A stretch of 50,833 bases of DNA from Chloroflexota bacterium (GTDB lineage: Bacteria > Chloroflexota > Anaerolineae > Anaerolineales > UBA4823). Shown here one piece after another: positions 1 to 50,833 of the stretch. The stretch covers positions 1,498,788 through 1,549,620 of the forward strand of contig CP070785.1 in the NCBI GenBank assembly GCA_020346705.1, read 5' to 3'. How positions within the stretch are numbered: the stretch's first letter is position 1; the number at the start of each line of letters is the position of its first letter. The translations under genes were made by a program, and so were the position numbers. The notes beneath the pieces were generated by a model. The model was not told the origin of the DNA. It was given only the letters and a program-made list of their open reading frames with translations, and did not search any database.

Positions 1-555
1 AGCGGAAAAATGAGCTACCACGCCAACGTATCCATGGTGGTTGGTTTTATCAAGGAGATCATGCCACATGTTTGGTCAAGTCGTCCCGATGTCCAGGTCT
101 GGATTGTGGGAAAAGATCCCTCGCCAGGGATACGAGCTTTTGCTCACCATCCAAGGGTGACGGTTACCGGGACTGTTGGAGATATTCGTCCATTCCTTAG
201 GAAAGCAACAATATCCGCCTCGCCAATTAATTACGGCGTAGGAATTCAAAACAAGGTACTTGAAGCGATGGCCTGCGCAACTCCGGTGATCGCATCCAGC
301 CAAGCGGCATCTGCATTAACAGCTGAAAATGGTAAAGAAATCATCATTGCAGATGGATCCCTTGATTTCGCTGATAAATTGATTTCTATGCTAGATGATC
401 CTGAGAAGCGTGAGTTAATTGGGAAATCTGGTAGGCGATACGTAGAAAAGGAACATGATTGGGCTGGTAGGGCTACCCGCCTAGAGGAATTATATACTCA
501 ATCTATCAGGCAGCGGAAGCCATCCAGCAATCCAGAAGTTAAAATTTCGGTCTGA
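1..555 (+). CDS. Glycosyltransferase, GT-B fold (GT4/GT1-like), C-terminal fragment; 5' end lies outside the window
   Basis: The reading frame is open to the window edge, with no stop upstream of nt 10 in frame 1. The C-terminal GT-B signature region GVGIQNKVLEAMACATPVIAS is followed by a typical terminal helix. Confidence 0.7.
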   Translation, partial: SGKMSYHANVSMVVGFIKEIMPHVWSSRPDVQVWIVGKDPSPGIRAFAHHPRVTVTGTVGDIRPFLRKATISASPINYGVGIQNKVLEAMACATPVIASSQAASALTAENGKEIIIADGSLDFADKLISMLDDPEKRELIGKSGRRYVEKEHDWAGRATRLEELYTQSIRQRKPSSNPEVKISV

Positions 556-594
556 ATTGTTAGAGTTATTGCATATTAGAAGGAAAAAGTAATT

Positions 595-2310
595 ATGGAA
601 CTTAAAAGATATATTCTGCCTTTACGCAGGTGGTGGTGGCTCCTGGCAGCTGCCACTTTGATAGCTGCTATCTCAAGCTACCTGGCGACATTGAGCCAGC
701 CCCCGATCTATCAAACCTTGACCACCTTGATGATCGGTCAGGTGATCACCGATCCGAATCCAACCGGTGCAGAGTTCACATTAAGCCGCCAGCTGGCGGG
801 AAATTACGCGGAAATCGCAAACCGGGAACCAGTTCGCATCGCCACCAAGGAAGCCTTAGGTCTAAATTGGCTGCCCAATTACCGGGCAACTGCCCTCCCG
901 AATGGACAGTTTATCGAGATCGTGGTCACTGACACGATCCCAGAAAGAGCGCAAGCGGTGGCCAATGAGTTAGCGCGACAGCTGGTCCTGCGCAGCCCGA
1001 CAGGCAACCAATCCGATGAACAGGATCGGCTGACATTTATCCAAAATCAACTCGATAATCTGCAGCAGCAGATAACGGAGACAGAGACAGAGATCCAGAC
1101 TTTACGAGAAGCGCTAGGTGAGATGGACAGCGCTCGCCAAATATCAGATACACGAACACAAATCAATGCATTGGAAGCGAAGTTAGCCGATCTTCAGGGA
1201 ATTTTCTCGGGTTTGCTGGCAAATACCCAAGGGGGAGCCGTTAATACAATCAGCGTAATTGAGGAAGCTTATGTGCCGAGTCGACCGATTGGCCCAAATA
1301 AGCTGCTGACGATTTCTCTCGCCGCTGCAATTGGTCTTTCCCTGGCAGTGCTGGCGGCATACTTATTAGAGTACCTTGATGACACAGTGAAGACCCCAGA
1401 AGATGTGGAGAAATTAACCGGCGTTCCGATTATTGGTTACTTATCCGAGCAGGATGTTGAAGGGAACGGATTACTCTTCGCAGCTGAGAAGCCTCGTCAC
1501 CCAAGTGTTGAGGAAGTGCGTGCACTGAGGACAAATCTCGAATTCGCCGGAGTTGACCAACCATTAAAGACGCTCCTGATCAGCGGAACAGAGATGGATG
1601 TGGGTAAGACCTCTGTGGCTGCAAACCTAGCGGTGGTTATGTCCCAGGCTGAGAAGAACGTAATCCTGGTCGATGCAGATATGCGCAGACCGAATGTGCA
1701 TAATTATTTTGGTATGCCGAACAACTTTGGTCTTAGTGATGTCTTTCGAGGTGAATTTAGCCTTGATGAAGTCGCAAAGAACTGGTCAGGCGGCTCGGTT
1801 TCAGTGATTACAGCTGGAAATCCACCTCCAAATCCTTCAGAGTTGCTTGGATCCAAGAGAATGGAGGAAATCCTCGATATCTTGGGTGCTCAAGCCGATC
1901 TGGTGATCATCGATGGGCCGCCATTTCTCGTCGCTGATGCACCTCTGCTGGCTTCCAAGGTGAATGGTGTGTTGTTGATCGTCCAGCTAGGGCACACCAG
2001 GGAACTGGCGATTAAAGCGATGATCGATCAAATTCAACGGGCAGGTGCTAAGGTAGTTGGGGTGGCCCTCAATCGTATTCCAGCCAGACGGGTTGGATAC
2101 TATACCGGGAGTTCATATTATTCGTCTTATTACTCTCAAGTAGAAGATAACAAGGCGAAATCCGGTCAGCAAAAAGGGGGTCGAAAAAGGTTCTCCTTTT
2201 GGCCATTCAATAGATCATCGAAGGACAAAGCCAGTGGTAGAAATCGAAGGGTGTTTGATGAGATCGATAAGATCGAGAGTGAGGATGAAGGATTCGTTTG
2301 GCGAGATTAG
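595..2310 (+). CDS. Polysaccharide co-polymerase (Wzz-like) fused to a BY-type protein tyrosine autokinase
   Basis: 571 aa. It has an N-terminal TM, a coiled-coil segment (LDNLQQQITETETEIQTLREAL) and a second TM (LLTISLAAAIGLSLAVLAAYLL). A P-loop domain follows, with Walker A-like GTEMDVGKTS, A' VILVDADMRRP and B LVIIDGPP, plus a C-terminal tyrosine cluster GYYTGSSYYSSYYS. An AGGAA-type SD lies upstream. Confidence 0.8.
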   Translation: MELKRYILPLRRWWWLLAAATLIAAISSYLATLSQPPIYQTLTTLMIGQVITDPNPTGAEFTLSRQLAGNYAEIANREPVRIATKEALGLNWLPNYRATALPNGQFIEIVVTDTIPERAQAVANELARQLVLRSPTGNQSDEQDRLTFIQNQLDNLQQQITETETEIQTLREALGEMDSARQISDTRTQINALEAKLADLQGIFSGLLANTQGGAVNTISVIEEAYVPSRPIGPNKLLTISLAAAIGLSLAVLAAYLLEYLDDTVKTPEDVEKLTGVPIIGYLSEQDVEGNGLLFAAEKPRHPSVEEVRALRTNLEFAGVDQPLKTLLISGTEMDVGKTSVAANLAVVMSQAEKNVILVDADMRRPNVHNYFGMPNNFGLSDVFRGEFSLDEVAKNWSGGSVSVITAGNPPPNPSELLGSKRMEEILDILGAQADLVIIDGPPFLVADAPLLASKVNGVLLIVQLGHTRELAIKAMIDQIQRAGAKVVGVALNRIPARRVGYYTGSSYYSSYYSQVEDNKAKSGQQKGGRKRFSFWPFNRSSKDKASGRNRRVFDEIDKIESEDEGFVWRD

Positions 2311-2394
2311 CCAAAATTATTTGGTTAGTTCATTTAACAGCAACAAATTAAGATGGTATTGATAATATAGATATTTTGTATAAAGTCTAAGAGA

Positions 2395-2437
2395 TCAAAA
2401 AAAGGGCTGTCCAGATTTCCGAACAGCCCTTTTTTTT
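2395..2437. terminator. Bidirectional intrinsic terminator between convergent genes
   Basis: GGGCTGT (2404-2410) pairs with ACAGCCC (2423-2429) around a 12-nt loop. An A-run precedes it and a T8 run follows. It lies between the stop of the BY-kinase gene and the stop of the S1-domain gene. Confidence 0.75.
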
Positions 2438-2457
2438 GTTTATTTTGTGGTTATTTT

Positions 2458-3237
2458 CTACTCAGAAGCGGTCTTAACCTTATGCTCTAAGGTGCGGGAT
2501 AGTATCTGATCCAATTCTGGATCAACGCCTGGTGATTTGGTCTTCGTTTCCAGCTCACTTTCATCAACATCAGATTGAGTTTTTCCCATCGCCTCTCGAA
2601 GCGCCAATTCCATAGCAGTGGGAATTTCTTCTTCTTGTTCTTCTGGCTCACTGGTTTTGGATTGCTTCTTCTTAGAAACTGGCTTCTCTTCGAAGACAGG
2701 TTTATCTTCCAGAGCCTTCATGCTTAATTTAATCTGTTTCTTGCGGCGATTCACTTCCAAAATTTTAACTTCGACTTCATCGCCTTCCTGAACCTCTTGT
2801 TTTGGATCTTTGATGTATTCATGGGTAATCTCACTGATGTGAACTAATCCCGGTCGTTCAGTACCGATTTCGACGAAAACTCCGAATTTTTCAATGCGTG
2901 TGATTTTTCCTTTGACAACCATGCCCTTTTCAAGCTCGCGCCATTCGAGAGGGAGAGGTTCGATCATGGTTAATTCAAGCCGGTCCCGGCGCGGTTCTAC
3001 GCGCCTGACCCAAACTTCCACTTCTTGACCGACTTCGACTACATCTTCAACCCGGTTTACAGGCTCTTTCTGCAGTTGTGAGATGTGAATGACTCCTGGC
3101 ATTTCGAGGCCAATATCCACTAAGGCACCAGCCAGGGTAGTTTTAACAATTGTGCCGGTGAACTTCATCTTTCGCTTCACATCCGACAAATCATTGATCT
3201 CCGCGTTTTCAGGGGTCGCTACATCATTAGCTTCCAT
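2458..3237 (-). CDS. S1 RNA-binding domain protein (two S1/OB repeats with a Lys/Glu-rich C-terminal tail)
   Basis: There are two S1-like repeats (GTIVKTTLAGALVDIG...GVIHISQL and GKITRIEKFGVFVEIG...GLVHISEI). I place the start at ATG 3237 because GGAG lies 8 nt upstream; the track's GVG-type start at 3246 abuts the SD. Confidence 0.8.
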   Translation of the reverse strand: MEANDVATPENAEINDLSDVKRKMKFTGTIVKTTLAGALVDIGLEMPGVIHISQLQKEPVNRVEDVVEVGQEVEVWVRRVEPRRDRLELTMIEPLPLEWRELEKGMVVKGKITRIEKFGVFVEIGTERPGLVHISEITHEYIKDPKQEVQEGDEVEVKILEVNRRKKQIKLSMKALEDKPVFEEKPVSKKKQSKTSEPEEQEEEIPTAMELALREAMGKTQSDVDESELETKTKSPGVDPELDQILSRTLEHKVKTASE

Positions 3238-3341
3238 AGCGCACACTCCAATATAAAATTTTCTAACACACTCGCCTACATGTGGCGATACTATCGCTAG
3301 AATGGAATAGGGCGATGTGGGGGCAACGCCCGCAGGAGAGT

Positions 3342-3370
3342 ATTATACTTGGCGAAGTAACAAAAGTCAA
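3342..3370 (-). promoter_or_regulatory. Sigma-70-type promoter for the S1-domain gene (TTGACT-17-TATAAT on the minus strand)
   Basis: Plus-strand AGTCAA at 3365-3370 and ATTATA at 3342-3347 read as TTGACT and TATAAT on the minus strand with 17-nt spacing. This predicts a leader of about 100 nt. Confidence 0.5.
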
Positions 3371-3392
3371 AACAAAGATGATTAATAATCGT

Positions 3393-6300
3393 TTAAGATA
3401 CACCTTCATTCACTTTTTCTGCCATCAATATATCAAATAAATTCAGCAAATCTTCACGCCAATTGGTGAGTGATTTGTAAGCCATCCAGAGCGCGGTTTT
3501 CCCGATCCTCACCTGTGGTGGTAAATCAGGTGGTAAATCTGGAGGCAGCTGTTCATCGCGATACCGTAATACAATCTGATTGCTTTCAACGGTGACACTC
3601 GATATGCCTGCTATTTCGGCGAGAAGTTTTATTTTCAGTTGGAACAATAGATTTCGAACTGGTTTTGGGGGGATCCCAAATCGATCGGTGAATTCCTCGA
3701 AAATGGCGTCAATCTCGGGCAAGGATCTCAGATCAGCAATCCGGCGATAAAGGCGAATGCGCATGTTCTTATCGGGGACATATTCGGAGGGAATACCTGC
3801 ATTAATGGGCAGATCAACGCTCACCAGAGGTCTTAACAAGTCCATGCTTACCGCGGTTGGATCTGGTGGAAGACCGCGGTCTTTTCGCAAGCGGGAAACC
3901 GATTCAGCCAACAAGCGAGTGTACAGGTGGAAACCAACTGCGACGATGTGTCCATGTTGGCGCGTTCCCAGAATATCACCTGCTCCCCGAATTTCCAAGT
4001 CGCGCATGGCGATAGAAAAACCTGCCCCAAGCTGGATATTCTCGGCGATAGTCTCCAGTCGCTGGCGACCATCTCTGGTAGGCTTTTTGCGCCGGTGTTT
4101 GAAGAAATAGGCGTAAGCGCGTTGGGCACCACGGCCGACGCGGCCTCTAAGCTGGTAAAGCTGGGAGAGACCAAAAGTATCGGCGCGATCGACGATGAGG
4201 GTATTGGCATTCGGAATATCAAGCCCAGATTCGATGATCGAGGTGCTCAATAGGACATCAATTTCACCGGCAGTGAACTGTTCCATCCTTGAAGAAAGGG
4301 AATTTTCATCCATTTGACCATGGGCAATAGCAATGCGGGCTTCAGGGACGATCTTACCGAGATGGCTGCGCATAGCCGTTATAGTTTGAACCCTATTGTG
4401 AACGAAGAAGACCTGTCCCCCTCGTTCCAGCTCGCGCAGGATCGCTTGCCTGACCAATCGAGGTGAGTAAGAACCAACATGGGTTATGATCGGCAGCCTT
4501 TCTTCAGGTGGGGTATTAATGGTAGATATATCACGTACTCCGGTGAGTGCCATGTACAACGTTCTTGGAATGGGCGTAGCAGTGAGGGTGAGCACGTCCA
4601 CTTCGGTACGCATTTGTTTGAGATGTTCCTTATGGGTTACCCCAAACCGTTGTTCCTCATCGATGATCAACAGACCGAGATCGTTAAATTCGACGTCCGC
4701 TTGAAGCAGGCGATGGGTACCAATAATAATATCCAGGCTGCCAAGGGCCAAGCGAAACAGGATATCGTTCTGCTGTTGTGTGGAACGGAAGCGAGACAGC
4801 ATCTCGACTTCTACTGGAAATGCAGCCAGACGTTCCCGGAAAGTGTTGAAATGCTGTTGGGCCAACACTGTGGTTGGTACCAGCATGGCGACCTGTTTGC
4901 CATCCATGACAGCTTTGAATGCGGCCCGCAAAGCTACTTCGGTTTTTCCATAACCCACATCACCGCAGATTAGCCTGTCCATAGGCTGGTTGCGTTCCAT
5001 ATCCAGCTTTACCTCTCCAAGGACACGAATTTGATCTTCCGTCTCGATATAAGGGAAGCTGGCCTCCAACTCTTTCTGCCAGGGTCCATCTTTAGAGAAC
5101 GAATATCCACTGACGATTTGCCGCTGTGAGTACAGGCTTAGTAGATCTTTAGCCACCTCCTCCACGGCTTCTTTGACCCGTTCCTTGACATTCTTCCATT
5201 CGAGGCTGCCTAATCTGCTAGGAGAGGGCGTGCGCTTATCCGATCCGATATAACGCGTTACCCGGTCAGCCTGATGGACTGGTACATACAGTTGATCTCC
5301 TTCAGCATATTCAATGGTCAGGTAATCTCGCTCGACCCCGTCGACCGTACGGGCGACAAGACCTAAGAATCGACCAACACCATGATCGACATGGACAACC
5401 CAATCACCGATTGCTAAATCAGTATAGGCAGCTTCGGGCGCTTCAGCAGAGGCGCGATATCGTTGACGTGGTTCGGGACGCCGCCAACCGAATATCTCCC
5501 CATCAGTAAGTAACTGGAGGGGTGGACAGGAAGGCTGGGTTAATATCCATCCTTCTGCAAGACTCCCTTCGACAAATACAGGCGGGATAGAGTTATTCTC
5601 GCCCTCGATAGAGATTTCGGACCACAATTCATGCAGCCGTCCTGCCTGGCGAGAAACTACGACTATTCTGTTACCAGCTGTGAATTGTTGACCAAAATAA
5701 TCCAAGAGAGGTTTTAACTGTCCCCCGAAACGGGGACCAGAGGAAAATTGTTTGGCAAATGATGTTGTCTCCAGCATCGCCGACGGGCCAAGCTCAATCG
5801 TGGGATGAATAGATAGTGAATCATGGATTTCAGTCAAAGTCAGGTATGGGATTGGATAATCAGGGGATAGGGATTCTTCTGCAATGTAATCTGTGCGCAT
5901 TTCAACTGCCTGCTCTTCGATTTCATGGATCGTATCATTCATATCCTCATAATGATCGACAAGCACCAGTGATTTCCGGGGCATATAATCGAGGATACTG
6001 GCTGGAGAGGAATGCAGGACAGGGATATGAAATTCCGAATAGTCTCTATCTTCGGGTTGAGTGTGCTCATCTGGGAGCAGGTATTCTCTGGCGGGTGAAA
6101 CCATCAACTCAGTAACTTTATCTGTGGAGCGTTGGGTAGCAGGATCGAACAATCGCATGCTGTCAATCTCGTCGCCAAAAAAATCTAACCTGACCGGATG
6201 AGATTCAGCAGGCGGCCAAAGATCGATAATACCTCCCCGGCGAGCTAGCTGGCCTGGTGAAATCACGGTGTTGACTGATTCATACCCCCTTTTTATTAGC

Positions 6301-6884
6301 TGGCGAACTAAGTCCTCTAAGCGGATATTCTGGTTTACCTTTAGAATTCGCACGGCTTTAAGAAATTCCCTGCGAGGAATTGTCCTCGTGATTGCACCTC
6401 TTGCTGGGGTAATTATCAGCGGTGGTGGTAAGGGAGATTGGGCAGCGGGAATATGGAATGAGGCTAATTTTGTCAATACCAGGAGACGATCGCGGCGGGT
6501 TCTTTCACCCCAGGGAGAATTCTCGTAGAACAACGGACCGGGTTCTGGAAAGAAGAGACGATCAGCATCCGGTGAAAGCAATCCTAGCTCATCATATAGT
6601 GTTAATGCGCGATCGGTGCGATCAGTGAGCAGGAGGATAGGGATTTGCAGCTTCTCATAGATCCCTGCCAGAACGGGAAGTCTTGCTGAACGGCGCAAGC
6701 CAATACCTGGAAATTCTGCTGTTCCACTGACGGAGGAACTGAATTGCGAGTCCAAGCCGTGTTCAACGACTGTGCGAAGATTTTCAATCAAATCGTCTGC
6801 ACAGTCAATGATTGGATTAATCAGCACATCTTGGATTTTAGGAGCTGTCAATTTGACCTCGAGAAATGGAAGAAGGGATGGCAA
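3393..6884 (-). CDS. mfd: Transcription-repair coupling factor
   Basis: 1163 aa. It has a CarD/TRCF RNAP-interaction region ([18 protein letters not shown]), SF2 helicase Walker [12 protein letters not shown], the DEEQ box [11 protein letters not shown], and a conserved C-terminal TRCF domain. It sits directly downstream of pth, which is the classic pth-mfd arrangement. Confidence 0.95.
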
Positions 6885-6896
6885 TAACCAGCGATA

Positions 6897-7526
6897 TTAT
6901 TCATTATCTCCATCGGTTTTAGGGTTATACCGATTCATGGCTGTTTCTAAATCTTCGGTGATAAATGTAATGATGGCTTCACCAGCTCGTTCGAGAACAT
7001 GAGGAAGAAATTCGGCATCTTCACCAGAAAAGTCTTTAAGAACATAAGATGCGGCCCCTTTTGTGCCCGGCGGACGACCAACACCAAGCCTCATGCGAGG
7101 AAAATCATTTGTTCCAAGGCGTTCGATGATCGATGTGATACCTTTATGGCCACCTGATCCACCAGAAGGGCGAATCCTGATCCTGCCAAAAGGTAAATCG
7201 ACATCATCGTATACAACCATCAGGTTTTCCAGTGGGATTTTGTAGAATTTGATCAACGAGGCGACAGATTGGCCGGATAGATTCATATAAGTCTGTGGTT
7301 TAGCCAGGATGATGTTTTGGTTGTTGTGTTTCTTTTTTGTGACCAAAGCTTTTGATTCTAAACGTGAAAATGAGGTATCCAACCTTTCTGCTAATTGGTT
7401 CAGCAACATAAATCCGATATTGTGCCGGTTGGATTGGTATTGCCGGCCAGGGTTTCCAAGCCCGACTATTAAATAAACAACAGCAGTAGCAGGTGTCGAT
7501 TCCATCAAAAGTGTAGTCCAATCCAA
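6897..7526 (-). CDS. pth: Peptidyl-tRNA hydrolase
   Basis: It carries the signature VGLGNPGRQYQSNRHNIGF and is the size typical of Pth. The true start may be the internal Met at 7505 (MESTPATAVVYLIVGLGNPG). Confidence 0.9.
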   Translation of the reverse strand: MDWTTLLMESTPATAVVYLIVGLGNPGRQYQSNRHNIGFMLLNQLAERLDTSFSRLESKALVTKKKHNNQNIILAKPQTYMNLSGQSVASLIKFYKIPLENLMVVYDDVDLPFGRIRIRPSGGSGGHKGITSIIERLGTNDFPRMRLGVGRPPGTKGAASYVLKDFSGEDAEFLPHVLERAGEAIITFITEDLETAMNRYNPKTDGDNE

Positions 7527-7556
7527 TTGACCAGATTTCTTTCCAGGAGAATTCCC

Positions 7557-8204
7557 TTATCCATCTCCACTTCTCCTTCTATTACGAACGAATTGGTATA
7601 AGCCGAAAACGACGAATAAACCAAAGGCAGCCGCAGCACCTTTACCGAGACTTAAGCCGATATCGCGAGTATCGATTCGTGCCGGATTAGGGGGAAATGG
7701 CGTGGCTGTGAAAGGTAGAGGGGTAATAGTCATTGTTGGTGAAATTGTCGGTGCAAGTGTATCTTCTGGAGCGGGAGTCGACGTTGGGTGAGGAGTGCTC
7801 GTTTCGATGATTGAGTAATTCCGAATTCTCAAGCCAGGTATGGAGCTGATATACTGTTCGTCGCTGGTTGTGAGGACCACTCTGAGCGTGTATTGTCCAT
7901 CTGTCAGGGTGTTCGTATCCCATTCCAGACTGAATTCTTGTGGGATCTCCTCATCAATCTCATGAATTAGAAACCAGGTATTGCGTGGATCCTCTGCATA
8001 AGAAAAGCTCAGTTCAAATTTAAGGGCTCCCTCCGTGTTGATCTCGCCAGTAACCAGTACTGTGCCTTGCAGTGCACCTCCCGGTTCAGGTGCTATGATG
8101 ATGATTTGAGACCTTGAATTATCGGTTATCTCTTGGGCGTCAACTTCAATCCAAGGAATCAGGCTCATGAGCAGGATCGAAACGCTGGTAATCAGTCTGA
8201 TCAT
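7557..8204 (-). CDS. Secreted/membrane-anchored hypothetical protein (signal peptide, Ig-like beta-domain, Thr/Pro linker, C-terminal TM anchor)
   Basis: It has an N-terminal signal-like segment MIRLITSVSILLMSLIPWIEVDAQ and a beta-rich middle (LEWDTNTLTDGQYTLRVVL). A TP-rich linker follows, then the C-terminal hydrophobic helix AAAAFGLFVVFGLYQF and a basic tail RNRRRS. Confidence 0.5.
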   Translation of the reverse strand: MIRLITSVSILLMSLIPWIEVDAQEITDNSRSQIIIIAPEPGGALQGTVLVTGEINTEGALKFELSFSYAEDPRNTWFLIHEIDEEIPQEFSLEWDTNTLTDGQYTLRVVLTTSDEQYISSIPGLRIRNYSIIETSTPHPTSTPAPEDTLAPTISPTMTITPLPFTATPFPPNPARIDTRDIGLSLGKGAAAAFGLFVVFGLYQFVRNRRRSGDG

Positions 8205-8309
8205 CGCAATCCTCTAGTTTAACATGTAGCCGTATGATGGTCAAATCTACATCAAGATTTGTTTCTATCGAATCCAAATTATTTTCCATTTCCGGGTGTA
8301 TGAATCCTG

Positions 8310-8339
8310 TTGAGTGAAAACATTCGATCGGGCTATAAT
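8310..8339 (+). promoter_or_regulatory. Candidate promoter for the methyltransferase gene (TTGAGT-18-TATAAT)
   Basis: TTGAGT lies at 8310-8315 and TATAAT at 8334-8339, in the divergent intergenic region. Confidence 0.35.
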
Positions 8340-8421
8340 GAAAATCCTGGAGAAAGAATGAGTTTTGATTGATTCAAAACCGACCTGAAAAACCAATAAA
8401 ATCTATTGAATTGATTACATT

Positions 8422-9171
8422 ATGAAGTTCAATCCAATCTATTACCACCTTCAACATAGAGAAATGACCGAGGATCTTCCATTTTGGAAAAGAATGGCAA
8501 AAGAGATGGGAAATCCAATATTGGAATTAGGGTGTGGAACTGGGAGAGTCCTGCATCCGCTCATTGAAGCCGGATACGATGTCTCTGGAATAGATATCAG
8601 TTATCAAGCATTACATTTTTTGAGAAAGCAGTCATCTGAGCAACAGGCCACCGAGCTCAAATTATTCCAGGCTGATTTTGAACGATATCACCTTGCCAAA
8701 AAGTTCTCGCTTGTGATCATGGCGTGCAATACCTTGAGCACATTTCCGCGAATCAATCTGATTAAGGTTTTTACCGGGGTAAACAGACATCTATTGGAAA
8801 ATGGTGTCTTCGCAGCAAGTATGCCAAATCCGAGCTATTTGGCAAGCTTACCTGAGGAGGGCGATTCGGAAGTTGAAGGTTCGTTTCTTCACCCTGAATC
8901 TGCCAATCCTATTCAAGTTAGCAGTGGATGGCAGCGAGTTGATCAATCAATTGCTATTACTTGGCATTACGATCATCTGCTACCGGATGGTCAAGTCGCG
9001 CGGGAAACGGTTGAAATCATGCACTACCTGACGCAGAAAGATGAGTACTTAGCGGAACTGCAAGCAGCAGATCTTATTCCTGTGGAGATTCTTGGTGATT
9101 TTGACCGATCTGAATATCACGGGGATTCTCCTTATCTGATCCTGGTAGCTGGTAAGAGAACAAGATTCTAA
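8422..9171 (+). CDS. Class I SAM-dependent methyltransferase
   Basis: It has motif I ILELGCGTGRV and an acidic post-I residue (VSGIDIS). At 249 aa it is a typical Rossmann-fold MTase. Confidence 0.75.
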   Translation: MKFNPIYYHLQHREMTEDLPFWKRMAKEMGNPILELGCGTGRVLHPLIEAGYDVSGIDISYQALHFLRKQSSEQQATELKLFQADFERYHLAKKFSLVIMACNTLSTFPRINLIKVFTGVNRHLLENGVFAASMPNPSYLASLPEEGDSEVEGSFLHPESANPIQVSSGWQRVDQSIAITWHYDHLLPDGQVARETVEIMHYLTQKDEYLAELQAADLIPVEILGDFDRSEYHGDSPYLILVAGKRTRF

Positions 9172-9266
9172 TGAAAAACCAACGTTCCATTTGTGAATAT
9201 CTGATACTCCCCAGGTATGATTGTGGACATACTTAATCAATTGTATCCAAGGAGATTATTGAAGAA

Positions 9267-9689
9267 ATGATGGCGTATTATGTTTCCCCTTATCGAAGGT
9301 TTGTTCGTCGAGACCGCAGAGTCGATAGTTCAATCCGCAATGCAAAACCGATGGAACGGGAAAAGGTCCTGGCGGTAGATGTGAAATCTGATGACGAAGC
9401 CTACACAATATCTGCCCTAATTCCTGGAATCGAGGCGGAAGAGATCAATGTTGAAATTTTAAACAATACAGTTTCAATTCGCGGCGAATTCAGTGAAAAC
9501 GGTGAGAATGATCAAGACCACCTATTGGTGAACGAACTTCCGTTTGGGAGTTTCAGCCGGGTGCTGACCCTACCAACAAGGCTCGATCCTGCCAAAGCGG
9601 ATGCCAATTTGAAGAACGGCGTGTTCACATTACGGGTACCCAAGGCAGAGGAAGATCGACCCAAAGTAATCAAGATCAGTGCCAATTAG
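9267..9689 (+). CDS. Small heat-shock protein, Hsp20/alpha-crystallin family
   Basis: The alpha-crystallin domain reads AVDVKSDDEAYTISALIPGIEAEEINVEILNNTVSIRGE...GSFSRVLTLP...ANLKNGVFTLRVPK. Confidence 0.9.
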   Translation: MMAYYVSPYRRFVRRDRRVDSSIRNAKPMEREKVLAVDVKSDDEAYTISALIPGIEAEEINVEILNNTVSIRGEFSENGENDQDHLLVNELPFGSFSRVLTLPTRLDPAKADANLKNGVFTLRVPKAEEDRPKVIKISAN

Positions 9690-9708
9690 TTGAAGAATTT
9701 CTAATTAG

Positions 9709-9744
9709 AAAAAAGGGAAGGTCTCGAAGCACCTTCCCTTTTTT
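9709..9744. terminator. Bidirectional intrinsic terminator between hsp20 and the convergent eRF1-like gene
   Basis: GGGAAGGT (9715-9722) pairs with ACCTTCCC (9731-9738) around an 8-nt loop, with an A6 run upstream and a T6 run downstream. Confidence 0.8.
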
Positions 9745-9774
9745 GGTTTAAAAATTGGATTTAATTTGCTTTCT

Positions 9775-10881
9775 TTAATATCTAAGAAGAGCACCAACCT
9801 GATTGAAATCTTGCTCCACCTCGATATCACGTAGAACTTCTACTTCACCACCATCCCGCATGACGCGGCGGACGGCCAATTCAACTGCATCGGTGATTTC
9901 TTCAAACTCATTTTCACAGAATGGGCAGCTGGAGAGTACTTCAGTGGTTAAGTATCCACATCCCTGGCAGCGATAGCCTGGAGCACGATAGCCTTCCCGG
10001 ATGACTAAGGTTTGAATGCGACCGTCATGGACAGCATTCAAAGTGTCTTCTAGGTCAATAACTCCCGCTTGGCCTTTTGCCTCGCTGGTGACAATCATTT
10101 GAACGAGCCTGGTTTGCTTCAAGCGCTCAGCCTCATAACCCACCTGAAGGGCACGATCCATGATTTCTACGTGGCTGGCAGTCTTGCTTATGGGGAATGT
10201 GCCGACGATAAGGCTTTGCCACGCCTTTGGTAAATGGCTGCGAAAGGCATTTACGTTTTTATCGGTACCACCGATCATCACCCGACGGACGTTGTTTTCA
10301 CTAAAGAACTTGGCGGAGAAATCAGCTGCTTCCTTAATATTCCGCTCAGCGACTTCTTTTGTGTAATTTGTTTGTCCCGCTGTCCCACCGCGCCGACCAG
10401 GAGCCTGAGAGCCGCCGCCTCTTTTGGTGCGGCGGACACTCTCCCCGGATAACTCGCTCTCTTTGAGTATTTCACCAAGGTGGAAGTAAAACAGCCGGGC
10501 GCCAATCTTGTCAACCACTGCGATCCCATAACCACCATAAAAATCGAGGATGTCTGCCAGCGGTTTGACATGAGGTCTTTCGCTAATCCGTACCCGATCG
10601 CGAATCGGTACGGCGATTGAGAACACTCTGAAATAGTCCTCAGCTGCACAGGAGAATAAAACAACACCCCTTCCAGACCAATCGAATTCAAAATCAACAT
10701 ATTGGATTACATTTCCGACATCATCTTTCGATTCGACATCCTTCAACATGCTACGTAAGCGTGGTTTATAAGCATCTGCTGTGCCTTTTGATGGGTCAGT
10801 GTTTAGATATACGCTTAATACAGGATGTTCGGTCTTAAAATCCAACAATTCTTGCAAATCTTTTTGGCTAAACATCGGCAT
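9775..10881 (-). CDS. eRF1-fold release-factor homologue, Vms1/ANKZF1-like (VLRF1 / baeRF-type) with a C-terminal zinc ribbon
   Basis: 368 aa. It has the central loop RRTKRGGGSQAPGRRGGTAGQ and the C-terminal CQGCG-x10-CPFCE. Overall domain order resembles eRF1 (N, M with a Gln loop, C). It lacks the RF1/RF2 PxT/SPF motifs. Confidence 0.65.
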   Translation of the reverse strand: MPMFSQKDLQELLDFKTEHPVLSVYLNTDPSKGTADAYKPRLRSMLKDVESKDDVGNVIQYVDFEFDWSGRGVVLFSCAAEDYFRVFSIAVPIRDRVRISERPHVKPLADILDFYGGYGIAVVDKIGARLFYFHLGEILKESELSGESVRRTKRGGGSQAPGRRGGTAGQTNYTKEVAERNIKEAADFSAKFFSENNVRRVMIGGTDKNVNAFRSHLPKAWQSLIVGTFPISKTASHVEIMDRALQVGYEAERLKQTRLVQMIVTSEAKGQAGVIDLEDTLNAVHDGRIQTLVIREGYRAPGYRCQGCGYLTTEVLSSCPFCENEFEEITDAVELAVRRVMRDGGEVEVLRDIEVEQDFNQVGALLRY

Positions 10882-10972
10882 CTCCTTGAATATGTTGGCA
10901 GAAAGATACTCTTTCGGGGACGTACCTGATTAACTGGAATGCGACAAGATAGAACTCGATGAATTATTTTGG

Positions 10973-12199
10973 TTACGGGCGTTTGCCAAGGATCAAATCA
11001 ACTTCAATTTCCTGGTTGTCTCTGAGGATGGTGAAAGTGATAATATCCCCAGGACTTTTTTCTCGCATGAGATAAGAAAGCAAATCACTAAAAGTCTGCG
11101 TGGTTCGACCATCGATTGCAATAATCAGGTCTCCACCGGAAGACAAGTTAAAGAATTCGGTTGACGTAGTCCCTCCACGAATTCCTGCCCGATCGGCAGG
11201 GCTATCGGGAGTAACACTTGTGACATAAACCCCTGAGGCTTGAGGCAAGCCCAAGGCTTCCTGCTGGAGGAGACTGATATCGTTCAAACTGCTGATTCCA
11301 AGATATGGATAATCATAACTTCCTTCACTAATCAGCGATGGAACGACTCGTTTAACAATGTTGATAGCGATGGCGAATCCGATACCCGAGTTAATTGGAT
11401 CGTCTTGGGAATTGATATTGTATGTCTCAATCGCCCTATTTACGCCGATTACCTCCCCATCAAGATTGAGCAGCGGACCTCCAGAATTACCCGGATTAAT
11501 GGCTGCATCGGTTTGGATGATATCGCCTGCGGTGAAAAAACTACCACCAGGCGCTTCGTTCAAGGAAGTGAGTGTACGACCCAGGCTTGATATTATCCCG
11601 GTCGTCATAGTACCGTTGAACCTGAATGGGCTGCCGATAGCAACAACTGTTTGCCCGACTTTGATCTCGTTGGAATCTCCGAGTGGCAGAGGGTGGAGTT
11701 CTTCTGCAGGGGCATTGACTTTGACCACAGCCAAATCAGAGTCAGTGTCAGTGCCAATTACTTCACCACGAACCTTATATCCTGAAGGAAAGTCGACCTC
11801 TAAGTCTGATACCCCATCAATAACATGAAAATTAGTGATGATATGCCCCTCTTTATCAATCACAAAACCAGAGCCAAGACCGTCCCCGGTTTCGGTTAGC
11901 ACCTGAATGGCAACAACTCCGGGATTGGACCGCTCATATATATCAACTAAAATGTTGTTGTTATTAATATCATGATTTTGGACCGCTGCAGGCTCAACAA
12001 CTTGAATTGGAGTTTCCTCAATGACTGGTTCCTCAACAACCGGCGACTCAATAAGAACTGGTTCAGTCACAGAGGTCAAGGTAGGTTGGGGAGGTTCTTC
12101 CGATATTACTATTGAGGGGGAGTTTGTTATCGCCTGACAGGCGAACATAATCATAGCTGCTAAAATAAAAATCACCAATAATTTATTACGATTCTTCAT
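10973..12199 (-). CDS. htrA: HtrA/DegP-family serine protease with a C-terminal PDZ domain
   Basis: It has a signal/anchor segment and a trypsin-like catalytic triad context (TNFHVI..., DLAVVKV, GNSGGPLLN). The PDZ region reads GVYVTSVTPDSPADRAGIRGG...DLIIAIDG. Confidence 0.9.
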   Translation of the reverse strand: MKNRNKLLVIFILAAMIMFACQAITNSPSIVISEEPPQPTLTSVTEPVLIESPVVEEPVIEETPIQVVEPAAVQNHDINNNNILVDIYERSNPGVVAIQVLTETGDGLGSGFVIDKEGHIITNFHVIDGVSDLEVDFPSGYKVRGEVIGTDTDSDLAVVKVNAPAEELHPLPLGDSNEIKVGQTVVAIGSPFRFNGTMTTGIISSLGRTLTSLNEAPGGSFFTAGDIIQTDAAINPGNSGGPLLNLDGEVIGVNRAIETYNINSQDDPINSGIGFAIAINIVKRVVPSLISEGSYDYPYLGISSLNDISLLQQEALGLPQASGVYVTSVTPDSPADRAGIRGGTTSTEFFNLSSGGDLIIAIDGRTTQTFSDLLSYLMREKSPGDIITFTILRDNQEIEVDLILGKRP

Positions 12200-12265
12200 T
12201 ACCTTGGTTCCTTTCAGAAGGTGAACCCTCAGCTAATATTATTCAGAATTGTCTGAATGAAGAAA

Positions 12266-13222
12266 TTATTCCTTGAGCTTTTTTAGCTCAGAAAACAACT
12301 CCTTTTCTTTTGAGGATAATTTTCGTGGGATCTGGATGTTTGTTTTGACGTATAAATCGCCAGATTGATTTGAGTTTTTCAAATGCGGCATGCCACGACC
12401 GGACAGGCGGAATGTTTGTCCTGATTGTGTACCTGCTGGTATAGACAAAACCACAATGCCACTTAAAGTTGGTACTTTGATCTCCCCTCCTAAAACTGCT
12501 GAGTATAAGTCCACATCAACTTCTGTATGCAGATTATCTTTCTTGCGTTTAAAGAGCGGATCATCCGCCACCTGAATAACTAAGTATAAATCACTTTTTG
12601 GAGCATTTGGCGCGGTGGAAATCGCCTCTGATACACGTATTTTCGTGCCGGTTCGTGCTCCAGGAGGAATAATAACCTCTTTTTCACGATTATCGACCTT
12701 AATCCTGCGAGTCGTCCCCTGAAATGCTTCCAATAAACTGATGGTAACGTTTTGTTGAAAGGATTGCGGTCGAGCAGCTGTGCGGGTCCTTGCGCTTCCC
12801 GAACTTCTTTGAGCAGCGCCCATATTGGACATGCCACCAAAAATGCTACGGAAGAAATCTGAGAAATTCCCTAATCCCGAGTCCCCGAACAGGTCTGCAA
12901 AATCACCAACTTCCACGCGTACATTACCGCCACGCGGGTTCTGAACAAACCATTCATCCCAATTGAATCCCCCAGGAGTCCCTCCTCTTTGCTGCCAGCT
13001 GGTATAAGATTCACCCAAACGATCGTAGTGATTTCTTTTCTCAGGATCGCTCAGTACCTGGTAGGCTTCGTTGATTTCTTTGAATTTTTCTTCTGCGGAT
13101 TTGTCCCCTGTATTTCGATCCGGATGGTGTTCGAGGGCTAACTTTCGATATTTACGTTTAATCTCATCATCGGTGGCTGTTCGATCAACACCAAGAACCT
13201 TATAATAGTCTTTATACTCCAT
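12266..13222 (-). CDS. cbpA: J-domain co-chaperone, class II (CbpA/DnaJB-like, no zinc-finger domain)
   Basis: The J domain is DYYKVLGV...[14 protein letters not shown]...EAYQVLSD. A Gly-rich region and two beta-sandwich C-terminal domains follow. There are no CxxCxGxG repeats. Confidence 0.75.
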
Positions 13223-13297
13223 GTTTTGTTTTCCTTGAAGAGAACAACGCTCTCCAGAGGGGAAATGCGATGAGTTTTATCTGATACTCTTACCTAG

Positions 13298-13327
13298 ATT
13301 GTATGCTGACCAAGGGTGTGAAGTCAA
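13298..13327 (-). promoter_or_regulatory. Sigma-70-type promoter upstream of cbpA (TTGACT-18-TACAAT on the minus strand)
   Basis: Plus-strand AGTCAA at 13322-13327 and ATTGTA at 13298-13303 are the reverse complements of TTGACT and TACAAT. This predicts a leader of about 68 nt. Confidence 0.5.
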
Positions 13328-13383
13328 GCAAATTTTCTGTTTTTTACATATTTCTAACCAAACTATCATTCATTCGGTTAACT

Positions 13384-13426
13384 AAAAACAGCCTCCGCCG
13401 GGGCGGTGAGGAAGCCCAGCGGAGGC
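13384..13426 (-). terminator. Intrinsic terminator-like hairpin on the minus strand, about 150 nt downstream of the DNPH1-like gene
   Basis: GCCTCCGC (13391-13398) pairs with GCGGAGGC (13419-13426), extended by GGG/CCC. On the minus strand the stem is followed by TGTTTTT. Confidence 0.6.
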
Positions 13427-13576
13427 GTTCGCCAAAGGAGGAAACAGCGATGAGTATCAGGACATAGCCTGATTCCCGTTTAATTCTTAGCATATATTAC
13501 ACAAAAAACTTGCGTTCGTTGAATGCCAATCGTCATGATTATCAGGTGATGATACTCACCATAGGAGATGCATGCA

Positions 13577-13999
13577 CTAGGCTTCGATTTGTGAGAGGAA
13601 TTCCTTGAGTAAATGGGGGATATCGTCTTTATTTCGATAAGATCGGACGAGAATTTTCGAATCGATATTCCCGGTAAGCATCTTTGATACACGTAATCCT
13701 TCATTGTGCAGGCATAACACAGGTTTACCTTTTGTCAGGGCACTTGATATCTCATAGCCTACCCCATGGGAGGGAGTACTCACTTCGGCCACTAAAGCAT
13801 GGCATGATTCGATCCAGGCCATGTCACGCTCATAAACATCGACTGGATCTGCACTATCTTCGAGAGACATTACATCAGAACTGGATAGATGGGCAGTGGG
13901 GACTTCATGACCATCGGCCAGCAGTGTATCGACGATAATTTTGTAATATGCCTCATCATCACGCCCCCCGGTAATTGAACAAGCAAAATATATCTTCAT
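13577..13999 (-). CDS. 2'-deoxynucleoside 5'-phosphate N-hydrolase (DNPH1/Rcl)-like, nucleoside 2-deoxyribosyltransferase superfamily
   Basis: 140 aa. It reads MKIYFACSITGGRDD...YERDMAWIESCHALVAEVSTPSHGVGYEISSA. This matches my recollection of the DNPH1 pattern (IYF.GSIRGGR..., D..W....D.VVAEV..PS.GVGYE). Confidence 0.7.
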   Translation of the reverse strand: MKIYFACSITGGRDDEAYYKIIVDTLLADGHEVPTAHLSSSDVMSLEDSADPVDVYERDMAWIESCHALVAEVSTPSHGVGYEISSALTKGKPVLCLHNEGLRVSKMLTGNIDSKILVRSYRNKDDIPHLLKEFLSQIEA

Positions 14000-14006
14000 A
14001 CGAGGA

Positions 14007-14690
14007 TCAAATTTCGGGATTGGTCACCTTGAGCAATTCGACATAATAATCACATATGTCTTGGAGAGGACAATCCGGACAGTTCGGTGTTCTAGCATGG
14101 CAAATTTCACGACCCAAGCGGATCAAATTCAGGTGAATATCGTAATATGTTTCTTCAGGGAATAATTCTGCCAGATAGTCGTGTGCTTGATCGGCGTTCA
14201 TTTTCGCAGGGCGAAGACCCAGACGACCGGTGACTCGATAAATGTGAGTATCAACGGGAAAGGCTGGCTTACCCAAGGAAAATTGCAGAACGATGGCAGC
14301 TGTCTTAGGGCCAACCCCTTTGAACTGCAGCAACCATTCTCGTGCATCTTCGGTCGACATATCAGATAAAAAAGAAAGATCCAAGCTTCCCCGCTGATCT
14401 GTAATCTCTTTTAATATGTTTTGGATTCGCGGCCCTTTCTGATTGGCTAAGCCAGCAGTACGGATCGCCTCTATGACCTTATTGGGATCAGCATCTCGGA
14501 CCTCTTCCCAGGTTGAGAACTTATCTCTAAGCGATTCGAAAGCTCGATCCCGGTTTGTGTCGTTCGTGTTTTGTGAAAGAATAGTGGACACCAGCTCATC
14601 TAAGGGCGGCAGAGGATTTCGCCAGTCTGGGTGGCCATAGAAATCAGCCAGCCGCTGGTATATTTCGAGAGCATGTTCGCGAGAATCCAT
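14007..14690 (-). CDS. Endonuclease III-like HhH-GPD DNA glycosylase with a 4Fe-4S cluster loop
   Basis: It has the HhH-GPD region LLQFKGVGPKTAAIVLQF...FPVDTHIYRV with Lys and Asp in catalytic positions. The C-terminal C-x6-C-x2-C-x5-C motif is CHARTPNCPDCPLQDIC. Confidence 0.85.
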   Translation of the reverse strand: MDSREHALEIYQRLADFYGHPDWRNPLPPLDELVSTILSQNTNDTNRDRAFESLRDKFSTWEEVRDADPNKVIEAIRTAGLANQKGPRIQNILKEITDQRGSLDLSFLSDMSTEDAREWLLQFKGVGPKTAAIVLQFSLGKPAFPVDTHIYRVTGRLGLRPAKMNADQAHDYLAELFPEETYYDIHLNLIRLGREICHARTPNCPDCPLQDICDYYVELLKVTNPEI

Positions 14691-14709
14691 ACTGAAAAAA
14701 GAAGCTTCT

Positions 14710-15768
14710 TTAATAGGGTGAGATAAGATTCAACTTAAATGCTGGGTTTGAGTCACCAATCTCTAAATCTCGCCAATTCTTGAGCGTCCGAGATGGACCA
14801 AATTTAGACAATTTACTTTCCTGTTCGGGGGTAAGTGCATTCAATTGGCGCAGAATCTCGATGGAGATCGCAGGGCGGGCTCTCGATCTCAAATCGCCAT
14901 CAGATATTTTGAATGCAATTCCCAAGGCTGGCGAATCAGCCCCCAGTGCTCCCGGCATTATTCCAAGCGCCTGGTAGCCTTCAGCGCCTCCCTTAGATAC
15001 AATTTGACCGGAGGTTACTTCCATGAGTTGGGTGTCAAACATTCCCGGACCACCTACCATGAAGGCGTTTCCCATCATTGCGGAAGTGATCATCCTACAG
15101 GCATTGGCGCGTTCTCTCGAAAAATCCTGCGGATCACACAGGCGGGCAAAGGCAAGCGCAGCATTATGAAGCGGGACGGCGAAATTCGGAGCAGAACAAC
15201 CATCTATTCCGATGATGATATTCTCCACTGGAACTCCGCTCATCTCGGAGAAAGCCCTCAATATGCTGACCTGAACATTGTGTTCCAGTTCCAAATAATC
15301 TGATGTTGACCAATTATGCATATGCGCGAAGGCAAGCATACCAGTATGTTTTCCGGAACAATTGTGGCGGTTCGGTGTAGCTTCTTCACCCCGTTCACGC
15401 ATTTCTTCAACTGTGGATTTGTCATGGATTGGATGAGTCCCACACATCAATTCCAATTCACTGACCCCAGTTTTTTTCTGTATAGCCTGGATTGACGCAA
15501 CGTGTTTATCCGTCCCTGAGTGAGAAGCACAAATGAGCGCAATTTCTTCCAATGATAGATCAAAATATGCTTGACCATTTTGTTCTATGAATGGAATCGC
15601 TTGAAAAGGTTTGGCTGAAGAACGAAGAAAAGTTCGCGTATTGGGATCGCCGTACCAACCCACCAAACGACCCTGATTATCGGAAATGGCGATCGAACCA
15701 AAATGGATTGATTCTACGAGCTCGCCACGGGTGAGTTCGTAAAGCGGTAATTGGTCTGTTTTCGGCAT
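14710..15768 (-). CDS. Asparaginase II family protein (Rhizobium etli-type L-asparaginase fold)
   Basis: 352 aa. The N-terminal pattern ELTRGELVESIHFGSIAISDNQGRLV...RSSAKPFQA and its length match my recollection of the PF06089-type family. Confidence 0.7.
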   Translation of the reverse strand: MPKTDQLPLYELTRGELVESIHFGSIAISDNQGRLVGWYGDPNTRTFLRSSAKPFQAIPFIEQNGQAYFDLSLEEIALICASHSGTDKHVASIQAIQKKTGVSELELMCGTHPIHDKSTVEEMRERGEEATPNRHNCSGKHTGMLAFAHMHNWSTSDYLELEHNVQVSILRAFSEMSGVPVENIIIGIDGCSAPNFAVPLHNAALAFARLCDPQDFSRERANACRMITSAMMGNAFMVGGPGMFDTQLMEVTSGQIVSKGGAEGYQALGIMPGALGADSPALGIAFKISDGDLRSRARPAISIEILRQLNALTPEQESKLSKFGPSRTLKNWRDLEIGDSNPAFKLNLISPY

Positions 15769-15786
15769 GAAGATTGATGGACTTTA

Positions 15787-16647
15787 TTAATTATTTTCAA
15801 GTGATTCAATAGACTGGTAATGTTGTGAATAGTAATAATAAAGACCATGACGCAAACGCTGGATGTAATGTTTTCTCCGGTTCCCAGGCAGCGACATCCC
15901 AGAAATAAGGTCGGCAATTAACCCTTCTGTCATCTCAGGGGGAGCATCTTTTTTGGATAGTTTTTCCAGTCCGTGCAGTATCTGTTTTAGGATATTTAAT
16001 TGGGATTGAATCCCATTTTTCCCTTTCGAACCACCCCTGCCGCTGATTATTGTATATTCTTGATAAGATGATTGCAGCAATTCAAGTGATTCGATCCAGG
16101 CGGGAAGATCTGCCGAGGCGAGAAAAGGAGGTTGATCATTCAGGATGGTGTCCCCAACGAATATCACTTTTGCGGAATGGATCAAAACCCAAATCGATCC
16201 CAACGTTGGACCAGGATGGTGTTCAAGAATTACCTGCGGACCACCCCATTGGAACAGGAGTCGATCTGAGAAGGTGATGTCTGGTATCGCCCAACGAGTT
16301 CCAAATACATCGTTGCTGACTTCCCATTCTGATCCACTGTCCGCGCTGTGGCCTTTAAATACGGAGGGGCGGTTGCGAAAAACCTGCGCGGTTGTTTGGT
16401 GAGCTACAATCGTGCTATCCAAGGCACGAGAACCCAGCGTGCGATCGAGATGAGCATCCAGGTTGACAAGAAGCCTATTCGAACCAATGGAGAGATTGGT
16501 AATTGAGGCTCGCCAGGTACGGGCGTCCTCAGCCCTCAAAGGGGCATCAACCATAATTGTCCCATGAGGAAGGATCAAGGCACCAAGTGTCACTCCCGCA
16601 AAAGCGTCTTCGATGTAGATGCCGGGTGCGATTTGACGCATATACAC
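15787..16647 (-). CDS. Metallo-beta-lactamase-fold protein with a degenerate metal-binding motif
   Basis: It has the MBL-like beta-sandwich order (GIYIEDAF...ILPHGTIMVDAP...). The canonical HxHxDH is DAHLDR, and later ligand positions read HHPGPTLGS and SGRGG. Confidence 0.55.
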   Translation of the reverse strand: MYMRQIAPGIYIEDAFAGVTLGALILPHGTIMVDAPLRAEDARTWRASITNLSIGSNRLLVNLDAHLDRTLGSRALDSTIVAHQTTAQVFRNRPSVFKGHSADSGSEWEVSNDVFGTRWAIPDITFSDRLLFQWGGPQVILEHHPGPTLGSIWVLIHSAKVIFVGDTILNDQPPFLASADLPAWIESLELLQSSYQEYTIISGRGGSKGKNGIQSQLNILKQILHGLEKLSKKDAPPEMTEGLIADLISGMSLPGNRRKHYIQRLRHGLYYYYSQHYQSIESLENN

Positions 16648-16721
16648 TCCCAGAGAAAAATCAGAAAATGTCCAGTAGAATAAGGTAGATAGACTACCAG
16701 GAAGACCTGCTGTCTTGTGGA

Positions 16722-18797
16722 TTAATGATCATTAATTGGCAAGGTAAAGGAGAATCGAGATCCTTTCCCAGGCTCGCTTTCGACCCAAATACGACCTCCA
16801 TGACCTTCAATTGCCAGCCGACAATAAGCCAATCCTAACCCAAATCCTTTTTGGCTCCCTGCGGGATTCAAGCGGGTGAATTTGTCAAAAATGTAGTCTT
16901 TTTCTCCTGCGGGAATTCCTGGTCCGGAATCCTGCACCCACAATACCGCATTTTGGGACTCTAAAGCTGCACCCAGAGTGATCTCGCCATCAGGTGGGCT
17001 GTATTTTACCGCGTTTTCCAAGAGGTTGATCAAGACCCTGCGGATCATATCCCCATCTACCTTAACTTGAGGTACATCTGATGGAATTTTGAGATTGATT
17101 ATCTGATTTTTCGCTGCGGCAACTGGAGAGACAGCTTCGACTGAGTCTGCGGCGAGAAGAACCGGCGATGTTGAATAAAGGTTTATCACTGGTTGTCCAG
17201 ATTCAAGGCGGCTCATATCCAATAGCGAATTTGTCAACCTTTGGATCCGTTCGGTCGATCTCAAAGCGATATTGAGCAGTGATCGATAAGCCGGGTCGCC
17301 ATCATCGGGGAGCATGGTATTGAAAACGTCCAGGCTGGAGACAATGTTCGCCAGCGGAGAGCGGAGGTCGTGGTAAATCATCGAAATTAAATCTTCTCGC
17401 AAACGATCAAATCTGCGCCTTTCGCTGATATCTCTGATCAACAATTGGTAATTTTCGACATAAGAAGAGCGGACATATAAACGAATTGGTGTTTGAGTCC
17501 CATCGCTGGAGGCAAATTCAGCTTCAATAGAATGAATTTCTCCAATGGTTACCCCGTCTGTCTCCAAACCTGGGATCGGTTCTTTGCTTGAAACCAACTG
17601 GCTAATAGACTTTGCCAGTAAAGTAATATTGTCCAATCCGGTGAATAATTCAGCTTGCCGGTTTGCTTCCAAGATATTGCCTTGATTGTCAGTTATCAAG
17701 ATTGGATCAATGCTGTCCTGGAATAAATCATGGTAGCGCTGTTCTGTATTTTGGACTTGTTCGTACAAACGAGCGTGGTTGATAGCCGTGCCTGCCAAAC
17801 TACCAATACCAGTTAAAACCTCAAGCGCATCAGGATCAAATTTTCCAACAATCGGATTGATCGCCTCTAAGATGCCGATGATCTCTCCTTCGGATTTCAA
17901 CGGGGCACAAATAATGGCTCTAATGTCGCTTTCGATATTCCGTTCAAATTCAAGGGAAAAACTTTCATCCATTTCGGTAACTGGGATTACTATACCTTGC
18001 CCTGATTTTGCTACCTGACCAGCAAAACCAATGCCCACCTTCGTCTGGAGACCTGCATATTCAGCATCATTGCCAGCTGAGGTCGCAGTGAAATTCAAGT
18101 ACTCTCCCTGTGTATCAAAGAGAGCCAAAAACACGGTTTCAACGTTCAAGGCTTCACGGATCTGGGAAAGAATGCTTTGCAGAACCTCATCCAGGTCCAG
18201 GCTGGCAGTTATCACAGAAGCGCTTTTTGCCAAGGCAGTCATTACCCTTGCCCTGCGCTGGCTATCTGCGAAGAGTTGAGCATTTTGAACAGCAATACTT
18301 GCCTGATCGGCAATAGCCTGGATCAATTCCAAATGCCCAGGTAAGAAAAAATTTGGCGATGGATGAACGAGGGTCATAACACCAACCAATTGTTGGTGGG
18401 CGATCAGAGGGACGCATACTGCGGATTTCGGTCCAGTCTGTTTTTCGTGATCATCAGGGCGCCGCAGCCAGCGATCATCCTGACTGGTATCGGGAATTAA
18501 AGCCCCGCGTTGATTGCGGATAACCCATCCTGCCAGCCCGTCATCAAGGGTCTCAGAAAGCTGTTTAGCGGCGTTTTCGATCACCCGATCGCCGACACTG
18601 ATAATTCCTTCAACAGGGTCACCGCCGCTATCGAAAACAATAATACTCCCATTGACTGCACCTACATTACTCATCGACAAGGTAATCACTCGCCGGAGAA
18701 CTGTGCTTAAATCCAAAGCTTCTGTCAGCTCTCGACTAATATCATAGAGCAATTCAAGTGAAGCGCGAGTTGTCGTTACTTCCCCATCATGTTGCAT
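16722..18797 (-). CDS. Sensor histidine kinase (GAF-GAF-PAS-HisKA-HATPase_c), cytoplasmic
   Basis: It has two GAF-like regions and a PAS region (FQDSIDPILITDNQGNILEAN). The kinase boxes are H-box MIYHDLRSPLANI, N-box LINLLENAVKYS, G1 DSGPGIP and G2 GFGLGLAYC. No TM segments are present. Confidence 0.9.
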   Translation of the reverse strand: MQHDGEVTTTRASLELLYDISRELTEALDLSTVLRRVITLSMSNVGAVNGSIIVFDSGGDPVEGIISVGDRVIENAAKQLSETLDDGLAGWVIRNQRGALIPDTSQDDRWLRRPDDHEKQTGPKSAVCVPLIAHQQLVGVMTLVHPSPNFFLPGHLELIQAIADQASIAVQNAQLFADSQRRARVMTALAKSASVITASLDLDEVLQSILSQIREALNVETVFLALFDTQGEYLNFTATSAGNDAEYAGLQTKVGIGFAGQVAKSGQGIVIPVTEMDESFSLEFERNIESDIRAIICAPLKSEGEIIGILEAINPIVGKFDPDALEVLTGIGSLAGTAINHARLYEQVQNTEQRYHDLFQDSIDPILITDNQGNILEANRQAELFTGLDNITLLAKSISQLVSSKEPIPGLETDGVTIGEIHSIEAEFASSDGTQTPIRLYVRSSYVENYQLLIRDISERRRFDRLREDLISMIYHDLRSPLANIVSSLDVFNTMLPDDGDPAYRSLLNIALRSTERIQRLTNSLLDMSRLESGQPVINLYSTSPVLLAADSVEAVSPVAAAKNQIINLKIPSDVPQVKVDGDMIRRVLINLLENAVKYSPPDGEITLGAALESQNAVLWVQDSGPGIPAGEKDYIFDKFTRLNPAGSQKGFGLGLAYCRLAIEGHGGRIWVESEPGKGSRFSFTLPINDH

Positions 18798-18953
18798 ACG
18801 TTACCAACAGACACCTAATTGAGTTATGGTATTTTCTGGTTGGCTGGATGACAATAACCAAGCTTGCATAAACTCTGAAAAGTTTATTTTATGTAATTCA
18901 ATTAAGTAAAACTCTCATCGAGTATAGCATAAGTGATTATTGAAATGCGGTGA

Positions 18954-19967
18954 TTATTCTCTTGAAGTTTGTGATTGGGGATGGTATTTTGGCAGGTCGA
19001 GCATCAGTACTTCAAGAGTCAACCGTGGGTTTGCATTGCGAGCAAGGTTGTCAAAAACCTGTTCCAATTTGACAACCATGCGGTATGCCTGCTCATAATT
19101 GATCCGCTGAGCCAGTTCGTTTATTTTCTCCTGGTAGTCAATATTTGTAATCTGAGAATTGGAATTACTTGTGCGCAGCATAATATCACGCCAGAATGAG
19201 AGCCATACTTTTAGGATTTCCGAAACGGATTGTGGATTTTTTGCCATGCTCTCAACATATTCGAACCGATTTACCCTGCTTGAAGAAATCAAATTCAACT
19301 GATCCTCCAGCCAGGATTTTCTATTCGACATTTCTTCTGGATATTGAAAGAGTCGAAAAGCATAGCCGGGTCGGCCTCCCGATAAGTGAGTTAATAATTC
19401 TGCTTCATCGCCATCGACTTGCCACTTATTGGATAAACCTTGGATCAAAACAGCAGCCGGAACCGGTCTCAAACGGATAACTTCACAACGCGAGACAATT
19501 GTTGGAAGCAACCGGTCTGTACTAACCGCGGTCAATATTATCACCACCTGGCGTGGAGGTTCTTCCAAAGTTTTTAACAAGGCATTCGCGGCCTGGCGGT
19601 TAGCCTCTTCAAATCGCTGCAGGATGGCAATGCGGTATTGTGCGTCATAAGGGGCTAATGCTAACCCATGTTGCAGGGCGCGGATTTGATCAACTTTTAG
19701 TTGGCCACCCCTATGATCAGCCTCTATGATAGCTAAATCTGGATGGACGTATCTTTCCAGCTGGCTGTAGGTTGGGCACTCGAGACAAGGTTCTCCCAAT
19801 TCTATTGGCTGCGGGCAATTAATAGCCTGTGCGAACCTTAATGCGATTGTGCTCCGACCCACGCTTTCAGGCCCGGTAAACAGATAGGCTTGCCGGTGCG
19901 TTCCTTGGGCTACATGCTGCTTGAGCATTTGGACAGCCCACTCATGACCGATCAAATTCCAATTCAT
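18954..19967 (-). CDS. holB: DNA polymerase III subunit delta'
   Basis: It has the AAA+ clamp-loader pattern QAYLFTGPESVGRST, a Cys-rich zinc module (CPQPIELGEPCLECPT), the sensor motif LEEPP and the SRC motif VSRCEVIRL. Confidence 0.85.
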   Translation of the reverse strand: MNWNLIGHEWAVQMLKQHVAQGTHRQAYLFTGPESVGRSTIALRFAQAINCPQPIELGEPCLECPTYSQLERYVHPDLAIIEADHRGGQLKVDQIRALQHGLALAPYDAQYRIAILQRFEEANRQAANALLKTLEEPPRQVVIILTAVSTDRLLPTIVSRCEVIRLRPVPAAVLIQGLSNKWQVDGDEAELLTHLSGGRPGYAFRLFQYPEEMSNRKSWLEDQLNLISSSRVNRFEYVESMAKNPQSVSEILKVWLSFWRDIMLRTSNSNSQITNIDYQEKINELAQRINYEQAYRMVVKLEQVFDNLARNANPRLTLEVLMLDLPKYHPQSQTSRE

Positions 19968-20018
19968 ACTGATAAAAGGAGTTTATCTATTAACATTTAT
20001 TGCCTGGAGGATCAAACA

Positions 20019-20948
20019 TTAGAGATGATTTTTCTCCCTCTTTCCAGTTTCTTCACCCGGCTTGACCTTATCAAATACAGCAATCAGCTGTTGAGGTCGG
20101 ATTGCCAGAGGTTCAGTGATCCTTTTCTGCGCTAATTCCACATAGCCAGGAATATTTTCAAAACCATAGTATTTCCTACCGAGTGCCTTTGCAACTTTTA
20201 AGGTTTGACCTGAGCCAGCGAAAGGATCCAAGATTATCTCTTCAGGGTATGAATACAAAGTAATCAACCGATAGGGTATTTCTTCTGGAAAAGGGGCAGG
20301 ATGGTCAATAGTACTCGGTGGCACAGGCGCAATATGCCAGATATTATTTGCGGTTTCCATGGTGAAAAGGCTATCAACCATGTGGGTAGCCCTGGATTTT
20401 TCCTCTGGTGAACGATCCAAGTATATTTTTTGACCAGGTTTGTTGAAAACCAAAATATATTCATTCATAATATTGGGATAATAATAGCCCGGGAACGGTT
20501 TCTGAATGAAAACTCCTGCACGTTTGACGCCAGCAGTACACTTGTGCCAGATGAAATCCTGGTGAAAAAGCCAATCTCTGTGCGATAATCGGGATACGAG
20601 ATCGAAAGGTACGGGGTAATGTTTTCCATCCAGCAGAACAGTACCGATGACAACTGCACAGAAACCACCGGGTTTTGTCACCCGGTATATCTCCTGGAAA
20701 ATACCTTCCAACCAATCTAAATAATCCTGGTAGTCAGAAAAACCTTTTGAATAATTCCTGGTGCGATAGTTCTGTTCACTATTGTCAGAATGAATGTCGT
20801 AATCTATCGCATTCCAGTAAGGCGGTGAGGTAACCGTTAAAGAAACACGATCATCCTCGATCTCGGACATACTTTCACATGAATGGGGGAAAATCTGGTT
20901 GACCATAATCGTTGAAATCAATTCACTTTTGAGGATTATACAATACAA
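20019..20948 (-). CDS. Beta-class amino DNA methyltransferase (SPPY motif IV; N4-cytosine or N6-adenine)
   Basis: Motif IV TVTSPPYWNA lies near the N-terminus and motif I ILDPFAGSGQTLKVAKALGRKYYGFE near the C-terminus, which is the beta-class order. The start is uncertain: TTG 20948 or ATG 20906. Confidence 0.85.
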   Translation of the reverse strand: MYCIILKSELISTIMVNQIFPHSCESMSEIEDDRVSLTVTSPPYWNAIDYDIHSDNSEQNYRTRNYSKGFSDYQDYLDWLEGIFQEIYRVTKPGGFCAVVIGTVLLDGKHYPVPFDLVSRLSHRDWLFHQDFIWHKCTAGVKRAGVFIQKPFPGYYYPNIMNEYILVFNKPGQKIYLDRSPEEKSRATHMVDSLFTMETANNIWHIAPVPPSTIDHPAPFPEEIPYRLITLYSYPEEIILDPFAGSGQTLKVAKALGRKYYGFENIPGYVELAQKRITEPLAIRPQQLIAVFDKVKPGEETGKREKNHL

Positions 20949-20981
20949 TCGGTTTCGATTTTTCCGGATTGTCTCCTTCAG

Positions 20982-21010
20982 TTGACACTCCTCATTGCAG
21001 GCAGTACAAT
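20982..21010 (+). promoter_or_regulatory. Consensus sigma-70 promoter for pcrA (TTGACA-17-TACAAT); predicted leaderless transcript
   Basis: TTGACA lies at 20982-20987 and TACAAT at 21005-21010. The ATG at 21019 is only 8 nt beyond the -10 element. Confidence 0.55.
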
Positions 21011-21018
21011 CCTCGCAT

Positions 21019-23184
21019 ATGGATTATCTCGTCAATTTGAATCCCCAACAACAGCAAGCTGTGAGTGCAGGATCTGGTCCGGTGCTCGTTTTGGCGGGGC
21101 CAGGATCCGGTAAAACGCGAGTTCTGACCCAGCGAATTGCCTATCTAATTGGACAAATGGACGTCCATCCCTACAATATCCTGGCAGTTACCTTTACGAA
21201 TAAAGCGGCCAAAGAGATGGAAAGCAGGGTGCAGGAGCTGGTGGGACAAAACACACGCGGTCTAACTCTTGGGACATTCCATGCAACCTGCGCACGAATT
21301 TTAAGAATCGAAGCAGAGCATCTTCCCTTCCAATCAAATTATGTCATATTCGATACGGATGATCAGCTCAGTGTAGTTAAGCGGGCACTGTTGGATTTAA
21401 ACCTGGATAAAAAACGTTACCAACCGCAAAGTGTATTGGCATCGATTTCGAAAGCCAAGAATGAGCTGCTCCTGCCAGATGAGTTTGTCCCAGATAATTA
21501 TCGAGATGAGGTAGTAAAGCGAATTTACACTCGCTACCAGGAAATGCTCTTAGCGAATAATGGTCTTGATTTCGATGATTTGCTGCTCTGGACTGCGCGT
21601 CTATTAGAAGAAGTGTCCCAGGTGAGGGAAAAATATGCGCGTCGCTATGAATACGTACTAGTCGACGAGTTCCAGGATACTAACCTGGCCCAGTATAGAT
21701 TGCTCCACCACTTGGCTTCTGTTCACCGAAATATATTTGTTGTTGGTGATGTCGACCAATCCATTTATGCCTGGCGGGGAGCTGACTATAAAAATGTCTT
21801 GCGATTTGAACGAGACTTCCCGGAGACGCAAGTGATACTGCTTGAGCAGAATTACCGCTCAACGCAAGCAATATTGGATGTTGCCATGTCGATCATTGAT
21901 CGAAACCCGAACCGGACGGCAAAGAAATTAGTAACCGATCGTGGGTTTGGCGAAAAAATTACCGTGCATGAAACATACGACGATAGGGAAGAATCTAATT
22001 TTGTAGTTGAGAATATTGCCCGCTATGTGGCCAACAACCAATCACAACCCGGTGATTTCGCGGTCATGTACCGGACAAATGCCCAATCAAGATTGCTAGA
22101 AGAGGCGTTTTTACAGGCAAATCTACCCTATAAGCTGGTTGGCGCGCAGCGATTTTATGGCCGGCGTGAAATCAAGGACCTTATCGCTTATCTGCGCATA
22201 GCCCTTAACCAAAATGATGAAATCAGTTTAGCACGGGTGATCAATGTGCCTGCACGGGGGATCGGGACTAAAAGTGTGATTGCGTTGAGAACGGTAGCCC
22301 AACAAGCAGGAGTCTCCCCAGGCGAGTTGTTGTTAGACCTCGGGAAAGGGAATTCTGCCAATCTTGAGGCATTCCAAAACAGGATGGGGATTTCATTATC
22401 AAAATTCGGCACTCTATTCCTTGGATGGCGGGAAATTAAGGATGACATAACGCCATTACAACTGTTGGATCAAATTATTGAGGATACCGGCTATCGTGAC
22501 TACATTGACGATGGGAGCGATGAGGGTCGCGACCGCTGGGAAAACGTGATGGAACTACGCCGCCTGGCGGATGAATTCAAGGTAGATGGGCTCGATCCAT
22601 TCCTGGAAAGGGTTGCCCTTGTATCCGACCAGGATACCTTGGATTCAAATTATAACGTGCCTACATTACTCACCCTGCATGCTGCGAAAGGTCTGGAGTT
22701 TCCAACCGTGTTCATCGTTGGGCTTAGCGACGGCACATTACCCCATGTACGATCCTTCGATGATCCGGAAAGCATGCAGGAAGAGCGAAGATTGTTTTAT
22801 GTTGGCATCACCCGAGCGATGGATCGATTGTTTTTGATCCTGCCCCTAAATCGCAGCGCCTTTGGCTATTCGGAGCCAGTCGACGAATCGCGGTTCTTGA
22901 AAGATATCCCAGACGAATTGATAAAAGAAAGCACCCGTTCAAAGAGAACATCTCGCGTGACTAGGTCTAGCGCTTTGCGTTGGGAGAAAAGCGAATCTCA
23001 GACAACTGCCAGAAGCGAACCCCAATACCAGGCTGGAGCAACCGTGATGCATCCAGTTTGGGGAGAAGGACTAGTGCTCAACAGTCGAATCCAAGACGAT
23101 GATGAAATTGTTGATGTGTTTTTCGCTGGTGAGGGCTTGAAACGCCTGGCCGCGTCGTTAGCCCGGTTGGAAATCAAGAATTAG
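21019..23184 (+). CDS. pcrA: ATP-dependent DNA helicase PcrA/UvrD (SF1A) with a C-terminal Tudor-like tail
   Basis: It has Walker A AGPGSGKTRVLT, motif II VLVDEFQDTN, QNYRST and TLHAAKGLEFP. The C-terminal tail reads YQAGATVMHPVWGEGLV. The start is set at ATG 21019 because the in-frame TTG at 20995 lies inside the promoter spacer. Confidence 0.9.
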   Translation: MDYLVNLNPQQQQAVSAGSGPVLVLAGPGSGKTRVLTQRIAYLIGQMDVHPYNILAVTFTNKAAKEMESRVQELVGQNTRGLTLGTFHATCARILRIEAEHLPFQSNYVIFDTDDQLSVVKRALLDLNLDKKRYQPQSVLASISKAKNELLLPDEFVPDNYRDEVVKRIYTRYQEMLLANNGLDFDDLLLWTARLLEEVSQVREKYARRYEYVLVDEFQDTNLAQYRLLHHLASVHRNIFVVGDVDQSIYAWRGADYKNVLRFERDFPETQVILLEQNYRSTQAILDVAMSIIDRNPNRTAKKLVTDRGFGEKITVHETYDDREESNFVVENIARYVANNQSQPGDFAVMYRTNAQSRLLEEAFLQANLPYKLVGAQRFYGRREIKDLIAYLRIALNQNDEISLARVINVPARGIGTKSVIALRTVAQQAGVSPGELLLDLGKGNSANLEAFQNRMGISLSKFGTLFLGWREIKDDITPLQLLDQIIEDTGYRDYIDDGSDEGRDRWENVMELRRLADEFKVDGLDPFLERVALVSDQDTLDSNYNVPTLLTLHAAKGLEFPTVFIVGLSDGTLPHVRSFDDPESMQEERRLFYVGITRAMDRLFLILPLNRSAFGYSEPVDESRFLKDIPDELIKESTRSKRTSRVTRSSALRWEKSESQTTARSEPQYQAGATVMHPVWGEGLVLNSRIQDDDEIVDVFFAGEGLKRLAASLARLEIKN

Positions 23185-23217
23185 CTGCCGAAACTCAATC
23201 CGCTGGTTCAATTGCCC

Positions 23218-23246
23218 TTCACTTTGTTACCTGCACAGCTTATAAT
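23218..23246 (+). promoter_or_regulatory. Candidate promoter for tsaE (TTCACT-17-TATAAT); predicted leaderless or near-leaderless transcript
   Basis: TTCACT lies at 23218-23223 and TATAAT at 23241-23246. The tsaE ATG at 23253 is 6 nt beyond the -10 element, and no SD is present. Confidence 0.4.
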
Positions 23247-23252
23247 CCAGTC

Positions 23253-23750
23253 ATGCCAATCCTCGATCAAAATTCGGTAGAGTTTATCAGCCGGGGGACT
23301 GATTATACAAGGCGGGTGGGGATTCGCCTGGGTACGATATTAAAAGACGGGGATATTATTTGTCTGGAAGGTGATTTAGGTTCGGGAAAAACGACCTTAG
23401 TTCAAGGAATGGCAGCTGGTTGGGGCTCACTTGATCAAGTAACAAGTCCGACTTTTGTTCTGATGAACCTTTACCGGCGCTTAGATGGAGGCCAATTTCA
23501 CCACCTGGATGCGTATCGATTGAAAGATGCTGGTGAGGCTCGGGACCTTGATTTAGAGGTCTTTATTGAGACTGGACCATTAGTCATAGAATGGGCTGAG
23601 CGAATCAAATCTGCTTTACCGACAGATCACCTTTGGGTGAATCTGCGGATGGTGGATGTCGATCAACGTGATTTAATTTTCTCAGCCCGAGGATCCTATT
23701 ACGAGAATCTGCTGGAAAACTTCCGTACGCGAATTTATGGTGGATTATAA
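23253..23750 (+). CDS. tsaE: tRNA t6A37 biosynthesis ATPase TsaE
   Basis: It has the P-loop LEGDLGSGKTTLVQG and a conserved SPTF...H.D.YR pattern. It is 165 aa. Confidence 0.9.
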   Translation: MPILDQNSVEFISRGTDYTRRVGIRLGTILKDGDIICLEGDLGSGKTTLVQGMAAGWGSLDQVTSPTFVLMNLYRRLDGGQFHHLDAYRLKDAGEARDLDLEVFIETGPLVIEWAERIKSALPTDHLWVNLRMVDVDQRDLIFSARGSYYENLLENFRTRIYGGL

Positions 23751-24418
23751 TGCTGCTCGCAATTGACACATCCACACGAACAGTCGGCGTCGCTTTATAT
23801 GATGGGGTGCAGGTCGTTAGTGAGAAAATCTGGTTGAGTGGACAATTCCATACAGTAGAGCTGGCACCCACGGTTTCCGAGGTCATTGATCAAGCAGGAA
23901 TATCAATGGATGAATTGAAAGTGGTGGCTGTTGCAATAGGTCCAGGTTCGTTTACAGGTTTAAGAATTGGAATGTCTCTGGCAAAAGGAATGGCATTAGC
24001 AGGACGGATGGCGATAGTCGGGATTCCGTCATTAGATATCTTAGCTGCTTCCCAACCAATTGATGATAAGCCATTAGCGGCAATTTTGCAGGCAGGGCGC
24101 GGGAGAATAGCTGTTGGATGGTATAAAAATTATTCTGGTGAATGGAAAGCGGATAAGAAAGTCCAGGTCATGACACCAAGGGACCTTACCAGCAGAATAA
24201 AATCTCCAACGATTGTATGCGGGGAGTTATCAGAAGATGAGAGGCGGCTATTCAGGCGGAAGCGAATAAACGTGATATTGGCATCACCGGCACAATCCTT
24301 GAGGCGTCCATCCTTTCTGGCAGAGTTGGGTTGGCATCGCTGGCAAAGAGGGATGTCAGATGATCCGGCAGCTCTGGCGCCTGAATACCTGCATTACGAT
24401 CAACAAAACTCTGGATGA
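23750..24418 (+). CDS. tsaB: tRNA t6A37 biosynthesis protein TsaB
   Basis: It has LLAIDTSTR and IGPGSFTGLRIG. Its start overlaps the tsaE stop (TAATG). Confidence 0.9.
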   Translation: MLLAIDTSTRTVGVALYDGVQVVSEKIWLSGQFHTVELAPTVSEVIDQAGISMDELKVVAVAIGPGSFTGLRIGMSLAKGMALAGRMAIVGIPSLDILAASQPIDDKPLAAILQAGRGRIAVGWYKNYSGEWKADKKVQVMTPRDLTSRIKSPTIVCGELSEDERRLFRRKRINVILASPAQSLRRPSFLAELGWHRWQRGMSDDPAALAPEYLHYDQQNSG

Positions 24419-24984
24419 TTGAGAATTCTAAAATAACTTTCCGAGAAATGCGGAAAGATGACCTTGATTCTGTGATGGTTATCGACCATCTTTCTTTCCA
24501 GATGCCCTGGCCTGAAAGTGCGTACCGACATGACCTAATGAATAATGCCAACGCGATTCTATGGGTAGCGGAGAAGCACAGTGATGACAAAGGTGGAATT
24601 GTGGTCGGGATGATAGATGTTTGGTTGGTTCAAGAAGAAGCCCATATTGCTACGCTGGCGATTCATCCTGATTATCGAGGCCATGGTATTGCAGCTGGTT
24701 TGCTACGAAAGGTGTTATTCGAATCTTTCCAGCTGGGTGCTCGCAGAGCAATGTTGGAAGTTAGGGCCAGCAATCATGCTGCCCAAACGCTTTACAAGGA
24801 TTTCGGATTCAAAGTTGTTTCCCGGCGTAGACGTTATTACCGCGATAACAACGAGGATGCACTTCTGATGAATCTTGATAATTTGGAGGAACTTGTTTAT
24901 CGGAAGGATGAAATCTCAGCGGAACGGACCGATAATAATCAGAAGTTATCCGATGTGAATTCTGTGTGGAGAGGTGAAGAGTGA
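24415..24984 (+). CDS. rimI: Ribosomal-protein-alanine N-acetyltransferase (GNAT)
   Basis: It has the GNAT motif A HPDYRGHGIAAGLL. It occupies the canonical tsaE-tsaB-rimI position with a 4-nt overlap. Confidence 0.8.
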   Translation: MIENSKITFREMRKDDLDSVMVIDHLSFQMPWPESAYRHDLMNNANAILWVAEKHSDDKGGIVVGMIDVWLVQEEAHIATLAIHPDYRGHGIAAGLLRKVLFESFQLGARRAMLEVRASNHAAQTLYKDFGFKVVSRRRRYYRDNNEDALLMNLDNLEELVYRKDEISAERTDNNQKLSDVNSVWRGEE

Positions 24985-25610
24985 ACGTTGAAGAAATGTT
25001 AAGCGAGATTTCGTTGGAGGTATCTTCTTGCACGTTGTGCGAACTCCATCACTCAAGGAAAAATGCTGTACCGGGAGAGGGACCCGTTAATTCAGAGATC
25101 ATGTTTATTGGTGAAGGTCCTGGCTTTCACGAAAACGAACAGGGTCGACCATTTGTCGGTGCCGCAGGGAAGTTTTTGGAAGAATTGCTATCAAAAATCG
25201 GATTGAAACGGGAAGATGTATTCATCACCAACGTGGTCAAATGCCGTCCGCCGAAGAATCGCGATCCACAACCTGAGGAGGTCGAAACCTGCACAAAGAC
25301 CTATCTTGACCGACAGATTCAGGCAATCAATCCGAAAGTGATTGTCACTCTCGGCCGATTCTCAATGAACCTGTTTATTCCCAATGTCAAAATCAGTAAT
25401 GTGCATGGAAAACCTGTTCAAGTAAAAGGGCGATTGGTTGTCCCAATGTACCATCCAGCTGCTGCGCTCCATCAAGGCTCTCTGAGACCAGTAATTGAGA
25501 ATGATTTCCACTTACTACCCAAGCTGATTGCAGATGCTGACAAGCTCCCCGCAGCAATTGATGAAGAGGTAACAGATGAGCAGGAACCGAAGCAGCTCAG
25601 TCTATTTTGA
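24981..25610 (+). CDS. Uracil-DNA glycosylase, family 4 (4Fe-4S type)
   Basis: It has CTLCELH, GEGPGFHENEQGRPFVGAAG and ITNVVKCRPP, with HPAA near the C-terminus. Confidence 0.9.
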   Translation: MNVEEMLSEISLEVSSCTLCELHHSRKNAVPGEGPVNSEIMFIGEGPGFHENEQGRPFVGAAGKFLEELLSKIGLKREDVFITNVVKCRPPKNRDPQPEEVETCTKTYLDRQIQAINPKVIVTLGRFSMNLFIPNVKISNVHGKPVQVKGRLVVPMYHPAAALHQGSLRPVIENDFHLLPKLIADADKLPAAIDEEVTDEQEPKQLSLF

Positions 25611-25617
25611 GGTGTCG

Positions 25618-26937
25618 ATGGAAAACTATCAGGAAGAACTACAGCAAAAATTTCAGAACCGGTCTGCAAAGATCGCCATCCTGGGACTCGGTTATGTCGG
25701 GTTGCCGCTGGCAACCCTTTTTGCAGAATCCGGCTTTGAGGTCACAGGTGTCGAACCAAATCTCAGCAAGATCGAGACGCTCAACCGTGGTGAAAGCTAT
25801 GTTCAAGATGTCCCCAGCCACAAGGTTAAAGAATTAATTCAATCCGGTAAATTGAAACCAACCGGAGATTTTTCTGTGATCAAGGATGCAGATGCGGTCA
25901 GTATTTGCGTTCCGACTCCATTGAGGAAAACGGGAGATCCGGACCTGTCCTTCATCTTAGTTGCGACAGATGAGCTGGTGAAATACGTCCACCCCGGTAT
26001 GGTGATCGTGTTGGAATCCACGACCTATCCAGGAACAACTCGCGAAATTTTACTTCCGAAGCTGACTGAAAATAGCGGATTAGAAGTTGGGGAGGATTTC
26101 TTCCTGGCATTTTCGCCTGAAAGGGTTGATCCCGGACGTGAAGATTGGACAACATACAATACGCCAAAAGTGATCGGGGGTATCACCCCCGCATGTTCTG
26201 AAATTGCTTCGTTCTGGTACGAACAGGCGATACAGACCGTCGTACCGGTATCCTCAGCTGAAAGTGCAGAAATGGCAAAGCTGCTTGAAAATACTTTCCG
26301 CATGATCAATATTGGCCTGGTCAACGAGATGGCGATCATGTGTGATCGACTTGGGCTAGATGTGTGGGAAATTATTGATGCTGCTGCCACAAAGCCATTT
26401 GGATACATGAAATTCACTCCCGGTCCAGGACTGGGAGGGCATTGTATACCTATAGATCCTCTTTATCTTTCCTGGAAATTGAAAGCATTAAACTACACAG
26501 CGCGCTTCATAGACCTGGCATCCGAAATCAATACCGGCATGCCGCGTTACGTGGTCAGTAAAATTCAAGATGCACTCAACGAGCACCAGATGCCACTCAA
26601 AGGCAGCAAAATTCTGGTGATCGGCACTGCGTATAAACCTGATGTAGATGATGTCCGTGAATCACCCTCATTGGATATTATCGGATTGTTGCTTCAAAAA
26701 GGGGCTGAGGTGGATTACCATGATCCTTTCATCCCAACGATAGCTCACGATGACTGGATGTTGGAAAGCGTGGATGATATTGAAGAGGGTGTGAGCAAAG
26801 CGGATTGTGTTGTGATCGTTACGGATCATTCAACCTATAATTATGAGGATATCTTAAATAAGGCCACATTAGTCGTAGATACGCGCAACGCCCTTGGGAA
26901 TGTTGGTCGAGACGATCCACGAGTCGTACGTTTGTGA
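25618..26937 (+). CDS. Nucleotide-sugar 6-dehydrogenase (UDP-GlcNAc/ManNAc dehydrogenase-like, UDP-glucose/GDP-mannose dehydrogenase family)
   Basis: It has the NAD fold IAILGLGYVGLPLA and the catalytic Cys context GLGGHCIPIDP. The start is set at ATG 25618 with GAGGTG 5 nt upstream. The track start at 25576 would overlap the UDG gene. Confidence 0.85.
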   Translation: MENYQEELQQKFQNRSAKIAILGLGYVGLPLATLFAESGFEVTGVEPNLSKIETLNRGESYVQDVPSHKVKELIQSGKLKPTGDFSVIKDADAVSICVPTPLRKTGDPDLSFILVATDELVKYVHPGMVIVLESTTYPGTTREILLPKLTENSGLEVGEDFFLAFSPERVDPGREDWTTYNTPKVIGGITPACSEIASFWYEQAIQTVVPVSSAESAEMAKLLENTFRMINIGLVNEMAIMCDRLGLDVWEIIDAAATKPFGYMKFTPGPGLGGHCIPIDPLYLSWKLKALNYTARFIDLASEINTGMPRYVVSKIQDALNEHQMPLKGSKILVIGTAYKPDVDDVRESPSLDIIGLLLQKGAEVDYHDPFIPTIAHDDWMLESVDDIEEGVSKADCVVIVTDHSTYNYEDILNKATLVVDTRNALGNVGRDDPRVVRL

Positions 26938-26976
26938 AATTCTAATTATTATGACTTTTGAGGTTTAAATTCTTAA

Positions 26977-27969
26977 ATGGCGCGCTATTTTGTAACCGGT
27001 GTGGCTGGTTTCATTGCTGCCCGCGTCGCGGAGCTGTTATTAGAAAGTGGGCATGAAGTCATCGGAGTGGATGATCTCAACAATGCTTACGATGTCCGCA
27101 TGAAAGATTATCGCCTGGGTCGCTTGATTGATCGCGAGCGATTCAGGTTCACGAAGTTGAATATCTCTGATCAAGATGAACTGTCTTCTTTATTTGCAGG
27201 TGAATCTCGAGAAGGAAAAATTGAGGCGGTGATAAATCTCGCCGCCAGAGCAGGTGTCCGGCAGTCTGTTGAAGATCCCTGGATTTATTTGGAAACCAAC
27301 ATAACCGGAACACTAAATTTATTGGAGCTCTGCCGGAATTACGGGATTGAAAAATTTATTCTCGCCTCGACATCGAGTGTTTACGGTGCTAATGCTCCCC
27401 TTCCGACAAGCGAGGAAGCCAGAAGCGATCGCCCTCTCCAACCATACGCCGCCAGCAAGAAGGGTGCTGAAGTTTTGGCATACACCTATCATTACTTGTA
27501 TGGCATCGACGTAACCGTCTTCCGCTATTTCACTGTTTATGGTCCTGCAGCTCGTCCAGATATGATAATGTTTCGATTAGCGCAATGGATCCACGAGGGG
27601 AAGACGATCCAGCTTAATGGGGATGGAGAACAAACGCGTGGGTTTACTTACATAGATGACATCGCCAGGGGGACGATCCTTGGGCTTAAACCGTTAGATT
27701 ATCAAGTAATCAATCTAGGGGGATCTGAAACTATCAAGATCAATGATTTGATCAGGCTATTCGAAAAGAAGATCGGAAAACAGGCAGATGTTGTCCACCT
27801 CCCCCTCCATCCTGCAGACATGAAATCAAACAAAGCAGATGTGGATAAAGCAGAAGAACTTCTCGGATGGAAGCCGCAAGTTGAACTCAACGAAGGGGTC
27901 TCAAACCTGATTTCCTGGTATCAGGAGGAGCGAGATTGGGCGAGTAAGATCCAGACCGATAAGGGATGA
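26977..27969 (+). CDS. Extended SDR, UDP-glucuronate 4-epimerase-like
   Basis: It has VTGVAGFIAARV, VIGVDDLNNAYDV..K..RL, STSSVYG and YAASKKGAE (YxxxK), followed by FRYFTVYGP..RPDM. Confidence 0.8.
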   Translation: MARYFVTGVAGFIAARVAELLLESGHEVIGVDDLNNAYDVRMKDYRLGRLIDRERFRFTKLNISDQDELSSLFAGESREGKIEAVINLAARAGVRQSVEDPWIYLETNITGTLNLLELCRNYGIEKFILASTSSVYGANAPLPTSEEARSDRPLQPYAASKKGAEVLAYTYHYLYGIDVTVFRYFTVYGPAARPDMIMFRLAQWIHEGKTIQLNGDGEQTRGFTYIDDIARGTILGLKPLDYQVINLGGSETIKINDLIRLFEKKIGKQADVVHLPLHPADMKSNKADVDKAEELLGWKPQVELNEGVSNLISWYQEERDWASKIQTDKG

Positions 27970-27991
27970 GGTTTTATCCCGGTTAGCGTCC

Positions 27992-29350
27992 ATGCCTGAT
28001 TCATCGACCAGAAAAATTAGCGTCCTGTTCAACCGCCTTGTTGGGAATGAATTAATCCAGCGAGTTCTAAAAAATTCAGGATACCTTTTCAGCGCGACGG
28101 GTATTGCAGCAGCACTGAGCATGGTGCAGAGTATTCTTGTTGCCCGCCTATTAGGAGTGACTGATTTTGGGATTCTTGGGACGATAACTCTCTTTACCAG
28201 CGTGGTCAATAAATTCGCATCATTTCGAATGAGCGAATTAGTGATCAAGTATGTTGGGGAGTACACCGTGGAGGGGGATGAAACTCGCGCGGCTGCTGTA
28301 TTCAAGTCAGCCGGGATCCTTGAGACACTGACCTCGTTCTTTGCCTTTGGATTGATCTGGTTGTTGGCTCCCCTCGGTGCTCAATATCTCGCCAAGGATT
28401 CAGGAGCAACTTTCTGGTTTGTGCTATATGGATTGATCGTCCTGGCAAATTTCATGGCCGAGAGCTCTACCGGTTTGATCCAGATATTCGATCGCTTCAA
28501 GATCATCGCTGGAATAACAATTGGTCAAAGTATTCTCACATTAAGCCTGGTCGGGTTTGTTTTTATCAACCAGGGTGGATTATTCGAAATTGTTCTGGCT
28601 TATATGGGTGGAAAAATCGCTGGAGCGATAGCCTCTGCAACGGCAGCAGTTGTCCTGGCGACACAACAATGGGGTACGAGTTGGTGGCGTGTACCAGTTG
28701 GTTTGCTCAGAGATCGTACGAATGAAATCGTGCGCTTCGCTTTCAGCACAAATATTAGTGCTACCATAAACCTGGTAAATAAAGATGGTGAGCTGCTCTG
28801 GGTTTCTGCCCTGACCGGGCCGACTGGGGCGGGCTATTACAAACTTGCGTTGAGTCTGGCAAATTTAATCCAGCTGCCAGTAAGCCCACTACCGCAGGCT
28901 ACCTATCCAGAGTTGTCCCGGGAAGTGGCGGGAAAGAATTGGGATAATATGCGCTACGTTTTACGCCAGGGTTCCCTGATGGCTTTCGCTTATTCTGCAT
29001 TAGCTGGCTTGTTCTTGTTAATTTTCGGCAGACCTTTGATCGCTTTCCTATACACCCCAGAGTTTCTACCTTCGTTTCCAGCTTTAATAATCTTGATGGT
29101 TGGATTATTAGTGGCTAACACATTTTATTGGAATCGGATCTCCTTATTGTCCCTAGGTCTGGCAGATTATCCAGCTAAGATCAACTCGATCGCAGCATTG
29201 TTTAAGATAATTGGAATTCTCGCCATTGTACCGATTTACGGGTATCTGGGTAGTGCTGCTCTACTGTCAAGTTATTATATCTTTTCAGTCTCCTTGAATG
29301 TGCGCAAGACATTCCGAGAGTTAAAAAATCACCAGGAGCAGCCGGGATGA
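27992..29350 (+). CDS. wzx: Oligosaccharide flippase, MOP/Wzx family
   Basis: 452 aa with about 12-14 predicted TM helices. The N-terminal pattern (LIQRVLKNSGYLFSATGIAAALSMVQSILVARLLG) is typical of polysaccharide biosynthesis protein family members. Confidence 0.75.
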   Translation: MPDSSTRKISVLFNRLVGNELIQRVLKNSGYLFSATGIAAALSMVQSILVARLLGVTDFGILGTITLFTSVVNKFASFRMSELVIKYVGEYTVEGDETRAAAVFKSAGILETLTSFFAFGLIWLLAPLGAQYLAKDSGATFWFVLYGLIVLANFMAESSTGLIQIFDRFKIIAGITIGQSILTLSLVGFVFINQGGLFEIVLAYMGGKIAGAIASATAAVVLATQQWGTSWWRVPVGLLRDRTNEIVRFAFSTNISATINLVNKDGELLWVSALTGPTGAGYYKLALSLANLIQLPVSPLPQATYPELSREVAGKNWDNMRYVLRQGSLMAFAYSALAGLFLLIFGRPLIAFLYTPEFLPSFPALIILMVGLLVANTFYWNRISLLSLGLADYPAKINSIAALFKIIGILAIVPIYGYLGSAALLSSYYIFSVSLNVRKTFRELKNHQEQPG

Positions 29351-30528
29351 AATTAGCGATTTTCGCTCCGACGTCGATGCCATCCAGGAGAGCCAATACA
29401 TTGCAGGTGATGAAAATGAGTCAGGCTTTTGTAAAGCTAGGACATGATGTCCGTTTGGCAATCCCGGAAGGAGACCGCGAACTTGAAGTTGGAGATCGAA
29501 GTTGGGACTCACTCGCCCATCATTATGGCCTGTCTGTCCAGTTTCAGATTGAATGGCTGCCAGCTAATCCAGGTTTACGAAAATACGATTATGCCTGGCG
29601 TGCCGTTCGCTGGGCGCGAGGATGGGGAGCCGAGATTATTTATACACGCCTGCCACAAGCGGCTGCAATCTCTGCCTGGCAGCGAATAAACACAATCCTG
29701 GAAGTCCATGATTTCCCCCAAGGAAATTTCGGACCACTGATTTTGCGGATATTCTTAGAGGGAAGTGGAGCCAAGCGGTTGATCGTGATATCCAGTCCAT
29801 TAGCCGCTGATTTGCGAGATAGGTTCGGATCACACATACAGACCCCTTTCATGCTGATCAGTCCTGATGGGGTAGACCTTGAGCGATATGCAGATTTGCC
29901 TGAACCTGAGGAAAGCAGACGCAGGTTAATTGTTGAGGATAACCAACAGGATGATAAATTCAGTTCGCAATTCCTTCCTGAGCGATTTACCGTTGGATAT
30001 ACAGGTCACCTTTACCCAGGAAGAGGCGTCAAGCTGATCATTAAGATTGCAGGACAAATGCCCCAGGTGAATTTTTTAATTGCAGGTGGCGAGCCAAGTG
30101 ATGTCGCCAAAGTGGATGAAATGGCGAGAGAAAAGAATCTGGAGAACGTATTCCTGACGGGATTTGTACCAAATTCAGAATTGCCTCTGTACCAGTCTGC
30201 TTGTGATGTGCTCTTGATGCCCTACCAAAGACAAGTTTCTGCTTCATCTGGTGGTGATATCGCAAAATATCTCAGCCCAATGAAATTATTTGAGTATTTG
30301 GCATGCGGCAGGGCGATCTGCGCCAGCGATTTACCGGTATTCAGAGATGTACTCTCAGCTGAAAATGCTCTTCTATTACCTCCAGATGAAGTCAGCGCGT
30401 GGGTTCAAGCGATAAAGCAACTAATTGAAGTTCCTCGCATGCGAAAAGATTTAGCTCTGCGCGCAAAAGAGACTGCTGGGGAATATACCTGGGAAAAAAG
30501 GGCAAGTAAAATACTGGCTGGTGTCTAA
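29347..30528 (+). CDS. Glycosyltransferase, GT4 family (GT-B)
   Basis: The C-terminal domain reads GHLYPGRGV...FLIAGGEP...SPMKLFEYLACGRAICASDLP. Its ATGA start overlaps the wzx stop. Confidence 0.8.
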   Translation: MKLAIFAPTSMPSRRANTLQVMKMSQAFVKLGHDVRLAIPEGDRELEVGDRSWDSLAHHYGLSVQFQIEWLPANPGLRKYDYAWRAVRWARGWGAEIIYTRLPQAAAISAWQRINTILEVHDFPQGNFGPLILRIFLEGSGAKRLIVISSPLAADLRDRFGSHIQTPFMLISPDGVDLERYADLPEPEESRRRLIVEDNQQDDKFSSQFLPERFTVGYTGHLYPGRGVKLIIKIAGQMPQVNFLIAGGEPSDVAKVDEMAREKNLENVFLTGFVPNSELPLYQSACDVLLMPYQRQVSASSGGDIAKYLSPMKLFEYLACGRAICASDLPVFRDVLSAENALLLPPDEVSAWVQAIKQLIEVPRMRKDLALRAKETAGEYTWEKRASKILAGV

Positions 30529-30580
30529 ATACCAGTAGGGTTGTGAACTAGTTCCCCTTGGATTAGTTCACCAATAATAT

Positions 30581-32206
30581 ATGAATAACCAAAGCCAAAC
30601 AGAAAGCAGAGGAAATCAATATTGGCCGCTCATCACTGGTGGGCTGCTGATAATTGTTCTCTCAATGCTTATGGCCTGGATATCCAGTGGTTTTACTAGT
30701 GTACAGTATTGGGGGAATTATTTACTCATCAGCTTTGTATCTGGCGGGATGATGTATGGGGGTTGGTTGGCTATAAAAGCCGATAACTCACTAAATCCAC
30801 CTCGATGGTTAGCATGGCTGGTAATTGGGGCTGCAGTTCTACGCCTCACAGCAGGAGTGATCTGGTATACAGGATTACCGAGTTGGGGTTATGGATCCGA
30901 TGTAGAGATTGGGGGATATATCATGGCCGATGCGCATGTGAGGGATAAGGCTGCCTGGGAGTTGGCCCAATCGAATAACCAGCTAATATCAGCATTCGGT
31001 GTAAACCGGCAGGTAGATCAATATGGCGGGATGGTTTACCTAAGTGGATTAGTTTATCGATATTTGGGCGGTGAATACCATCAGCCGCTACAAATGATCG
31101 TAATCACTGCAGCTATATCTTCTATGGCAGTTCTATTTGGGTGGGCTTTCGTCAGCAGGTTATGGGGAAGCAGAGCTGCGAAAATTGCTGCCTGGATACT
31201 GGTGCTGTTCCCAGATGCGGTTATTCTGGGGAGTTCCCAGATGCGGGAAGCATTCTTGATGACGCTGATCGCATCTGCACTCTATGGATTGGTAAGGTAC
31301 GTGCAGGATAGAAGCAGGTTGGGTTTAGTATGGCTGGTTGCATCAATTCTGTTGATGCTGCCATTCTCATCGCCAATTGCGGGAGTTTTTCTACTGATGA
31401 TCATCATCCTTGCTTTATCGATGGATGGTTGGCAGCTTCTGCGTCAAACAAGATTTTGGCTCATATTAGCTGGGATCGCGCTCGTTGCTGGGATAGGTAT
31501 TTGGTTGGCGTGGGAACAAATCGCTCCAGAAGGGATCAATAATCCTGTGGCACTGGTGGTGTGGTGGTTCCAGGAGTCTGCACGCTGGCAGGCCTACTTT
31601 GTAAAACGTTCTTCTCAATTAATTCGTCGAATTATTAATACCACGCCAGATTGGGTCAATACTCCAATTTTGATCGGCTACGGTGTCCTGCAGCCATTTC
31701 TTCCAGGAGCGTTATTGGACCAAGGTTTCCCAATATGGAAGGGGATTGCAATCTGGCGATCAGTCGGCTGGACTTTGATGCTACCTTTCCTGCTGGCAGC
31801 ACCATTATTGCTTATAAGGTTACAGGAAAAGAGAAGACTCGTGACTGGATTGGCGATCGTAGTCTGGATGGGGATTTTGATCGCGGCTTTCAGAAGTGGC
31901 GGTGATCTTTGGGACAATCCCAGATACCGGGTAGTGTTTATCAGTCTCCAAGCAGGATTAGTAGCCTGGGTGTGGTATTCCCAAAGAGATAACAAAAATC
32001 CATGGCTGTGGCGAGTAATCTTAGGTCTGGCGATAATTCTGGCCTGGTTTATTCCATGGTACCTCCAACGAAACGATCTGATCATATGGCCATTCGACAA
32101 TGTATTTGAAACCCTGGGACTGGGATTGGTCAGTGTGATAATCCTATTTTTTGGCCTGTATTTGTGGGGGAGAAGGAAGAGGGGAAAACATTCTGAAAGT
32201 GAGTGA
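30581..32206 (+). CDS. Polytopic membrane protein (about 13 TM); candidate Wzy-type polymerase or GT-C-fold glycosyltransferase
   Basis: 541 aa and highly hydrophobic, with one larger extracytoplasmic loop (residues about 95-150). Its position next to wzx and GT4 fits either role. I recognised no diagnostic motif. Confidence 0.35.
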   Translation: MNNQSQTESRGNQYWPLITGGLLIIVLSMLMAWISSGFTSVQYWGNYLLISFVSGGMMYGGWLAIKADNSLNPPRWLAWLVIGAAVLRLTAGVIWYTGLPSWGYGSDVEIGGYIMADAHVRDKAAWELAQSNNQLISAFGVNRQVDQYGGMVYLSGLVYRYLGGEYHQPLQMIVITAAISSMAVLFGWAFVSRLWGSRAAKIAAWILVLFPDAVILGSSQMREAFLMTLIASALYGLVRYVQDRSRLGLVWLVASILLMLPFSSPIAGVFLLMIIILALSMDGWQLLRQTRFWLILAGIALVAGIGIWLAWEQIAPEGINNPVALVVWWFQESARWQAYFVKRSSQLIRRIINTTPDWVNTPILIGYGVLQPFLPGALLDQGFPIWKGIAIWRSVGWTLMLPFLLAAPLLLIRLQEKRRLVTGLAIVVWMGILIAAFRSGGDLWDNPRYRVVFISLQAGLVAWVWYSQRDNKNPWLWRVILGLAIILAWFIPWYLQRNDLIIWPFDNVFETLGLGLVSVIILFFGLYLWGRRKRGKHSESE

Positions 32207-32221
32207 GCTGGAAATTTAGGG

Positions 32222-32263
32222 TTGATTCTTATCAAAGAACGGTTATAATTCAGTCGCTGAATT
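32222..32263 (+). promoter_or_regulatory. Promoter (TTGATT-16-TATAAT) with an overlapping palindromic operator AATTCAG-tcg-CTGAATT, upstream of gmd
   Basis: The -35 element is at 32222-32227, the -10 at 32244-49 and the inverted repeat at 32247-32263. A near-identical copy lies at 33355-33396. Confidence 0.6.
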
Positions 32264-32267
32264 TTAG

Positions 32268-33251
<984 letters not shown>

Positions 33252-33354
33252 TCTGGATTTTCGATCGAAAGTCGATAGGGTTATTATTCAGCAATTCTAG
33301 AGAAAAGTAATTAATCTGGTGAATTATATTAACAAGAATGCAGGCCAGATGCCC

Positions 33355-33396
33355 TTGACCTAATCCGGTCTGGAGTTATAATTCAGCCACTGAATT
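33355..33396 (+). promoter_or_regulatory. Promoter (TTGACC-16-TATAAT) with an overlapping palindromic operator AATTCAG-cca-CTGAATT, upstream of the wHTH regulator
   Basis: The -35 element is at 33355-33360, the -10 at 33377-82 and the inverted repeat at 33380-33396. The block GTTATAATTCAGyCrCTGAATTTTrGA is shared with the gmd site. Confidence 0.6.
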
Positions 33397-33408
33397 TTGG
33401 AAATTTTT

Positions 33409-33921
33409 ATGGAAACATCCCCTGATCCGAATCGTGAAATGGTCCTGCTCGAAAAGATCGAGTACGACCCAGATATCACTCAAGCCTCACTCGCAGCGCA
33501 ATTGGGAGTTGCTGTTGGTACCGTCAACTGGCATCTAAAGCGTTTGGTCTCCAAAGGGTACGTGAAGGTAAAGCGTGCTCAAAGGCGAAAATTGCGCTAT
33601 ATCATTACCCCAGAAGGCATCGCCTTCCGAGCGCGCTTGACTGTAAATTATATTGATCAATCTATGCAGATGTACAGGTTGGTCCGTGAGCGCGTCCGTG
33701 AGGCGATCGTTGACTTGAAGCTGGCGGGGTACGACTCTGTACGTATCCAGGGTGATGGAGACATAGCCGATATTTGCCGGCTAACCTGTCTTGAGCAACG
33801 GATCACGATTAAAGAGTCACCAGAGGTACCATTAATAGAATTACAGAACTTGCAAGTAATTCTGCATCTCGACGATTCTCAAGATGAACAGCTCCCCATC
33901 AGGCATGGATTGGAAAAATAA
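33409..33921 (+). CDS. Winged-helix transcriptional regulator (MarR-like, EPS-locus associated) with an extra C-terminal domain
   Basis: The wHTH reads ITQASLAAQLGVAVGTVNWHLKRLVSKGYVKVKR...YIITPEG. The start is probably ATG 33409, since the upstream TTG at 33397 abuts the operator. The stop overlaps the next gene's start (TAATG). Confidence 0.7.
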   Translation: METSPDPNREMVLLEKIEYDPDITQASLAAQLGVAVGTVNWHLKRLVSKGYVKVKRAQRRKLRYIITPEGIAFRARLTVNYIDQSMQMYRLVRERVREAIVDLKLAGYDSVRIQGDGDIADICRLTCLEQRITIKESPEVPLIELQNLQVILHLDDSQDEQLPIRHGLEK

Positions 33922-34943
33922 TGCATAAGGTGGAAGAAGAAAAGCACGTATTAATTACCGGAGGAGCTGGATATCTGGGCTCGCTGGCTTGTAGCCACTT
34001 GCTGCAATTGGGGTATCGAGTGACTGTGGTAGACGACTTGCTCTATGGGGGTGAATCTCTACTGGCATATTTATCCCACCCTGAATTTAATTTTGTGAAG
34101 GCGAATGTTTGCGAAGCGCGTACAATCCGGTCCGCGATCGATCAATACTTGCCGGTACCGGTGGCAATTATGCATCTAGCAGGAATTGTTGGCTTCCCAG
34201 CCTGCCAAGCGGTCGGGAGACATGTTGCCTGGCAATACAATGTTGAAGCAGCGCAAAGGGCATTCGAACAGGCGGAGGAATTGGGTGTTGAGCGGTTTAT
34301 TTTCGCATCCACTTATAGCAATTACGGCACTTCAAGTCAGGATGACCTCGCAACAGAGGAATCTTCTGTCAATCCGCAATCTCTCTACGCAGAAACAATG
34401 GTCGCGGTAGAAAAATTTTTGCAGGCACAGGCTGGTTCAAATTGCGCACCATTGATATTTCGAATGGCTCACTTATACGGACTCTCGCCCAGACCCCGGT
34501 TTGATCTACTTGTAAACCAGTTCATCCTGGAAGCTTATACCCAACGTGATCTGCTGATATACCAACGGGGATACTCGAGGTCATTCATGCATGTGCGTGA
34601 TGCGGTGAGAGGCTTGATCCTCGGTCTGCAAAGTGAAATCGAAAATGTTCGGGGTCAGATTTACAACCTGGGTTCAGAAAATGGCAATCTGTCAAAAGAC
34701 AAGATCGTTGAGGTTATACTGAGACGATTACCAGAAACGACAGTACGTTACAAGGACTTGACATTTGGGGGAGATATGAGGGATTTCCATATTTCATACG
34801 AGAAAGTTCGAGATAAATTAGGTTTTGATACTCAATTCACGGTTGAAGATGGTGTGAGAGAAGTGCTAAATGCTTTGCGTTCTGGGTTAATTGATAATCC
34901 TAAAGACCAAAAGTACCGTAATGCGAAATTTATTGTGTCATGA
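33921..34943 (+). CDS. Extended SDR (NAD-dependent epimerase/dehydratase family) with a non-canonical YxxxM active-site motif
   Basis: It has ITGGAGYLGS, VVDDL and FIFASTYSNYG. The expected YxxxK reads YAETM (nt 34386-34400). Confidence 0.75.
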   Translation: MHKVEEEKHVLITGGAGYLGSLACSHLLQLGYRVTVVDDLLYGGESLLAYLSHPEFNFVKANVCEARTIRSAIDQYLPVPVAIMHLAGIVGFPACQAVGRHVAWQYNVEAAQRAFEQAEELGVERFIFASTYSNYGTSSQDDLATEESSVNPQSLYAETMVAVEKFLQAQAGSNCAPLIFRMAHLYGLSPRPRFDLLVNQFILEAYTQRDLLIYQRGYSRSFMHVRDAVRGLILGLQSEIENVRGQIYNLGSENGNLSKDKIVEVILRRLPETTVRYKDLTFGGDMRDFHISYEKVRDKLGFDTQFTVEDGVREVLNALRSGLIDNPKDQKYRNAKFIVS

Positions 34944-34949
34944 GAATAG

Positions 34950-35951
<1,002 letters not shown>

Positions 35952-36002
35952 TGTGTATGTATTTGAGATTGATCGAACAAGAAGAAGGCGTAAACAGCAT
36001 AC

Positions 36003-36854
36003 ATGATTGAATCATCAGCCATCACGAAACAAGAAGAGGAAATAACCCTCATCAAACCTTCCAAGGGATGGGGTTCCCTTAATCTGCGCGAGCTTTGGAT
36101 TTATCGGGAGCTGGTTTATTTTCTCACCTGGCGAGATCTCAAGGTGCGCTATAAACAGACCGCCCTGGGCGCAGGATGGGCGATATTGCAGCCCGTGCTT
36201 TCAATGGTGGTGTTTTCAATATTCTTTGGGGGTCTTCTCAATGTCGATTCAGGAGATGTTCCTTACCCGATCTTTTCTTACGCAGCTATCTTGCCCTGGG
36301 GGGTATTTGCAAAAGCACTGAATGACACCGGGCGTTCTCTGGTCTCAAATCGGGCAATGCTGACGAAAATTTATTTCCCCCGGATGGTAATTCCTTTAGC
36401 ATCTGTTTTCTCAAGTCTGGCGGATTTTCTGATCGCTTTCGTGGTCATGCTGGGTTTGATGTATTACTACCAAATCGCACCAACTTCGAATATCTGGACA
36501 TTGCCTTTATTTTTACTCCTGGCTGTGATAACCGCTCTAGGGGTTGGCTTATGGCTCTCTGCCATGAATGTCCTCTATCGAGATATCGGCTATATGATCC
36601 CATATATCACCCAATTATGGTTTTATCTCACACCTATCGTCTATTCAGCCAGTGAGGTACCAGAAGAGTGGCAGTTCTTTTATGCCTTGAATCCGATGGT
36701 GGGTGTAGTGGAGGGTTTTCGCTGGGCATTATTAGGTACCGCAGATGCACCAAGCCCAATGATTGGAGTTTCAGCAGTTATCGCATTAATTGTATTTATT
36801 AGCGGGATGTTTTATTTTCGAAGGATGGAACGTACTTTTGCAGATATGGTTTGA
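36003..36854 (+). CDS. wzm: ABC-2 type polysaccharide export permease
   Basis: 283 aa with six TM segments. The N-terminal motif is RELVYFLTWRDLKVRYKQTALGAGWAILQP. Confidence 0.85.
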   Translation: MIESSAITKQEEEITLIKPSKGWGSLNLRELWIYRELVYFLTWRDLKVRYKQTALGAGWAILQPVLSMVVFSIFFGGLLNVDSGDVPYPIFSYAAILPWGVFAKALNDTGRSLVSNRAMLTKIYFPRMVIPLASVFSSLADFLIAFVVMLGLMYYYQIAPTSNIWTLPLFLLLAVITALGVGLWLSAMNVLYRDIGYMIPYITQLWFYLTPIVYSASEVPEEWQFFYALNPMVGVVEGFRWALLGTADAPSPMIGVSAVIALIVFISGMFYFRRMERTFADMV

Positions 36855-36916
36855 TAACGACTTAATATGGATTAATAGGGCAGACAATACAGCCCCTTTC
36901 TATTTTAAAAATCATT

Positions 36917-38185
36917 ATGGATGAAATTGCAATTCGGGTAGAAAATTTAAGTAAGCAGTACCGCATTGGATTAACGCCAATGCGGTACCGAACGCTACGA
37001 GAAACGATTTCTGAGTCGTTCACACGGAATGGGCGAGCGAGCAGGGCTGCAAGCAAAGAGGAAGAGGGGAAAATTTGGGCTTTGCGTGATATTTCTTTTG
37101 AAGTTCACAAAGGTCAGGTTCTGGGGATTATCGGGCGTAATGGCGCAGGAAAAAGCACTTTGCTCAAGATTTTATCCCGCATCACTGAACCAACTGAAGG
37201 TTATGCTGAAATAAGAGGCAGAGTAGGATCTTTACTTGAAGTTGGGACCGGATTTCACCCTGAATTATCCGGGCGAGAGAATATTTATCTCAATGGCGCC
37301 ATCCTTGGTATGAAGCGCGAGGAGATTGATCAAAAATTCGATGAGATCGTCGCCTTTTCAGAAGTAGAAAAATTCATCGATACTCCTGTAAAACGATTTT
37401 CCAGTGGCATGTACCTGCGATTGGCATTTGCGGTCGCAGCCCATTTAGAACCTCAAATTCTGGTTGTGGATGAAGTTCTCGCAGTAGGGGATGCTGAGTT
37501 TCAACGAAAATGCTTAGGAAAAATGAACGATGTGGCAAAAGAGGGACGAACCGTCCTTTTTGTCAGCCATAATATGTCCGCGATCCTGCGATTGACCGAC
37601 GAGACGATCCTTCTCGACGAGGGACGAATCGTCTTGCGTGCGCCGACGCCTCAAGCCGTGGATCACTATATGGCTTCTGGGTTTTCACAATCTGGAGAAC
37701 GCACCTGGTCTATTGATGAGATACCATCGGAATCAGCTCCATTTCGACCGATTGCATTACGAGTCAGCGACAATGACCAGCGCCGTTACGATCGGGTTCG
37801 CTCTACAAATCCGATAACAATTGAAGTGGAATACGCTATAGACGCGCCCATCAAGGGTTTGAGAGTCGGCGTGTACATGCAGACGACGCGTGGAGAATTT
37901 GTTTTTACCTCCTTTGATACTGACAACGCCCAGCAGTTCGAGAATTACAGCGTGCGACCAGAAGGACATTACATCAGCAGATGTACCTTACCTCCAGATT
38001 TCTTGAACGAAGGTCAATATGTGCTTGGAATCAATGCCAGCTCTTACCGGGTGAAACGATATTTTCAAGATGAAAATGCCCTCGCCTTCTCAGTGGATGG
38101 TGCTGGTGCTCCTGGGAAACAATGGCCGGAAAGAAGGCTTGGACCAGTGCGGCCTCGCCTGGAATGGGATATAGACGTAAGATGA
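36917..38185 (+). CDS. wzt: Polysaccharide ABC exporter ATP-binding protein with a C-terminal Wzt-type carbohydrate-binding domain
   Basis: It has Walker A GIIGRNGAGKSTLLK, signature FSSGMYLRLAFA and Walker B ILVVDEVL. A roughly 170-aa beta-rich C-terminal extension follows (residues about 255-422, nt 37679-38185). Confidence 0.9.
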   Translation: MDEIAIRVENLSKQYRIGLTPMRYRTLRETISESFTRNGRASRAASKEEEGKIWALRDISFEVHKGQVLGIIGRNGAGKSTLLKILSRITEPTEGYAEIRGRVGSLLEVGTGFHPELSGRENIYLNGAILGMKREEIDQKFDEIVAFSEVEKFIDTPVKRFSSGMYLRLAFAVAAHLEPQILVVDEVLAVGDAEFQRKCLGKMNDVAKEGRTVLFVSHNMSAILRLTDETILLDEGRIVLRAPTPQAVDHYMASGFSQSGERTWSIDEIPSESAPFRPIALRVSDNDQRRYDRVRSTNPITIEVEYAIDAPIKGLRVGVYMQTTRGEFVFTSFDTDNAQQFENYSVRPEGHYISRCTLPPDFLNEGQYVLGINASSYRVKRYFQDENALAFSVDGAGAPGKQWPERRLGPVRPRLEWDIDVR

Positions 38186-39777
38186 AATCAAAAGCAGCCG
38201 CTAAAAAAATTCTGGGTGAAGTGCCATTTTCTGCTGATATTTATTGGTTGATGCGGCAGTCAGAGGAACCCCCAACAAAGAATTATTATCTGAACAAGCT
38301 TGATAATGCGCTTCCAGGATGGGTCGATCAAGTGGCGAAATCCAGGGCTCAGATAAATGGTGAAGGTAAGAAAATTTTGATTTTCGCGGCGCTCCATTAT
38401 TGGATTTCTCATATTACCCTGGTTGGTGCTACCTTGTCCGGATTGGGTCACGAAGTTAATTTGATGTACCTGCCATACGCCCGGTGGGAAGAGCCCATCA
38501 ATCGCTTTGATCTGCGCCAGCAAAACTTATATACCAAAAGCGTTCTTCGCAAAGCTGACACAATCCTGAAACCGGTCTCATTATTGGATGTGAAAACATA
38601 CAACGATCAGCTACCTGATCAATTGATAGAGGTGGTTGAAAAAATCTCGCTGCGCGACACTCAATATACGGAACAGCTAGAAAAAGTTGACCAGGATAGT
38701 GCGCTCTATCGACTCAGGCTGGAACGTAATCAAGAAGCAGCCCAAAAAGCCCTCCATTGGATGCGGGAGAAAACACCTGAGGTGGTCGTGATCCCCAACG
38801 GAAGCATTCTCGAAATGGGAATCGTGTATGAAGTAGCGAAATATCTGGATCTGCCGAGGATAACTTATGAATTCGGTGAACAGCGCAACCGAATCTGGTT
38901 AGCCCTCGATAAAGAAGTTATGCGACAAGAAACGGACCATTTATGGGTTTCATTCAAGGATCGTTCAGTGCCCAGCGGAGAGATAGAGAAAGTTCGGGAT
39001 TTGTTCGATTCTCGACAAAAAGCTGATTTGTGGAAGAATTTTTCCAGGCAATGGCAAATTGCTCCCACTCAGGGTGGAAGTATGGTTCGTCAACAGCTTG
39101 GTTTGGATGAGCGACCTGTTGTAGTTCTTGCGGCGAATGTCATCGGAGACAGCCTCACTCTCGGTAGGGCATTGTTCAGCGGCAGCATGACTGAATGGCT
39201 TGAGCGGACGGTGAAATTCTTTGCAGAGAGATCAGATCTTCAGCTAGTTGTGCGCATTCATCCTGGTGAACGATACACGAAGGGACCTTCCGTTGCCGAC
39301 ACAGTAAATCACGCATTAAAATCTGTCCCTGAGAACATCCATTTGATCGCGGCTGACGACCAGACCAATACTTATGATCTGCTTGAAATTGCCGATATAG
39401 GATTGGTATACACAACTACAGTTGGTTTAGAAATGGCTATGAGTGGTGTGCCCGTTCTTGTGGTCGGTCAGACACATTACCGGGGGAAGGGATTTTCTTT
39501 TGATCCGAATTCGTGGGAAGAGTATTTCTCTTTATTGACTTCTTTTTCACAAGATCAAGAATCCTTTAAATTGACTTCAGACCAGGTAAAACTCGCCTGG
39601 CATTATGCTTATGTCTTTTTCTTTGAGTATCCGGCGCCATTTCCATGGCCAATGCCGAAATTCTGGAAGGAATTGGAAGAATGGCCTATTGAACGGGTAC
39701 TGTCCCCTGAGGGGATGGCTGAATATGGTGATACCTTCAGATACCTGGTTGGAGAACCACGCAGCTGGGCAAACTAA
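38182..39777 (+). CDS. GT-B-like glycosyltransferase resembling the capsule-synthesis (KpsC/KpsS, beta-Kdo transferase-type) family; carries an HP motif
   Basis: 531 aa from ATG 38182, whose ATGA overlaps the wzt stop. The C-terminal half reads VVVLAANVIGDS...LVVRIHPGE...LLEIADIGLVYTTTVGLEMAMSGVPVLVVG. HP is at nt 39259-39264. The family assignment is from memory. Confidence 0.45.
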   Translation: MKSKAAAKKILGEVPFSADIYWLMRQSEEPPTKNYYLNKLDNALPGWVDQVAKSRAQINGEGKKILIFAALHYWISHITLVGATLSGLGHEVNLMYLPYARWEEPINRFDLRQQNLYTKSVLRKADTILKPVSLLDVKTYNDQLPDQLIEVVEKISLRDTQYTEQLEKVDQDSALYRLRLERNQEAAQKALHWMREKTPEVVVIPNGSILEMGIVYEVAKYLDLPRITYEFGEQRNRIWLALDKEVMRQETDHLWVSFKDRSVPSGEIEKVRDLFDSRQKADLWKNFSRQWQIAPTQGGSMVRQQLGLDERPVVVLAANVIGDSLTLGRALFSGSMTEWLERTVKFFAERSDLQLVVRIHPGERYTKGPSVADTVNHALKSVPENIHLIAADDQTNTYDLLEIADIGLVYTTTVGLEMAMSGVPVLVVGQTHYRGKGFSFDPNSWEEYFSLLTSFSQDQESFKLTSDQVKLAWHYAYVFFFEYPAPFPWPMPKFWKELEEWPIERVLSPEGMAEYGDTFRYLVGEPRSWAN

Positions 39778-39859
39778 TGAAGGTGGTTTTTGAGCTGTCT
39801 TATGAGTAATCAACGGTTAAGAAACATAACCGGATTATCAGGAAGTAATTGGGTTTCAA

Positions 39860-40885
39860 ATGAACCAGAAAGATAAGCTTCGCGATCATCCCATCTTTAT
39901 TTGTGGTCACCCTAAATCAGGAACTACATTACTGGTTTCTCTATTGGATTCTCACCCACAATTGATCGTTTACCCGAATGAGACCTTCTTCTTTCGGGGA
40001 TTTGTTCCAGAGATGAGAAAACGCGATCTAGATGAAAAAATCTCGCTGGCTCAACGGTATCTCCTTCATTTTTTTGAACGGGGATTAATCGATCCAGATA
40101 ATCAAGATGCTGAGGAGCAATCACAGAACCAGTTTTTCATGGATTATGCCCAGACATGTCAAGAAATGATCCATGAAGTTGACAAGAATGGCATACGACA
40201 TGATGGCGATTTGCTCAGTGCGGCGATTGTTGCTTACGGACGGGTGTATGGAAGGATATCCGCGGACACGGAATACTGGATCGAGAAAACACCGTATAAC
40301 GAGCATTTTGCTGAGCTGATTTTCTCCTGGTGGCCGGATGCGCGCTGCATCCATATTGTGCGTGACCCGCGAGATAATTACCTGACATACCAACGAAAAC
40401 ATCAAGGGTTGTCAGCGGAAGATTTTTCTATTGGTTGGAATTCAAGTTTACAGACCGGATACCAAAATGAGAAGCAATTCGGCAAGGATCACTACCTGCT
40501 TTTGAGGTACGAGGATTTGACGATTGAGCCTGAAAAAACATTGCAGGAACTGATCGGCTTCCTCGAAATTGTTGATGATGAAGTCTTACGCATCCCAACA
40601 AGTGATGGAATTCCCTGGGAAGGAAATTCTCAGTTCGGTGATAAGTTTCAAGGTATCAGCAGCAAACCCGTTGGCCGCTGGAAACAGGAACTTGATGATC
40701 GCAATGTAAATATTATCGAATCGATTTGTGCGGATAATATGCGCAAGGAAAATTATGAGGTTGAAAATAAATCTAGGTTGAATTCGATATACCTCCTTTG
40801 GAGCTGGAGGCTCAAACAGATACCCGCTTTACGAGGTGATATCTCTAGAATGATGAAACAAAGATTCGGAATGCTGCCGCACTAA
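39860..40885 (+). CDS. PAPS-dependent sulfotransferase family protein
   Basis: It has the 5'-phosphosulfate-binding loop ICGHPKSGTTLL (nt 39911-39928) and the 3'-phosphate-binding motif IHIVRDPRDNYLT. Confidence 0.85.
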   Translation: MNQKDKLRDHPIFICGHPKSGTTLLVSLLDSHPQLIVYPNETFFFRGFVPEMRKRDLDEKISLAQRYLLHFFERGLIDPDNQDAEEQSQNQFFMDYAQTCQEMIHEVDKNGIRHDGDLLSAAIVAYGRVYGRISADTEYWIEKTPYNEHFAELIFSWWPDARCIHIVRDPRDNYLTYQRKHQGLSAEDFSIGWNSSLQTGYQNEKQFGKDHYLLLRYEDLTIEPEKTLQELIGFLEIVDDEVLRIPTSDGIPWEGNSQFGDKFQGISSKPVGRWKQELDDRNVNIIESICADNMRKENYEVENKSRLNSIYLLWSWRLKQIPALRGDISRMMKQRFGMLPH

Positions 40886-40983
40886 ATACGTCCAATGGGA
40901 CAGATACAGCGTTGAATAGATTATGGAAAGATCCTCAATTTATATAGATTTCCACAAGCTGTTTTCGAGGATCAGAAATTGAG

Positions 40984-41826
40984 ATGAAAAACAAGAAATC
41001 GGTTGGTTATCTAAAGAGACGGAGCACCTTATGGGCCTCGAGGCAGTATCGTAAATTGACTGCCCATGACCGGGTGCTTCCCAGTTTTATTATTATCGGC
41101 GTCCAAAAAGGTGGAACCTCGTCTTTATTCAATTATTTGTTGCAACACCCGAACATCCTTCCTGGATACAAGAAGGAGGTTAAATTCTTCGATGGAAATT
41201 ATCATAAGGGTCTTGACTGGTATCGTTACAACTTCCCTTTAAAGACTCAGATGAGTGATTCGATGGCTCGGACGGGTGAAGCAAGCCCGAGTTATGTCTT
41301 CCACCCGCTTGTACCCGAGAGGATTAAGGAAGCACTGCCAAATATTAAGCTGGTCTTGCTGCTTCGAAATCCTGTTTCCAGAGCCTATTCCCACTACCAG
41401 GGAAACTTGAGGAAAGGACAGGAGGAACTCACTTTTGAAGAGGCCATCGAACGAGAGGAAAGCAGACTACATGGAGAGAGAGAGGCAATTATTGCTGATC
41501 AACACTATCCAATGTACAGGTACCTGGTATATTCATATCTTTCTAGAGGTGTGTATATCGACCAAATCAAGAATTGGTTGAAATCCTTTCCTCGCGAGCA
41601 AATTCTTATTCAAAAGAGCGAGGATTTATTCAGCAACCCACAAAATGTATATTCACGCGTATTGGATCACTTAGGACTTCCAGATTTCCAGCTTGAAAAT
41701 TTCAAGATTATCAATTTGGGTCGGTATGAGGAAATGGATTCAAGAACTGAGAACAAGTTGAAGGAATATTTCACTTCATATAACTACGAGTTATATGAAT
41801 TTCTAGGAACGAATTTTGGATGGTAG
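40984..41826 (+). CDS. PAPS-dependent sulfotransferase (Sulfotransfer_1-like, carbohydrate sulfotransferase-type)
   Basis: It has the 5'-PSB loop IIIGVQKGGTSSL (nt 41104-41121) and the 3'-PB motif VLLLRNPVSRAYSHY. Confidence 0.85.
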   Translation: MKNKKSVGYLKRRSTLWASRQYRKLTAHDRVLPSFIIIGVQKGGTSSLFNYLLQHPNILPGYKKEVKFFDGNYHKGLDWYRYNFPLKTQMSDSMARTGEASPSYVFHPLVPERIKEALPNIKLVLLLRNPVSRAYSHYQGNLRKGQEELTFEEAIEREESRLHGEREAIIADQHYPMYRYLVYSYLSRGVYIDQIKNWLKSFPREQILIQKSEDLFSNPQNVYSRVLDHLGLPDFQLENFKIINLGRYEEMDSRTENKLKEYFTSYNYELYEFLGTNFGW

Positions 41827-41832
41827 GTTGTA

Positions 41833-42747
41833 TTGATTTTGATGAATCATAGTAATTCGATTATGAAAAACAGCTCTGAGCTGAAAATTAAACAAGACGT
41901 ACGCAAGTTCTATGACGACATTGGTTGGAAGGAAATTGGTGACGGTGTTTATCAAAATGCGCGCTATGAAGATTTGCGTCCCGTCTCTTGGGAATATATT
42001 CATAATTGTCACTTGCGAGTTTGCAGACATTTGAATCAAGAAGGTCGATATTTTCTTGATGCTGGCTCAGGTCCCATCCAATATCCCGAGTATCTAGAAT
42101 ATTCGCAAGGCTACCAGGCAAGAGTATGTGCAGACATTTCAATCGTTGCCCTTGCGGAAGCGCGACAACGGATAGGAGATCGAAGTTCTGGCGGCAACGG
42201 TCTTTTCGTTGTAGCAGATATCGCCAACCTGCCTTTTCGGAGAGATGCGTTTGACGGGGTTGTCTCGTTGCACACCATCCATCATCTACCTATTGAAGAA
42301 CACAAACAGGCTTATCAAGAGGTGTACCGGGTACTGGCGCCGTCGAAATCAGCAGTGGTTGTCAATGGCTGGCAAGATTCTTCATTAATGCGTTTTTTCG
42401 TCCTACCAATTAAATGGAAGAATCGCGCCAGGAAATGGATCAGGAGAAGCGTTAATAATTTTCGTCGTGGACGATCTAACACTTCTAATGGGAGCCGAAA
42501 ACAGAAAGGCAAAGGAACATTTGTTAGCAAACATGATGTTGAGTGGCTCAAAAGGGAAGTTGGATCTCTGATGAATCTTGAAATTCTCGTCTGGAGAAGC
42601 GTGAGTGTTCGTTTTCTACGAGGATATATCTTTCCCGACCTGGGCGGTAAGTGGCTGCTCCGCAAATTGTATGGTTTGGAGGAACGCTTCCCGCATTTTT
42701 TTGGTGAACACGGACAGTACCCATTGATCGTGATTAAGAAGGATTAA
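41833..42747 (+). CDS. Class I SAM-dependent methyltransferase with a Lys/Arg-rich insertion
   Basis: It has motif I FLDAGSGP and the downstream segments VVADIANLPF and VSLHTIHHL. A basic insert KWKNRARKWIRRSVNNFRRGRSNTSNGSRKQKGKG lies at nt 42412-42516. Confidence 0.7.
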   Translation: MILMNHSNSIMKNSSELKIKQDVRKFYDDIGWKEIGDGVYQNARYEDLRPVSWEYIHNCHLRVCRHLNQEGRYFLDAGSGPIQYPEYLEYSQGYQARVCADISIVALAEARQRIGDRSSGGNGLFVVADIANLPFRRDAFDGVVSLHTIHHLPIEEHKQAYQEVYRVLAPSKSAVVVNGWQDSSLMRFFVLPIKWKNRARKWIRRSVNNFRRGRSNTSNGSRKQKGKGTFVSKHDVEWLKREVGSLMNLEILVWRSVSVRFLRGYIFPDLGGKWLLRKLYGLEERFPHFFGEHGQYPLIVIKKD

Positions 42748-42752
42748 TTGGT

Positions 42753-43778
42753 GTGGATATGAATTCTGGTATGGATTGGAAAAATCAAGTCGTGCTCGTG
42801 ACCGGTGGAACGGGTTCCTTCGGAAAAAAATTCATCGAGGCAATGTTAAAGGATTATCACCCTCAAAAGATAATTGTCTTCAGCCGCGATGAATTGAAAC
42901 AGCACGAGATGAGAATCAGCGGATTTGACCACGTGGATCTGCGCTATTTCATCGGTGATGTTCGCGATTTGAACAGGTTGCGCAGGGCGATGCAGGGTGT
43001 TGATATTGTCGTTCATACCGCGGCATTAAAACAGGTGCCGGCCTGCGAATACAATCCTATGGAAGCGATCAAGACCAATGTGTTAGGGAGCAGCAACGTC
43101 ATTGAGGCTGCATTGGATACAGGTGTGAAGAAAGTAATGGCGCTGAGTACCGATAAAGCAGTCAACCCGATCAACCTGTATGGCGCCACGAAGCTGGCGG
43201 CAGAAAAGCTTTTCGTGCAAAGCAATGCTTATGCTGGTGGAACCGCAACTCGATACAGCAGTGTTCGCTATGGAAATGTAGTCGGTAGTCGGGGAAGCGT
43301 CATACCTGTATTCCTGAAGCAAAAGAACAAAGATAAACTCACAATTACTGATGAGCGGATGACCCGCTTCTGGATCACTTTGGAAGAAGGGATAAGATTT
43401 GTGATCCGCTGCATTGAACAAATGCAAGGCGGTGAGGTGTTCGTACCAAAAATCCCCAGCATGAAGGTGGTTGATGTCGCCAGGGTGATTGCGCCTGATG
43501 CAGAATTGAAATCGATCGGCATCAGGCCTGGAGAAAAGCTGCATGAAGTGTTGATCCACGAGGATGAAGCGAGGCTGACGCTCGAATTGGAGGATATGTT
43601 CGTTGTCCAGCCTTCTGAAGCCCTGTGGTTTGGACACGAATGGCAAGAAATAGGGAAAACTCTCCCAGATGGATATCGATATGCCAGTGATAATAATACC
43701 GATTGGCTAACGATCGAACAACTTCGGGATATTGTTTCCACGGTTGAAGCTGAACAAGATCTAAGTTCTGGCTTTTAA
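42753..43778 (+). CDS. UDP-N-acetylglucosamine 4,6-dehydratase, PseB/FlaA1/CapD-like
   Basis: It has VLVTGGTGSFGKKFIE, HTAALKQVP, STDKAVNPINLYGATKLAAEKLF and RYGNVVGSRGSV. The start could be GTG 42753 or ATG 42759. Confidence 0.85.
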   Translation: MDMNSGMDWKNQVVLVTGGTGSFGKKFIEAMLKDYHPQKIIVFSRDELKQHEMRISGFDHVDLRYFIGDVRDLNRLRRAMQGVDIVVHTAALKQVPACEYNPMEAIKTNVLGSSNVIEAALDTGVKKVMALSTDKAVNPINLYGATKLAAEKLFVQSNAYAGGTATRYSSVRYGNVVGSRGSVIPVFLKQKNKDKLTITDERMTRFWITLEEGIRFVIRCIEQMQGGEVFVPKIPSMKVVDVARVIAPDAELKSIGIRPGEKLHEVLIHEDEARLTLELEDMFVVQPSEALWFGHEWQEIGKTLPDGYRYASDNNTDWLTIEQLRDIVSTVEAEQDLSSGF

Positions 43779-43861
43779 GATGAGGCGAATGATACCTAGT
43801 TTCAATTCACCGGTACCTGAACCGCAGGTCTTTACGACCTTAACCAAGTCATGTAGTTAGG

Positions 43862-44776
43862 ATGCGGATACTGGTTACCGGAGCCAGCGGCCTGCTTGGT
43901 CTTAACACGGCTCTTGAAGCCAGCCAGCAGCACGAGGTTTTCGGTAGTGTAAACAAGAATGTAATTCAGTCAAAAACTTTCACCGTAATTCAGTCAGATT
44001 TGACAGAGCCCGGTGCTCTGGAAAAGCTGATCGATGAGAGCAAACCTGACTGGGTGATAAACTGTGCTGCGCTAGCAAACCTCGATGCCTGTGAGGCCAA
44101 TCCGGCTCTGGCTGAAAAATTGAATAGCGAATTACCTGGAAAACTGGCAAATTATGTCGCCAAGGGCGGAGCGCGCCTGGTGCATCTCTCGACCGATGCT
44201 GTTTTTGATGGCGAGCGTGGAAATTACACCGAGGAGGATAAACCAAATCCGCTCAGCCTATATGCCAGGACAAAGCTGAGCGGAGAACAGGTAGTATTGG
44301 CTTCCAATCCGGAGGCGATAGTTGCCCGGGTCAACTTATTTGGATGGAGTTTGAGTGGGAAGAGAAGCCTGGCAGAGTGGTTCGTGAACAATCTATCCGC
44401 TGGTAACAAGATCATGGGCTTCACGGACGTTTATTTCTGTCCATTACTCGTCAACCACCTGGCCACTTTATTATTGAGGATGCTGGAGCTTGAATTGCAT
44501 GGGCTTTATCACGTTGTCTCAAGCGAATGCGCAAACAAGTTCGATTTCGGTGTGAGGCTGGCAAGGTTATTCGGTTTTGATGAATCTTTGATCGAGCCAG
44601 CTTCGGTATCTGAGTCTGGTTTGAGTGCAGCCAGATCACCGATGCTGACTTTGAAAGCTGACAAGCTTATTCGAGAGTTGGGAGAACCAACTCCCGGGTT
44701 AACAGAAGGGCTGGCAGGTTTTTACTCGCAATATCGTGATGGGTATCCAGAATTCATACAGGGGATGAAAGTCTGA
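43862..44776 (+). CDS. SDR, dTDP-4-dehydrorhamnose reductase (RmlD)-like sugar-nucleotide 4-reductase
   Basis: It has RILVTGASGLLG, INCAAL and HLSTDAVFDG followed by YARTKLSGE. At 304 aa it is RmlD-sized. Confidence 0.7.
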   Translation: MRILVTGASGLLGLNTALEASQQHEVFGSVNKNVIQSKTFTVIQSDLTEPGALEKLIDESKPDWVINCAALANLDACEANPALAEKLNSELPGKLANYVAKGGARLVHLSTDAVFDGERGNYTEEDKPNPLSLYARTKLSGEQVVLASNPEAIVARVNLFGWSLSGKRSLAEWFVNNLSAGNKIMGFTDVYFCPLLVNHLATLLLRMLELELHGLYHVVSSECANKFDFGVRLARLFGFDESLIEPASVSESGLSAARSPMLTLKADKLIRELGEPTPGLTEGLAGFYSQYRDGYPEFIQGMKV

Positions 44777-44798
44777 TTTGAGAGATCAGGAGGCGGTT

Positions 44799-45866
44799 AT
44801 GGAAATTAAGATTGGCTCCAACGTAATCGGTGAAAACCACCCGACATATTTCATTGCAGACATCTCCGCCAATCATGATGGTGATCTGGAACGAGCCAAA
44901 TTATTGATCCGGTTAGCAGCTGAATCAGGCGCCGATGCAGCGAAATTTCAAAATTTCCGGGCTCCTGAGATCGTCTCCGATTTCGGTTTTCGCTCAATGC
45001 AGGATCAAGTTTCACACCAGGCGACCTGGATGAAAAGTGTCTTCGAGGTATACCAGGATGCTTCAATCCCCTTTGAATGGACACCCATTCTCAAAGAGGA
45101 ATGTGACCAGGCAGGAATAGATTATTTCTCATCGCCTTATGATTTTGAAGCAATTGATATGCTTGACCAATATGTGCCGGCTTACAAAATCGGATCGGGT
45201 GAAATTACCTGGTTGGAAGCATTAGAACGGATGGCGAATTTGGGGAAGCCGGTGATCCTGGCAACTGGCGCTTCGGACATCGGGGATGTTCAGAGGGCTG
45301 TACATACAATTTTGAGAATCAATCCCCAGCTGGTACTGATGCAGTGCAATACGAACTACACAGCCAGCGATGAAAACTTCGATCATATACATTTGCGAGT
45401 CTTAGAGACCTTCCGGGTGATGTTTCCAGATGTAATCCTTGGATTATCGGACCATACATTTGGGCCAACAACTGTGTTAGGCGCAGTCGCACTCGGGGCG
45501 CGAGTGATTGAAAAACATTTTACAGATGATAACGACCGGGTTGGACCCGATCATCCCTTCTCCATGACCCCAACAACCTGGCGAGACATGGTTGACCGGA
45601 CGCGAGAAATGGAACGCGCGCTGGGTTCGGCTGATAAGCGGGTTGGGGAGAATGAACAAGAAACGGTCGTCATTCAACGCCGCTGCTTGCGAGCAGCCAG
45701 GGATATCGCCAAAGGTGAGATTCTTTCAAGGAAGATGATCGCCGTGCTCCGACCGGCGACAAAGGGGGCTATCTACCCTTATGAGATCAGCCAGGTAATT
45801 GGTGCGAAGGCGATCACGGATATCACTGCCGGGCAAGAGCTGCGCTGGACGGATTTAGGCGAATAA
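44799..45866 (+). CDS. NeuB-family nonulosonic acid synthase (PseI-like) with a C-terminal SAF domain
   Basis: It has YFIADISANHDGDLERAKLLI and KIGSGEITWLEALE. The C-terminal SAF-like region reads RRCLRAARDIAKGEIL...ITAGQELRWTDL. AGGAGG lies 5 nt upstream of ATG 44799. Confidence 0.85.
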   Translation: MEIKIGSNVIGENHPTYFIADISANHDGDLERAKLLIRLAAESGADAAKFQNFRAPEIVSDFGFRSMQDQVSHQATWMKSVFEVYQDASIPFEWTPILKEECDQAGIDYFSSPYDFEAIDMLDQYVPAYKIGSGEITWLEALERMANLGKPVILATGASDIGDVQRAVHTILRINPQLVLMQCNTNYTASDENFDHIHLRVLETFRVMFPDVILGLSDHTFGPTTVLGAVALGARVIEKHFTDDNDRVGPDHPFSMTPTTWRDMVDRTREMERALGSADKRVGENEQETVVIQRRCLRAARDIAKGEILSRKMIAVLRPATKGAIYPYEISQVIGAKAITDITAGQELRWTDLGE

Positions 45867-45884
45867 CCTGCCAACAAAATTCCT

Positions 45885-46982
45885 TTGACCCGCCTAATTT
45901 ACTTCTCGAGGGATTATACAAACCACGATCTTCGTTTTCTTTCAGCCCTAGCCAGTACAGATTACGAAGTTTACTATCTCAGATTGGAGCGGAGACGCGA
46001 ACAACTCGAAGATCGACCTCTACCAGTTGCAGTTCGCCAGATCAAATGGGCGGGGGGAAAACAGACGGTCAATTTTTTTGATGGGCCAAATCTGTTGCTC
46101 GATCTTCGCCGGGTTATCAAGGAAGTAAAACCTGACCTGATCCACGCAGGACCGATTCAGAGGAGTGCCTTCTTGGTCGCATTGTCAGGCTTTAAACCGT
46201 TGATCAGCGCTTCCTGGGGATATGATCTATTGCATGATGCTGATCGAAATTTGTTTTGGCGTGATGCAACCAGATATACCTTACAGCGAAGCGCGATCTT
46301 GATTGGTGATTGCGACACAGTTCGAAATAAAGCGATCGAATTTGGGATGCCTGACAATAAAATTGTCACTTTTCCTTGGGGTATCGAACTAGATTCGTTT
46401 ATCCCGGGTGGTTTCCCATTTCAAGGGAGTGATCAATATACTCTGTTATCGACCCGAAACTGGGAACCAATTTACGGTGTGGAAATCCTGGCGAAGGCAT
46501 TTGTCAAATCTGCCCAGAAGAATGATGAATTGAGATTGATCATGCTAGGCAATGGCTCCTTAGCCAACCAACTGCGACAAACCTTCACCAGGGGAGGAGT
46601 CATGGATCGGGTGATCTTCCCTGGACAGGTAACCCACACAGATTTGCCGAAATATTTCCAGATGGCAGATATATATGTGAGCGCCTCGCGGACTGATGGG
46701 AGTTCAATTTCCCTGATTGAAGCATTTGCGAGCGGTAGGCCAGCAATTGTCTCTGATATTCCCGGAAACAGGGAGTGGGTTGAACCAGGAGTTAATGGCT
46801 GGTGGTTCATAGATGGCGACGAGGATGACCTTGCTGAGGCAATCTTGTCTGCTGCAGACCAGCGCCAGAATTTTCCGGAGATGGGCCGTGCAGCCCGTCA
46901 AACCGCAGAAGAGAGAGCGGACTGGGGGAAGAATTTCTCCAAACTCCTGGCGGCCTATGAGGTGGCATTAGAACACGCATAA
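45885..46982 (+). CDS. Glycosyltransferase, GT4 family (GT-B)
   Basis: It reads GNGSL...FPGQV...DIYVSASRTDGSSISLIEAFASGRPAIVSDIPGNREWVEPGVNGW, which is an E-x7-E context. It has a TTG start. Confidence 0.8.
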   Translation: MTRLIYFSRDYTNHDLRFLSALASTDYEVYYLRLERRREQLEDRPLPVAVRQIKWAGGKQTVNFFDGPNLLLDLRRVIKEVKPDLIHAGPIQRSAFLVALSGFKPLISASWGYDLLHDADRNLFWRDATRYTLQRSAILIGDCDTVRNKAIEFGMPDNKIVTFPWGIELDSFIPGGFPFQGSDQYTLLSTRNWEPIYGVEILAKAFVKSAQKNDELRLIMLGNGSLANQLRQTFTRGGVMDRVIFPGQVTHTDLPKYFQMADIYVSASRTDGSSISLIEAFASGRPAIVSDIPGNREWVEPGVNGWWFIDGDEDDLAEAILSAADQRQNFPEMGRAARQTAEERADWGKNFSKLLAAYEVALEHA

Positions 46983-47827
46983 TGGAAAACCACCAACTAA
47001 AATCAAACAAAGTTGTTGCCCTGGTTCAGGCCAGGATGAGCGCTTCTCGACTGCCCGGGAAGGTGTTATTGGACATCGGGAGAAAACCGATGCTGGCGCG
47101 GGTCGTAGATCGTTCCCGCCGATCTGATTTTGTCGATCAGGTGGTCGTTGCAACAAGCCAGGAAGAAGCTGATGACCCGATAGAGACGTATTGTGATCAG
47201 CAGGGATATGATTGTTACCGAGGCAGTTTACACGATGTTTTGGACCGTTATTATCAAGCTGCAAAATTCCATTCAGCAGGAGTCGTGGTTCGCATCACTG
47301 CGGATTGTCCGATCATCGATCCGCTGGTTATTGATCAAACTTTGGACGCATTCTTTGGAAGCGGACCTCATTTGATTACAGAACGAGTTTCTGCCCCAGA
47401 ACGCGTGACACCTATACCTGATCCTGCCTGGGACTTTGCAGCCAACCGGCTGCCTCCCCCCTGGAAGCGCACATTTCCGATCGGTCTTGATACAGAGGTT
47501 TGTACATTCGCTGTACTAGAGACTGCCTGGCAAGAAGCGGACAAACCTCACCAGCGAGAGCACGTGATGCCTTTTCTATATGAAAATGATCAACGATATC
47601 GAATTTTATTGGTCAATCATGAGCCTGACCTGGGAAGTTTGCGCTGGACAGTTGATACACCCGAAGATTTGGAACTGCTCAGGGAGATCTACAGCCGCTT
47701 TGGGGGCCGGGATGATTTCTCCTGGCTGGAAGTGCTTGAATTATTTGAGCGAGAACCCGAGCTGGCGGAGATCAATGCTGAAGTTCTTCACAAGCATTAT
47801 CAGGATGTGGAGAAGATTGACGAGTAG
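46982..47827 (+). CDS. Cytidylyltransferase family protein (CTP_transf_3; SpsF/PseF/NeuA-like CMP-sugar synthetase)
   Basis: The N-terminal pattern is VVALVQARMSASRLPGKVLLDIGRKPMLARVVDR, and the family pattern ATS...DD is present. Its start overlaps the preceding stop (TAATG). Confidence 0.7.
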   Translation: MENHQLKSNKVVALVQARMSASRLPGKVLLDIGRKPMLARVVDRSRRSDFVDQVVVATSQEEADDPIETYCDQQGYDCYRGSLHDVLDRYYQAAKFHSAGVVVRITADCPIIDPLVIDQTLDAFFGSGPHLITERVSAPERVTPIPDPAWDFAANRLPPPWKRTFPIGLDTEVCTFAVLETAWQEADKPHQREHVMPFLYENDQRYRILLVNHEPDLGSLRWTVDTPEDLELLREIYSRFGGRDDFSWLEVLELFEREPELAEINAEVLHKHYQDVEKIDE

Positions 47828-47921
47828 GAGATATGTTGAGACTTCCTAAAAATTCAAGGCGTGATCTCATCCAATTATTCTTGTTGTTTATCGAATCCGA
47901 AACATTACGAAGATTCATGGT

Positions 47922-48818
47922 ATGACATTTTTGACGGTTTTCACGGCTCCTAAACCATTTACCAATCCCCATATCAATAACATTCAAAGAAATGCGATCC
48001 AATCCTGGATTCATCTGGGATCTGAGGTAGAAGTGCTGTTAATGGGAAACGAGCAGGGGATGGCAGAGGTGGCCAGTGAATTCAATGTCCGTCATTTTGC
48101 GGAAGTAAAATGCAGTGAAGAAGGGACTCCTTATATAAATTCAATGTTTGATTTTGCAAGGGAGTCCAGTGATGCGCCATATCTGGCGATATTGAATGCC
48201 GATATCATGTTGATGCCAGATTTTTTGGAGGCCGCAAAACAGGTCGGTTCTCTGGCAGATAAGTTTTTATTTTTAGGCCGGCGATATGACCTGGAGGTAG
48301 AAAAAGAGCTGGATTTCTCCCCCGGTTGGGATGCTCGTTTGAGGGAAGAAGTTGACCGAAATGGCACCTTGCATGGCCCAGTTGGCAGCGATTATTTTCT
48401 GGTTCCACGAGATTTGCTCAATGATATGCCCGAATTCGCGATTGGACGTTCTGGTTGGGATAACTGGACGATATACCATGCCGTGAAATCTGGCTGGCCG
48501 GTGGTAGATGTAACTCGCTCCGCGATGATTGTGCATCAAAATCATGATTACAGCCACCTTCCAGGGAACAAGCCACCTTATGATCTACCTGAGACAAAGA
48601 AGAATGTCGCTATCGCGGGCGGCATGAAATCGATGTATACCATTTTAGAGGCTAACAATATCCTGGTTGATGGAGAGCTCAAGCCTGCTCCAATGAGCAT
48701 GCCCAAGCTGCTGCATCGAATTGAACTGCTGGTCACGAATGATGACCTGCAAGGTCCCCGGAAATCACTCGTGCGTTGGTTAAAAAAGAACCGGCGGAGA
48801 TACGAACGCAATCTCTAG
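47922..48818 (+). CDS. Hypothetical protein, possibly a GT-A-fold (nucleotide-diphospho-sugar transferase-like) enzyme
   Basis: 298 aa. It starts MTFLTVFTAPKPF...IQRNAIQSW and has a candidate acidic nucleotide-sugar motif in ILNADIMLMPDF. It is soluble. The assignment is tentative. Confidence 0.35.
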   Translation: MTFLTVFTAPKPFTNPHINNIQRNAIQSWIHLGSEVEVLLMGNEQGMAEVASEFNVRHFAEVKCSEEGTPYINSMFDFARESSDAPYLAILNADIMLMPDFLEAAKQVGSLADKFLFLGRRYDLEVEKELDFSPGWDARLREEVDRNGTLHGPVGSDYFLVPRDLLNDMPEFAIGRSGWDNWTIYHAVKSGWPVVDVTRSAMIVHQNHDYSHLPGNKPPYDLPETKKNVAIAGGMKSMYTILEANNILVDGELKPAPMSMPKLLHRIELLVTNDDLQGPRKSLVRWLKKNRRRYERNL

Positions 48819-48850
48819 AATCTCAGCACAAACGATAGAGTCACAACTTA

Positions 48851-49738
48851 ATGCCTGAATTTCTCTCCCAATGTCCGTTGTGCAAAGATGAGCGGAGCAC
48901 ACTGTTCGACAAGCGAGTATTCCGTGGTTATGAGGTTGAAAACAGGTTGTGTTCAAATTGTGGTCTGGTTTACCAGTCTCCACGAATGACAGAAGATGAG
49001 TTGAAGGTGTTTTATCAAGCTGAATATCGTCAAATTTACCAGGGAAGCGAAGGGCCTGAACAAAAAGATATCCTTGTCCAGAAAGCCAGGGCTCATGCAA
49101 TTGTGAATCTTCTTCAGGAAAGTGGCGTTGATAAGGTCGAACATTTCGCAGATATTGGGAGTTCGACCGGTATTCTCCTGGAGGAAATCAGGGATGTCTA
49201 CCAATGCCAGGTGGTCGGCATTGAGCCTGGTGATGCATACCGGCAATATGCCAAATCCCGGAATCTTAAAGTCTTTGATAGTCTTGAAGCAGCTGATGCA
49301 GCAGGAGAAGGTGAATTTGATCTTATCTCATTAATTCATGTCTTGGAACATGTCCCATACCCTGTTGGTTATTTAAGGGAATTGAGAGACAAATATCTCT
49401 CTCAAGATGGAAAAATTCTTATTGAAGTGCCAAATTTGTACGCCCATGATTGTTTCGAAGTCGCTCATTTAACCTCCTTCAGTCGCCATTCGCTCGTGGA
49501 GGTGGTTAAAATGGCAGGTTTTGTTACGGAATATTTAGAACCTCATGGTCGACCACGTTCAAGTATGATCCCCCTATACATCAGCTTGTTGGCCAGACCA
49601 GTAGGTGTAGAAGGTGGTCAACCTGAGATTGAAATAGAACGATGGATCGGAATAAAGAGAAATGCTGGTTTAGCTCACCGGCGCGTAATCGAAAGATTGT
49701 TACCCCGCCAGGCATGGCTCCCTGAATACCGGATGTAA
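48851..49738 (+). CDS. Class I SAM-dependent methyltransferase with an N-terminal zinc-ribbon
   Basis: It has CPLCKDE...CSNCGLVYQSP, motif I FADIGSSTGILL, and LISLIHVLEHVPYP. Confidence 0.75.
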   Translation: MPEFLSQCPLCKDERSTLFDKRVFRGYEVENRLCSNCGLVYQSPRMTEDELKVFYQAEYRQIYQGSEGPEQKDILVQKARAHAIVNLLQESGVDKVEHFADIGSSTGILLEEIRDVYQCQVVGIEPGDAYRQYAKSRNLKVFDSLEAADAAGEGEFDLISLIHVLEHVPYPVGYLRELRDKYLSQDGKILIEVPNLYAHDCFEVAHLTSFSRHSLVEVVKMAGFVTEYLEPHGRPRSSMIPLYISLLARPVGVEGGQPEIEIERWIGIKRNAGLAHRRVIERLLPRQAWLPEYRM

Positions 49739-49775
49739 TTGAATAAACCCTAAAAAGCTCGAAGGAGATGAGTAA

Positions 49776-50489
49776 TTGAGAACGCTAATGCTCGCACTGA
49801 AGTACAGCTCATTAATAATTTTGTTGATGGTCTTAGCAGCATGTTCCACGGGGTCTGAAGTTGAAGCTACCAGCAGCCCTGAACCGCCCACATTCACCCC
49901 GGTTCCACCGACGGACACTCCTTTACCCCCATCACCAACACCAACAGCCACAGAGACGATTACACCGACTGCTTCACCCACGGTGACTCCAACAAATACT
50001 GCAACCCCAACCCCAACTGAAGAACCCACCCCAACTCCAACAGCAACGAATACCGCGGTGCCTCAAGCTGGGATTCCCTCCAATGTAATCGTAAAATACC
50101 TGGTTCTTCAAGGTACCGGGGGTCCTACAGGATGTGGTGACAGCCTGGTTCCAGTAAGCGCTGGTTTTGTTCGCACGGGTGACGTAAAAGAGGATGTGAA
50201 AATAGCCTTAAACAGCTTATTTTCAACTGGAACGCAATACGCTGGAAACCTCTATAACCCACTATACCAGTCGAAGCTGAGAGTGAATGATGTGAGTTTC
50301 AAGAAGAATTCGGGTAATGTTACGGTCCGCTTTACGGGATCGTTTACTAAGCCAAAAGAAGACTGTGACAAACTGCTCTACAGAGCCCAGGTGTGGTCGA
50401 CAGCAAGACAATTTCCTGAAGTCAAACATGCCACCATCTGGCTGAACAAATATCTGCTCGGGGATTTGCTTGTTGTGGGAGATAACTGA
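49776..50489 (+). CDS. Lipoprotein with a Thr/Pro-rich linker and a C-terminal globular domain (possibly GerMN-like)
   Basis: The signal peptide has the lipobox LMVLAAC-S. A TP-rich linker of about 60 aa is followed by a beta-rich domain of about 140 aa. GAAGGAG lies 8 nt upstream of TTG 49776. Confidence 0.55.
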   Translation: MRTLMLALKYSSLIILLMVLAACSTGSEVEATSSPEPPTFTPVPPTDTPLPPSPTPTATETITPTASPTVTPTNTATPTPTEEPTPTPTATNTAVPQAGIPSNVIVKYLVLQGTGGPTGCGDSLVPVSAGFVRTGDVKEDVKIALNSLFSTGTQYAGNLYNPLYQSKLRVNDVSFKKNSGNVTVRFTGSFTKPKEDCDKLLYRAQVWSTARQFPEVKHATIWLNKYLLGDLLVVGDN

Positions 50490-50609
50490 CTTGAGGGTCA
50501 GGTTTGTTTCTGATGGTCTCAAGGAATTTGGAAATCCTGCACAAGTATAGCTGGCAATCAAAGTATCGCGATCCTCCAGTGTTCCATACATGAGAAGCTA
50601 GAATTCCAG

Positions 50610-50833
50610 ATGCGAGTTGGTCAAAATCCGGCAAAATCGATGAAGCAAGTTGCTCAGCCAAAAAAGATTACTGTGGCAACGACCACTTTCATTCCGCACC
50701 TGAAAGGCTACTATTCGCAGAGCCTGGAAGTCTTAAAAACCTGTCTTGACAGCCTTTGGTTGAATACCAATTTACCATTTGATTTATTGGTATTCGACAA
50801 CGACAGCTGCAATGAAGTGAAAGATTATTTGTT
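50610..50833 (+). CDS. Glycosyltransferase family 2-like protein, N-terminal fragment (runs off the window)
   Basis: I translated this manually. ATG 50610 opens a frame that continues to the window edge: MRVGQNPAKSMKQVAQPKKITVATTTFIPHLKGYYSQSLEVLKTCLDSLWLNTNLPFDLLVFDNDSCNEVKDYL. The pattern I(T)V...T......L...L.SL...T..PFDL.V.DN.S is typical of GT2 N-termini. Confidence 0.5.
   Translation, partial: MRVGQNPAKSMKQVAQPKKITVATTTFIPHLKGYYSQSLEVLKTCLDSLWLNTNLPFDLLVFDNDSCNEVKDYL

Follow-up and report, generated by a model that had tools for sequence, protein, structure and literature searches.

The window analysed here, a stretch of 50,833 nt from a Chloroflexota genome, carries on its minus strand an intact open reading frame of 368 codons (9775–10881), hereafter the baeRF10 gene, together with genes for a small heat-shock protein, an HtrA/DegP-type protease and a J-protein (Table 1). 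This reading frame, the GGGSQ codons at 10405–10419 of the minus strand and the CxxC-x10-CxxC motif are all present as the initial annotation described them. A Shine-Dalgarno sequence directly adjoins the first ATG (10881), homologues of the protein are 366 aa long with an N-terminus of the form MF[ST]E, and the public collections hold the exact 366-aa product (UCD43453.1) and lack the 368-aa form. Because of the Shine-Dalgarno spacing, the starts of the homologues and the length of UCD43453.1, the true start of the gene is most likely the ATG at 10875, which makes the open reading frame two N-terminal codons longer than the probable coding sequence. Residue numbering throughout follows the 368-aa form. 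One search returned 2119 homologues at E<=1e-3, and a second returned 3900 cluster representatives at 50% identity; taken with the strong conservation of the loop GG and Ser and of four cysteines described below, these numbers place the feature far beyond chance. The database labels that such proteins now bear are "hypothetical protein" or "eRF1".

Table 1. Genes, protein features and candidate signals at the baeRF10 locus (positions in the window; aa, residues of the 368-aa form).
Feature	Position	Strand	Remarks
Hsp20/alpha-crystallin small heat-shock protein gene	9267–9689	+	Convergent with the baeRF10 gene
10-bp perfect hairpin (AAGGGAAGGT / ACCTTCCCTT) with T-runs flanking on both strands	9709–9740		Read by eye
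baeRF-1 family 10 (Balon-family) CDS, 366 aa	9775–10875	-	Probable true start; Pfam PF18854, 119.6 bits
C-terminal domain, aa 251–368, eRF1_3/Pelota-like	9778–10131	-	Conserved GALLRY at end
CxxC-x10-CxxC zinc ribbon (C305, C308, C319, C322)	9916–9969	-	81/81 orthologues; 91/94 family representatives
Middle domain, aa 101–250, baeRF_family10/eRF1_2-like RNase-H fold	10132–10581	-	
Gly/Arg-rich loop, aa 148–173, disordered	10363–10440	-	pLDDT <50 for 152–167; position of the aRF1/eRF1 GGQ loop
N-terminal domain, aa 1–100, eRF1 domain-1-like	10582–10881	-	Without NIKS and YxCxxxF
AAGGAG Shine-Dalgarno sequence	10882–10887	-	Read from sequence; 6 nt before the ATG at 10875
HtrA/DegP-type serine protease gene (Trypsin_2 + PDZ)	10973–12199	-	N-terminal signal-like segment
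CbpA-type J-protein gene (J domain + DnaJ_C)	12266–13222	-	Zinc-finger domain not detected
Sigma-70-like promoter match TTGACT-18-TACAAT (10/12)	13298–13327	-	Upstream of the J-protein gene; consensus match only

The htrA gene lies directly upstream of the baeRF10 gene on the same strand, across a gap of 91 nt, and an htrA gene is found upstream in 35/72 orthologous loci. A J-protein gene is present upstream on the same strand in 51/72 of these loci, and at 34 of 71 a convergent hsp20 lies no more than 5 kb downstream. As read from this arrangement, the J-protein gene is probably the first of a dnaJ-htrA-baeRF10 transcription unit. The counts of promoter and terminator consensus matches in the region were not above the shuffled expectation, and the dnaJ promoter in Table 1 is to be taken as a lead only. 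The hairpin between the baeRF10 gene and the convergent hsp20, which is absent from the listing of the consensus terminator scan, probably acts as a bidirectional intrinsic terminator for both genes. Within the window, neither CIRCE (TTAGCACTC-N9-GAGTGCTAA) nor HAIR (CTTGAGT-N7-ACTCAAG) was matched with up to three mismatches, so the suggestion of stress co-regulation comes from gene order. No RaiA/HPF was detected among the ORFs scanned, no HPF/RaiA gene adjoins the baeRF10 gene, and the window contained no Rfam families or tRNAs. Hsp20 and J-protein neighbours have likewise been reported for Balon genes, which occur among stress-response genes including Hsp20, DnaJ/DnaK and RaiA (Helena-Bueno et al., 2024, PMC10901736). 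We also considered a link to the peptidyl-tRNA hydrolase (Pth) gene at 6897–7526, 2.2 kb away. Both Pth and Mfd are confined to the nearest relatives (identity of at least 67%), with neither gene at more distant loci; the proximity is thus synteny by descent, and the link was rejected.

The AF2 model of the baeRF10 protein has three domains and confirms a predicted eRF1 fold for all three. This agrees with the eRF1-fold claim of the initial annotation, as do the Foldseek matches to aRF1/eRF1 and a full-length alignment of the family profile to aRF1 (PDB 4af1, E=1.1e-30). The best Foldseek matches of the whole model are all Balons (8v9l_z, 8v9j_z, 8rdw_B and 8rd8_B), with Msmeg1130 as the top structural match (TMq 0.75, E=1.3e-23). 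When the middle domain was searched alone, Balons again came first and Msmeg1130 was again at the top, and in both searches the significant ranks were held by Balon, eRF1/aRF1 and Pelota. The strand motif S23-x-Y25-L26 of the N-terminal domain is conserved and common to aRF1 and the Balons. Conservation along the protein is highest at residues 101–147 in the middle domain. Both the three-domain aeRF1 architecture and the C-domain zinc ribbon of the baeRF-1 clade are present. In the aRF1 alignment, the ribbon (CQGCGYLTTEVLSSCPFCE) falls where aRF1 has its C-domain insert; other baeRF-1 families carry a two-strand insert at this site (Burroughs & Aravind, 2019, PMC6514570).

At the family level, residues 103–247 match Pfam PF18854 (baeRF_family10) with 119.6 bits against a gathering threshold of 27.1 (E=1.7e-34), and baeRF_family10 is the best Pfam family for 94/94 members of a broad alignment. 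By these profile matches, the baeRF10 protein is a member of a known family, baeRF-1 family 10, that includes the Balon Msmeg1130. The NCBIfam equivalog models of all three Balon subfamilies were matched far below their cut-offs (MSMEG_1130_fam, 81.9 vs 480 bits; Rv2629_fam, 51.1 vs 320 bits; AOC03_06830_fam, 49.3 vs 330 bits), and on such scores the protein is related to the characterised Balon subfamilies but an equivalog of none. PADLOC gave no defence-system match for it.

Cluster members bear the JGI label "peptide chain release factor subunit 1 (eRF1)", which would make the protein an alternative class-1 release factor that reads stop codons, a true aRF1 orthologue working beside RF1/RF2. 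The full-length profile alignment to 4af1 is in keeping with this label, and NCBIfam TIGR03676 (aRF1_eRF1) does match the protein; that match is weak (42.7 bits; cut-off, 234.7). NIKS is absent from the query sequence, the family-profile alignment to aRF1 shows no conservation at the NIKS and YxCxxxF positions, and GGQ is replaced. In addition, baeRF-1 proteins coexist with RF1/RF2 and have never displaced them (Burroughs & Aravind, 2019, PMC6514570). We consider a stop-codon-reading role extremely unlikely.

The Gly/Arg-rich loop of the middle domain (RRTKRGGGSQAPGRRGGTAGQ, aa 150–170) contains two R-G-G elements. The first, K153-R-G155-G156-G-S158-Q159, includes the codons GGC GGC GGC TCT CAG at 10419–10405 of the minus strand; the second, R163-R-G-G-T-A-G-Q170, lies at 10372–10395 of the same strand, with GG-T-A-G-Q at a helix N-terminus. 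By eye, there is no obvious trace of a loop duplication at the DNA level. The query lacks the canonical GGQ tripeptide. In the family profile, G155-G156 align on the GG of the aRF1 GGQ and are followed by x-S-Q. Across 81 Anaerolineae orthologues, G155, G156, Ser158 and the four cysteines of the zinc ribbon are all invariant, and among 94 family representatives G155 is found in 72 and G156 in 82. This GG pair, invariant here, represents an ancestral trait of aRF1. The loop has a fixed length within the orthologue set and is better conserved than the protein as a whole (0.819 vs an average of 0.736), and it includes an insertion of about 8 residues in the Anaerolineae clade. Distant family members with the form GGWSQ also occur. 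An orthologue of 61% identity is encoded in an Anaerolinea thermophila assembly.

The initial annotation had called for an orthologue alignment covering the loop glutamine and the four cysteines. The cysteines hold in every orthologue and in nearly all representatives (81/81 and 91/94), and the glutamine holds only in part. Q159 is found in 65/81 orthologues (80%) and 36/94 family representatives (38%), and the former figure is an upper estimate, because one of the two patterns in the orthologue scan was the loop, which biases its 80 loci towards loop-bearing members. Gln159 has been changed at least seven times independently among the orthologues, and eight full-length, intact orthologues are without both loop glutamines, with a closeness to consensus of 0.726 compared with 0.739 for the rest. 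The GG pair is thus better conserved than Gln159. Judged by sequence conservation, the function that these proteins have kept, whatever it is, does not require the loop glutamine.

These patterns bear on whether the protein could act as a catalytically active, stop-codon-independent peptidyl-tRNA hydrolase, that is, as an aeRF1-type rescue or release factor in the A site of stalled or stress-arrested 70S ribosomes. In this scheme, the GG loop would bring about the hydrolysis that frees the nascent chain, whose further handling would fall to the J-protein, HtrA and Hsp20 encoded alongside. The glycines, here invariant and common family-wide, are the mechanistically indispensable part of GGQ, and their mutation abolishes release in true release factors. 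Fixed loop length has been described as a mark of catalytically active families, the GGxSQ form fits predicted hydrolase families, and family 10 was itself singled out as a possible hydrolase (Burroughs & Aravind, 2019, PMC6514570). The above-average conservation of the loop and the proteostasis genes in the neighbourhood are also consistent with such an activity. However, the glutamine is not next to the GG pair (GG-G-S-Q), and its repeated loss, the intact proteins without both glutamines and its presence in a minority of representatives stand against the universal conservation of GGQ in true release factors. Msmeg1130, which of the characterised proteins is the most closely related, has kept a Gln equivalent to Q159, within GQAP, but acts as a hibernation factor, and the Balon of Psychrobacter urativorans keeps the catalytic centre inert and the nascent chain intact. 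Our literature search found no experimental study of any GG- or Gln-bearing family 10 protein. Peptidyl-tRNA hydrolysis by the baeRF10 protein is possible on the pattern of its loop, although we regard a role as an active release factor as rather unlikely.

A different kind of release activity was proposed in the initial annotation, which read the protein as a bacterial VLRF1 homologue of the Vms1/ANKZF1 type. Such a factor would take part in bacterial ribosome quality control on 50S subunits obstructed by peptidyl-tRNA, acting by ester hydrolysis or by removal of the CCA end. The likeness that it saw in the loop is real: G155-G156-G-S158-Q159 and the basic residues before it match the GGxSQ motif of aVLRF-1 and acVLRF-1, K-R-G-G-G-S-Q also fits the GxuQ motif of eukaryotic and bacteroidete VLRF-1 (Burroughs & Aravind, 2019, PMC6514570), and the loop sits on that of the aRF1 GGQ. 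The middle domain of acVLRF-1 and Vms1/ANKZF1 is derived from aeRF1, as in the query, and acVLRF-1 occurs in Chloroflexi (Burroughs & Aravind, 2019, PMC6514570). Secondary acVLRF1 matches were obtained for 59/94 family members (best E=2.4e-15), always beside a family 10 match. Membership in the VLRF1 group was nevertheless rejected on Pfam, PDB profile, Foldseek and architectural evidence. The VLRF1, bVLRF1 and acVLRF1 Pfam models gave no query match at E<=10, in contrast to the baeRF_family10 matches of all 94 members. No Vms1 chain appeared in the best 50 Foldseek matches, whether the search used the whole protein or its middle domain by itself, nor among 60 of the 68 PDB matches to the family profile at E<=10. 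The glutamine of the motif is not stably conserved. The query also keeps both its N and C domains, whereas VLRF-1 families have lost the N domain (acVLRF-1) or the Pelota C domain (aVLRF-1) and have a VLRF-specific N extension (PMC6514570). A tRNA-shaped body with an elongation-factor-binding C domain would suit the A site of a 70S ribosome, not an isolated 50S subunit. We therefore consider a Vms1-like role very improbable.

The reading towards which we lean, by a modest degree, is that the baeRF10 protein is a stress-linked, Balon-type factor, with three domains in a tRNA-like shape, that binds the ribosomal A site and arrests and protects the ribosome. It would most likely be made together with the CbpA-type J-protein, and often HtrA, under proteotoxic or stationary-phase stress. 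The protein could then enter the A site without reading a stop codon, since both NIKS and YxCxxxF are absent. By analogy with Balon, EF-Tu would probably be bound to the C domain during entry, and the zinc ribbon may replace the beta-hairpin insert that Balon carries in this domain. The flexible Gly/Arg-rich loop would be placed at the peptidyl-transferase centre, and we infer that the outcome would be a blocked A site and an arrested, protected ribosome rather than peptide release. Family and fold, the missing stop-codon motifs, the neighbouring genes and the partial conservation of the glutamine speak for this reading. Against it count the invariant GG pair, which the characterised Balons do not have, the fixed loop length, the NCBIfam scores far under the equivalog cut-offs, the lack of an adjoining HPF/RaiA gene and of a CIRCE or HAIR match in the window, and the HP motif and bL27 trap of Balon, neither of which was identified in the query.

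A bolder possibility, which we think unlikely, is that the Anaerolineae family 10 clade represents a living intermediate between the aRF1 of archaea and Balon. Here, the protein would be delivered by EF-Tu to the A site independently of stop codons, hydrolyse peptidyl-tRNA through its GG loop on a stress-arrested 70S ribosome and then park the ribosome, with the freed chain passing to the J-protein, HtrA and Hsp20. Such an activity, if real, would be the first case of aeRF1-type peptide release in bacteria, with no glutamine obligatory for it.

Bacterial eRF1 homologues have passed from a curiosity of comparative genomics in 2019 to a proven family of hibernation factors (Balon) in 2024. All characterised members are without the release loop, while the ancestral GG and the zinc ribbon persist in the query and in several hundred orthologues from Anaerolineae. 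These proteins therefore mark the point of transition from release factor to ribosome parking factor. Whether any bacterial aeRF1 homologue is still a peptidyl-tRNA hydrolase is a question that was raised in 2019, and the natural variants without Gln are ready-made controls for addressing it. If the protein is simply another Balon, the finding is an ordinary one that mainly corrects database labels.

Among known systems, Pelota/Dom34 and aRF1/eRF1 share the overall plan of the query. Pelota/Dom34, which is archaeal and eukaryotic, has the same three-domain aeRF1 fold, binds the A site independently of stop codons and has no conserved catalytic Gln; its matches to the query in structure and sequence are much weaker (E about 1e-10), and it carries loop A and is without a query-type GG loop or zinc ribbon. 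The spacing of the basic helix after the GG pair in aRF1 (4AF1) and eRF1 matches that of most family members, and the C-domain insert of aRF1 at the site of the query zinc ribbon contains Cys residues. In contrast, aRF1/eRF1 carry NIKS and YxCxxxF, both missing from the query, and the Gln of their GGQ is displaced in the GG-x-S-Q of the query and not conserved.

The closest comparison is with the Balons. The initial annotation had held that bacterial eRF1-like families are without an experimentally defined activity, which is now outdated: cryo-EM has validated Balon, Msmeg1130 and Rv2629 as ribosome hibernation factors, and they occupy the A site with EF-Tu, with translation inhibited (PMC10901736). 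As a working definition of Balon-like proteins, the field uses the absence of NIKS, YxCxxxF and GGQ. P. urativorans Balon (PDB 8RD8/8RDV/8RDW) and Rv2629 of Mycobacterium tuberculosis (8V9K) have the aeRF1 fold, bind the A site and, like the query, are without NIKS and a canonical GGQ; Rv2629 belongs to another Pfam family, baeRF_family2, and P. urativorans Balon is more distant from the query (E=4.1e-13 with the family profile). Msmeg1130 of M. smegmatis (MSMEG_1130; PDB 8V9J/8V9L) is the best PDB sequence match of the query and falls into the same Pfam family with a similar score (124.6 vs 119.6 bits). The two have three aeRF1-like domains without NIKS, and they have in common the loop segment [GS]-Q-A-P and the C-terminal LR[YW]; an hhalign comparison of Msmeg1130 with the orthologue alignment gave 24% identity over 327 columns with a probability of 95.7%. 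Unlike the query, Msmeg1130 is without the K-R-G-G element, the paired R-G-G arrangement of the loop and all four zinc-ribbon cysteines, and none of the characterised Balons has the GG pair that the query retains. P. urativorans Balon uses an HP motif at the decoding centre, a lasso loop and a bL27 trap at the catalytic centre and, in its C domain, a beta-hairpin insert that contacts EF-Tu. None of these features was identified in the query, whose loop instead bears GG and whose C domain has a zinc ribbon.

The open reading frame of the baeRF10 gene and its GGC GGC GGC TCT CAG codons were found as the initial annotation had described them, together with the loop RRTKRGGGSQAPGRRGGTAGQ (aa 150-170 of the translation) and the CxxC-x10-CxxC zinc ribbon (C305, C308, C319 and C322). 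The start is most likely the ATG at 10875, so that the frame is two codons too long (10873-10887, minus strand), as judged from the position of the Shine-Dalgarno sequence, from homologues of 366 aa with the N-terminus MF[ST]E, and from the exact match of the 366-aa product to UCD43453.1, labelled 'hypothetical protein, Chloroflexota bacterium'. The 368-aa form, whose numbering is kept here, is absent from public collections; current public labels for family proteins are 'hypothetical protein' or 'eRF1'.

Features in the window around the baeRF10 gene
Feature	Coordinates	Strand	Remarks
mfd (TRCF)	3393-6884	-	follows pth
pth (peptidyl-tRNA hydrolase)	6897-7526	-	2.2 kb from the baeRF10 gene
215-aa ORF	7557-8204	-	just upstream of pth; no Pfam or PADLOC match
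hsp20	9267-9689	+	converges on the baeRF10 gene
Perfect 10-bp hairpin	9709-9740		T-runs on both sides/strands; between the baeRF10 gene and hsp20; read in the sequence
baeRF10 ORF	9775-10881	-	368 codons
GGC GGC GGC TCT CAG	10419-10405	-	
AAGGAG ribosome-binding site	10887-10882	-	abuts first ATG; 6 nt from the second (10875)
HtrA-type protease gene	10973-12199	-	Trypsin_2 + PDZ; between the J-protein and baeRF10 genes
CbpA-type J-protein gene	12266-13222	-	J domain + DnaJ_C; first in order
N6/N4 DNA methyltransferase gene	20019-20948	-	flanked by holB (DNA polymerase III delta') and a UvrD/PcrA helicase gene
Long same-strand ORF run	25576-50489	+	scanned up to 34943
541-aa ORF	30581-32206	+	within the run; no Pfam match

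Residues 103-247 match baeRF_family10 (PF18854) with 119.6 bits against a cut-off of 27.1, and baeRF families 2, 12 and 3 less strongly. The AlphaFold2 model (mean pLDDT 80.8) is made up of three domains, with residues 152-167 as a disordered loop, and its best Foldseek match in the PDB is the Balon Msmeg1130 (E=1.3e-23, TMq 0.75), followed by P. urativorans Balon, archaeal aRF1, Rv2629, eRF1, and Pelota and Dom34. With a profile of 94 family members, each 25-55% identical to the query, the E-values were 1.6e-36 for Msmeg1130, 1.1e-30 for aRF1 4af1 (matched over its full length), 1e-21 for Rv2629 and about 1e-19 for eRF1. The eRF1-type fold proposed from the sequence is thus supported by both approaches, with matches to aRF1, eRF1, Pelota and the Balons. 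Membership of the Vms1/VLRF1 group, which had been read from the GGSQ loop and zinc ribbon, is not: there was no VLRF1-type Pfam match even at E<=10, no Vms1 entry among the top 50 Foldseek matches of the whole model, none when the middle domain was modelled alone (with the order of matches unchanged), and no Vms1 chain among the 60 listed of 68 PDB matches to the profile (E<=10). A Vms1-like protein is a minor alternative.

When Msmeg1130 (PDB 8V9J) and Rv2629 (8V9K) sequences rebuilt from HMMER alignments to the profile were scanned against Pfam, Msmeg1130 scored as baeRF_family10 (124.6 bits) and Rv2629 as family 2. This places the query and a cryo-EM-validated hibernation factor in one Pfam family, and the name 'Balon' in the literature spans several baeRF families. 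Aligning the orthologues with Msmeg1130 (hhalign) gave 24% identity across 327 columns. The query is sub-threshold for the NCBIfam 'ribosome hibernation factor' equivalogs (MSMEG_1130 family, 81.9/480; Rv2629 family, 51.1/320; AOC03_06830 family, 49.3/330) and for aRF1_eRF1 (42.7/234.7).

The four cysteines are invariant and the loop nearly invariant in 37 close homologues (61-90% identity). Among the 94 family representatives, the cysteines are kept in 91, G155 in 72 and G156 in 82, position 157 is mostly Trp, and Q159 occurs in only 36, with Ala (21), Glu (13) and Ser (8) as substitutes. Scanning one genome per species, we found 287 genomes with a relative, the best 80 all being Anaerolineae/Chloroflexota MAGs; this set is enriched for loop-bearing members because the loop itself was one of the search patterns. 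In the 81-sequence orthologue set, which carries that bias, G155, G156, S158 and the four cysteines are invariant and loop length is fixed, while Q159 is present in 65/81 and Q170 in 59/81, with at least 7 and at least 13 state changes, respectively, on a neighbour-joining tree. Eight orthologues (365-368 aa) are without both loop glutamines; they keep the GG, Ser, RRGG and all cysteines, and are as near consensus as the others (0.726 vs 0.739). The expected conservation holds for the ribbon cysteines and only in part for the supposed catalytic glutamine. At the locus of P0058, one of the Gln-less orthologues (L005 contig_50975), asparaginase and mfd are each called as two pieces (1000-2065 and 10985-13101), which suggests frameshift errors of that assembly; the baeRF gene there is intact, and its GGASAA-type loop also occurs in other genomes.

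Every genuine release factor conserves GGQ: its glycines need glycine-only backbone angles, any mutation of either abolishes release, and the side chain of the Gln serves for packing. Because the GG is fixed and the Gln expendable among orthologues, the conserved function of this clade does not need the glutamine; taken alone, this pattern is still compatible with a GG-dependent activity. The main rival reading has the invariant GG loop still driving peptidyl-tRNA hydrolysis independently of stop codons, an activity suggested for family 10 by Burroughs & Aravind (PMC6514570). We consider this less likely than the Balon-type reading; P. urativorans Balon does the opposite, keeping the catalytic centre inert and preserving the nascent chain.

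The genes for the J-protein, HtrA-type protease and baeRF10 are separated by gaps of 66 and 91 nt, and the only sigma-70-like match in this stretch lies upstream of the J-protein gene. Across 72 orthologous loci with sufficient upstream sequence, this order recurs in 31, the J-protein gene lies immediately upstream without HtrA in 20, HtrA alone is found in 4 and neither in 17; a convergent hsp20 lies within 5 kb at 34 of 71 loci. Hsp20, DnaK and DnaJ are reported among the typical neighbours of Balon genes (PMC10901736). The hairpin between the baeRF10 gene and hsp20 looks like a bidirectional intrinsic terminator and was not listed by a consensus terminator scan. We found no CIRCE or HAIR operators, RNA families or tRNAs in the window, no HPF/RaiA among the ORFs scanned and no defence-system signature for the query (PADLOC). 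The HtrA-type protease has weak PADLOC matches (RT-Protease_XI and others) that look like generic trypsin-fold similarity, and its hydrophobic N-terminal segment, ending ...MFAC, suggests export or lipidation. On the short contig of L086, a distant family 10 locus whose loop reads GGWSQ, a small gene (3-326, plus strand) shares 4 nt with the start of the baeRF gene, so the two may be translationally coupled.

The evidence best supports a Balon-type factor, given the family membership, structural rank, missing decoding motifs, expendable glutamine and neighbourhood, and given that Msmeg1130 retains the Q159-equivalent Gln yet acts as a hibernation factor. Under stress, the protein would be produced together with the chaperone and protease and would enter the A site whatever the mRNA, its C domain probably bound to EF-Tu. 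The basic, glycine-rich loop would then lie at the peptidyl-transferase centre, so that ribosomes would be arrested and protected.

Elsewhere in the window, Pth and Mfd (2-6 kb from the baeRF10 gene) are kept in the closest relatives only, so their proximity looks like synteny by descent and not like a functional link; the 215-aa ORF also adjoins pth in these relatives (43-72% identity). No restriction enzyme is evident near the methyltransferase gene, which may encode an orphan methylase. The scanned part of the long ORF run holds sugar-nucleotide/glycosyltransferase genes, including those for UDP-glucose dehydrogenase, epimerases/dehydratases, GDP-mannose dehydratase, a flippase-like Polysacc_synt protein, a GT1 transferase and a MarR-type regulator, and suggests a surface-polysaccharide cluster.

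The GGTAGQ stretch, already flagged as unusual, belongs to a clade-specific insertion (G162-R-R-G-G-T-A-G-Q170) through which the loop has two R-G-G elements; only about 13 of the 94 representatives in the family alignment carry the inserted P161-A168. In the middle-domain model a long helix begins at about A168 and the second GG directly precedes its N-terminus, the very position of GGQ in eRF1. By sequence homology, the first element (T/H-K-x-G-G-x-S-Q) is the counterpart of the family-wide and aRF1 motif, and either GG could possibly correspond to GGQ. A disordered, Gly/Arg-rich loop may also suit a plug that binds rRNA.

The query is a further member of an already known family, whose computational definition in 2019 noted the loop glutamine (Burroughs & Aravind, PMC6514570) and of which one member, Msmeg1130, was characterised in 2024 (PMC10901736); our literature search turned up no experiments on members that bear GG and Gln. 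New here are the assignment of Msmeg1130 to family 10, the much weaker conservation of the family glutamine compared with the GG pair and zinc ribbon, the doubled R-G-G loop of the Anaerolineae clade, and the linkage to a J-protein gene, frequently joined by HtrA.

Against aRF1, the family consensus 'k-r-h-k-q-G-G-w-s-q-a-r-l-q-R-h' aligns on 'G-K-Q-R-K-G-G-Q-S-A-Q-R-F-A-R-L', GG with GG, the family Gln falling two residues past the canonical position, and the zinc ribbon aligns with the Cys/His-containing C-domain insert. The NIKS and YxCxxxF positions are unconserved in the profile alignment, and therefore the query cannot read stop codons in the aRF1 manner; a true aRF1 is a minor alternative. 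Msmeg1130 differs in its loop (FGQAPQERAGQ) and lacks the ribbon cysteines; one alignment puts its 'R-A-G-Q' on the aRF1 GGQ position. Balon is now told from aeRF1 by missing NIKS and GGQ, a distinction that holds for the query only in the strict tripeptide sense. The query keeps two ancestral aRF1 features, the GG and the zinc ribbon, that are missing from the characterised Balons.

What the first reader, a model, noticed from the sequence alone, without database searches (positions are those of the whole stretch)
39860..41826. Two adjacent PAPS-type sulfotransferases inside an ABC-exported glycan cluster: predicted sulfated polysaccharide
Both ORFs carry the two diagnostic PAPS-binding elements.
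- ORF 39860: PKSGTT (5'-phosphosulfate loop, nt 39911-39928) and RDPRD.
- ORF 40984: QKGGTSS (nt 41104-41121) and LLLRNPVSRAYSHY. This second pattern resembles eukaryotic heparan-sulfate-type carbohydrate sulfotransferases.

They differ in length (341 and 280 aa) and differ outside the PAPS-binding motifs, so two distinct sulfation positions or acceptors are implied.

Bacterial glycan sulfation is rare and known mainly from rhizobial Nod factors and LPS, mycobacterial sulfolipids and some cyanobacterial EPS. I do not know of a described sulfated, ABC-exported, ulosonic-acid-containing polymer in a Chloroflexota-like organism.

Sulfate could also serve as the chain-terminating signal for the Wzt CBM.
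Basis: partly seen in the sequence, partly recalled or inferred. Interest (0 to 1): 0.7.

Follow-up and report, generated by a model that had tools for sequence, protein, structure and literature searches.

The report
Sulfotransferase pair in Anaerolineales glycan locus
Two intact sulfate-adding enzymes lie in the middle of a cell-surface sugar-polymer gene cluster that is conserved across the Anaerolineales (Chloroflexota), and related genomes carry the sulfate-donor synthase in the same cluster, so these common sediment and sludge bacteria probably make a sulfated, sialic-acid-like surface polymer that nobody has described chemically.

Summary
ORF 39860-40885 (ST1, 341 aa) and ORF 40984-41826 (ST2, 280 aa) are intact PAPS-type sulfotransferases.

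- **ST1** matches Pfam Sulfotransfer_3 (2e-32). Its predicted fold is closest to tyrosylprotein sulfotransferases.
- **ST2** matches Sulfotransfer_1 (2e-20). It aligns to human heparan-sulfate 3-O-sulfotransferase 3A at E 4e-29.
- Both keep the PAPS-binding loops and the catalytic Glu, and neither has a membrane segment.

They sit in a one-strand cluster: wzm, wzt (with carbohydrate-binding module), a KpsC-like GT-B transferase, ST1, ST2, a methyltransferase, PseB, a reductase, NeuB, GT4 and a cytidylyltransferase.

The locus is conserved in at least 80 Anaerolineales species.
- ST1 is its core sulfotransferase. In 43 of 80 genome loci a fused ATP-sulfurylase/APS-kinase (PAPS synthase) lies 0.8-6 kb downstream on the same strand.
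- ST2 is a lineage-specific extra.
- The window stops inside a GT2 gene. Collinear relatives (64-89% identical proteins) continue with a third sulfotransferase and the PAPS synthase.

A sulfated, ABC-exported, nonulosonic-acid glycan is therefore well supported genomically, though not chemically. Comparable sulfated ABC-exported capsules are already described in Vibrio and Cobetia, so this is a new variant of a known kind. Sulfate as the export signal remains speculative, and ST2 is an unlikely source of it.

The parts
39860..40885 (+). ST1: cytoplasmic PAPS-type sulfotransferase, Sulfotransfer_3 / TPST-like fold. It is the core sulfotransferase of the Anaerolineales locus. Key residues: PSB loop P18-T23 (nt 39911-39928), Glu41 (nt 39980-39982), Lys143 (nt 40286-40288), R168-D172 (nt 40361-40375).
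   Evidence: Pfam 2.1e-32. PDB sequence hits to TPST1/2 at 1.7e-9. AF2 model pLDDT 84. Foldseek gives TPST at E 3e-10 to 1e-9 and TM 0.5-0.63, then the Ols/CurM sulfotransferases. 2896 homologues. Invariant residues in A1. No TM segment.
40984..41826 (+). ST2: cytoplasmic PAPS-type sulfotransferase, Sulfotransfer_1, heparan-sulfate 3-OST/NDST-like. It is a lineage-specific accessory. Key residues: PSB loop Q41-S47 (nt 41104-41124), Glu65 in KEVKFFD (nt 41176-41178), 3'-PB segment L125-Y138 (nt 41356-41397).
   Evidence: Pfam 1.8e-20. PDB 1t8t at 4e-29, NDST1 at 3e-22, bacterial 3rnl at 2e-23. Invariants in A3. 2039 homologues in many phyla. Present in only 2 of 80 genome loci, plus L001-L005, L088 and presumably L089, which starts downstream of it. 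No TM segment.
36003..36854 (+). Wzm, ABC-2 permease of the glycan exporter
   Evidence: Pfam ABC2_membrane 7e-20. Several TM-like segments, about six by Kyte-Doolittle scan, some overlapping.
36917..38185 (+). Wzt, the ATPase with a C-terminal carbohydrate-binding module (about residues 266-422)
   Evidence: Pfam ABC_tran plus Wzt_C at 1.6e-8. Aquifex aeolicus Wzt 8dku at 1e-66, aligned over residues 51-371. CBM identity to relatives is 58-63%.
38182..39777 (+). X531: GT-B glycosyltransferase of an unannotated family, KpsC/WbbB-like, probably a CMP-(non)ulosonic acid transferase. The real start is probably ATG 38182, overlapping the wzt stop by 4 nt. The mechanical ORF starts at 38122.
   Evidence: Weak Pfam Capsule_synth hit, 1.8e-4. 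NCBIfam BFO_1060 GT at 3.7e-6. AF2 pLDDT 86. Foldseek best TM to KpsC 6mgd/6mgb (0.55-0.56) and WbbB (0.42). Gene callers give 531 aa. 3950 homologues.
41833..42747 (+). SAM-dependent methyltransferase, a third modifying enzyme. It starts 7 nt after the ST2 stop codon (6-nt gap).
   Evidence: Pfam Methyltransf_11 at 1.8e-15. Conserved next to X531 or ST1 in 27 of 80 loci.
42753..43778 (+). PseB, UDP-GlcNAc 4,6-dehydratase (inverting)
   Evidence: NCBIfam TIGR03589 equivalog, 495.8 bits against a cut-off of 407.75.
43862..44776 (+). RmlD-like 4-reductase
   Evidence: Pfam RmlD_sub_bind 1.4e-55. Below the NCBIfam rmlD cut-off.
44778..45866 (+). NeuB/PseI-family nonulosonic acid synthase
   Evidence: Pfam NeuB 7.8e-71 plus SAF. 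Below both the NeuB and PseI equivalog cut-offs.
45885..46982 (+). GT4 glycosyltransferase, conserved between NeuB and the cytidylyltransferase
   Evidence: synteny.
46982..47827 (+). CMP-(non)ulosonic acid synthetase
   Evidence: Pfam CTP_transf_3 7.7e-30. KdsB-like, below cut-off.
47922..48818 (+). U298, a conserved protein of unknown function that always lies beside the cytidylyltransferase
   Evidence: No Pfam, NCBIfam or PDB match. Present in 49 of 80 loci.
48851..49738 (+). Second SAM methyltransferase (Methyltransf_23)
50610..50833 (+). N-terminus of a GT2 glycosyltransferase, cut by the window end. In collinear relatives the cluster runs on to a second GT2, a 477-aa unknown protein, a third sulfotransferase, an oxidoreductase and the PAPS synthase.
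   Evidence: tblastn 78% identity to the first 74 residues of the L089 GT2. L089 annotation.
32280..35951 (+). GDP-mannose 4,6-dehydratase, a MarR-type regulator and two SDR epimerase/reductases (6-deoxyhexose supply) directly upstream of wzm
   Evidence: Pfam. Syntenic in relatives.

Best explanation
ST1 and ST2 are two active, soluble, cytoplasmic PAPS-dependent O-sulfotransferases. They decorate a lipid-linked glycan while it is built on the inner face of the membrane. The Wzm-Wzt ABC transporter then exports that glycan.

The glycan contains a pseudaminic-acid-like nonulosonic acid. This sugar is made by PseB, a reductase, NeuB and a cytidylyltransferase, and is probably transferred by the KpsC-like GT-B protein X531. 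The glycan probably also contains GDP-mannose-derived 6-deoxyhexose.

- ST1 is the ancestral, core sulfotransferase of a locus conserved across Anaerolineales. It is genetically coupled to a dedicated fused ATP-sulfurylase/APS-kinase.
- ST2 is a later, lineage-specific addition of heparan-sulfate-3-OST type that adds sulfate at a second position or residue.
- A neighbouring methyltransferase adds a third modification.

Shown: enzyme family, intact catalytic and PAPS-binding residues, lack of membrane segments, cluster membership, conservation, and PAPS-synthase linkage in relatives.
Inferred: that the acceptor is the cluster's glycan, that sulfation precedes export, that it is O- rather than N-sulfation, and that this genome carries the PAPS synthase just beyond the window end.
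For: Family and fold:
- Pfam and PDB sequence hits.
- ST1 model and Foldseek.

Active-site residues:
- ST2 K42 aligns with the GVKKGGT loop of 3-OST-3A. E65 and D70 in KEVKFFD align with EPHFFD. R128 and S136 lie in the 3'-PB segment.
- ST1 K19, E41, K143 and R168 align with the PRSGTT, GEETR and NKDPF segments of TPST1 and are invariant in 30 homologues, except K19, which is Arg in four of them.
- Neither protein has a TM or signal segment. PAPS is cytosolic (established knowledge).

Operon-like setting:
- All genes from 32280 to the window end lie on one strand. No intergenic terminator-like site was found in the scanned stretch 35900-43000.

Synteny:
- The order wzm-wzt-X531-ST1-ST2-(MT)-PseB-RmlD-NeuB-GT4-CMPt is kept down to about 50% identity.
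- Of 50 genome loci with at least 15 kb held, 45 carry markers of this locus beside the ST1 orthologue and 35 carry the PAPS synthase. The PAPS synthase is always on the same strand, 0.8-6.2 kb downstream (Pfam confirmation).
- Window-clade relative L089 has the same gene order as the window from the methyltransferase to U237. After U237 it adds GT2, GT2, a 477-aa unknown protein, a Sulfotransfer_3 protein, an oxidoreductase and a PUA_2+ATP-sulfurylase+APS_kinase protein. Its near-identical partner L088 shows the same order from ST1 onward.
- The window ends inside the first of those GT2 genes.

Literature:
- PAPS genes together with sulfotransferases inside a polysaccharide cluster are regarded as the hallmark of sulfated polysaccharide synthesis (PMC11641403; PMC11766843).
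Against: - There is no chemical evidence for any sulfated glycan in any Anaerolineales.
- No PAPS gene lies in the 50.8 kb window, and the rest of this genome could not be read.
- ST1's nearest solved structures are protein-tyrosine sulfotransferases and 'activating' PKS sulfotransferases, not carbohydrate sulfotransferases.
- ST2 lacks the residue aligned with Lys215 of 3-OST-3 (Ala100), so acceptor binding differs from any characterised relative.
- Some divergent ST1 homologues sit with only a PAPS synthase and a GH2 mannosidase, without the nonulosonic-acid genes.
- Some distant ST2 homologues have no glycan context.
Confidence: 0.65

Rival explanations
1. Sulfate is part of the non-reducing-end cap. 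X531 adds a terminal nonulosonic acid. ST1, possibly together with the methyltransferase, modifies that residue. The Wzt carbohydrate-binding module recognises the sulfated cap, so sulfation ends chain growth and licenses export. This would parallel methyl, methyl-phosphate and Kdo caps in E. coli and Klebsiella O antigens.
For: - Wzt carries a CBM. CBM-bearing Wzt proteins export only terminated chains (PMC11231755).
- X531, ST1, ST2 and MT directly follow wzt, the usual place for terminator genes.
- X531 is structurally closest to the Kdo transferases KpsC and WbbB, and WbbB's Kdo transferase is a known terminator.
- The CBM is unusually conserved (58-63%) across Anaerolineales that all share X531, the NulO genes and ST1.
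Against: - No sulfate cap is known among the described terminators listed, and the literature search found none.
- No coiled-coil 'ruler' protein was recognised, although this was not tested formally.
- CBM identity is the same with or without ST2 (63% in L005 against 58% in L010/L011) and with or without MT. So ST2, and probably MT, are not the determinants.
- In most relatives ST1 lies about 10 kb from wzt, beside a second NulO module and the PAPS synthase.
- Two or three sulfotransferases suggest sulfation of repeat units.
Confidence: 0.18
2. ST1 is a bacterial tyrosylprotein sulfotransferase of the RaxST/TPST type. It sulfates a protein or peptide, for example an S-layer or secreted protein, rather than the glycan. 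Only ST2 acts on sugar.
For: - TPST1/2 are the best sequence and structure matches.
- The TPST catalytic constellation is conserved.
- One database entry names a homologue 'Protein-tyrosine sulfotransferase 1' (P0072).
Against: - The identity is only 17-20% and TM only 0.5-0.63.
- PF13469 also holds the carbohydrate sulfotransferase NodH (PMC11625862).
- ST1 is embedded in glycan loci in 45 of 50 well-covered genome loci.
- No candidate peptide substrate gene is conserved next to it.
- The P0072 name is an automatic annotation.
Confidence: 0.07
3. The sulfotransferases act before polymerisation, on a nucleotide sugar, the free nonulosonic acid or a lipid or small molecule. Sulfate might then serve as a transient leaving group, as in the CurM/Ols 'activating' sulfotransferases, so the final polymer would carry little or no sulfate.
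For: - The CurM and Ols sulfotransferase domains are ST1's next-best structural neighbours.
- In relatives the ST1/ST3/PAPS-synthase block is interleaved with a GFO/IDH/MocA oxidoreductase and an SDR.
- The NulO pathway is non-canonical, with no aminotransferase or acetyltransferase.
Against: - No thioesterase or decarboxylase-type partner is present.
- A dedicated PAPS synthase and two or three different sulfotransferases fit stoichiometric decoration better.
- ST2's relatives are polymer-modifying enzymes.
Confidence: 0.08

Closest known systems
Sulfated capsular polysaccharide clusters of marine Gammaproteobacteria (Vibrio sp. KMM 8419, PMC11641403; Cobetia marina KMM 1449, PMC11766843)
   Same: These are polysaccharide gene clusters that combine sugar-nucleotide synthesis, glycosyltransferases, an ABC exporter, one or more PAPS-type sulfotransferases and in-cluster PAPS synthesis genes. 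Cobetia polymers are reported to contain Kdo, an ulosonic acid, and sulfates. The sulfotransferase specificities are likewise unassigned.
   Different: - Those clusters use KpsMT-type capsule exporters of diderm bacteria with KpsC/S lipid priming and cysDN/cysC genes.
- Here the exporter is an O-antigen-type Wzm/Wzt with a carbohydrate-binding module.
- The acid sugar is a nine-carbon Pse-like nonulosonic acid.
- The PAPS synthase (in relatives) is a single Sat-CysC fusion.
- The host is a Chloroflexota lineage, a phylum reported to lack the LPS-biosynthesis and BAM pathways (PMC13319060).
- The locus is conserved across an order rather than being strain-specific.
Animal heparan sulfate 3-O-sulfotransferases and the NDST N-sulfotransferase domain (PDB 1t8t, 1zrh, 1nst)
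   Same: ST2 aligns over about 200 residues at E 4e-29 to 3e-22. It keeps the PSB Lys, the Glu and Asp of the EPHFFD segment and the 3'-PB Arg and Ser. The same sulfuryl-transfer chemistry is expected.
   Different: - ST2 has no membrane anchor or lumenal localisation.
- His is replaced by Lys67 in this protein.
- The residue aligned with Lys215 of 3-OST-3 is Ala.
- The window has no heparosan or HS synthase.
The acceptor is therefore not heparan sulfate.
Tyrosylprotein sulfotransferases TPST1/2 and other PF13469 enzymes (NodH, CurM/Ols sulfotransferase domains)
   Same: ST1 shares the fold (Foldseek E about 1e-9), the PSB loop, the Glu about 22 residues after it, the EK/NK motif and the RDxR 3'-PB motif.
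   Different: - Sequence identity is only 17-20%.
- ST1 is cytoplasmic.
- It is always found in a glycan or PAPS-synthase context.
- It has a family-specific C-terminal region (GNSxF..GIS.KP.GRWK plus an amphipathic tail).
ABC-transporter-dependent O-antigen and S-layer glycan assembly with terminal capping and a Wzt CBM (E. coli O9a WbdD; Klebsiella O12 WbbB and O4 GT137; PMC11231755, PMC9445017)
   Same: Wzm and Wzt with a C-terminal CBM. Modifying enzymes and an ulosonic-acid-type GT-B transferase are encoded immediately after wzt. A methyltransferase is present.
   Different: Known caps are methyl, methyl-phosphate, and beta- or alpha-Kdo. No sulfate cap and no nonulosonic-acid cap has been described. 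No coiled-coil terminator was recognised here.
Synechan (xss) sulfated exopolysaccharide system of Synechocystis (PMC8205485)
   Same: It is a bacterial polysaccharide cluster with its own sulfotransferases.
   Different: From my own knowledge, not checked here: it uses a Wzx/Wzy-type pathway, has no nonulosonic acid and no Wzt CBM.

Membership tests
PAPS-dependent sulfotransferase superfamily (PF00685 / PF13469) | 5'-phosphosulfate-binding (PSB) loop, P-K/R-x-G-T-T/S | tested here: met
   ST1 has GHPKSGTT at residues 16-23. ST2 has GVQKGGTSS at residues 39-47. G, G and T are invariant in A1 and A3.
PAPS-dependent sulfotransferase superfamily (PF00685 / PF13469) | 3'-phosphate-binding motif (Arg ... 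Ser/Asp segment) | tested here: met
   ST2 R128 and S136 are invariant and align with RDPVTRAISDY of 3-OST-3A. ST1 R168, P170 and D172 are invariant and align with VRDGR of TPST1.
PAPS-dependent sulfotransferase superfamily (PF00685 / PF13469) | Catalytic base shortly after the PSB loop | tested here: met
   ST2 E65 aligns with the Glu of EPHFFD. ST1 E41 aligns with GEETR of TPST1. Both are invariant. Their identification as catalytic bases rests on my recollection of the 3-OST and TPST2 literature.
PAPS-dependent sulfotransferase superfamily (PF00685 / PF13469) | Sulfotransferase alpha/beta fold | tested here: met
   ST1: AF2 pLDDT 84 and 49 PDB sulfotransferase matches at E <= 1e-3. ST2: direct sequence homology to solved structures; it was not modelled.
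PAPS-dependent sulfotransferase superfamily (PF00685 / PF13469) | Use of PAPS as donor, with a PAPS supply in the organism | tested here: inconclusive
   No cysC, sat or cysD lies in the window. A PAPS synthase lies beside ST1 orthologues in 43 of 80 genome loci and in the collinear relative L089.
Heparan sulfate 3-OST / NDST family (functional membership) | Sequence similarity across the sulfotransferase domain | tested here: met
   4e-29 to 3-OST-3A and 3e-22 to the NDST1 NST domain.
Heparan sulfate 3-OST / NDST family (functional membership) | HS-binding residues (for example Lys215 of 3-OST-3; His of EPHFFD) | tested here: not met
   The aligned positions are Ala100 and Lys67 in ST2. Residue roles are from memory of the literature.
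Heparan sulfate 3-OST / NDST family (functional membership) | Heparosan/HS backbone as acceptor; Golgi type II membrane topology | tested here: not met
   No heparosan-synthase-type GT was seen among the ORFs of at least 150 aa in the window that were scanned with Pfam. ST2 has no TM segment.
Tyrosylprotein sulfotransferase (TPST/RaxST) | TPST-like fold and catalytic residues | tested here: met
Tyrosylprotein sulfotransferase (TPST/RaxST) | Protein or peptide tyrosine as acceptor | not testable with these tools
   The context argues against it: glycan-locus markers lie beside ST1 in 45 of 50 well-covered loci.
ABC-transporter-dependent glycan assembly with capped chains (Wzm/Wzt-CBM) | Wzm permease plus Wzt ATPase | tested here: met
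ABC-transporter-dependent glycan assembly with capped chains (Wzm/Wzt-CBM) | C-terminal carbohydrate-binding module on Wzt | tested here: met
   Wzt_C at 1.6e-8 over residues 281-394. The alignment to A. aeolicus Wzt runs to residue 371.
ABC-transporter-dependent glycan assembly with capped chains (Wzm/Wzt-CBM) | Dedicated terminator enzyme with a coiled-coil ruler, and a defined terminal residue | tested here: inconclusive
   The candidates X531, ST1 and MT follow wzt. No coiled-coil was evident in the X531 or ST1 models, and no coiled-coil predictor was run. The cap chemistry cannot be tested.
Sulfated-polysaccharide biosynthetic cluster (hallmark of PMC11641403) | Sulfotransferase genes and PAPS-synthesis genes within one polysaccharide cluster | tested here: inconclusive
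   The sulfotransferases meet the criterion in the window. The PAPS genes meet it only in relatives: L089, L056 and 43 of 80 loci. The window ends before the expected position.
Pseudaminic acid pathway (PseB-C-H-G-I-F) | Full enzyme set | tested here: not met
   The PseB equivalog passes its cut-off. The NeuB/PseI-like and cytidylyltransferase proteins fall below their cut-offs. No PseC aminotransferase, PseH acetyltransferase or PseG was found, and an RmlD-like reductase is present instead.

The most novel reading that the evidence does not exclude
Anaerolineales build a conserved envelope polymer whose chains are finished with a sulfated (and possibly methylated) Pse-like nonulosonic acid. 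That sulfated cap would be the ligand of the conserved Wzt carbohydrate-binding module. This would be the first sulfate-dependent chain-termination and export checkpoint, and the first sulfated bacterial nonulosonic acid.
Probability: 0.15. Interest if true: 0.75.

Novelty: new variant of a known kind. Interest (0 to 1): 0.5.

Why it matters
Anaerolineales are among the most abundant filamentous bacteria in anoxic sediments, digesters and granular sludge, yet nothing is known about their surface glycans.

Chemical surveys find both nonulosonic acids and sulfated glycoconjugates in anaerobic and aerobic granular sludge EPS. The same studies could not find the responsible sulfotransferases by BLAST (PMC10483923). 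This locus is conserved in at least 80 species and combines NulO synthesis, two or three sulfotransferases and a dedicated PAPS synthase. It gives concrete candidate genes and makes the question testable.

It also supplies bacterial, soluble, heparan-sulfate-type and TPST-type sulfotransferases. Such enzymes are of interest for enzymatic sulfation of polysaccharides. It offers, too, a possible new kind of terminal signal for Wzt-type exporters.

Tried and rejected
1. **Retrieving the window's own contig or genome to look for cysC, sat and cysQ.** The exact-sequence look-ups of U237 and ST1 are not on record. A 50-mer from the end of L001 gave no hit in metagenome contigs. I solved this indirectly through a protein scan with the downstream methyltransferase.
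2. **GC or GC3 deviation as a sign of recent transfer.** ST1, ST2 and MT have slightly lower GC (0.42-0.44 against 0.46), but GC3 is ordinary, so this was not pursued.
3. **Promoter and terminator scan of 35900-43000.** Promoter-like hits were at the random expectation. Terminator-like hits were about twice the shuffle mean, but none lies between genes.
4. **Assigning U298, U237 and the L056 207-aa ORF.** There were no significant Pfam matches for any of them, and no NCBIfam or PDB match for U298.
5. **Profile search of X531 against PDB sequences.** It gave only a marginal KpsC hit (E 0.38). The fold search was needed.
6. **Contexts of distant ST2 homologues.** One is fused in an operon with a 1043-aa multi-GT protein. 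One has no glycan context. This says little about the acceptor.
7. **My first guess that ST2 Glu99 (GEASP) is the catalytic base.** I rejected it. The alignment places the 3-OST EPHFFD Glu at ST2 Glu65, and Glu99-Ala100 aligns with Glu214-Lys215.
8. **ST2 as an N-sulfotransferase.** I considered this, but nothing in the cluster would produce a free amino sugar, so I left it as unlikely.

Full report
**1. Observation**

The two ORFs are real. ST1 is 39860-40885 (341 aa) and ST2 is 40984-41826 (280 aa), both on the + strand and 98 nt apart.

- Pfam: ST1 is Sulfotransfer_3 (2.1e-32) and Sulfotransfer_1 (8e-13). ST2 is Sulfotransfer_1 (1.8e-20) and Sulfotransfer_3 (3.5e-12).
- The quoted motifs are at the stated places. 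QKGGTSS actually ends at nt 41124, not 41121.
- The two proteins share only the region around the PAPS loops (BLASTP E 0.002).
- Neither has a hydrophobic segment, so both are soluble cytoplasmic proteins.

**2. What each enzyme is**

ST2:
- It aligns to human heparan sulfate 3-O-sulfotransferase 3A at 4e-29, to the other 3-OSTs and the NDST1 N-sulfotransferase domain at 1e-21 to 1e-24, and to an uncharacterised Alicyclobacillus sulfotransferase (3rnl) at 2e-23.
- K42 falls in the GVKKGGT loop. E65 and D70 of KEVKFFD fall on E and D of EPHFFD. R128 and S136 fall in the 3'-phosphate segment. All are invariant in 23 homologues except K42, which is Arg in a few.
- The spacing matches the residue numbers I remember for 3-OST-3 (E184, H186, D189, K215). 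That is recollection, not a tool result.
- The positions aligned with His186 and Lys215 are Lys67 and Ala100. The chemistry is therefore conserved but the acceptor site is not that of an HS enzyme.

ST1:
- It hits TPST1/2 (1.7e-9) and more weakly the Ols/CurM sulfotransferase domains.
- An AlphaFold model (pLDDT 84) finds TPSTs first (E 3e-10 to 1e-9, TM 0.5-0.63). Next come the Ols/CurM, Stf9, 3rnl and 3-OST structures.
- K19, E41, K143 and R168 align with PRSGTT, GEETR, NKDPF and VRDGR of TPST1. E41, K143 and R168 are invariant in 30 homologues, and position 19 is Lys or Arg.
- NCBIfam has no model for either protein beyond a P-loop-only NoeE hit for ST1.

**3. Surroundings in the window**

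From 25576 to the window end every gene is on the + strand:
- UDP-sugar dehydrogenase, an epimerase, a Wzx-like flippase, GT4 and a GT-C (PMT_2-like) protein;
- GDP-mannose 4,6-dehydratase, a MarR-type regulator and two SDR epimerase/reductases;
- Wzm, then Wzt with a Wzt_C module (best PDB match Aquifex aeolicus Wzt, 1e-66);
- X531, ST1, ST2 and a methyltransferase;
- PseB (equivalog, 496 bits against a cut-off of 408), an RmlD-like reductase, a NeuB/PseI-family synthase, GT4 and a cytidylyltransferase;
- an unknown 298-aa protein, a second methyltransferase, a lipoprotein-like ORF and the first 74 codons of a GT2.

X531:
- It is 531 aa if started at ATG 38182, as gene callers do in relatives.
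- It belongs to a large unannotated family of 3950 homologues.
- Its model (pLDDT 86) is a GT-B fold. The best TM-scores are to the beta-Kdo transferases KpsC (0.55-0.56) and WbbB (0.42).
- It has weak Capsule_synth and BFO_1060-GT profile hits.
- I read it as the CMP-nonulosonic-acid transferase.

No terminator-like site separates the genes from wzm to the start of PseB, the stretch that was scanned (35900-43000).

**4. Relatives**

- The window's exact proteins are not in the public collection.
- A JGI contig 97% identical in protein sequence is fully collinear (L001).
- A scan of GTDB species representatives with the ST1 alignment returned 80 loci. Nearly all are Anaerolineales or Chloroflexota MAGs from sediments, springs, caves, digesters and soils, and the best identity is 82%. 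The source is therefore an uncultured Anaerolineales species.
- tblastn of all window cluster proteins against these loci shows one conserved locus: MarR, epimerase, Wzm, Wzt, X531, (MT), PseB, RmlD-like, NeuB, GT4, cytidylyltransferase, U298.
- The ST1 orthologue is either directly after X531 (window clade, at least 49% identity) or 1-4 kb after U298 (38-48% identity).
- ST2 occurs only in the window's near relatives (L001-L005, L008, L009, L088; at least 55% identity). That is 2 of the 80 species loci.
- Most other loci carry a different second sulfotransferase, here called ST3 (Sulfotransfer_3, 279-372 aa, 24% identical to ST1). It is present in 45 of 80 loci.

**5. PAPS supply**

- Pfam shows it to be a PUA_2 + ATP-sulfurylase + APS_kinase fusion.
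- Counts: it is present in 43 of 80 loci, and in 35 of the 50 loci with at least 15 kb held. It is always on the ST1 strand, 0.8-6.2 kb downstream of the ST1 start.
- The five well-covered loci that lack the nonulosonic-acid genes still pair the ST1 homologue with PAPS genes. In L053 and L063 the order is GH2 mannosidase, ST1-like, PAPS synthase. In L031, cysC and cysD hits lie directly upstream on the opposite strand.
- The window has no such gene, but it is truncated. Metagenome contigs L088 and L089 are window-clade relatives. Identities are ST1 77% and ST2 75% (L088), and MT 75%, PseB 89% and U237 84% (both), in the same order as the window.
- After U237, L089 continues with GT2, GT2, a 477-aa ORF, ST3, a GFO/IDH/MocA oxidoreductase, the PAPS synthase (L089 14961-16757) and an SDR. 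L088 ends at ST3.
- The window's last 224 nt encode the start of that first GT2 (78% identity).
- I therefore infer that this organism's cluster holds three sulfotransferases and a PAPS synthase, with the last two genes about 3.5 and 6 kb beyond the window.

**6. Mechanism**

The best-supported model is cytoplasmic O-sulfation of the growing or finished lipid-linked glycan by ST1 (core) and ST2 (accessory), followed by Wzm/Wzt export.
- Shown: enzyme families, intact active sites, soluble proteins, operon-like placement, order-wide synteny, and tight ST1 / PAPS-synthase linkage.
- Inferred: the acceptor, the timing, O- rather than N-sulfation, and the presence of the PAPS synthase in this genome.

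- Wzt does carry a CBM, and genes for modifying enzymes follow wzt as terminator genes do elsewhere (PMC11231755).
- Known caps are methyl, methyl-phosphate and Kdo.
- The CBM is 58-63% identical across relatives whether or not ST2 or MT is present. ST2 is therefore an unlikely determinant. Only the shared components (X531, the NulO, ST1) could define a common cap.
- I give this sub-hypothesis about 0.15-0.2.

Other rivals are less likely given the context:
- ST1 as a protein-tyrosine sulfotransferase;
- action on precursors;
- sulfate as a transient leaving group.

**7. Comparison with what is known**

- Sulfated, ABC-exported capsules with in-cluster PAPS genes and unassigned sulfotransferases are described for Vibrio sp. 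KMM 8419 (PMC11641403) and Cobetia marina (PMC11766843). Cobetia polymers are reported to contain both Kdo and sulfates.
- Synechan is a Wzx/Wzy-type example (PMC8205485, listed; the pathway type is from my own knowledge).
- What differs here: a Chloroflexota host; an O-antigen-type Wzm/Wzt-CBM exporter; a non-canonical Pse-like nonulosonic acid; two or three sulfotransferases from two Pfam families; a fused Sat-CysC; and conservation across an order.
- The held literature has no report of sulfotransferases or sulfated glycans made by Anaerolineae or Chloroflexota. It has none of bacterial clusters that join Pse/Leg-type sugars with sulfotransferases.
- Granular-sludge EPS does contain both NulOs and sulfated glycoconjugates whose sulfotransferases could not be found by BLAST (PMC10483923). 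This locus is a plausible source.

**8. Verdict**

- Novelty: a new variant of a known kind.
- Interest is moderate (0.5). The enzymes are ordinary family members. The conserved, PAPS-synthase-linked, NulO-associated locus in a major uncultured lineage is a useful and testable prediction.

Noticed in passing
window 42753-47827: The nonulosonic-acid pathway is non-canonical. A bona fide PseB equivalog is followed by an RmlD-like 4-reductase, a NeuB/PseI-like synthase (below both equivalog cut-offs), a GT4 protein and a KdsB-like cytidylyltransferase. There is no PseC aminotransferase, PseH acetyltransferase or PseG. This suggests a Pse-like 9-deoxy sugar with a hydroxyl instead of the 7-acylamino group, and that free OH could be a sulfation or methylation site.
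   Followed up: partly
window 38182-39777 (X531): This is a very large (3950 hits), well conserved and entirely unannotated protein family. It has a GT-B fold closest to the KpsC/WbbB Kdo transferases. It always lies directly after wzt in Anaerolineales loci. The mechanical ORF start (38122) overlaps wzt by 64 nt, and the likely start is 38182.
   Followed up: partly
L056 15844-20242, and the same block in about 30 other loci: Many relatives carry a second nonulosonic-acid module after the PAPS synthase. It has a second cytidylyltransferase, a NeuB paralogue (about 32% identity) fused to an AP_endonuc_2/xylose-isomerase-like TIM barrel (638 aa), and a second Capsule_synth-type GT (560 aa, 22-26% identical to X531). 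It is not present in the window.
   Followed up: partly
window 47922-48818 (U298): This conserved 298-aa protein has no Pfam, NCBIfam or PDB match. It is found beside the cytidylyltransferase in 49 of 80 loci. It is a candidate for a missing step, for example a nucleotide-sugar hydrolase or another transferase.
   Followed up: partly
L053 7486-12831; L063 7455-12872: In more divergent Anaerolineales loci the ST1 homologue forms a compact trio: GH2 beta-mannosidase-like protein, sulfotransferase, PAPS synthase. The nonulosonic-acid genes are absent. In L053 the GH2 gene is split into two ORFs.
   Followed up: partly
window 27992-32206: A Wzx-like flippase (Polysacc_synt), a GT4 and a roughly 10-TM GT-C protein (weak PMT_2 hit) lie upstream on the same strand as the Wzm/Wzt system. 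Two export or attachment routes may therefore operate, for example extracytoplasmic glycosylation or ligation of the polymer to a protein or the wall.
   Followed up: no
window 9775-10881 (- strand): An ORF with a bacterial archaeo-eukaryotic release factor domain (baeRF_family10, 1.7e-34) lies among housekeeping genes.
   Followed up: no
window 40886-40983: The 98-nt ST1-ST2 spacer contains an inverted repeat (GATCCTC ... GAGGATC) just upstream of the ST2 start. The terminator scan did not call it, and its function is unknown.
   Followed up: no
L087 4873-8819: A distant ST2 homologue (52% identity), on a contig that also encodes a Por_Secre_tail protein (which suggests Bacteroidota), overlaps the stop of a 1043-aa multi-domain GT2+GT4 protein. 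That is the kind of polymerase typical of ABC-dependent glycan synthesis.
   Followed up: no

Follow-up and report, generated by a model that had tools for sequence, protein, structure and literature searches.

How might a nonulosonic acid be made by a gene block that carries a PseB-type dehydratase, a NeuB-family synthase and a cytidylyltransferase, and in which an RmlD-like reductase and a GT4-family protein take the place of the amino-transfer, acetyl-transfer and hydrolase steps? We analyzed such a block in a 50,833-nucleotide stretch of DNA (the window) from a genome of the Anaerolineales, a common bacterial order of sediment and sludge. The three signature genes named in a preliminary description of this DNA were recovered with domain and equivalog profiles, and the gene order was as described there, with the RmlD-like gene directly after the dehydratase gene and the GT4 gene between the other two.

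Table 1. Features of the nonulosonic acid locus and its surroundings (positions in the window).
Feature	Position	Strand	Support
Wzm / Wzt ABC exporter	36003-36854 / 36917-38185	+	PF01061, PF00005, PF14524
KpsC/KpsS-like (Capsule_synth) protein, candidate CMP-ulosonate transferase	38122-39777	+	weak PF05159 match
SAM methyltransferase, directly upstream of PseB	41833-42747	+	PF08241
PseB, inverting UDP-GlcNAc 4,6-dehydratase/5-epimerase	42753-43778	+	TIGR03589 equivalog, 495.8 bits (cut-off 407.75)
RmlD-like NAD(P)H-dependent sugar-nucleotide 4-ketoreductase, putative substrate the PseB product	43862-44776	+	PF04321 (RmlD_sub_bind), 188.9 bits
NeuB1, nonulosonic acid synthase of a distinct clade (PEP condensation)	44799-45866	+	PF03102 + SAF
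GT4-family GT-B protein	45885-46982	+	PF00534, 103 bits
SpsF-like CTP_transf_3 cytidylyltransferase, putative CMP-nonulosonate synthetase	46982-47827	+	PF02348, 104.7 bits
GT-A-fold protein in no described family, glycosyltransferase-like	47922-48818	+	AF2 pLDDT 95

The five genes from PseB to the cytidylyltransferase are arranged head to tail, and the block was colinear in 63/63 Anaerolineales loci that had all five genes. Linkage was counted over loci with enough flanking sequence. Around the synthase, the RmlD-like gene was found in 75/75 loci, always immediately upstream, PseB in 70/72, GT4 in 72/74 and CTP_transf_3 in 65/65. All 34 genomes sampled from the order had the synthase (64-80% identity), compared to 0/11 genomes belonging to sister orders within its class. 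Elsewhere in the phylum its identity was at most 42%, except in G401, a genome from another Chloroflexota family. Sequence comparison places the block among the core traits of the whole order Anaerolineales.

Other genes were also seen near the module. A GFO/IDH/MocA oxidoreductase was located downstream in 42/56 loci, and pairs of an AAC(3)-type acetyltransferase and a DUF4910/M28 gene lay between GT4 and the cytidylyltransferase in five loci. Genes of the latter two types also flank NeuB1 in Maritalea, and neither is found in the window.

The preliminary description had listed the aminotransferase, the acetyltransferase and the hydrolase or 2-epimerase as missing, and this was borne out: tblastn with verified seeds for PseC, PseG-PseH, NeuD-type acetyltransferase, WecB and NeuC-like proteins gave no match in the whole 50.8-kb window. 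Within ±9 kb of the module, PseC, PseG-PseH, NeuD and WecB were found in 0/56 loci and a NeuC-like gene in one. The window is one whole contig of a metagenome-assembled genome (MAG) that is 73% complete and in 629 contigs, and relatives were therefore included. A search for Pse or Leg genes downstream and elsewhere in the genome had been suggested. Downstream of the window, as represented by the near-identical contig L009 and the same-family genome G372, no PseC, PseH, PseG or Leg gene was found. No PseG above the cut-off was found in G401 or in 17 Anaerolineales genomes, several of which are single contigs with a completeness of 95-100%; the positive controls G273 and G103 gave 185-250 bits. 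The PseC equivalog was found in 0/15 genomes. The sole strong Epimerase_2 protein of the window's genome is a non-hydrolysing WecB and not NeuC, and a hydrolysing NeuC/LegG was not found in that genome. In relatives, the strong Epimerase_2 copy is located far from the module.

These screens bear on the possibility of an ordinary Pse or Leg pathway with its aminotransferase, acetyltransferase and hydrolase encoded elsewhere, the RmlD-like gene serving another sugar. We consider this very improbable. The incompleteness of the MAG speaks for it, as do DegT-family aminotransferases located elsewhere in the genomes of relatives, which reach 340-371 bits against the PseC model but stay under its cut-off. 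The MAG itself has two DegT-family genes, one of them a fragment that adjoins a NeuD/PglB/VioB-type acetyltransferase on a separate 3.6-kb contig. However, besides the negative PseG, PseC and NeuC/LegG results, canonical Pse clusters of this phylum keep all genes together, the pseC gene in the G401 cluster is broken, and the synthase is not of the PseI type (see below).

The closest relative of the window PseB with a solved structure is H. pylori FlaA1/PseB (PDB 2gn4, 384.6 bits). The window PseB shares 65-68% identity with its counterparts in canonical Pse clusters that were verified in other Chloroflexota. RmlD-family enzymes reduce the 4-keto group of nucleotide-linked 6-deoxy-4-keto sugars. 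The RmlD-like protein contains the GxxGxxG, STD and YxxxK motifs, and a separate rmlB-rmlA-rmlD operon is found elsewhere in the window's genome. Its score is below the RmlD equivalog cut-off (175.8 vs. 224), which would fit a reductase that acts at a different point, e.g., as an epimerase/reductase at another position or with the nine-carbon product as its substrate. The final acid would then differ from a simple 7-hydroxy compound, and accessory genes such as the AAC(3)-type and DUF4910/M28 pairs or the GFO/IDH/MocA oxidoreductase might modify it further. We find this improbable, since the family acts on 6-deoxy-4-keto sugars and the gene directly follows the one for an enzyme that would make such a substrate; the AAC(3)-type and DUF4910/M28 genes are, moreover, lacking in the window.

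The NeuB1 start codon (ATG at 44799) is preceded by the Shine-Dalgarno sequence AGGAGG, and gene callers choose the same start, giving 355 amino acids. NeuB1 scored under both equivalog cut-offs (NeuB/LegI, 280.7 vs. 399.65; PseI, 257.4 vs. 340.25). Its motif ADISANHDG had been likened to the ELSANH of PseI. The likeness holds for SANH, which ADISANH shares with AELSANH of PseI, but the Ser is not constant, some orthologs having ADIG or ADIA, and where PseI has the discriminating ASFE, NeuB1 reads GSGE like NmNeuB. The residue that reportedly determines C2 specificity is Gly in NeuB1, in agreement with Neu and Leg enzymes, and Phe in PseI, so an altro-configured substrate is not predicted by that rule. 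Phylogenetic placement, which had also been suggested, separated the two enzymes of interest: the synthase formed its own clade (support 100/100) outside the verified PseI clade, with Glu25 changed to Asp, Ser154 to Ala, the motif QCNTNYT and, at NmNeuB 70-85, an inserted loop, whereas the cytidylyltransferase grouped with those of Pse clusters. The latter is 44-46% identical to the enzymes of verified canonical clusters (PseB-PseC-CTP-PseG/H-PseI) and shares an SpsF-like clade with those of Chloroflexota Pse clusters, one short branch away. Some relatives hold a second, self-contained ulosonic acid module (NeuB2 and a NeuA-KdsC fusion), which indicates that NeuB1 and the SpsF-like enzyme form a pair of their own.

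The cytidylyltransferase start overlaps the GT4 stop (TAATG). The AF2 model of GT4 (pLDDT 94.8) matched BshA and MshA best (TM 0.8-0.86); in this model GT4 looks like an ordinary retaining GT4, with a fold nearest to UDP-GlcNAc-using enzymes. Invariant in its sequence are His14-Asp15 and Asp271-x7-Glu279. It showed no similarity to PseG (hhalign probability 3%). We speculate that GT4 may release the sugar from UDP as a functional stand-in for PseG, or else may be a 6-deoxy-HexNAc transferase.

Related clusters were found outside the Anaerolineales. In G401 the order is PseB, a truncated pseC, a PseF equivalog (292.7 vs. 205.7 bits), RmlD-like, NeuB1 (62% identical) and GT4. The pseC gene contains two stops and is a decayed remnant within the cluster. 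This indicates that amination of the PseB product has been lost in G401, although PseB and PseF still stand beside NeuB1. A plasmid of the cultured Maritalea myrionectae carries pseB, an extended SDR and a synthase of the NeuB1 clade (52% identical, all signatures). No DegT gene was found in 26 kb of this plasmid, and other SDRs but no clear RmlD orthologue were found in the cluster. A NeuB1-type synthase thus occurs with PseB in three unrelated lineages. Among the carriers, Ornatilinea apprima, Leptolinea tardivitalis, Thermanaerothrix solaris and M. myrionectae HL2708#5 are in culture.

This occurrence speaks against two unrelated pathways that happen to be adjacent, the alternative offered in the preliminary description. 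PseB and the RmlD-like enzyme would then make a UDP-6-deoxy-L-HexNAc that GT4 adds to a backbone, while NeuB1 would use another sugar (ManNAc, mannose or a hexose phosphate), the product being activated by the cytidylyltransferase. A dehydratase and 4-reductase feeding a GT4 is a common pattern (QuiNAc, FucNAc, L-RhaNAc), and the ordinary GT4 fold, the lack of a recognizable UDP-sugar hydrolase in the PseG screens and the GT4 comparison, and the Gly that NeuB1 shares with ManNAc-using enzymes would all fit. Still, the reductase adjoins the synthase in every Anaerolineales locus, a conserved source of free ManNAc was not found (one NeuC-like gene in 56 loci, and a non-hydrolysing WecB in the window's genome), both types of cytidylyltransferase that accompany NeuB1 are linked to Pse pathways, the NeuB2 module already accounts for an acid of the Neu or Kdn kind, and G401 has kept PseB and PseF after decay of pseC. 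We therefore consider two pathways unlikely, though a serious alternative.

Reduction instead of transamination of the 4-keto intermediate, the first reading in the preliminary description, is favored by this comparative evidence, i.e., NeuB1 and PseB in three unrelated lineages, the decayed pseC and the Pse-type cytidylyltransferases. The identities of PseB and the cytidylyltransferase to those of verified clusters point to a Pse ancestry. As part of the best explanation, the block would be a conserved derivative of the pseudaminic acid pathway without the second nitrogen. We hold it somewhat probable that the full route leads to CMP-5-acetamido-7-hydroxy-3,5,9-trideoxy-nonulosonic acid, destined for a glycan that an ABC transporter exports. 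The enzymes of the block fall into the expected families, and their catalytic motifs are intact. PseB, by family membership, would convert UDP-GlcNAc to UDP-2-acetamido-2,6-dideoxy-beta-L-arabino-hexos-4-ulose. The RmlD-like enzyme would reduce C4 to give UDP-6-deoxy-L-AltNAc or its C4 epimer, replacing transamination by PseC and acetylation by PseH. The sugar would be freed from UDP, for which the adjacent GT4 is the leading, speculative candidate, condensed with PEP by NeuB1 to 5-acetamido-7-hydroxy-3,5,9-trideoxy-non-2-ulosonic acid and presumably activated by the cytidylyltransferase. Points against this route are the Gly of NeuB1, the sub-cut-off DegT genes of relatives, the DegT fragment of the MAG, the missing Maritalea RmlD orthologue and the lack of PseG similarity in GT4. 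We found no published biosynthetic pathway for a 5-amino-7-hydroxy-9-deoxy nonulosonic acid; if the reduction reading is true, the product would be a rare acid sugar of nine carbons, 7-hydroxy and 9-deoxy, from a biosynthesis of which we found no earlier description.

The export genes upstream suggest a destination. Wzt, found in 64/66 loci, carries a Wzt_C domain, and the KpsC/KpsS-like gene was found in 67/68 loci, with homologs beside NeuB homologs of other types (L092, L093, L098, L100 and G372). The SAM methyltransferase gene was found in 58/80 loci (BLASTP). The GT-A-fold protein had no Pfam or NCBIfam match and weak structural matches (TM about 0.5); its gene was present in 62/64 loci but not in the G401 cluster. 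Klebsiella O12 and Raoultella WbbB provide a known case of beta-Kdo capping together with a carbohydrate-binding domain on Wzt, and KpsC/KpsS one of beta-Kdo linkers. By analogy, the KpsC/S-like enzyme may transfer the acid from the CMP-sugar to a glycan that is methylated and sulfated and leaves the cell through Wzm/Wzt; the acid might there form the cap that the C-terminal domain of Wzt recognizes. The same elements, i.e., an ABC-exported glycan, the Wzt domain, a Capsule_synth-like transferase and a supply of CMP-ulosonic acid, are combined in one locus, but the acid is here predicted to be a nine-carbon NeuB product and not Kdo.

Compared to the Pse pathway (PseB, PseC, PseH, PseG, PseI and PseF; Campylobacter, Helicobacter and Chloroflexota L101, L095 and L096), the block has the same first enzyme, the same logic of NeuB-family condensation and cytidylyltransfer and, with Chloroflexota Pse clusters, a common SpsF-like clade; the G401 variant even has a true PseF equivalog. 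It differs by the RmlD-like reductase and GT4 in place of PseC, PseH and PseG, by a synthase only 35-37% identical to PseI, and by a predicted 7-hydroxyl instead of a 7-acylamino group. SpsE of the Bacillus subtilis legionaminic acid genes is the best solved-structure match of NeuB1 (172.6 bits), and SpsF is of the same type as the window cytidylyltransferase. The sps pathway, however, has an aminotransferase, an acetyltransferase and SpsG, and SpsE-like sequences form another clade with the motif ASYE. Routes to UDP-6-deoxy-HexNAc (UDP-QuiNAc; FnlA/CapE-type L-FucNAc, L-RhaNAc and L-QuiNAc) likewise use a UDP-GlcNAc 4,6-dehydratase and then a 4-ketoreductase, often with GT4 transferases using the products. 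Here, the dehydratase is of the PseB type (FnlA model, 248 vs. 730 bits), and in nearly all loci the pair is tied to genes for nonulosonate synthesis and cytidylyltransfer. For the predicted class of sugar there is a chemical precedent in F. nucleatum 25586 alone, the O-chain of which is described in PMC7371886 (citing Vinogradov, 2017) as containing 6-deoxy-L-AltNAc and a 5-amino-3,5,9-trideoxy-nonulosonic acid. In that account the acid is a chemical structure, and we found no genes assigned to it. The class predicted for the Anaerolineales product is the same (5-amino, 7-hydroxy, 9-deoxy), and in that O-chain the acid co-occurs with the very hexosamine that PseB and a subsequent 4-reduction would yield.

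The window is the entire longest contig of its MAG, and the "single contig" genome to which it belongs was found to consist of 629 MAG contigs concatenated with 100-N spacers, with a completeness of 73%. ORFs that run across the spacers are artefacts, as is the case for a 332-aa "DegT" ORF that spans two contigs. Because the MAG is incomplete, the absence of a gene from the window's own genome is weak evidence, and relatives, complete ones among them, were examined instead. The window is divided into a stretch of housekeeping genes and a single glycan locus. The latter contains UGDH, SDRs, a flippase-like protein, GTs, GMD, an Fcl-like SDR, Wzm, Wzt with a Wzt_C domain, a KpsC/S-like protein, two sulfotransferases and methyltransferases. 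The related locus L009, 98% identical to the window, runs 5.4 kb beyond the window end and adds two GT2s, an ORF without assignment, a sulfotransferase and a GFO/IDH/MocA oxidoreductase. In the first part of the window, a bacterial archaeo-eukaryotic release-factor-like protein adjoins an HtrA-type protease and DnaJ.

Features of the window and of related loci. Linkage was scored by tblastn in the best 80 of 584 loci, counting only loci with sufficient flank.
Feature	Position (strand)	Assignment	Linked to NeuB1
Housekeeping genes	1-25,500		
baeRF-like protein	9775-10881 (-)	baeRF family 10, 119.6 bits	
GNAT	24415-24984		
Glycan locus	25,576 to window end		
PseB	42753-43778	TIGR03589 equivalog, 495.8 bits (cut-off 407.75)	70/72
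RmlD-like reductase	43862-44776	RmlD_sub_bind, 188.9 bits; GxxGxxG, STD and YxxxK motifs intact	75/75
NeuB1 synthase	44799-45866	PF03102, 238.8 bits; PF08666 (SAF), 46 bits	
GT4	45885-46982	PF00534, 103 bits	72/74
Cytidylyltransferase	46982-47827	CTP_transf_3; weak KdsB-subfamily matches	65/65
GT-A ORF	47922-48818 (+)	298 aa; no Pfam or NCBIfam family	62/64
KpsC/S-like protein			67/68
Wzt			64/66
"DegT" ORF, window's MAG	2188710-2189708	artefact	
3.6-kb contig with lipoyl-fused acetyltransferase, window's MAG	G000:C1:2189201-2192778	NeuD/PglB/VioB type	
NeuB2 module, examples	L034:16896-18131; L076:19476-20375		
NeuB fusion of G372 (L089)	G372:C2:278511-280535 (-)	674 aa	
pseC remnant of G401	L091:13013-13594 (-)		
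AAC(3)/DUF4910 pair, Maritalea	L103:6538-8997; L103:10551-11858		
Three-domain protein, Maritalea plasmid	L104:3298-6045	915 aa	

ORF listing and profile searches bore out the presence and positions of the five genes named in the preliminary description, i.e., PseB, the RmlD-like reductase, the NeuB-family synthase, GT4 and the cytidylyltransferase. The nearest solved structure to PseB was that of Helicobacter pylori FlaA1/PseB (2gn4, 384.6 bits), and the protein is 65-68% identical to PseB of canonical Chloroflexota pseudaminic acid (Pse) clusters. It scored 66.6 bits with the LegB model (cut-off 475), and with 248 bits against 730 it did not reach the FnlA equivalog TIGR04130 of the FnlA/CapE-type L-FucNAc or L-QuiNAc route. 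The reductase stayed below the RmlD equivalog (175.8 bits, cut-off 224.05). A separate rmlB-rmlA-rmlD operon, only 35% identical, is located on another contig of the window's genome; the module reductase is therefore not the housekeeping RmlD.

With the two metal-binding His residues and the equivalents of Lys53/Lys129 and Arg314 as family criteria, the synthase has the features of the NeuB family, namely the NeuB TIM barrel and SAF domain with SDHT, EKHFT, KFQ, YKIGSGE and LRP conserved. Its ATG start at 44799 is preceded by an AGGAGG Shine-Dalgarno sequence, and 355-aa gene calls in close relatives agree with it. The synthase reached neither the NeuB/LegI equivalog (280.7 against 399.65 bits) nor the PseI equivalog TIGR03586 (257.4 against 340.25 bits), and it is just 35-37% identical to PseI of canonical Chloroflexota Pse clusters. 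In the synthase tree NeuB1 formed a clade of its own with 100/100 support and a long stem, apart from the verified PseI clade (100/100), an SpsE-like clade and a NeuA-associated clade that includes NeuB2, the second NeuB of these genomes. Where the other clades have Glu25 and Ser154, NeuB1 has Asp (ADIS) and Ala (LATGAS). It reads QCNTNYT around NmNeuB position 184, where the other clades have other sequences, and it carries an inserted loop at NmNeuB 70-85 which the other clades lack. A published comparison ties the 70-85 region to recognition of sugar C4-C6, and C2 specificity to one synthase position (PMC7371886). At the latter, NeuB1 has Gly (GSGE) like the Neu and Leg enzymes, while the PseI clade analyzed here has Phe (ASFE).

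A scan of species-representative genomes returned 584 synthase relatives, of which the best 80 were all from Anaerolineales/Chloroflexota with 70-98% identity; among them are a complete chromosome and three cultured species, Ornatilinea apprima, Leptolinea tardivitalis and Thermanaerothrix solaris. Of 401 evenly sampled Chloroflexota genomes, all 34 from the window's order carried NeuB1 (64-80% identity), and none of the 11 from sister orders within its class did. The rest of the phylum had no more than 42% identity to NeuB1 except for one genome, G401 (64%). The block is thus a core trait of Anaerolineales, and it was colinear in 63/63 loci having all five genes. We regard it as rather unlikely that two unrelated pathways merely lie side by side in this block; the constant linkage of NeuB1 to the reductase and the clusters outside the order described below speak for one pathway. 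That the reductase acts at another step, or that the product is modified further, appears improbable.

The missing amino-transfer, acetyl-transfer and hydrolase steps were searched for with seeds from verified genes. A canonical Chloroflexota Pse cluster, L101, was checked gene by gene and contained PseB (491.9), PseC (469.2), a PseG-PseH fusion (183.3) and PseI (481.2). No match in the whole window was obtained by tblastn with verified PseC, PseG-PseH, NeuD-type acetyltransferase, WecB and NeuC-like seeds. Where the module had 9 kb or more of flank on each side (56 loci), PseC/DegT, PseG-PseH, NeuD-type acetyltransferase and WecB were each found in 0/56 (±9 kb), and no LegC-type gene lay near the module. 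For PseH, the L101 fusion seed matched neither the window nor the 56 loci. A NeuC-like gene was found in one of the 56, beside the NeuB2 module. The GNAT of the window was rejected as PseH, as its neighbors are tsaE, tsaB and uracil-DNA glycosylase among the housekeeping genes.

The preliminary description had held that these genes are missing from the module, and this extends beyond the window. The continuation of the locus in G372, a genome of the window's family, has neither DegT nor PseG, nor does the L009 extension. The PseG model TIGR03590 had no match in the window's own genome, and no PseG above cut-off was found in 17 Anaerolineales genomes or G401, several of them single-contig and 95-100% complete. 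As positive controls, canonical Chloroflexota Pse clusters gave PseG at the expected place (G273, 249.9; G103, 185.2). None of 15 genomes had a PseC equivalog (cut-off 423.5 bits), the best DegT protein scoring 371.5 and lying far from the module. The window's MAG has two DegT-family genes elsewhere, one scoring 187.6 against the PseC cut-off of 423.5; the second is a fragment and adjoins a NeuD/PglB/VioB-type acetyltransferase on a contig of 3.6 kb. Its one Epimerase_2 protein is a non-hydrolysing WecB (329.7 bits; 70.7 against 235.9 with the NeuC model), and no NeuC was found in the window or its genome; relatives have one strong Epimerase_2 copy each, at least 80 kb from the module where on the same contig. 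Given the PseG and PseC results, a canonical pathway with trans-encoded genes is very improbable. As a separate observation, the NeuD/PglB/VioB-type sugar N-acetyltransferase of the 3.6-kb contig is fused to an N-terminal lipoyl/biotinyl-carrier domain and flanked by the DegT fragment and E1 alpha- and beta-like 2-oxoacid dehydrogenase subunits, which suggests amino-sugar N-acylation fed directly from a 2-oxoacid through the lipoyl arm.

G401 belongs to another Chloroflexota family than the window, one in which G273 and G337 have Pse clusters of the canonical kind. The cluster of G401 contains PseB (549 bits), a PseF equivalog (292.7 against 205.7 bits), an RmlD-like gene (141.9 bits), a NeuB1 62% identical that fails both the NeuB/LegI and PseI equivalogs, and GT4. 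Between the intact PseB and PseF genes lies a pseC remnant that has kept about 190 of 380 positions and lost its C-terminal half, with two in-frame TGA stops just ahead of the SFHPxK lysine motif. The G401 genome has no further NeuB and no PseG. The cluster has acquired the RmlD-like, NeuB1 and GT4 genes. Plasmid pHL2708Y3 of the cultured alphaproteobacterium Maritalea myrionectae carries a synthase that is 52% identical to that of the window, shows all the NeuB1 signatures and groups within that clade (SH-aLRT 100). Its cluster comprises an ABC transporter, pseB (54% identical), UGDH, a 291-aa extended SDR, an AAC(3)/FkbH-like protein, a MaoC-SDR and a DUF4910 protein, and no DegT was detectable in 26 kb. 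Counting Anaerolineales, there are therefore three unrelated settings in which NeuB1 is paired with PseB and an aminotransferase is lacking. The Maritalea plasmid also encodes a protein of three domains, CTP_transf_3, aldo/keto reductase and BNR repeats; a fusion of cytidylyltransferase and aldo-keto reductase has been noted in a Pse cluster of Vibrio (PMC7371886).

Nearly every genome of the order has NeuB2, of about 300 aa and without SAF domain, 10-25 kb from NeuB1. In 21 loci the NeuB2 region also encodes a fusion of a PseF-like cytidylyltransferase with a KdsC-type HAD phosphatase, and the L081 copy adds a NeuC-like epimerase; the incomplete MAG of the window yielded no such module. The probable product of the NeuB2 module is a Neu- or Kdn-like acid, made via a phosphorylated intermediate. 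Since the NeuB2 module is self-contained, NeuB1 and the SpsF-like cytidylyltransferase form a pair of their own. The G372 continuation contains PAPS synthase, SDRs, a NeuA-type cytidylyltransferase, a NeuB fusion, a second KpsC/S-like protein, an aaRS-like protein, an AAC(3)/DUF4910 pair, more sulfotransferases and a third CTP_transf_3. The fusion consists of a full synthase with NeuB and SAF domains and, at its C-terminus, a further domain of some 300 aa, and is followed by the KpsC/S-like protein, a methyltransferase, the aaRS-like protein (class II, by eye), the AAC(3)/DUF4910 pair, two sulfotransferases, CTP_transf_3 and a GNGPSL-motif protein. A gene pair of the aminoglycoside-3-N-acetyltransferase family and the DUF4910/DUF2172/M28-peptidase-like type recurs in NeuB1 clusters of unrelated lineages, between GT4 and the cytidylyltransferase in L030, L044, L047, L057 and L087, and in Maritalea. 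Remodeling of the sugar's N-acyl group is a possible role of the pair.

The cytidylyltransferase scored 25 bits with the PseF model TIGR03584, and its start overlaps the GT4 stop (TAATG). It is 44-46% identical to those of canonical Chloroflexota Pse clusters. In the ML tree the module enzymes fell in the same SpsF-like clade as the latter, separated from them by one short branch (0.43) and distant from the NeuA/PseF type; the cytidylyltransferase of L101 is likewise of the SpsF-like type. KpsC/S-like (Capsule_synth) proteins adjoin NeuB homologs of several clades (L092, L093, L098, L100 and G372), as would be expected if they generally served as CMP-nonulosonate transferases in Chloroflexota.

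Before condensation, the free hexosamine has to come off UDP. GT4 has the hallmarks of a retaining glycosyltransferase, with a GT-B fold and a Glycos_transf_1 C-terminal domain, and its predicted model (pLDDT 94.8) is nearest to BshA and MshA (TM 0.8-0.86). These two enzymes use UDP-GlcNAc as donor with small acceptors. His14-Asp15 is invariant, and D-x7-E replaces EX7E, with an invariant Asp for the first Glu. GT4 is the only other protein to accompany NeuB1 in both Anaerolineales and G401. It is not a diverged PseG, as hhalign against a verified PseG domain gave 3% probability and PseG was not among the top structural matches; that it substitutes functionally for PseG in releasing the sugar is only a guess. 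The GT-A ORF was also considered as the missing hydrolase. It has a confidently predicted GT-A nucleotide-sugar-enzyme fold (pLDDT 95) with nearest structures at only TM ~0.5, and invariant residues including N92-x-D94 and H205-Q206-x-H208. It was not found in the G401 cluster and nothing favors a hydrolase role.

Comparative genomics supports, at the level of sequence, the main reading of the preliminary description, in which reduction would take the place of transamination. PseB would supply a 4-keto-6-deoxy-L-sugar, C4 would be reduced by the RmlD-like enzyme, UDP would be removed, NeuB1 would condense the sugar with PEP, and the cytidylyltransferase would activate the product. A KpsC/S-like enzyme would be the likely transferase; in other Chloroflexota, its homologs adjoin several types of NeuB genes. 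On balance we favor 5-acetamido-7-hydroxy-3,5,9-trideoxy-nonulosonic acid, i.e., the 7-hydroxy-9-deoxy reading, as the predicted product. Beta-Kdo-capped O-antigens offer an analogy, by which the acid may be a cap recognized by the C-terminal domain of Wzt.

A wider proposal is tentative and, with all its parts taken jointly, rather doubtful. The cassette of reductase, NeuB1 and GT4 would be an unrecognised route to mono-amino 3,5,9-trideoxy nonulosonic acids (NulOs) of "deamino-pseudaminic" or fusaminic type, with the GT4-fold protein replacing PseG in UDP release. The product would be a core component of the envelope throughout the Anaerolineales, where it would cap or prime a sulfated wall polymer exported by an ABC transporter, and the cassette would have spread horizontally into Pse clusters of other phyla.

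Searches of the open-access literature returned nothing relevant on a published pathway to trideoxy NulOs or PseB combined with a 4-reductase, nor on NulOs in Chloroflexi or Anaerolineae. If the prediction holds, the module would for the first time provide genes and enzymes for the making of mono-amino 9-deoxy NulOs, and an abundant, little-studied order of sludge and sediment would have such a sugar as a core trait. This would bear on reports of sialic-acid-like signals in granular sludge and in other biomass from the environment, and the NeuB1 signatures would allow genome surveys to predict the sugar. Cultured carriers exist (Ornatilinea, Leptolinea, Thermanaerothrix and Maritalea), which makes the idea directly testable.

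The trideoxy NulO class has one chemical precedent, which a 2020 paper calls the only one reported (PMC7371886). This single sighting was a chemical structure from a Fusobacterium linked to colorectal cancer, F. nucleatum 25586, and no publication assigning genes to the acid was found in the open-access text searched. By our own stereochemical reasoning, the precedent acid and a 7-hydroxy Pse are epimers at C4, the center created by the synthase. NulOs are commonly classed as Neu, Leg or Pse by their synthase. What is new here is a variant pathway defined by a new synthase clade, the module defining a fourth, well-separated clade that is tied to a PseB dehydratase and a reductase, without an amination step.
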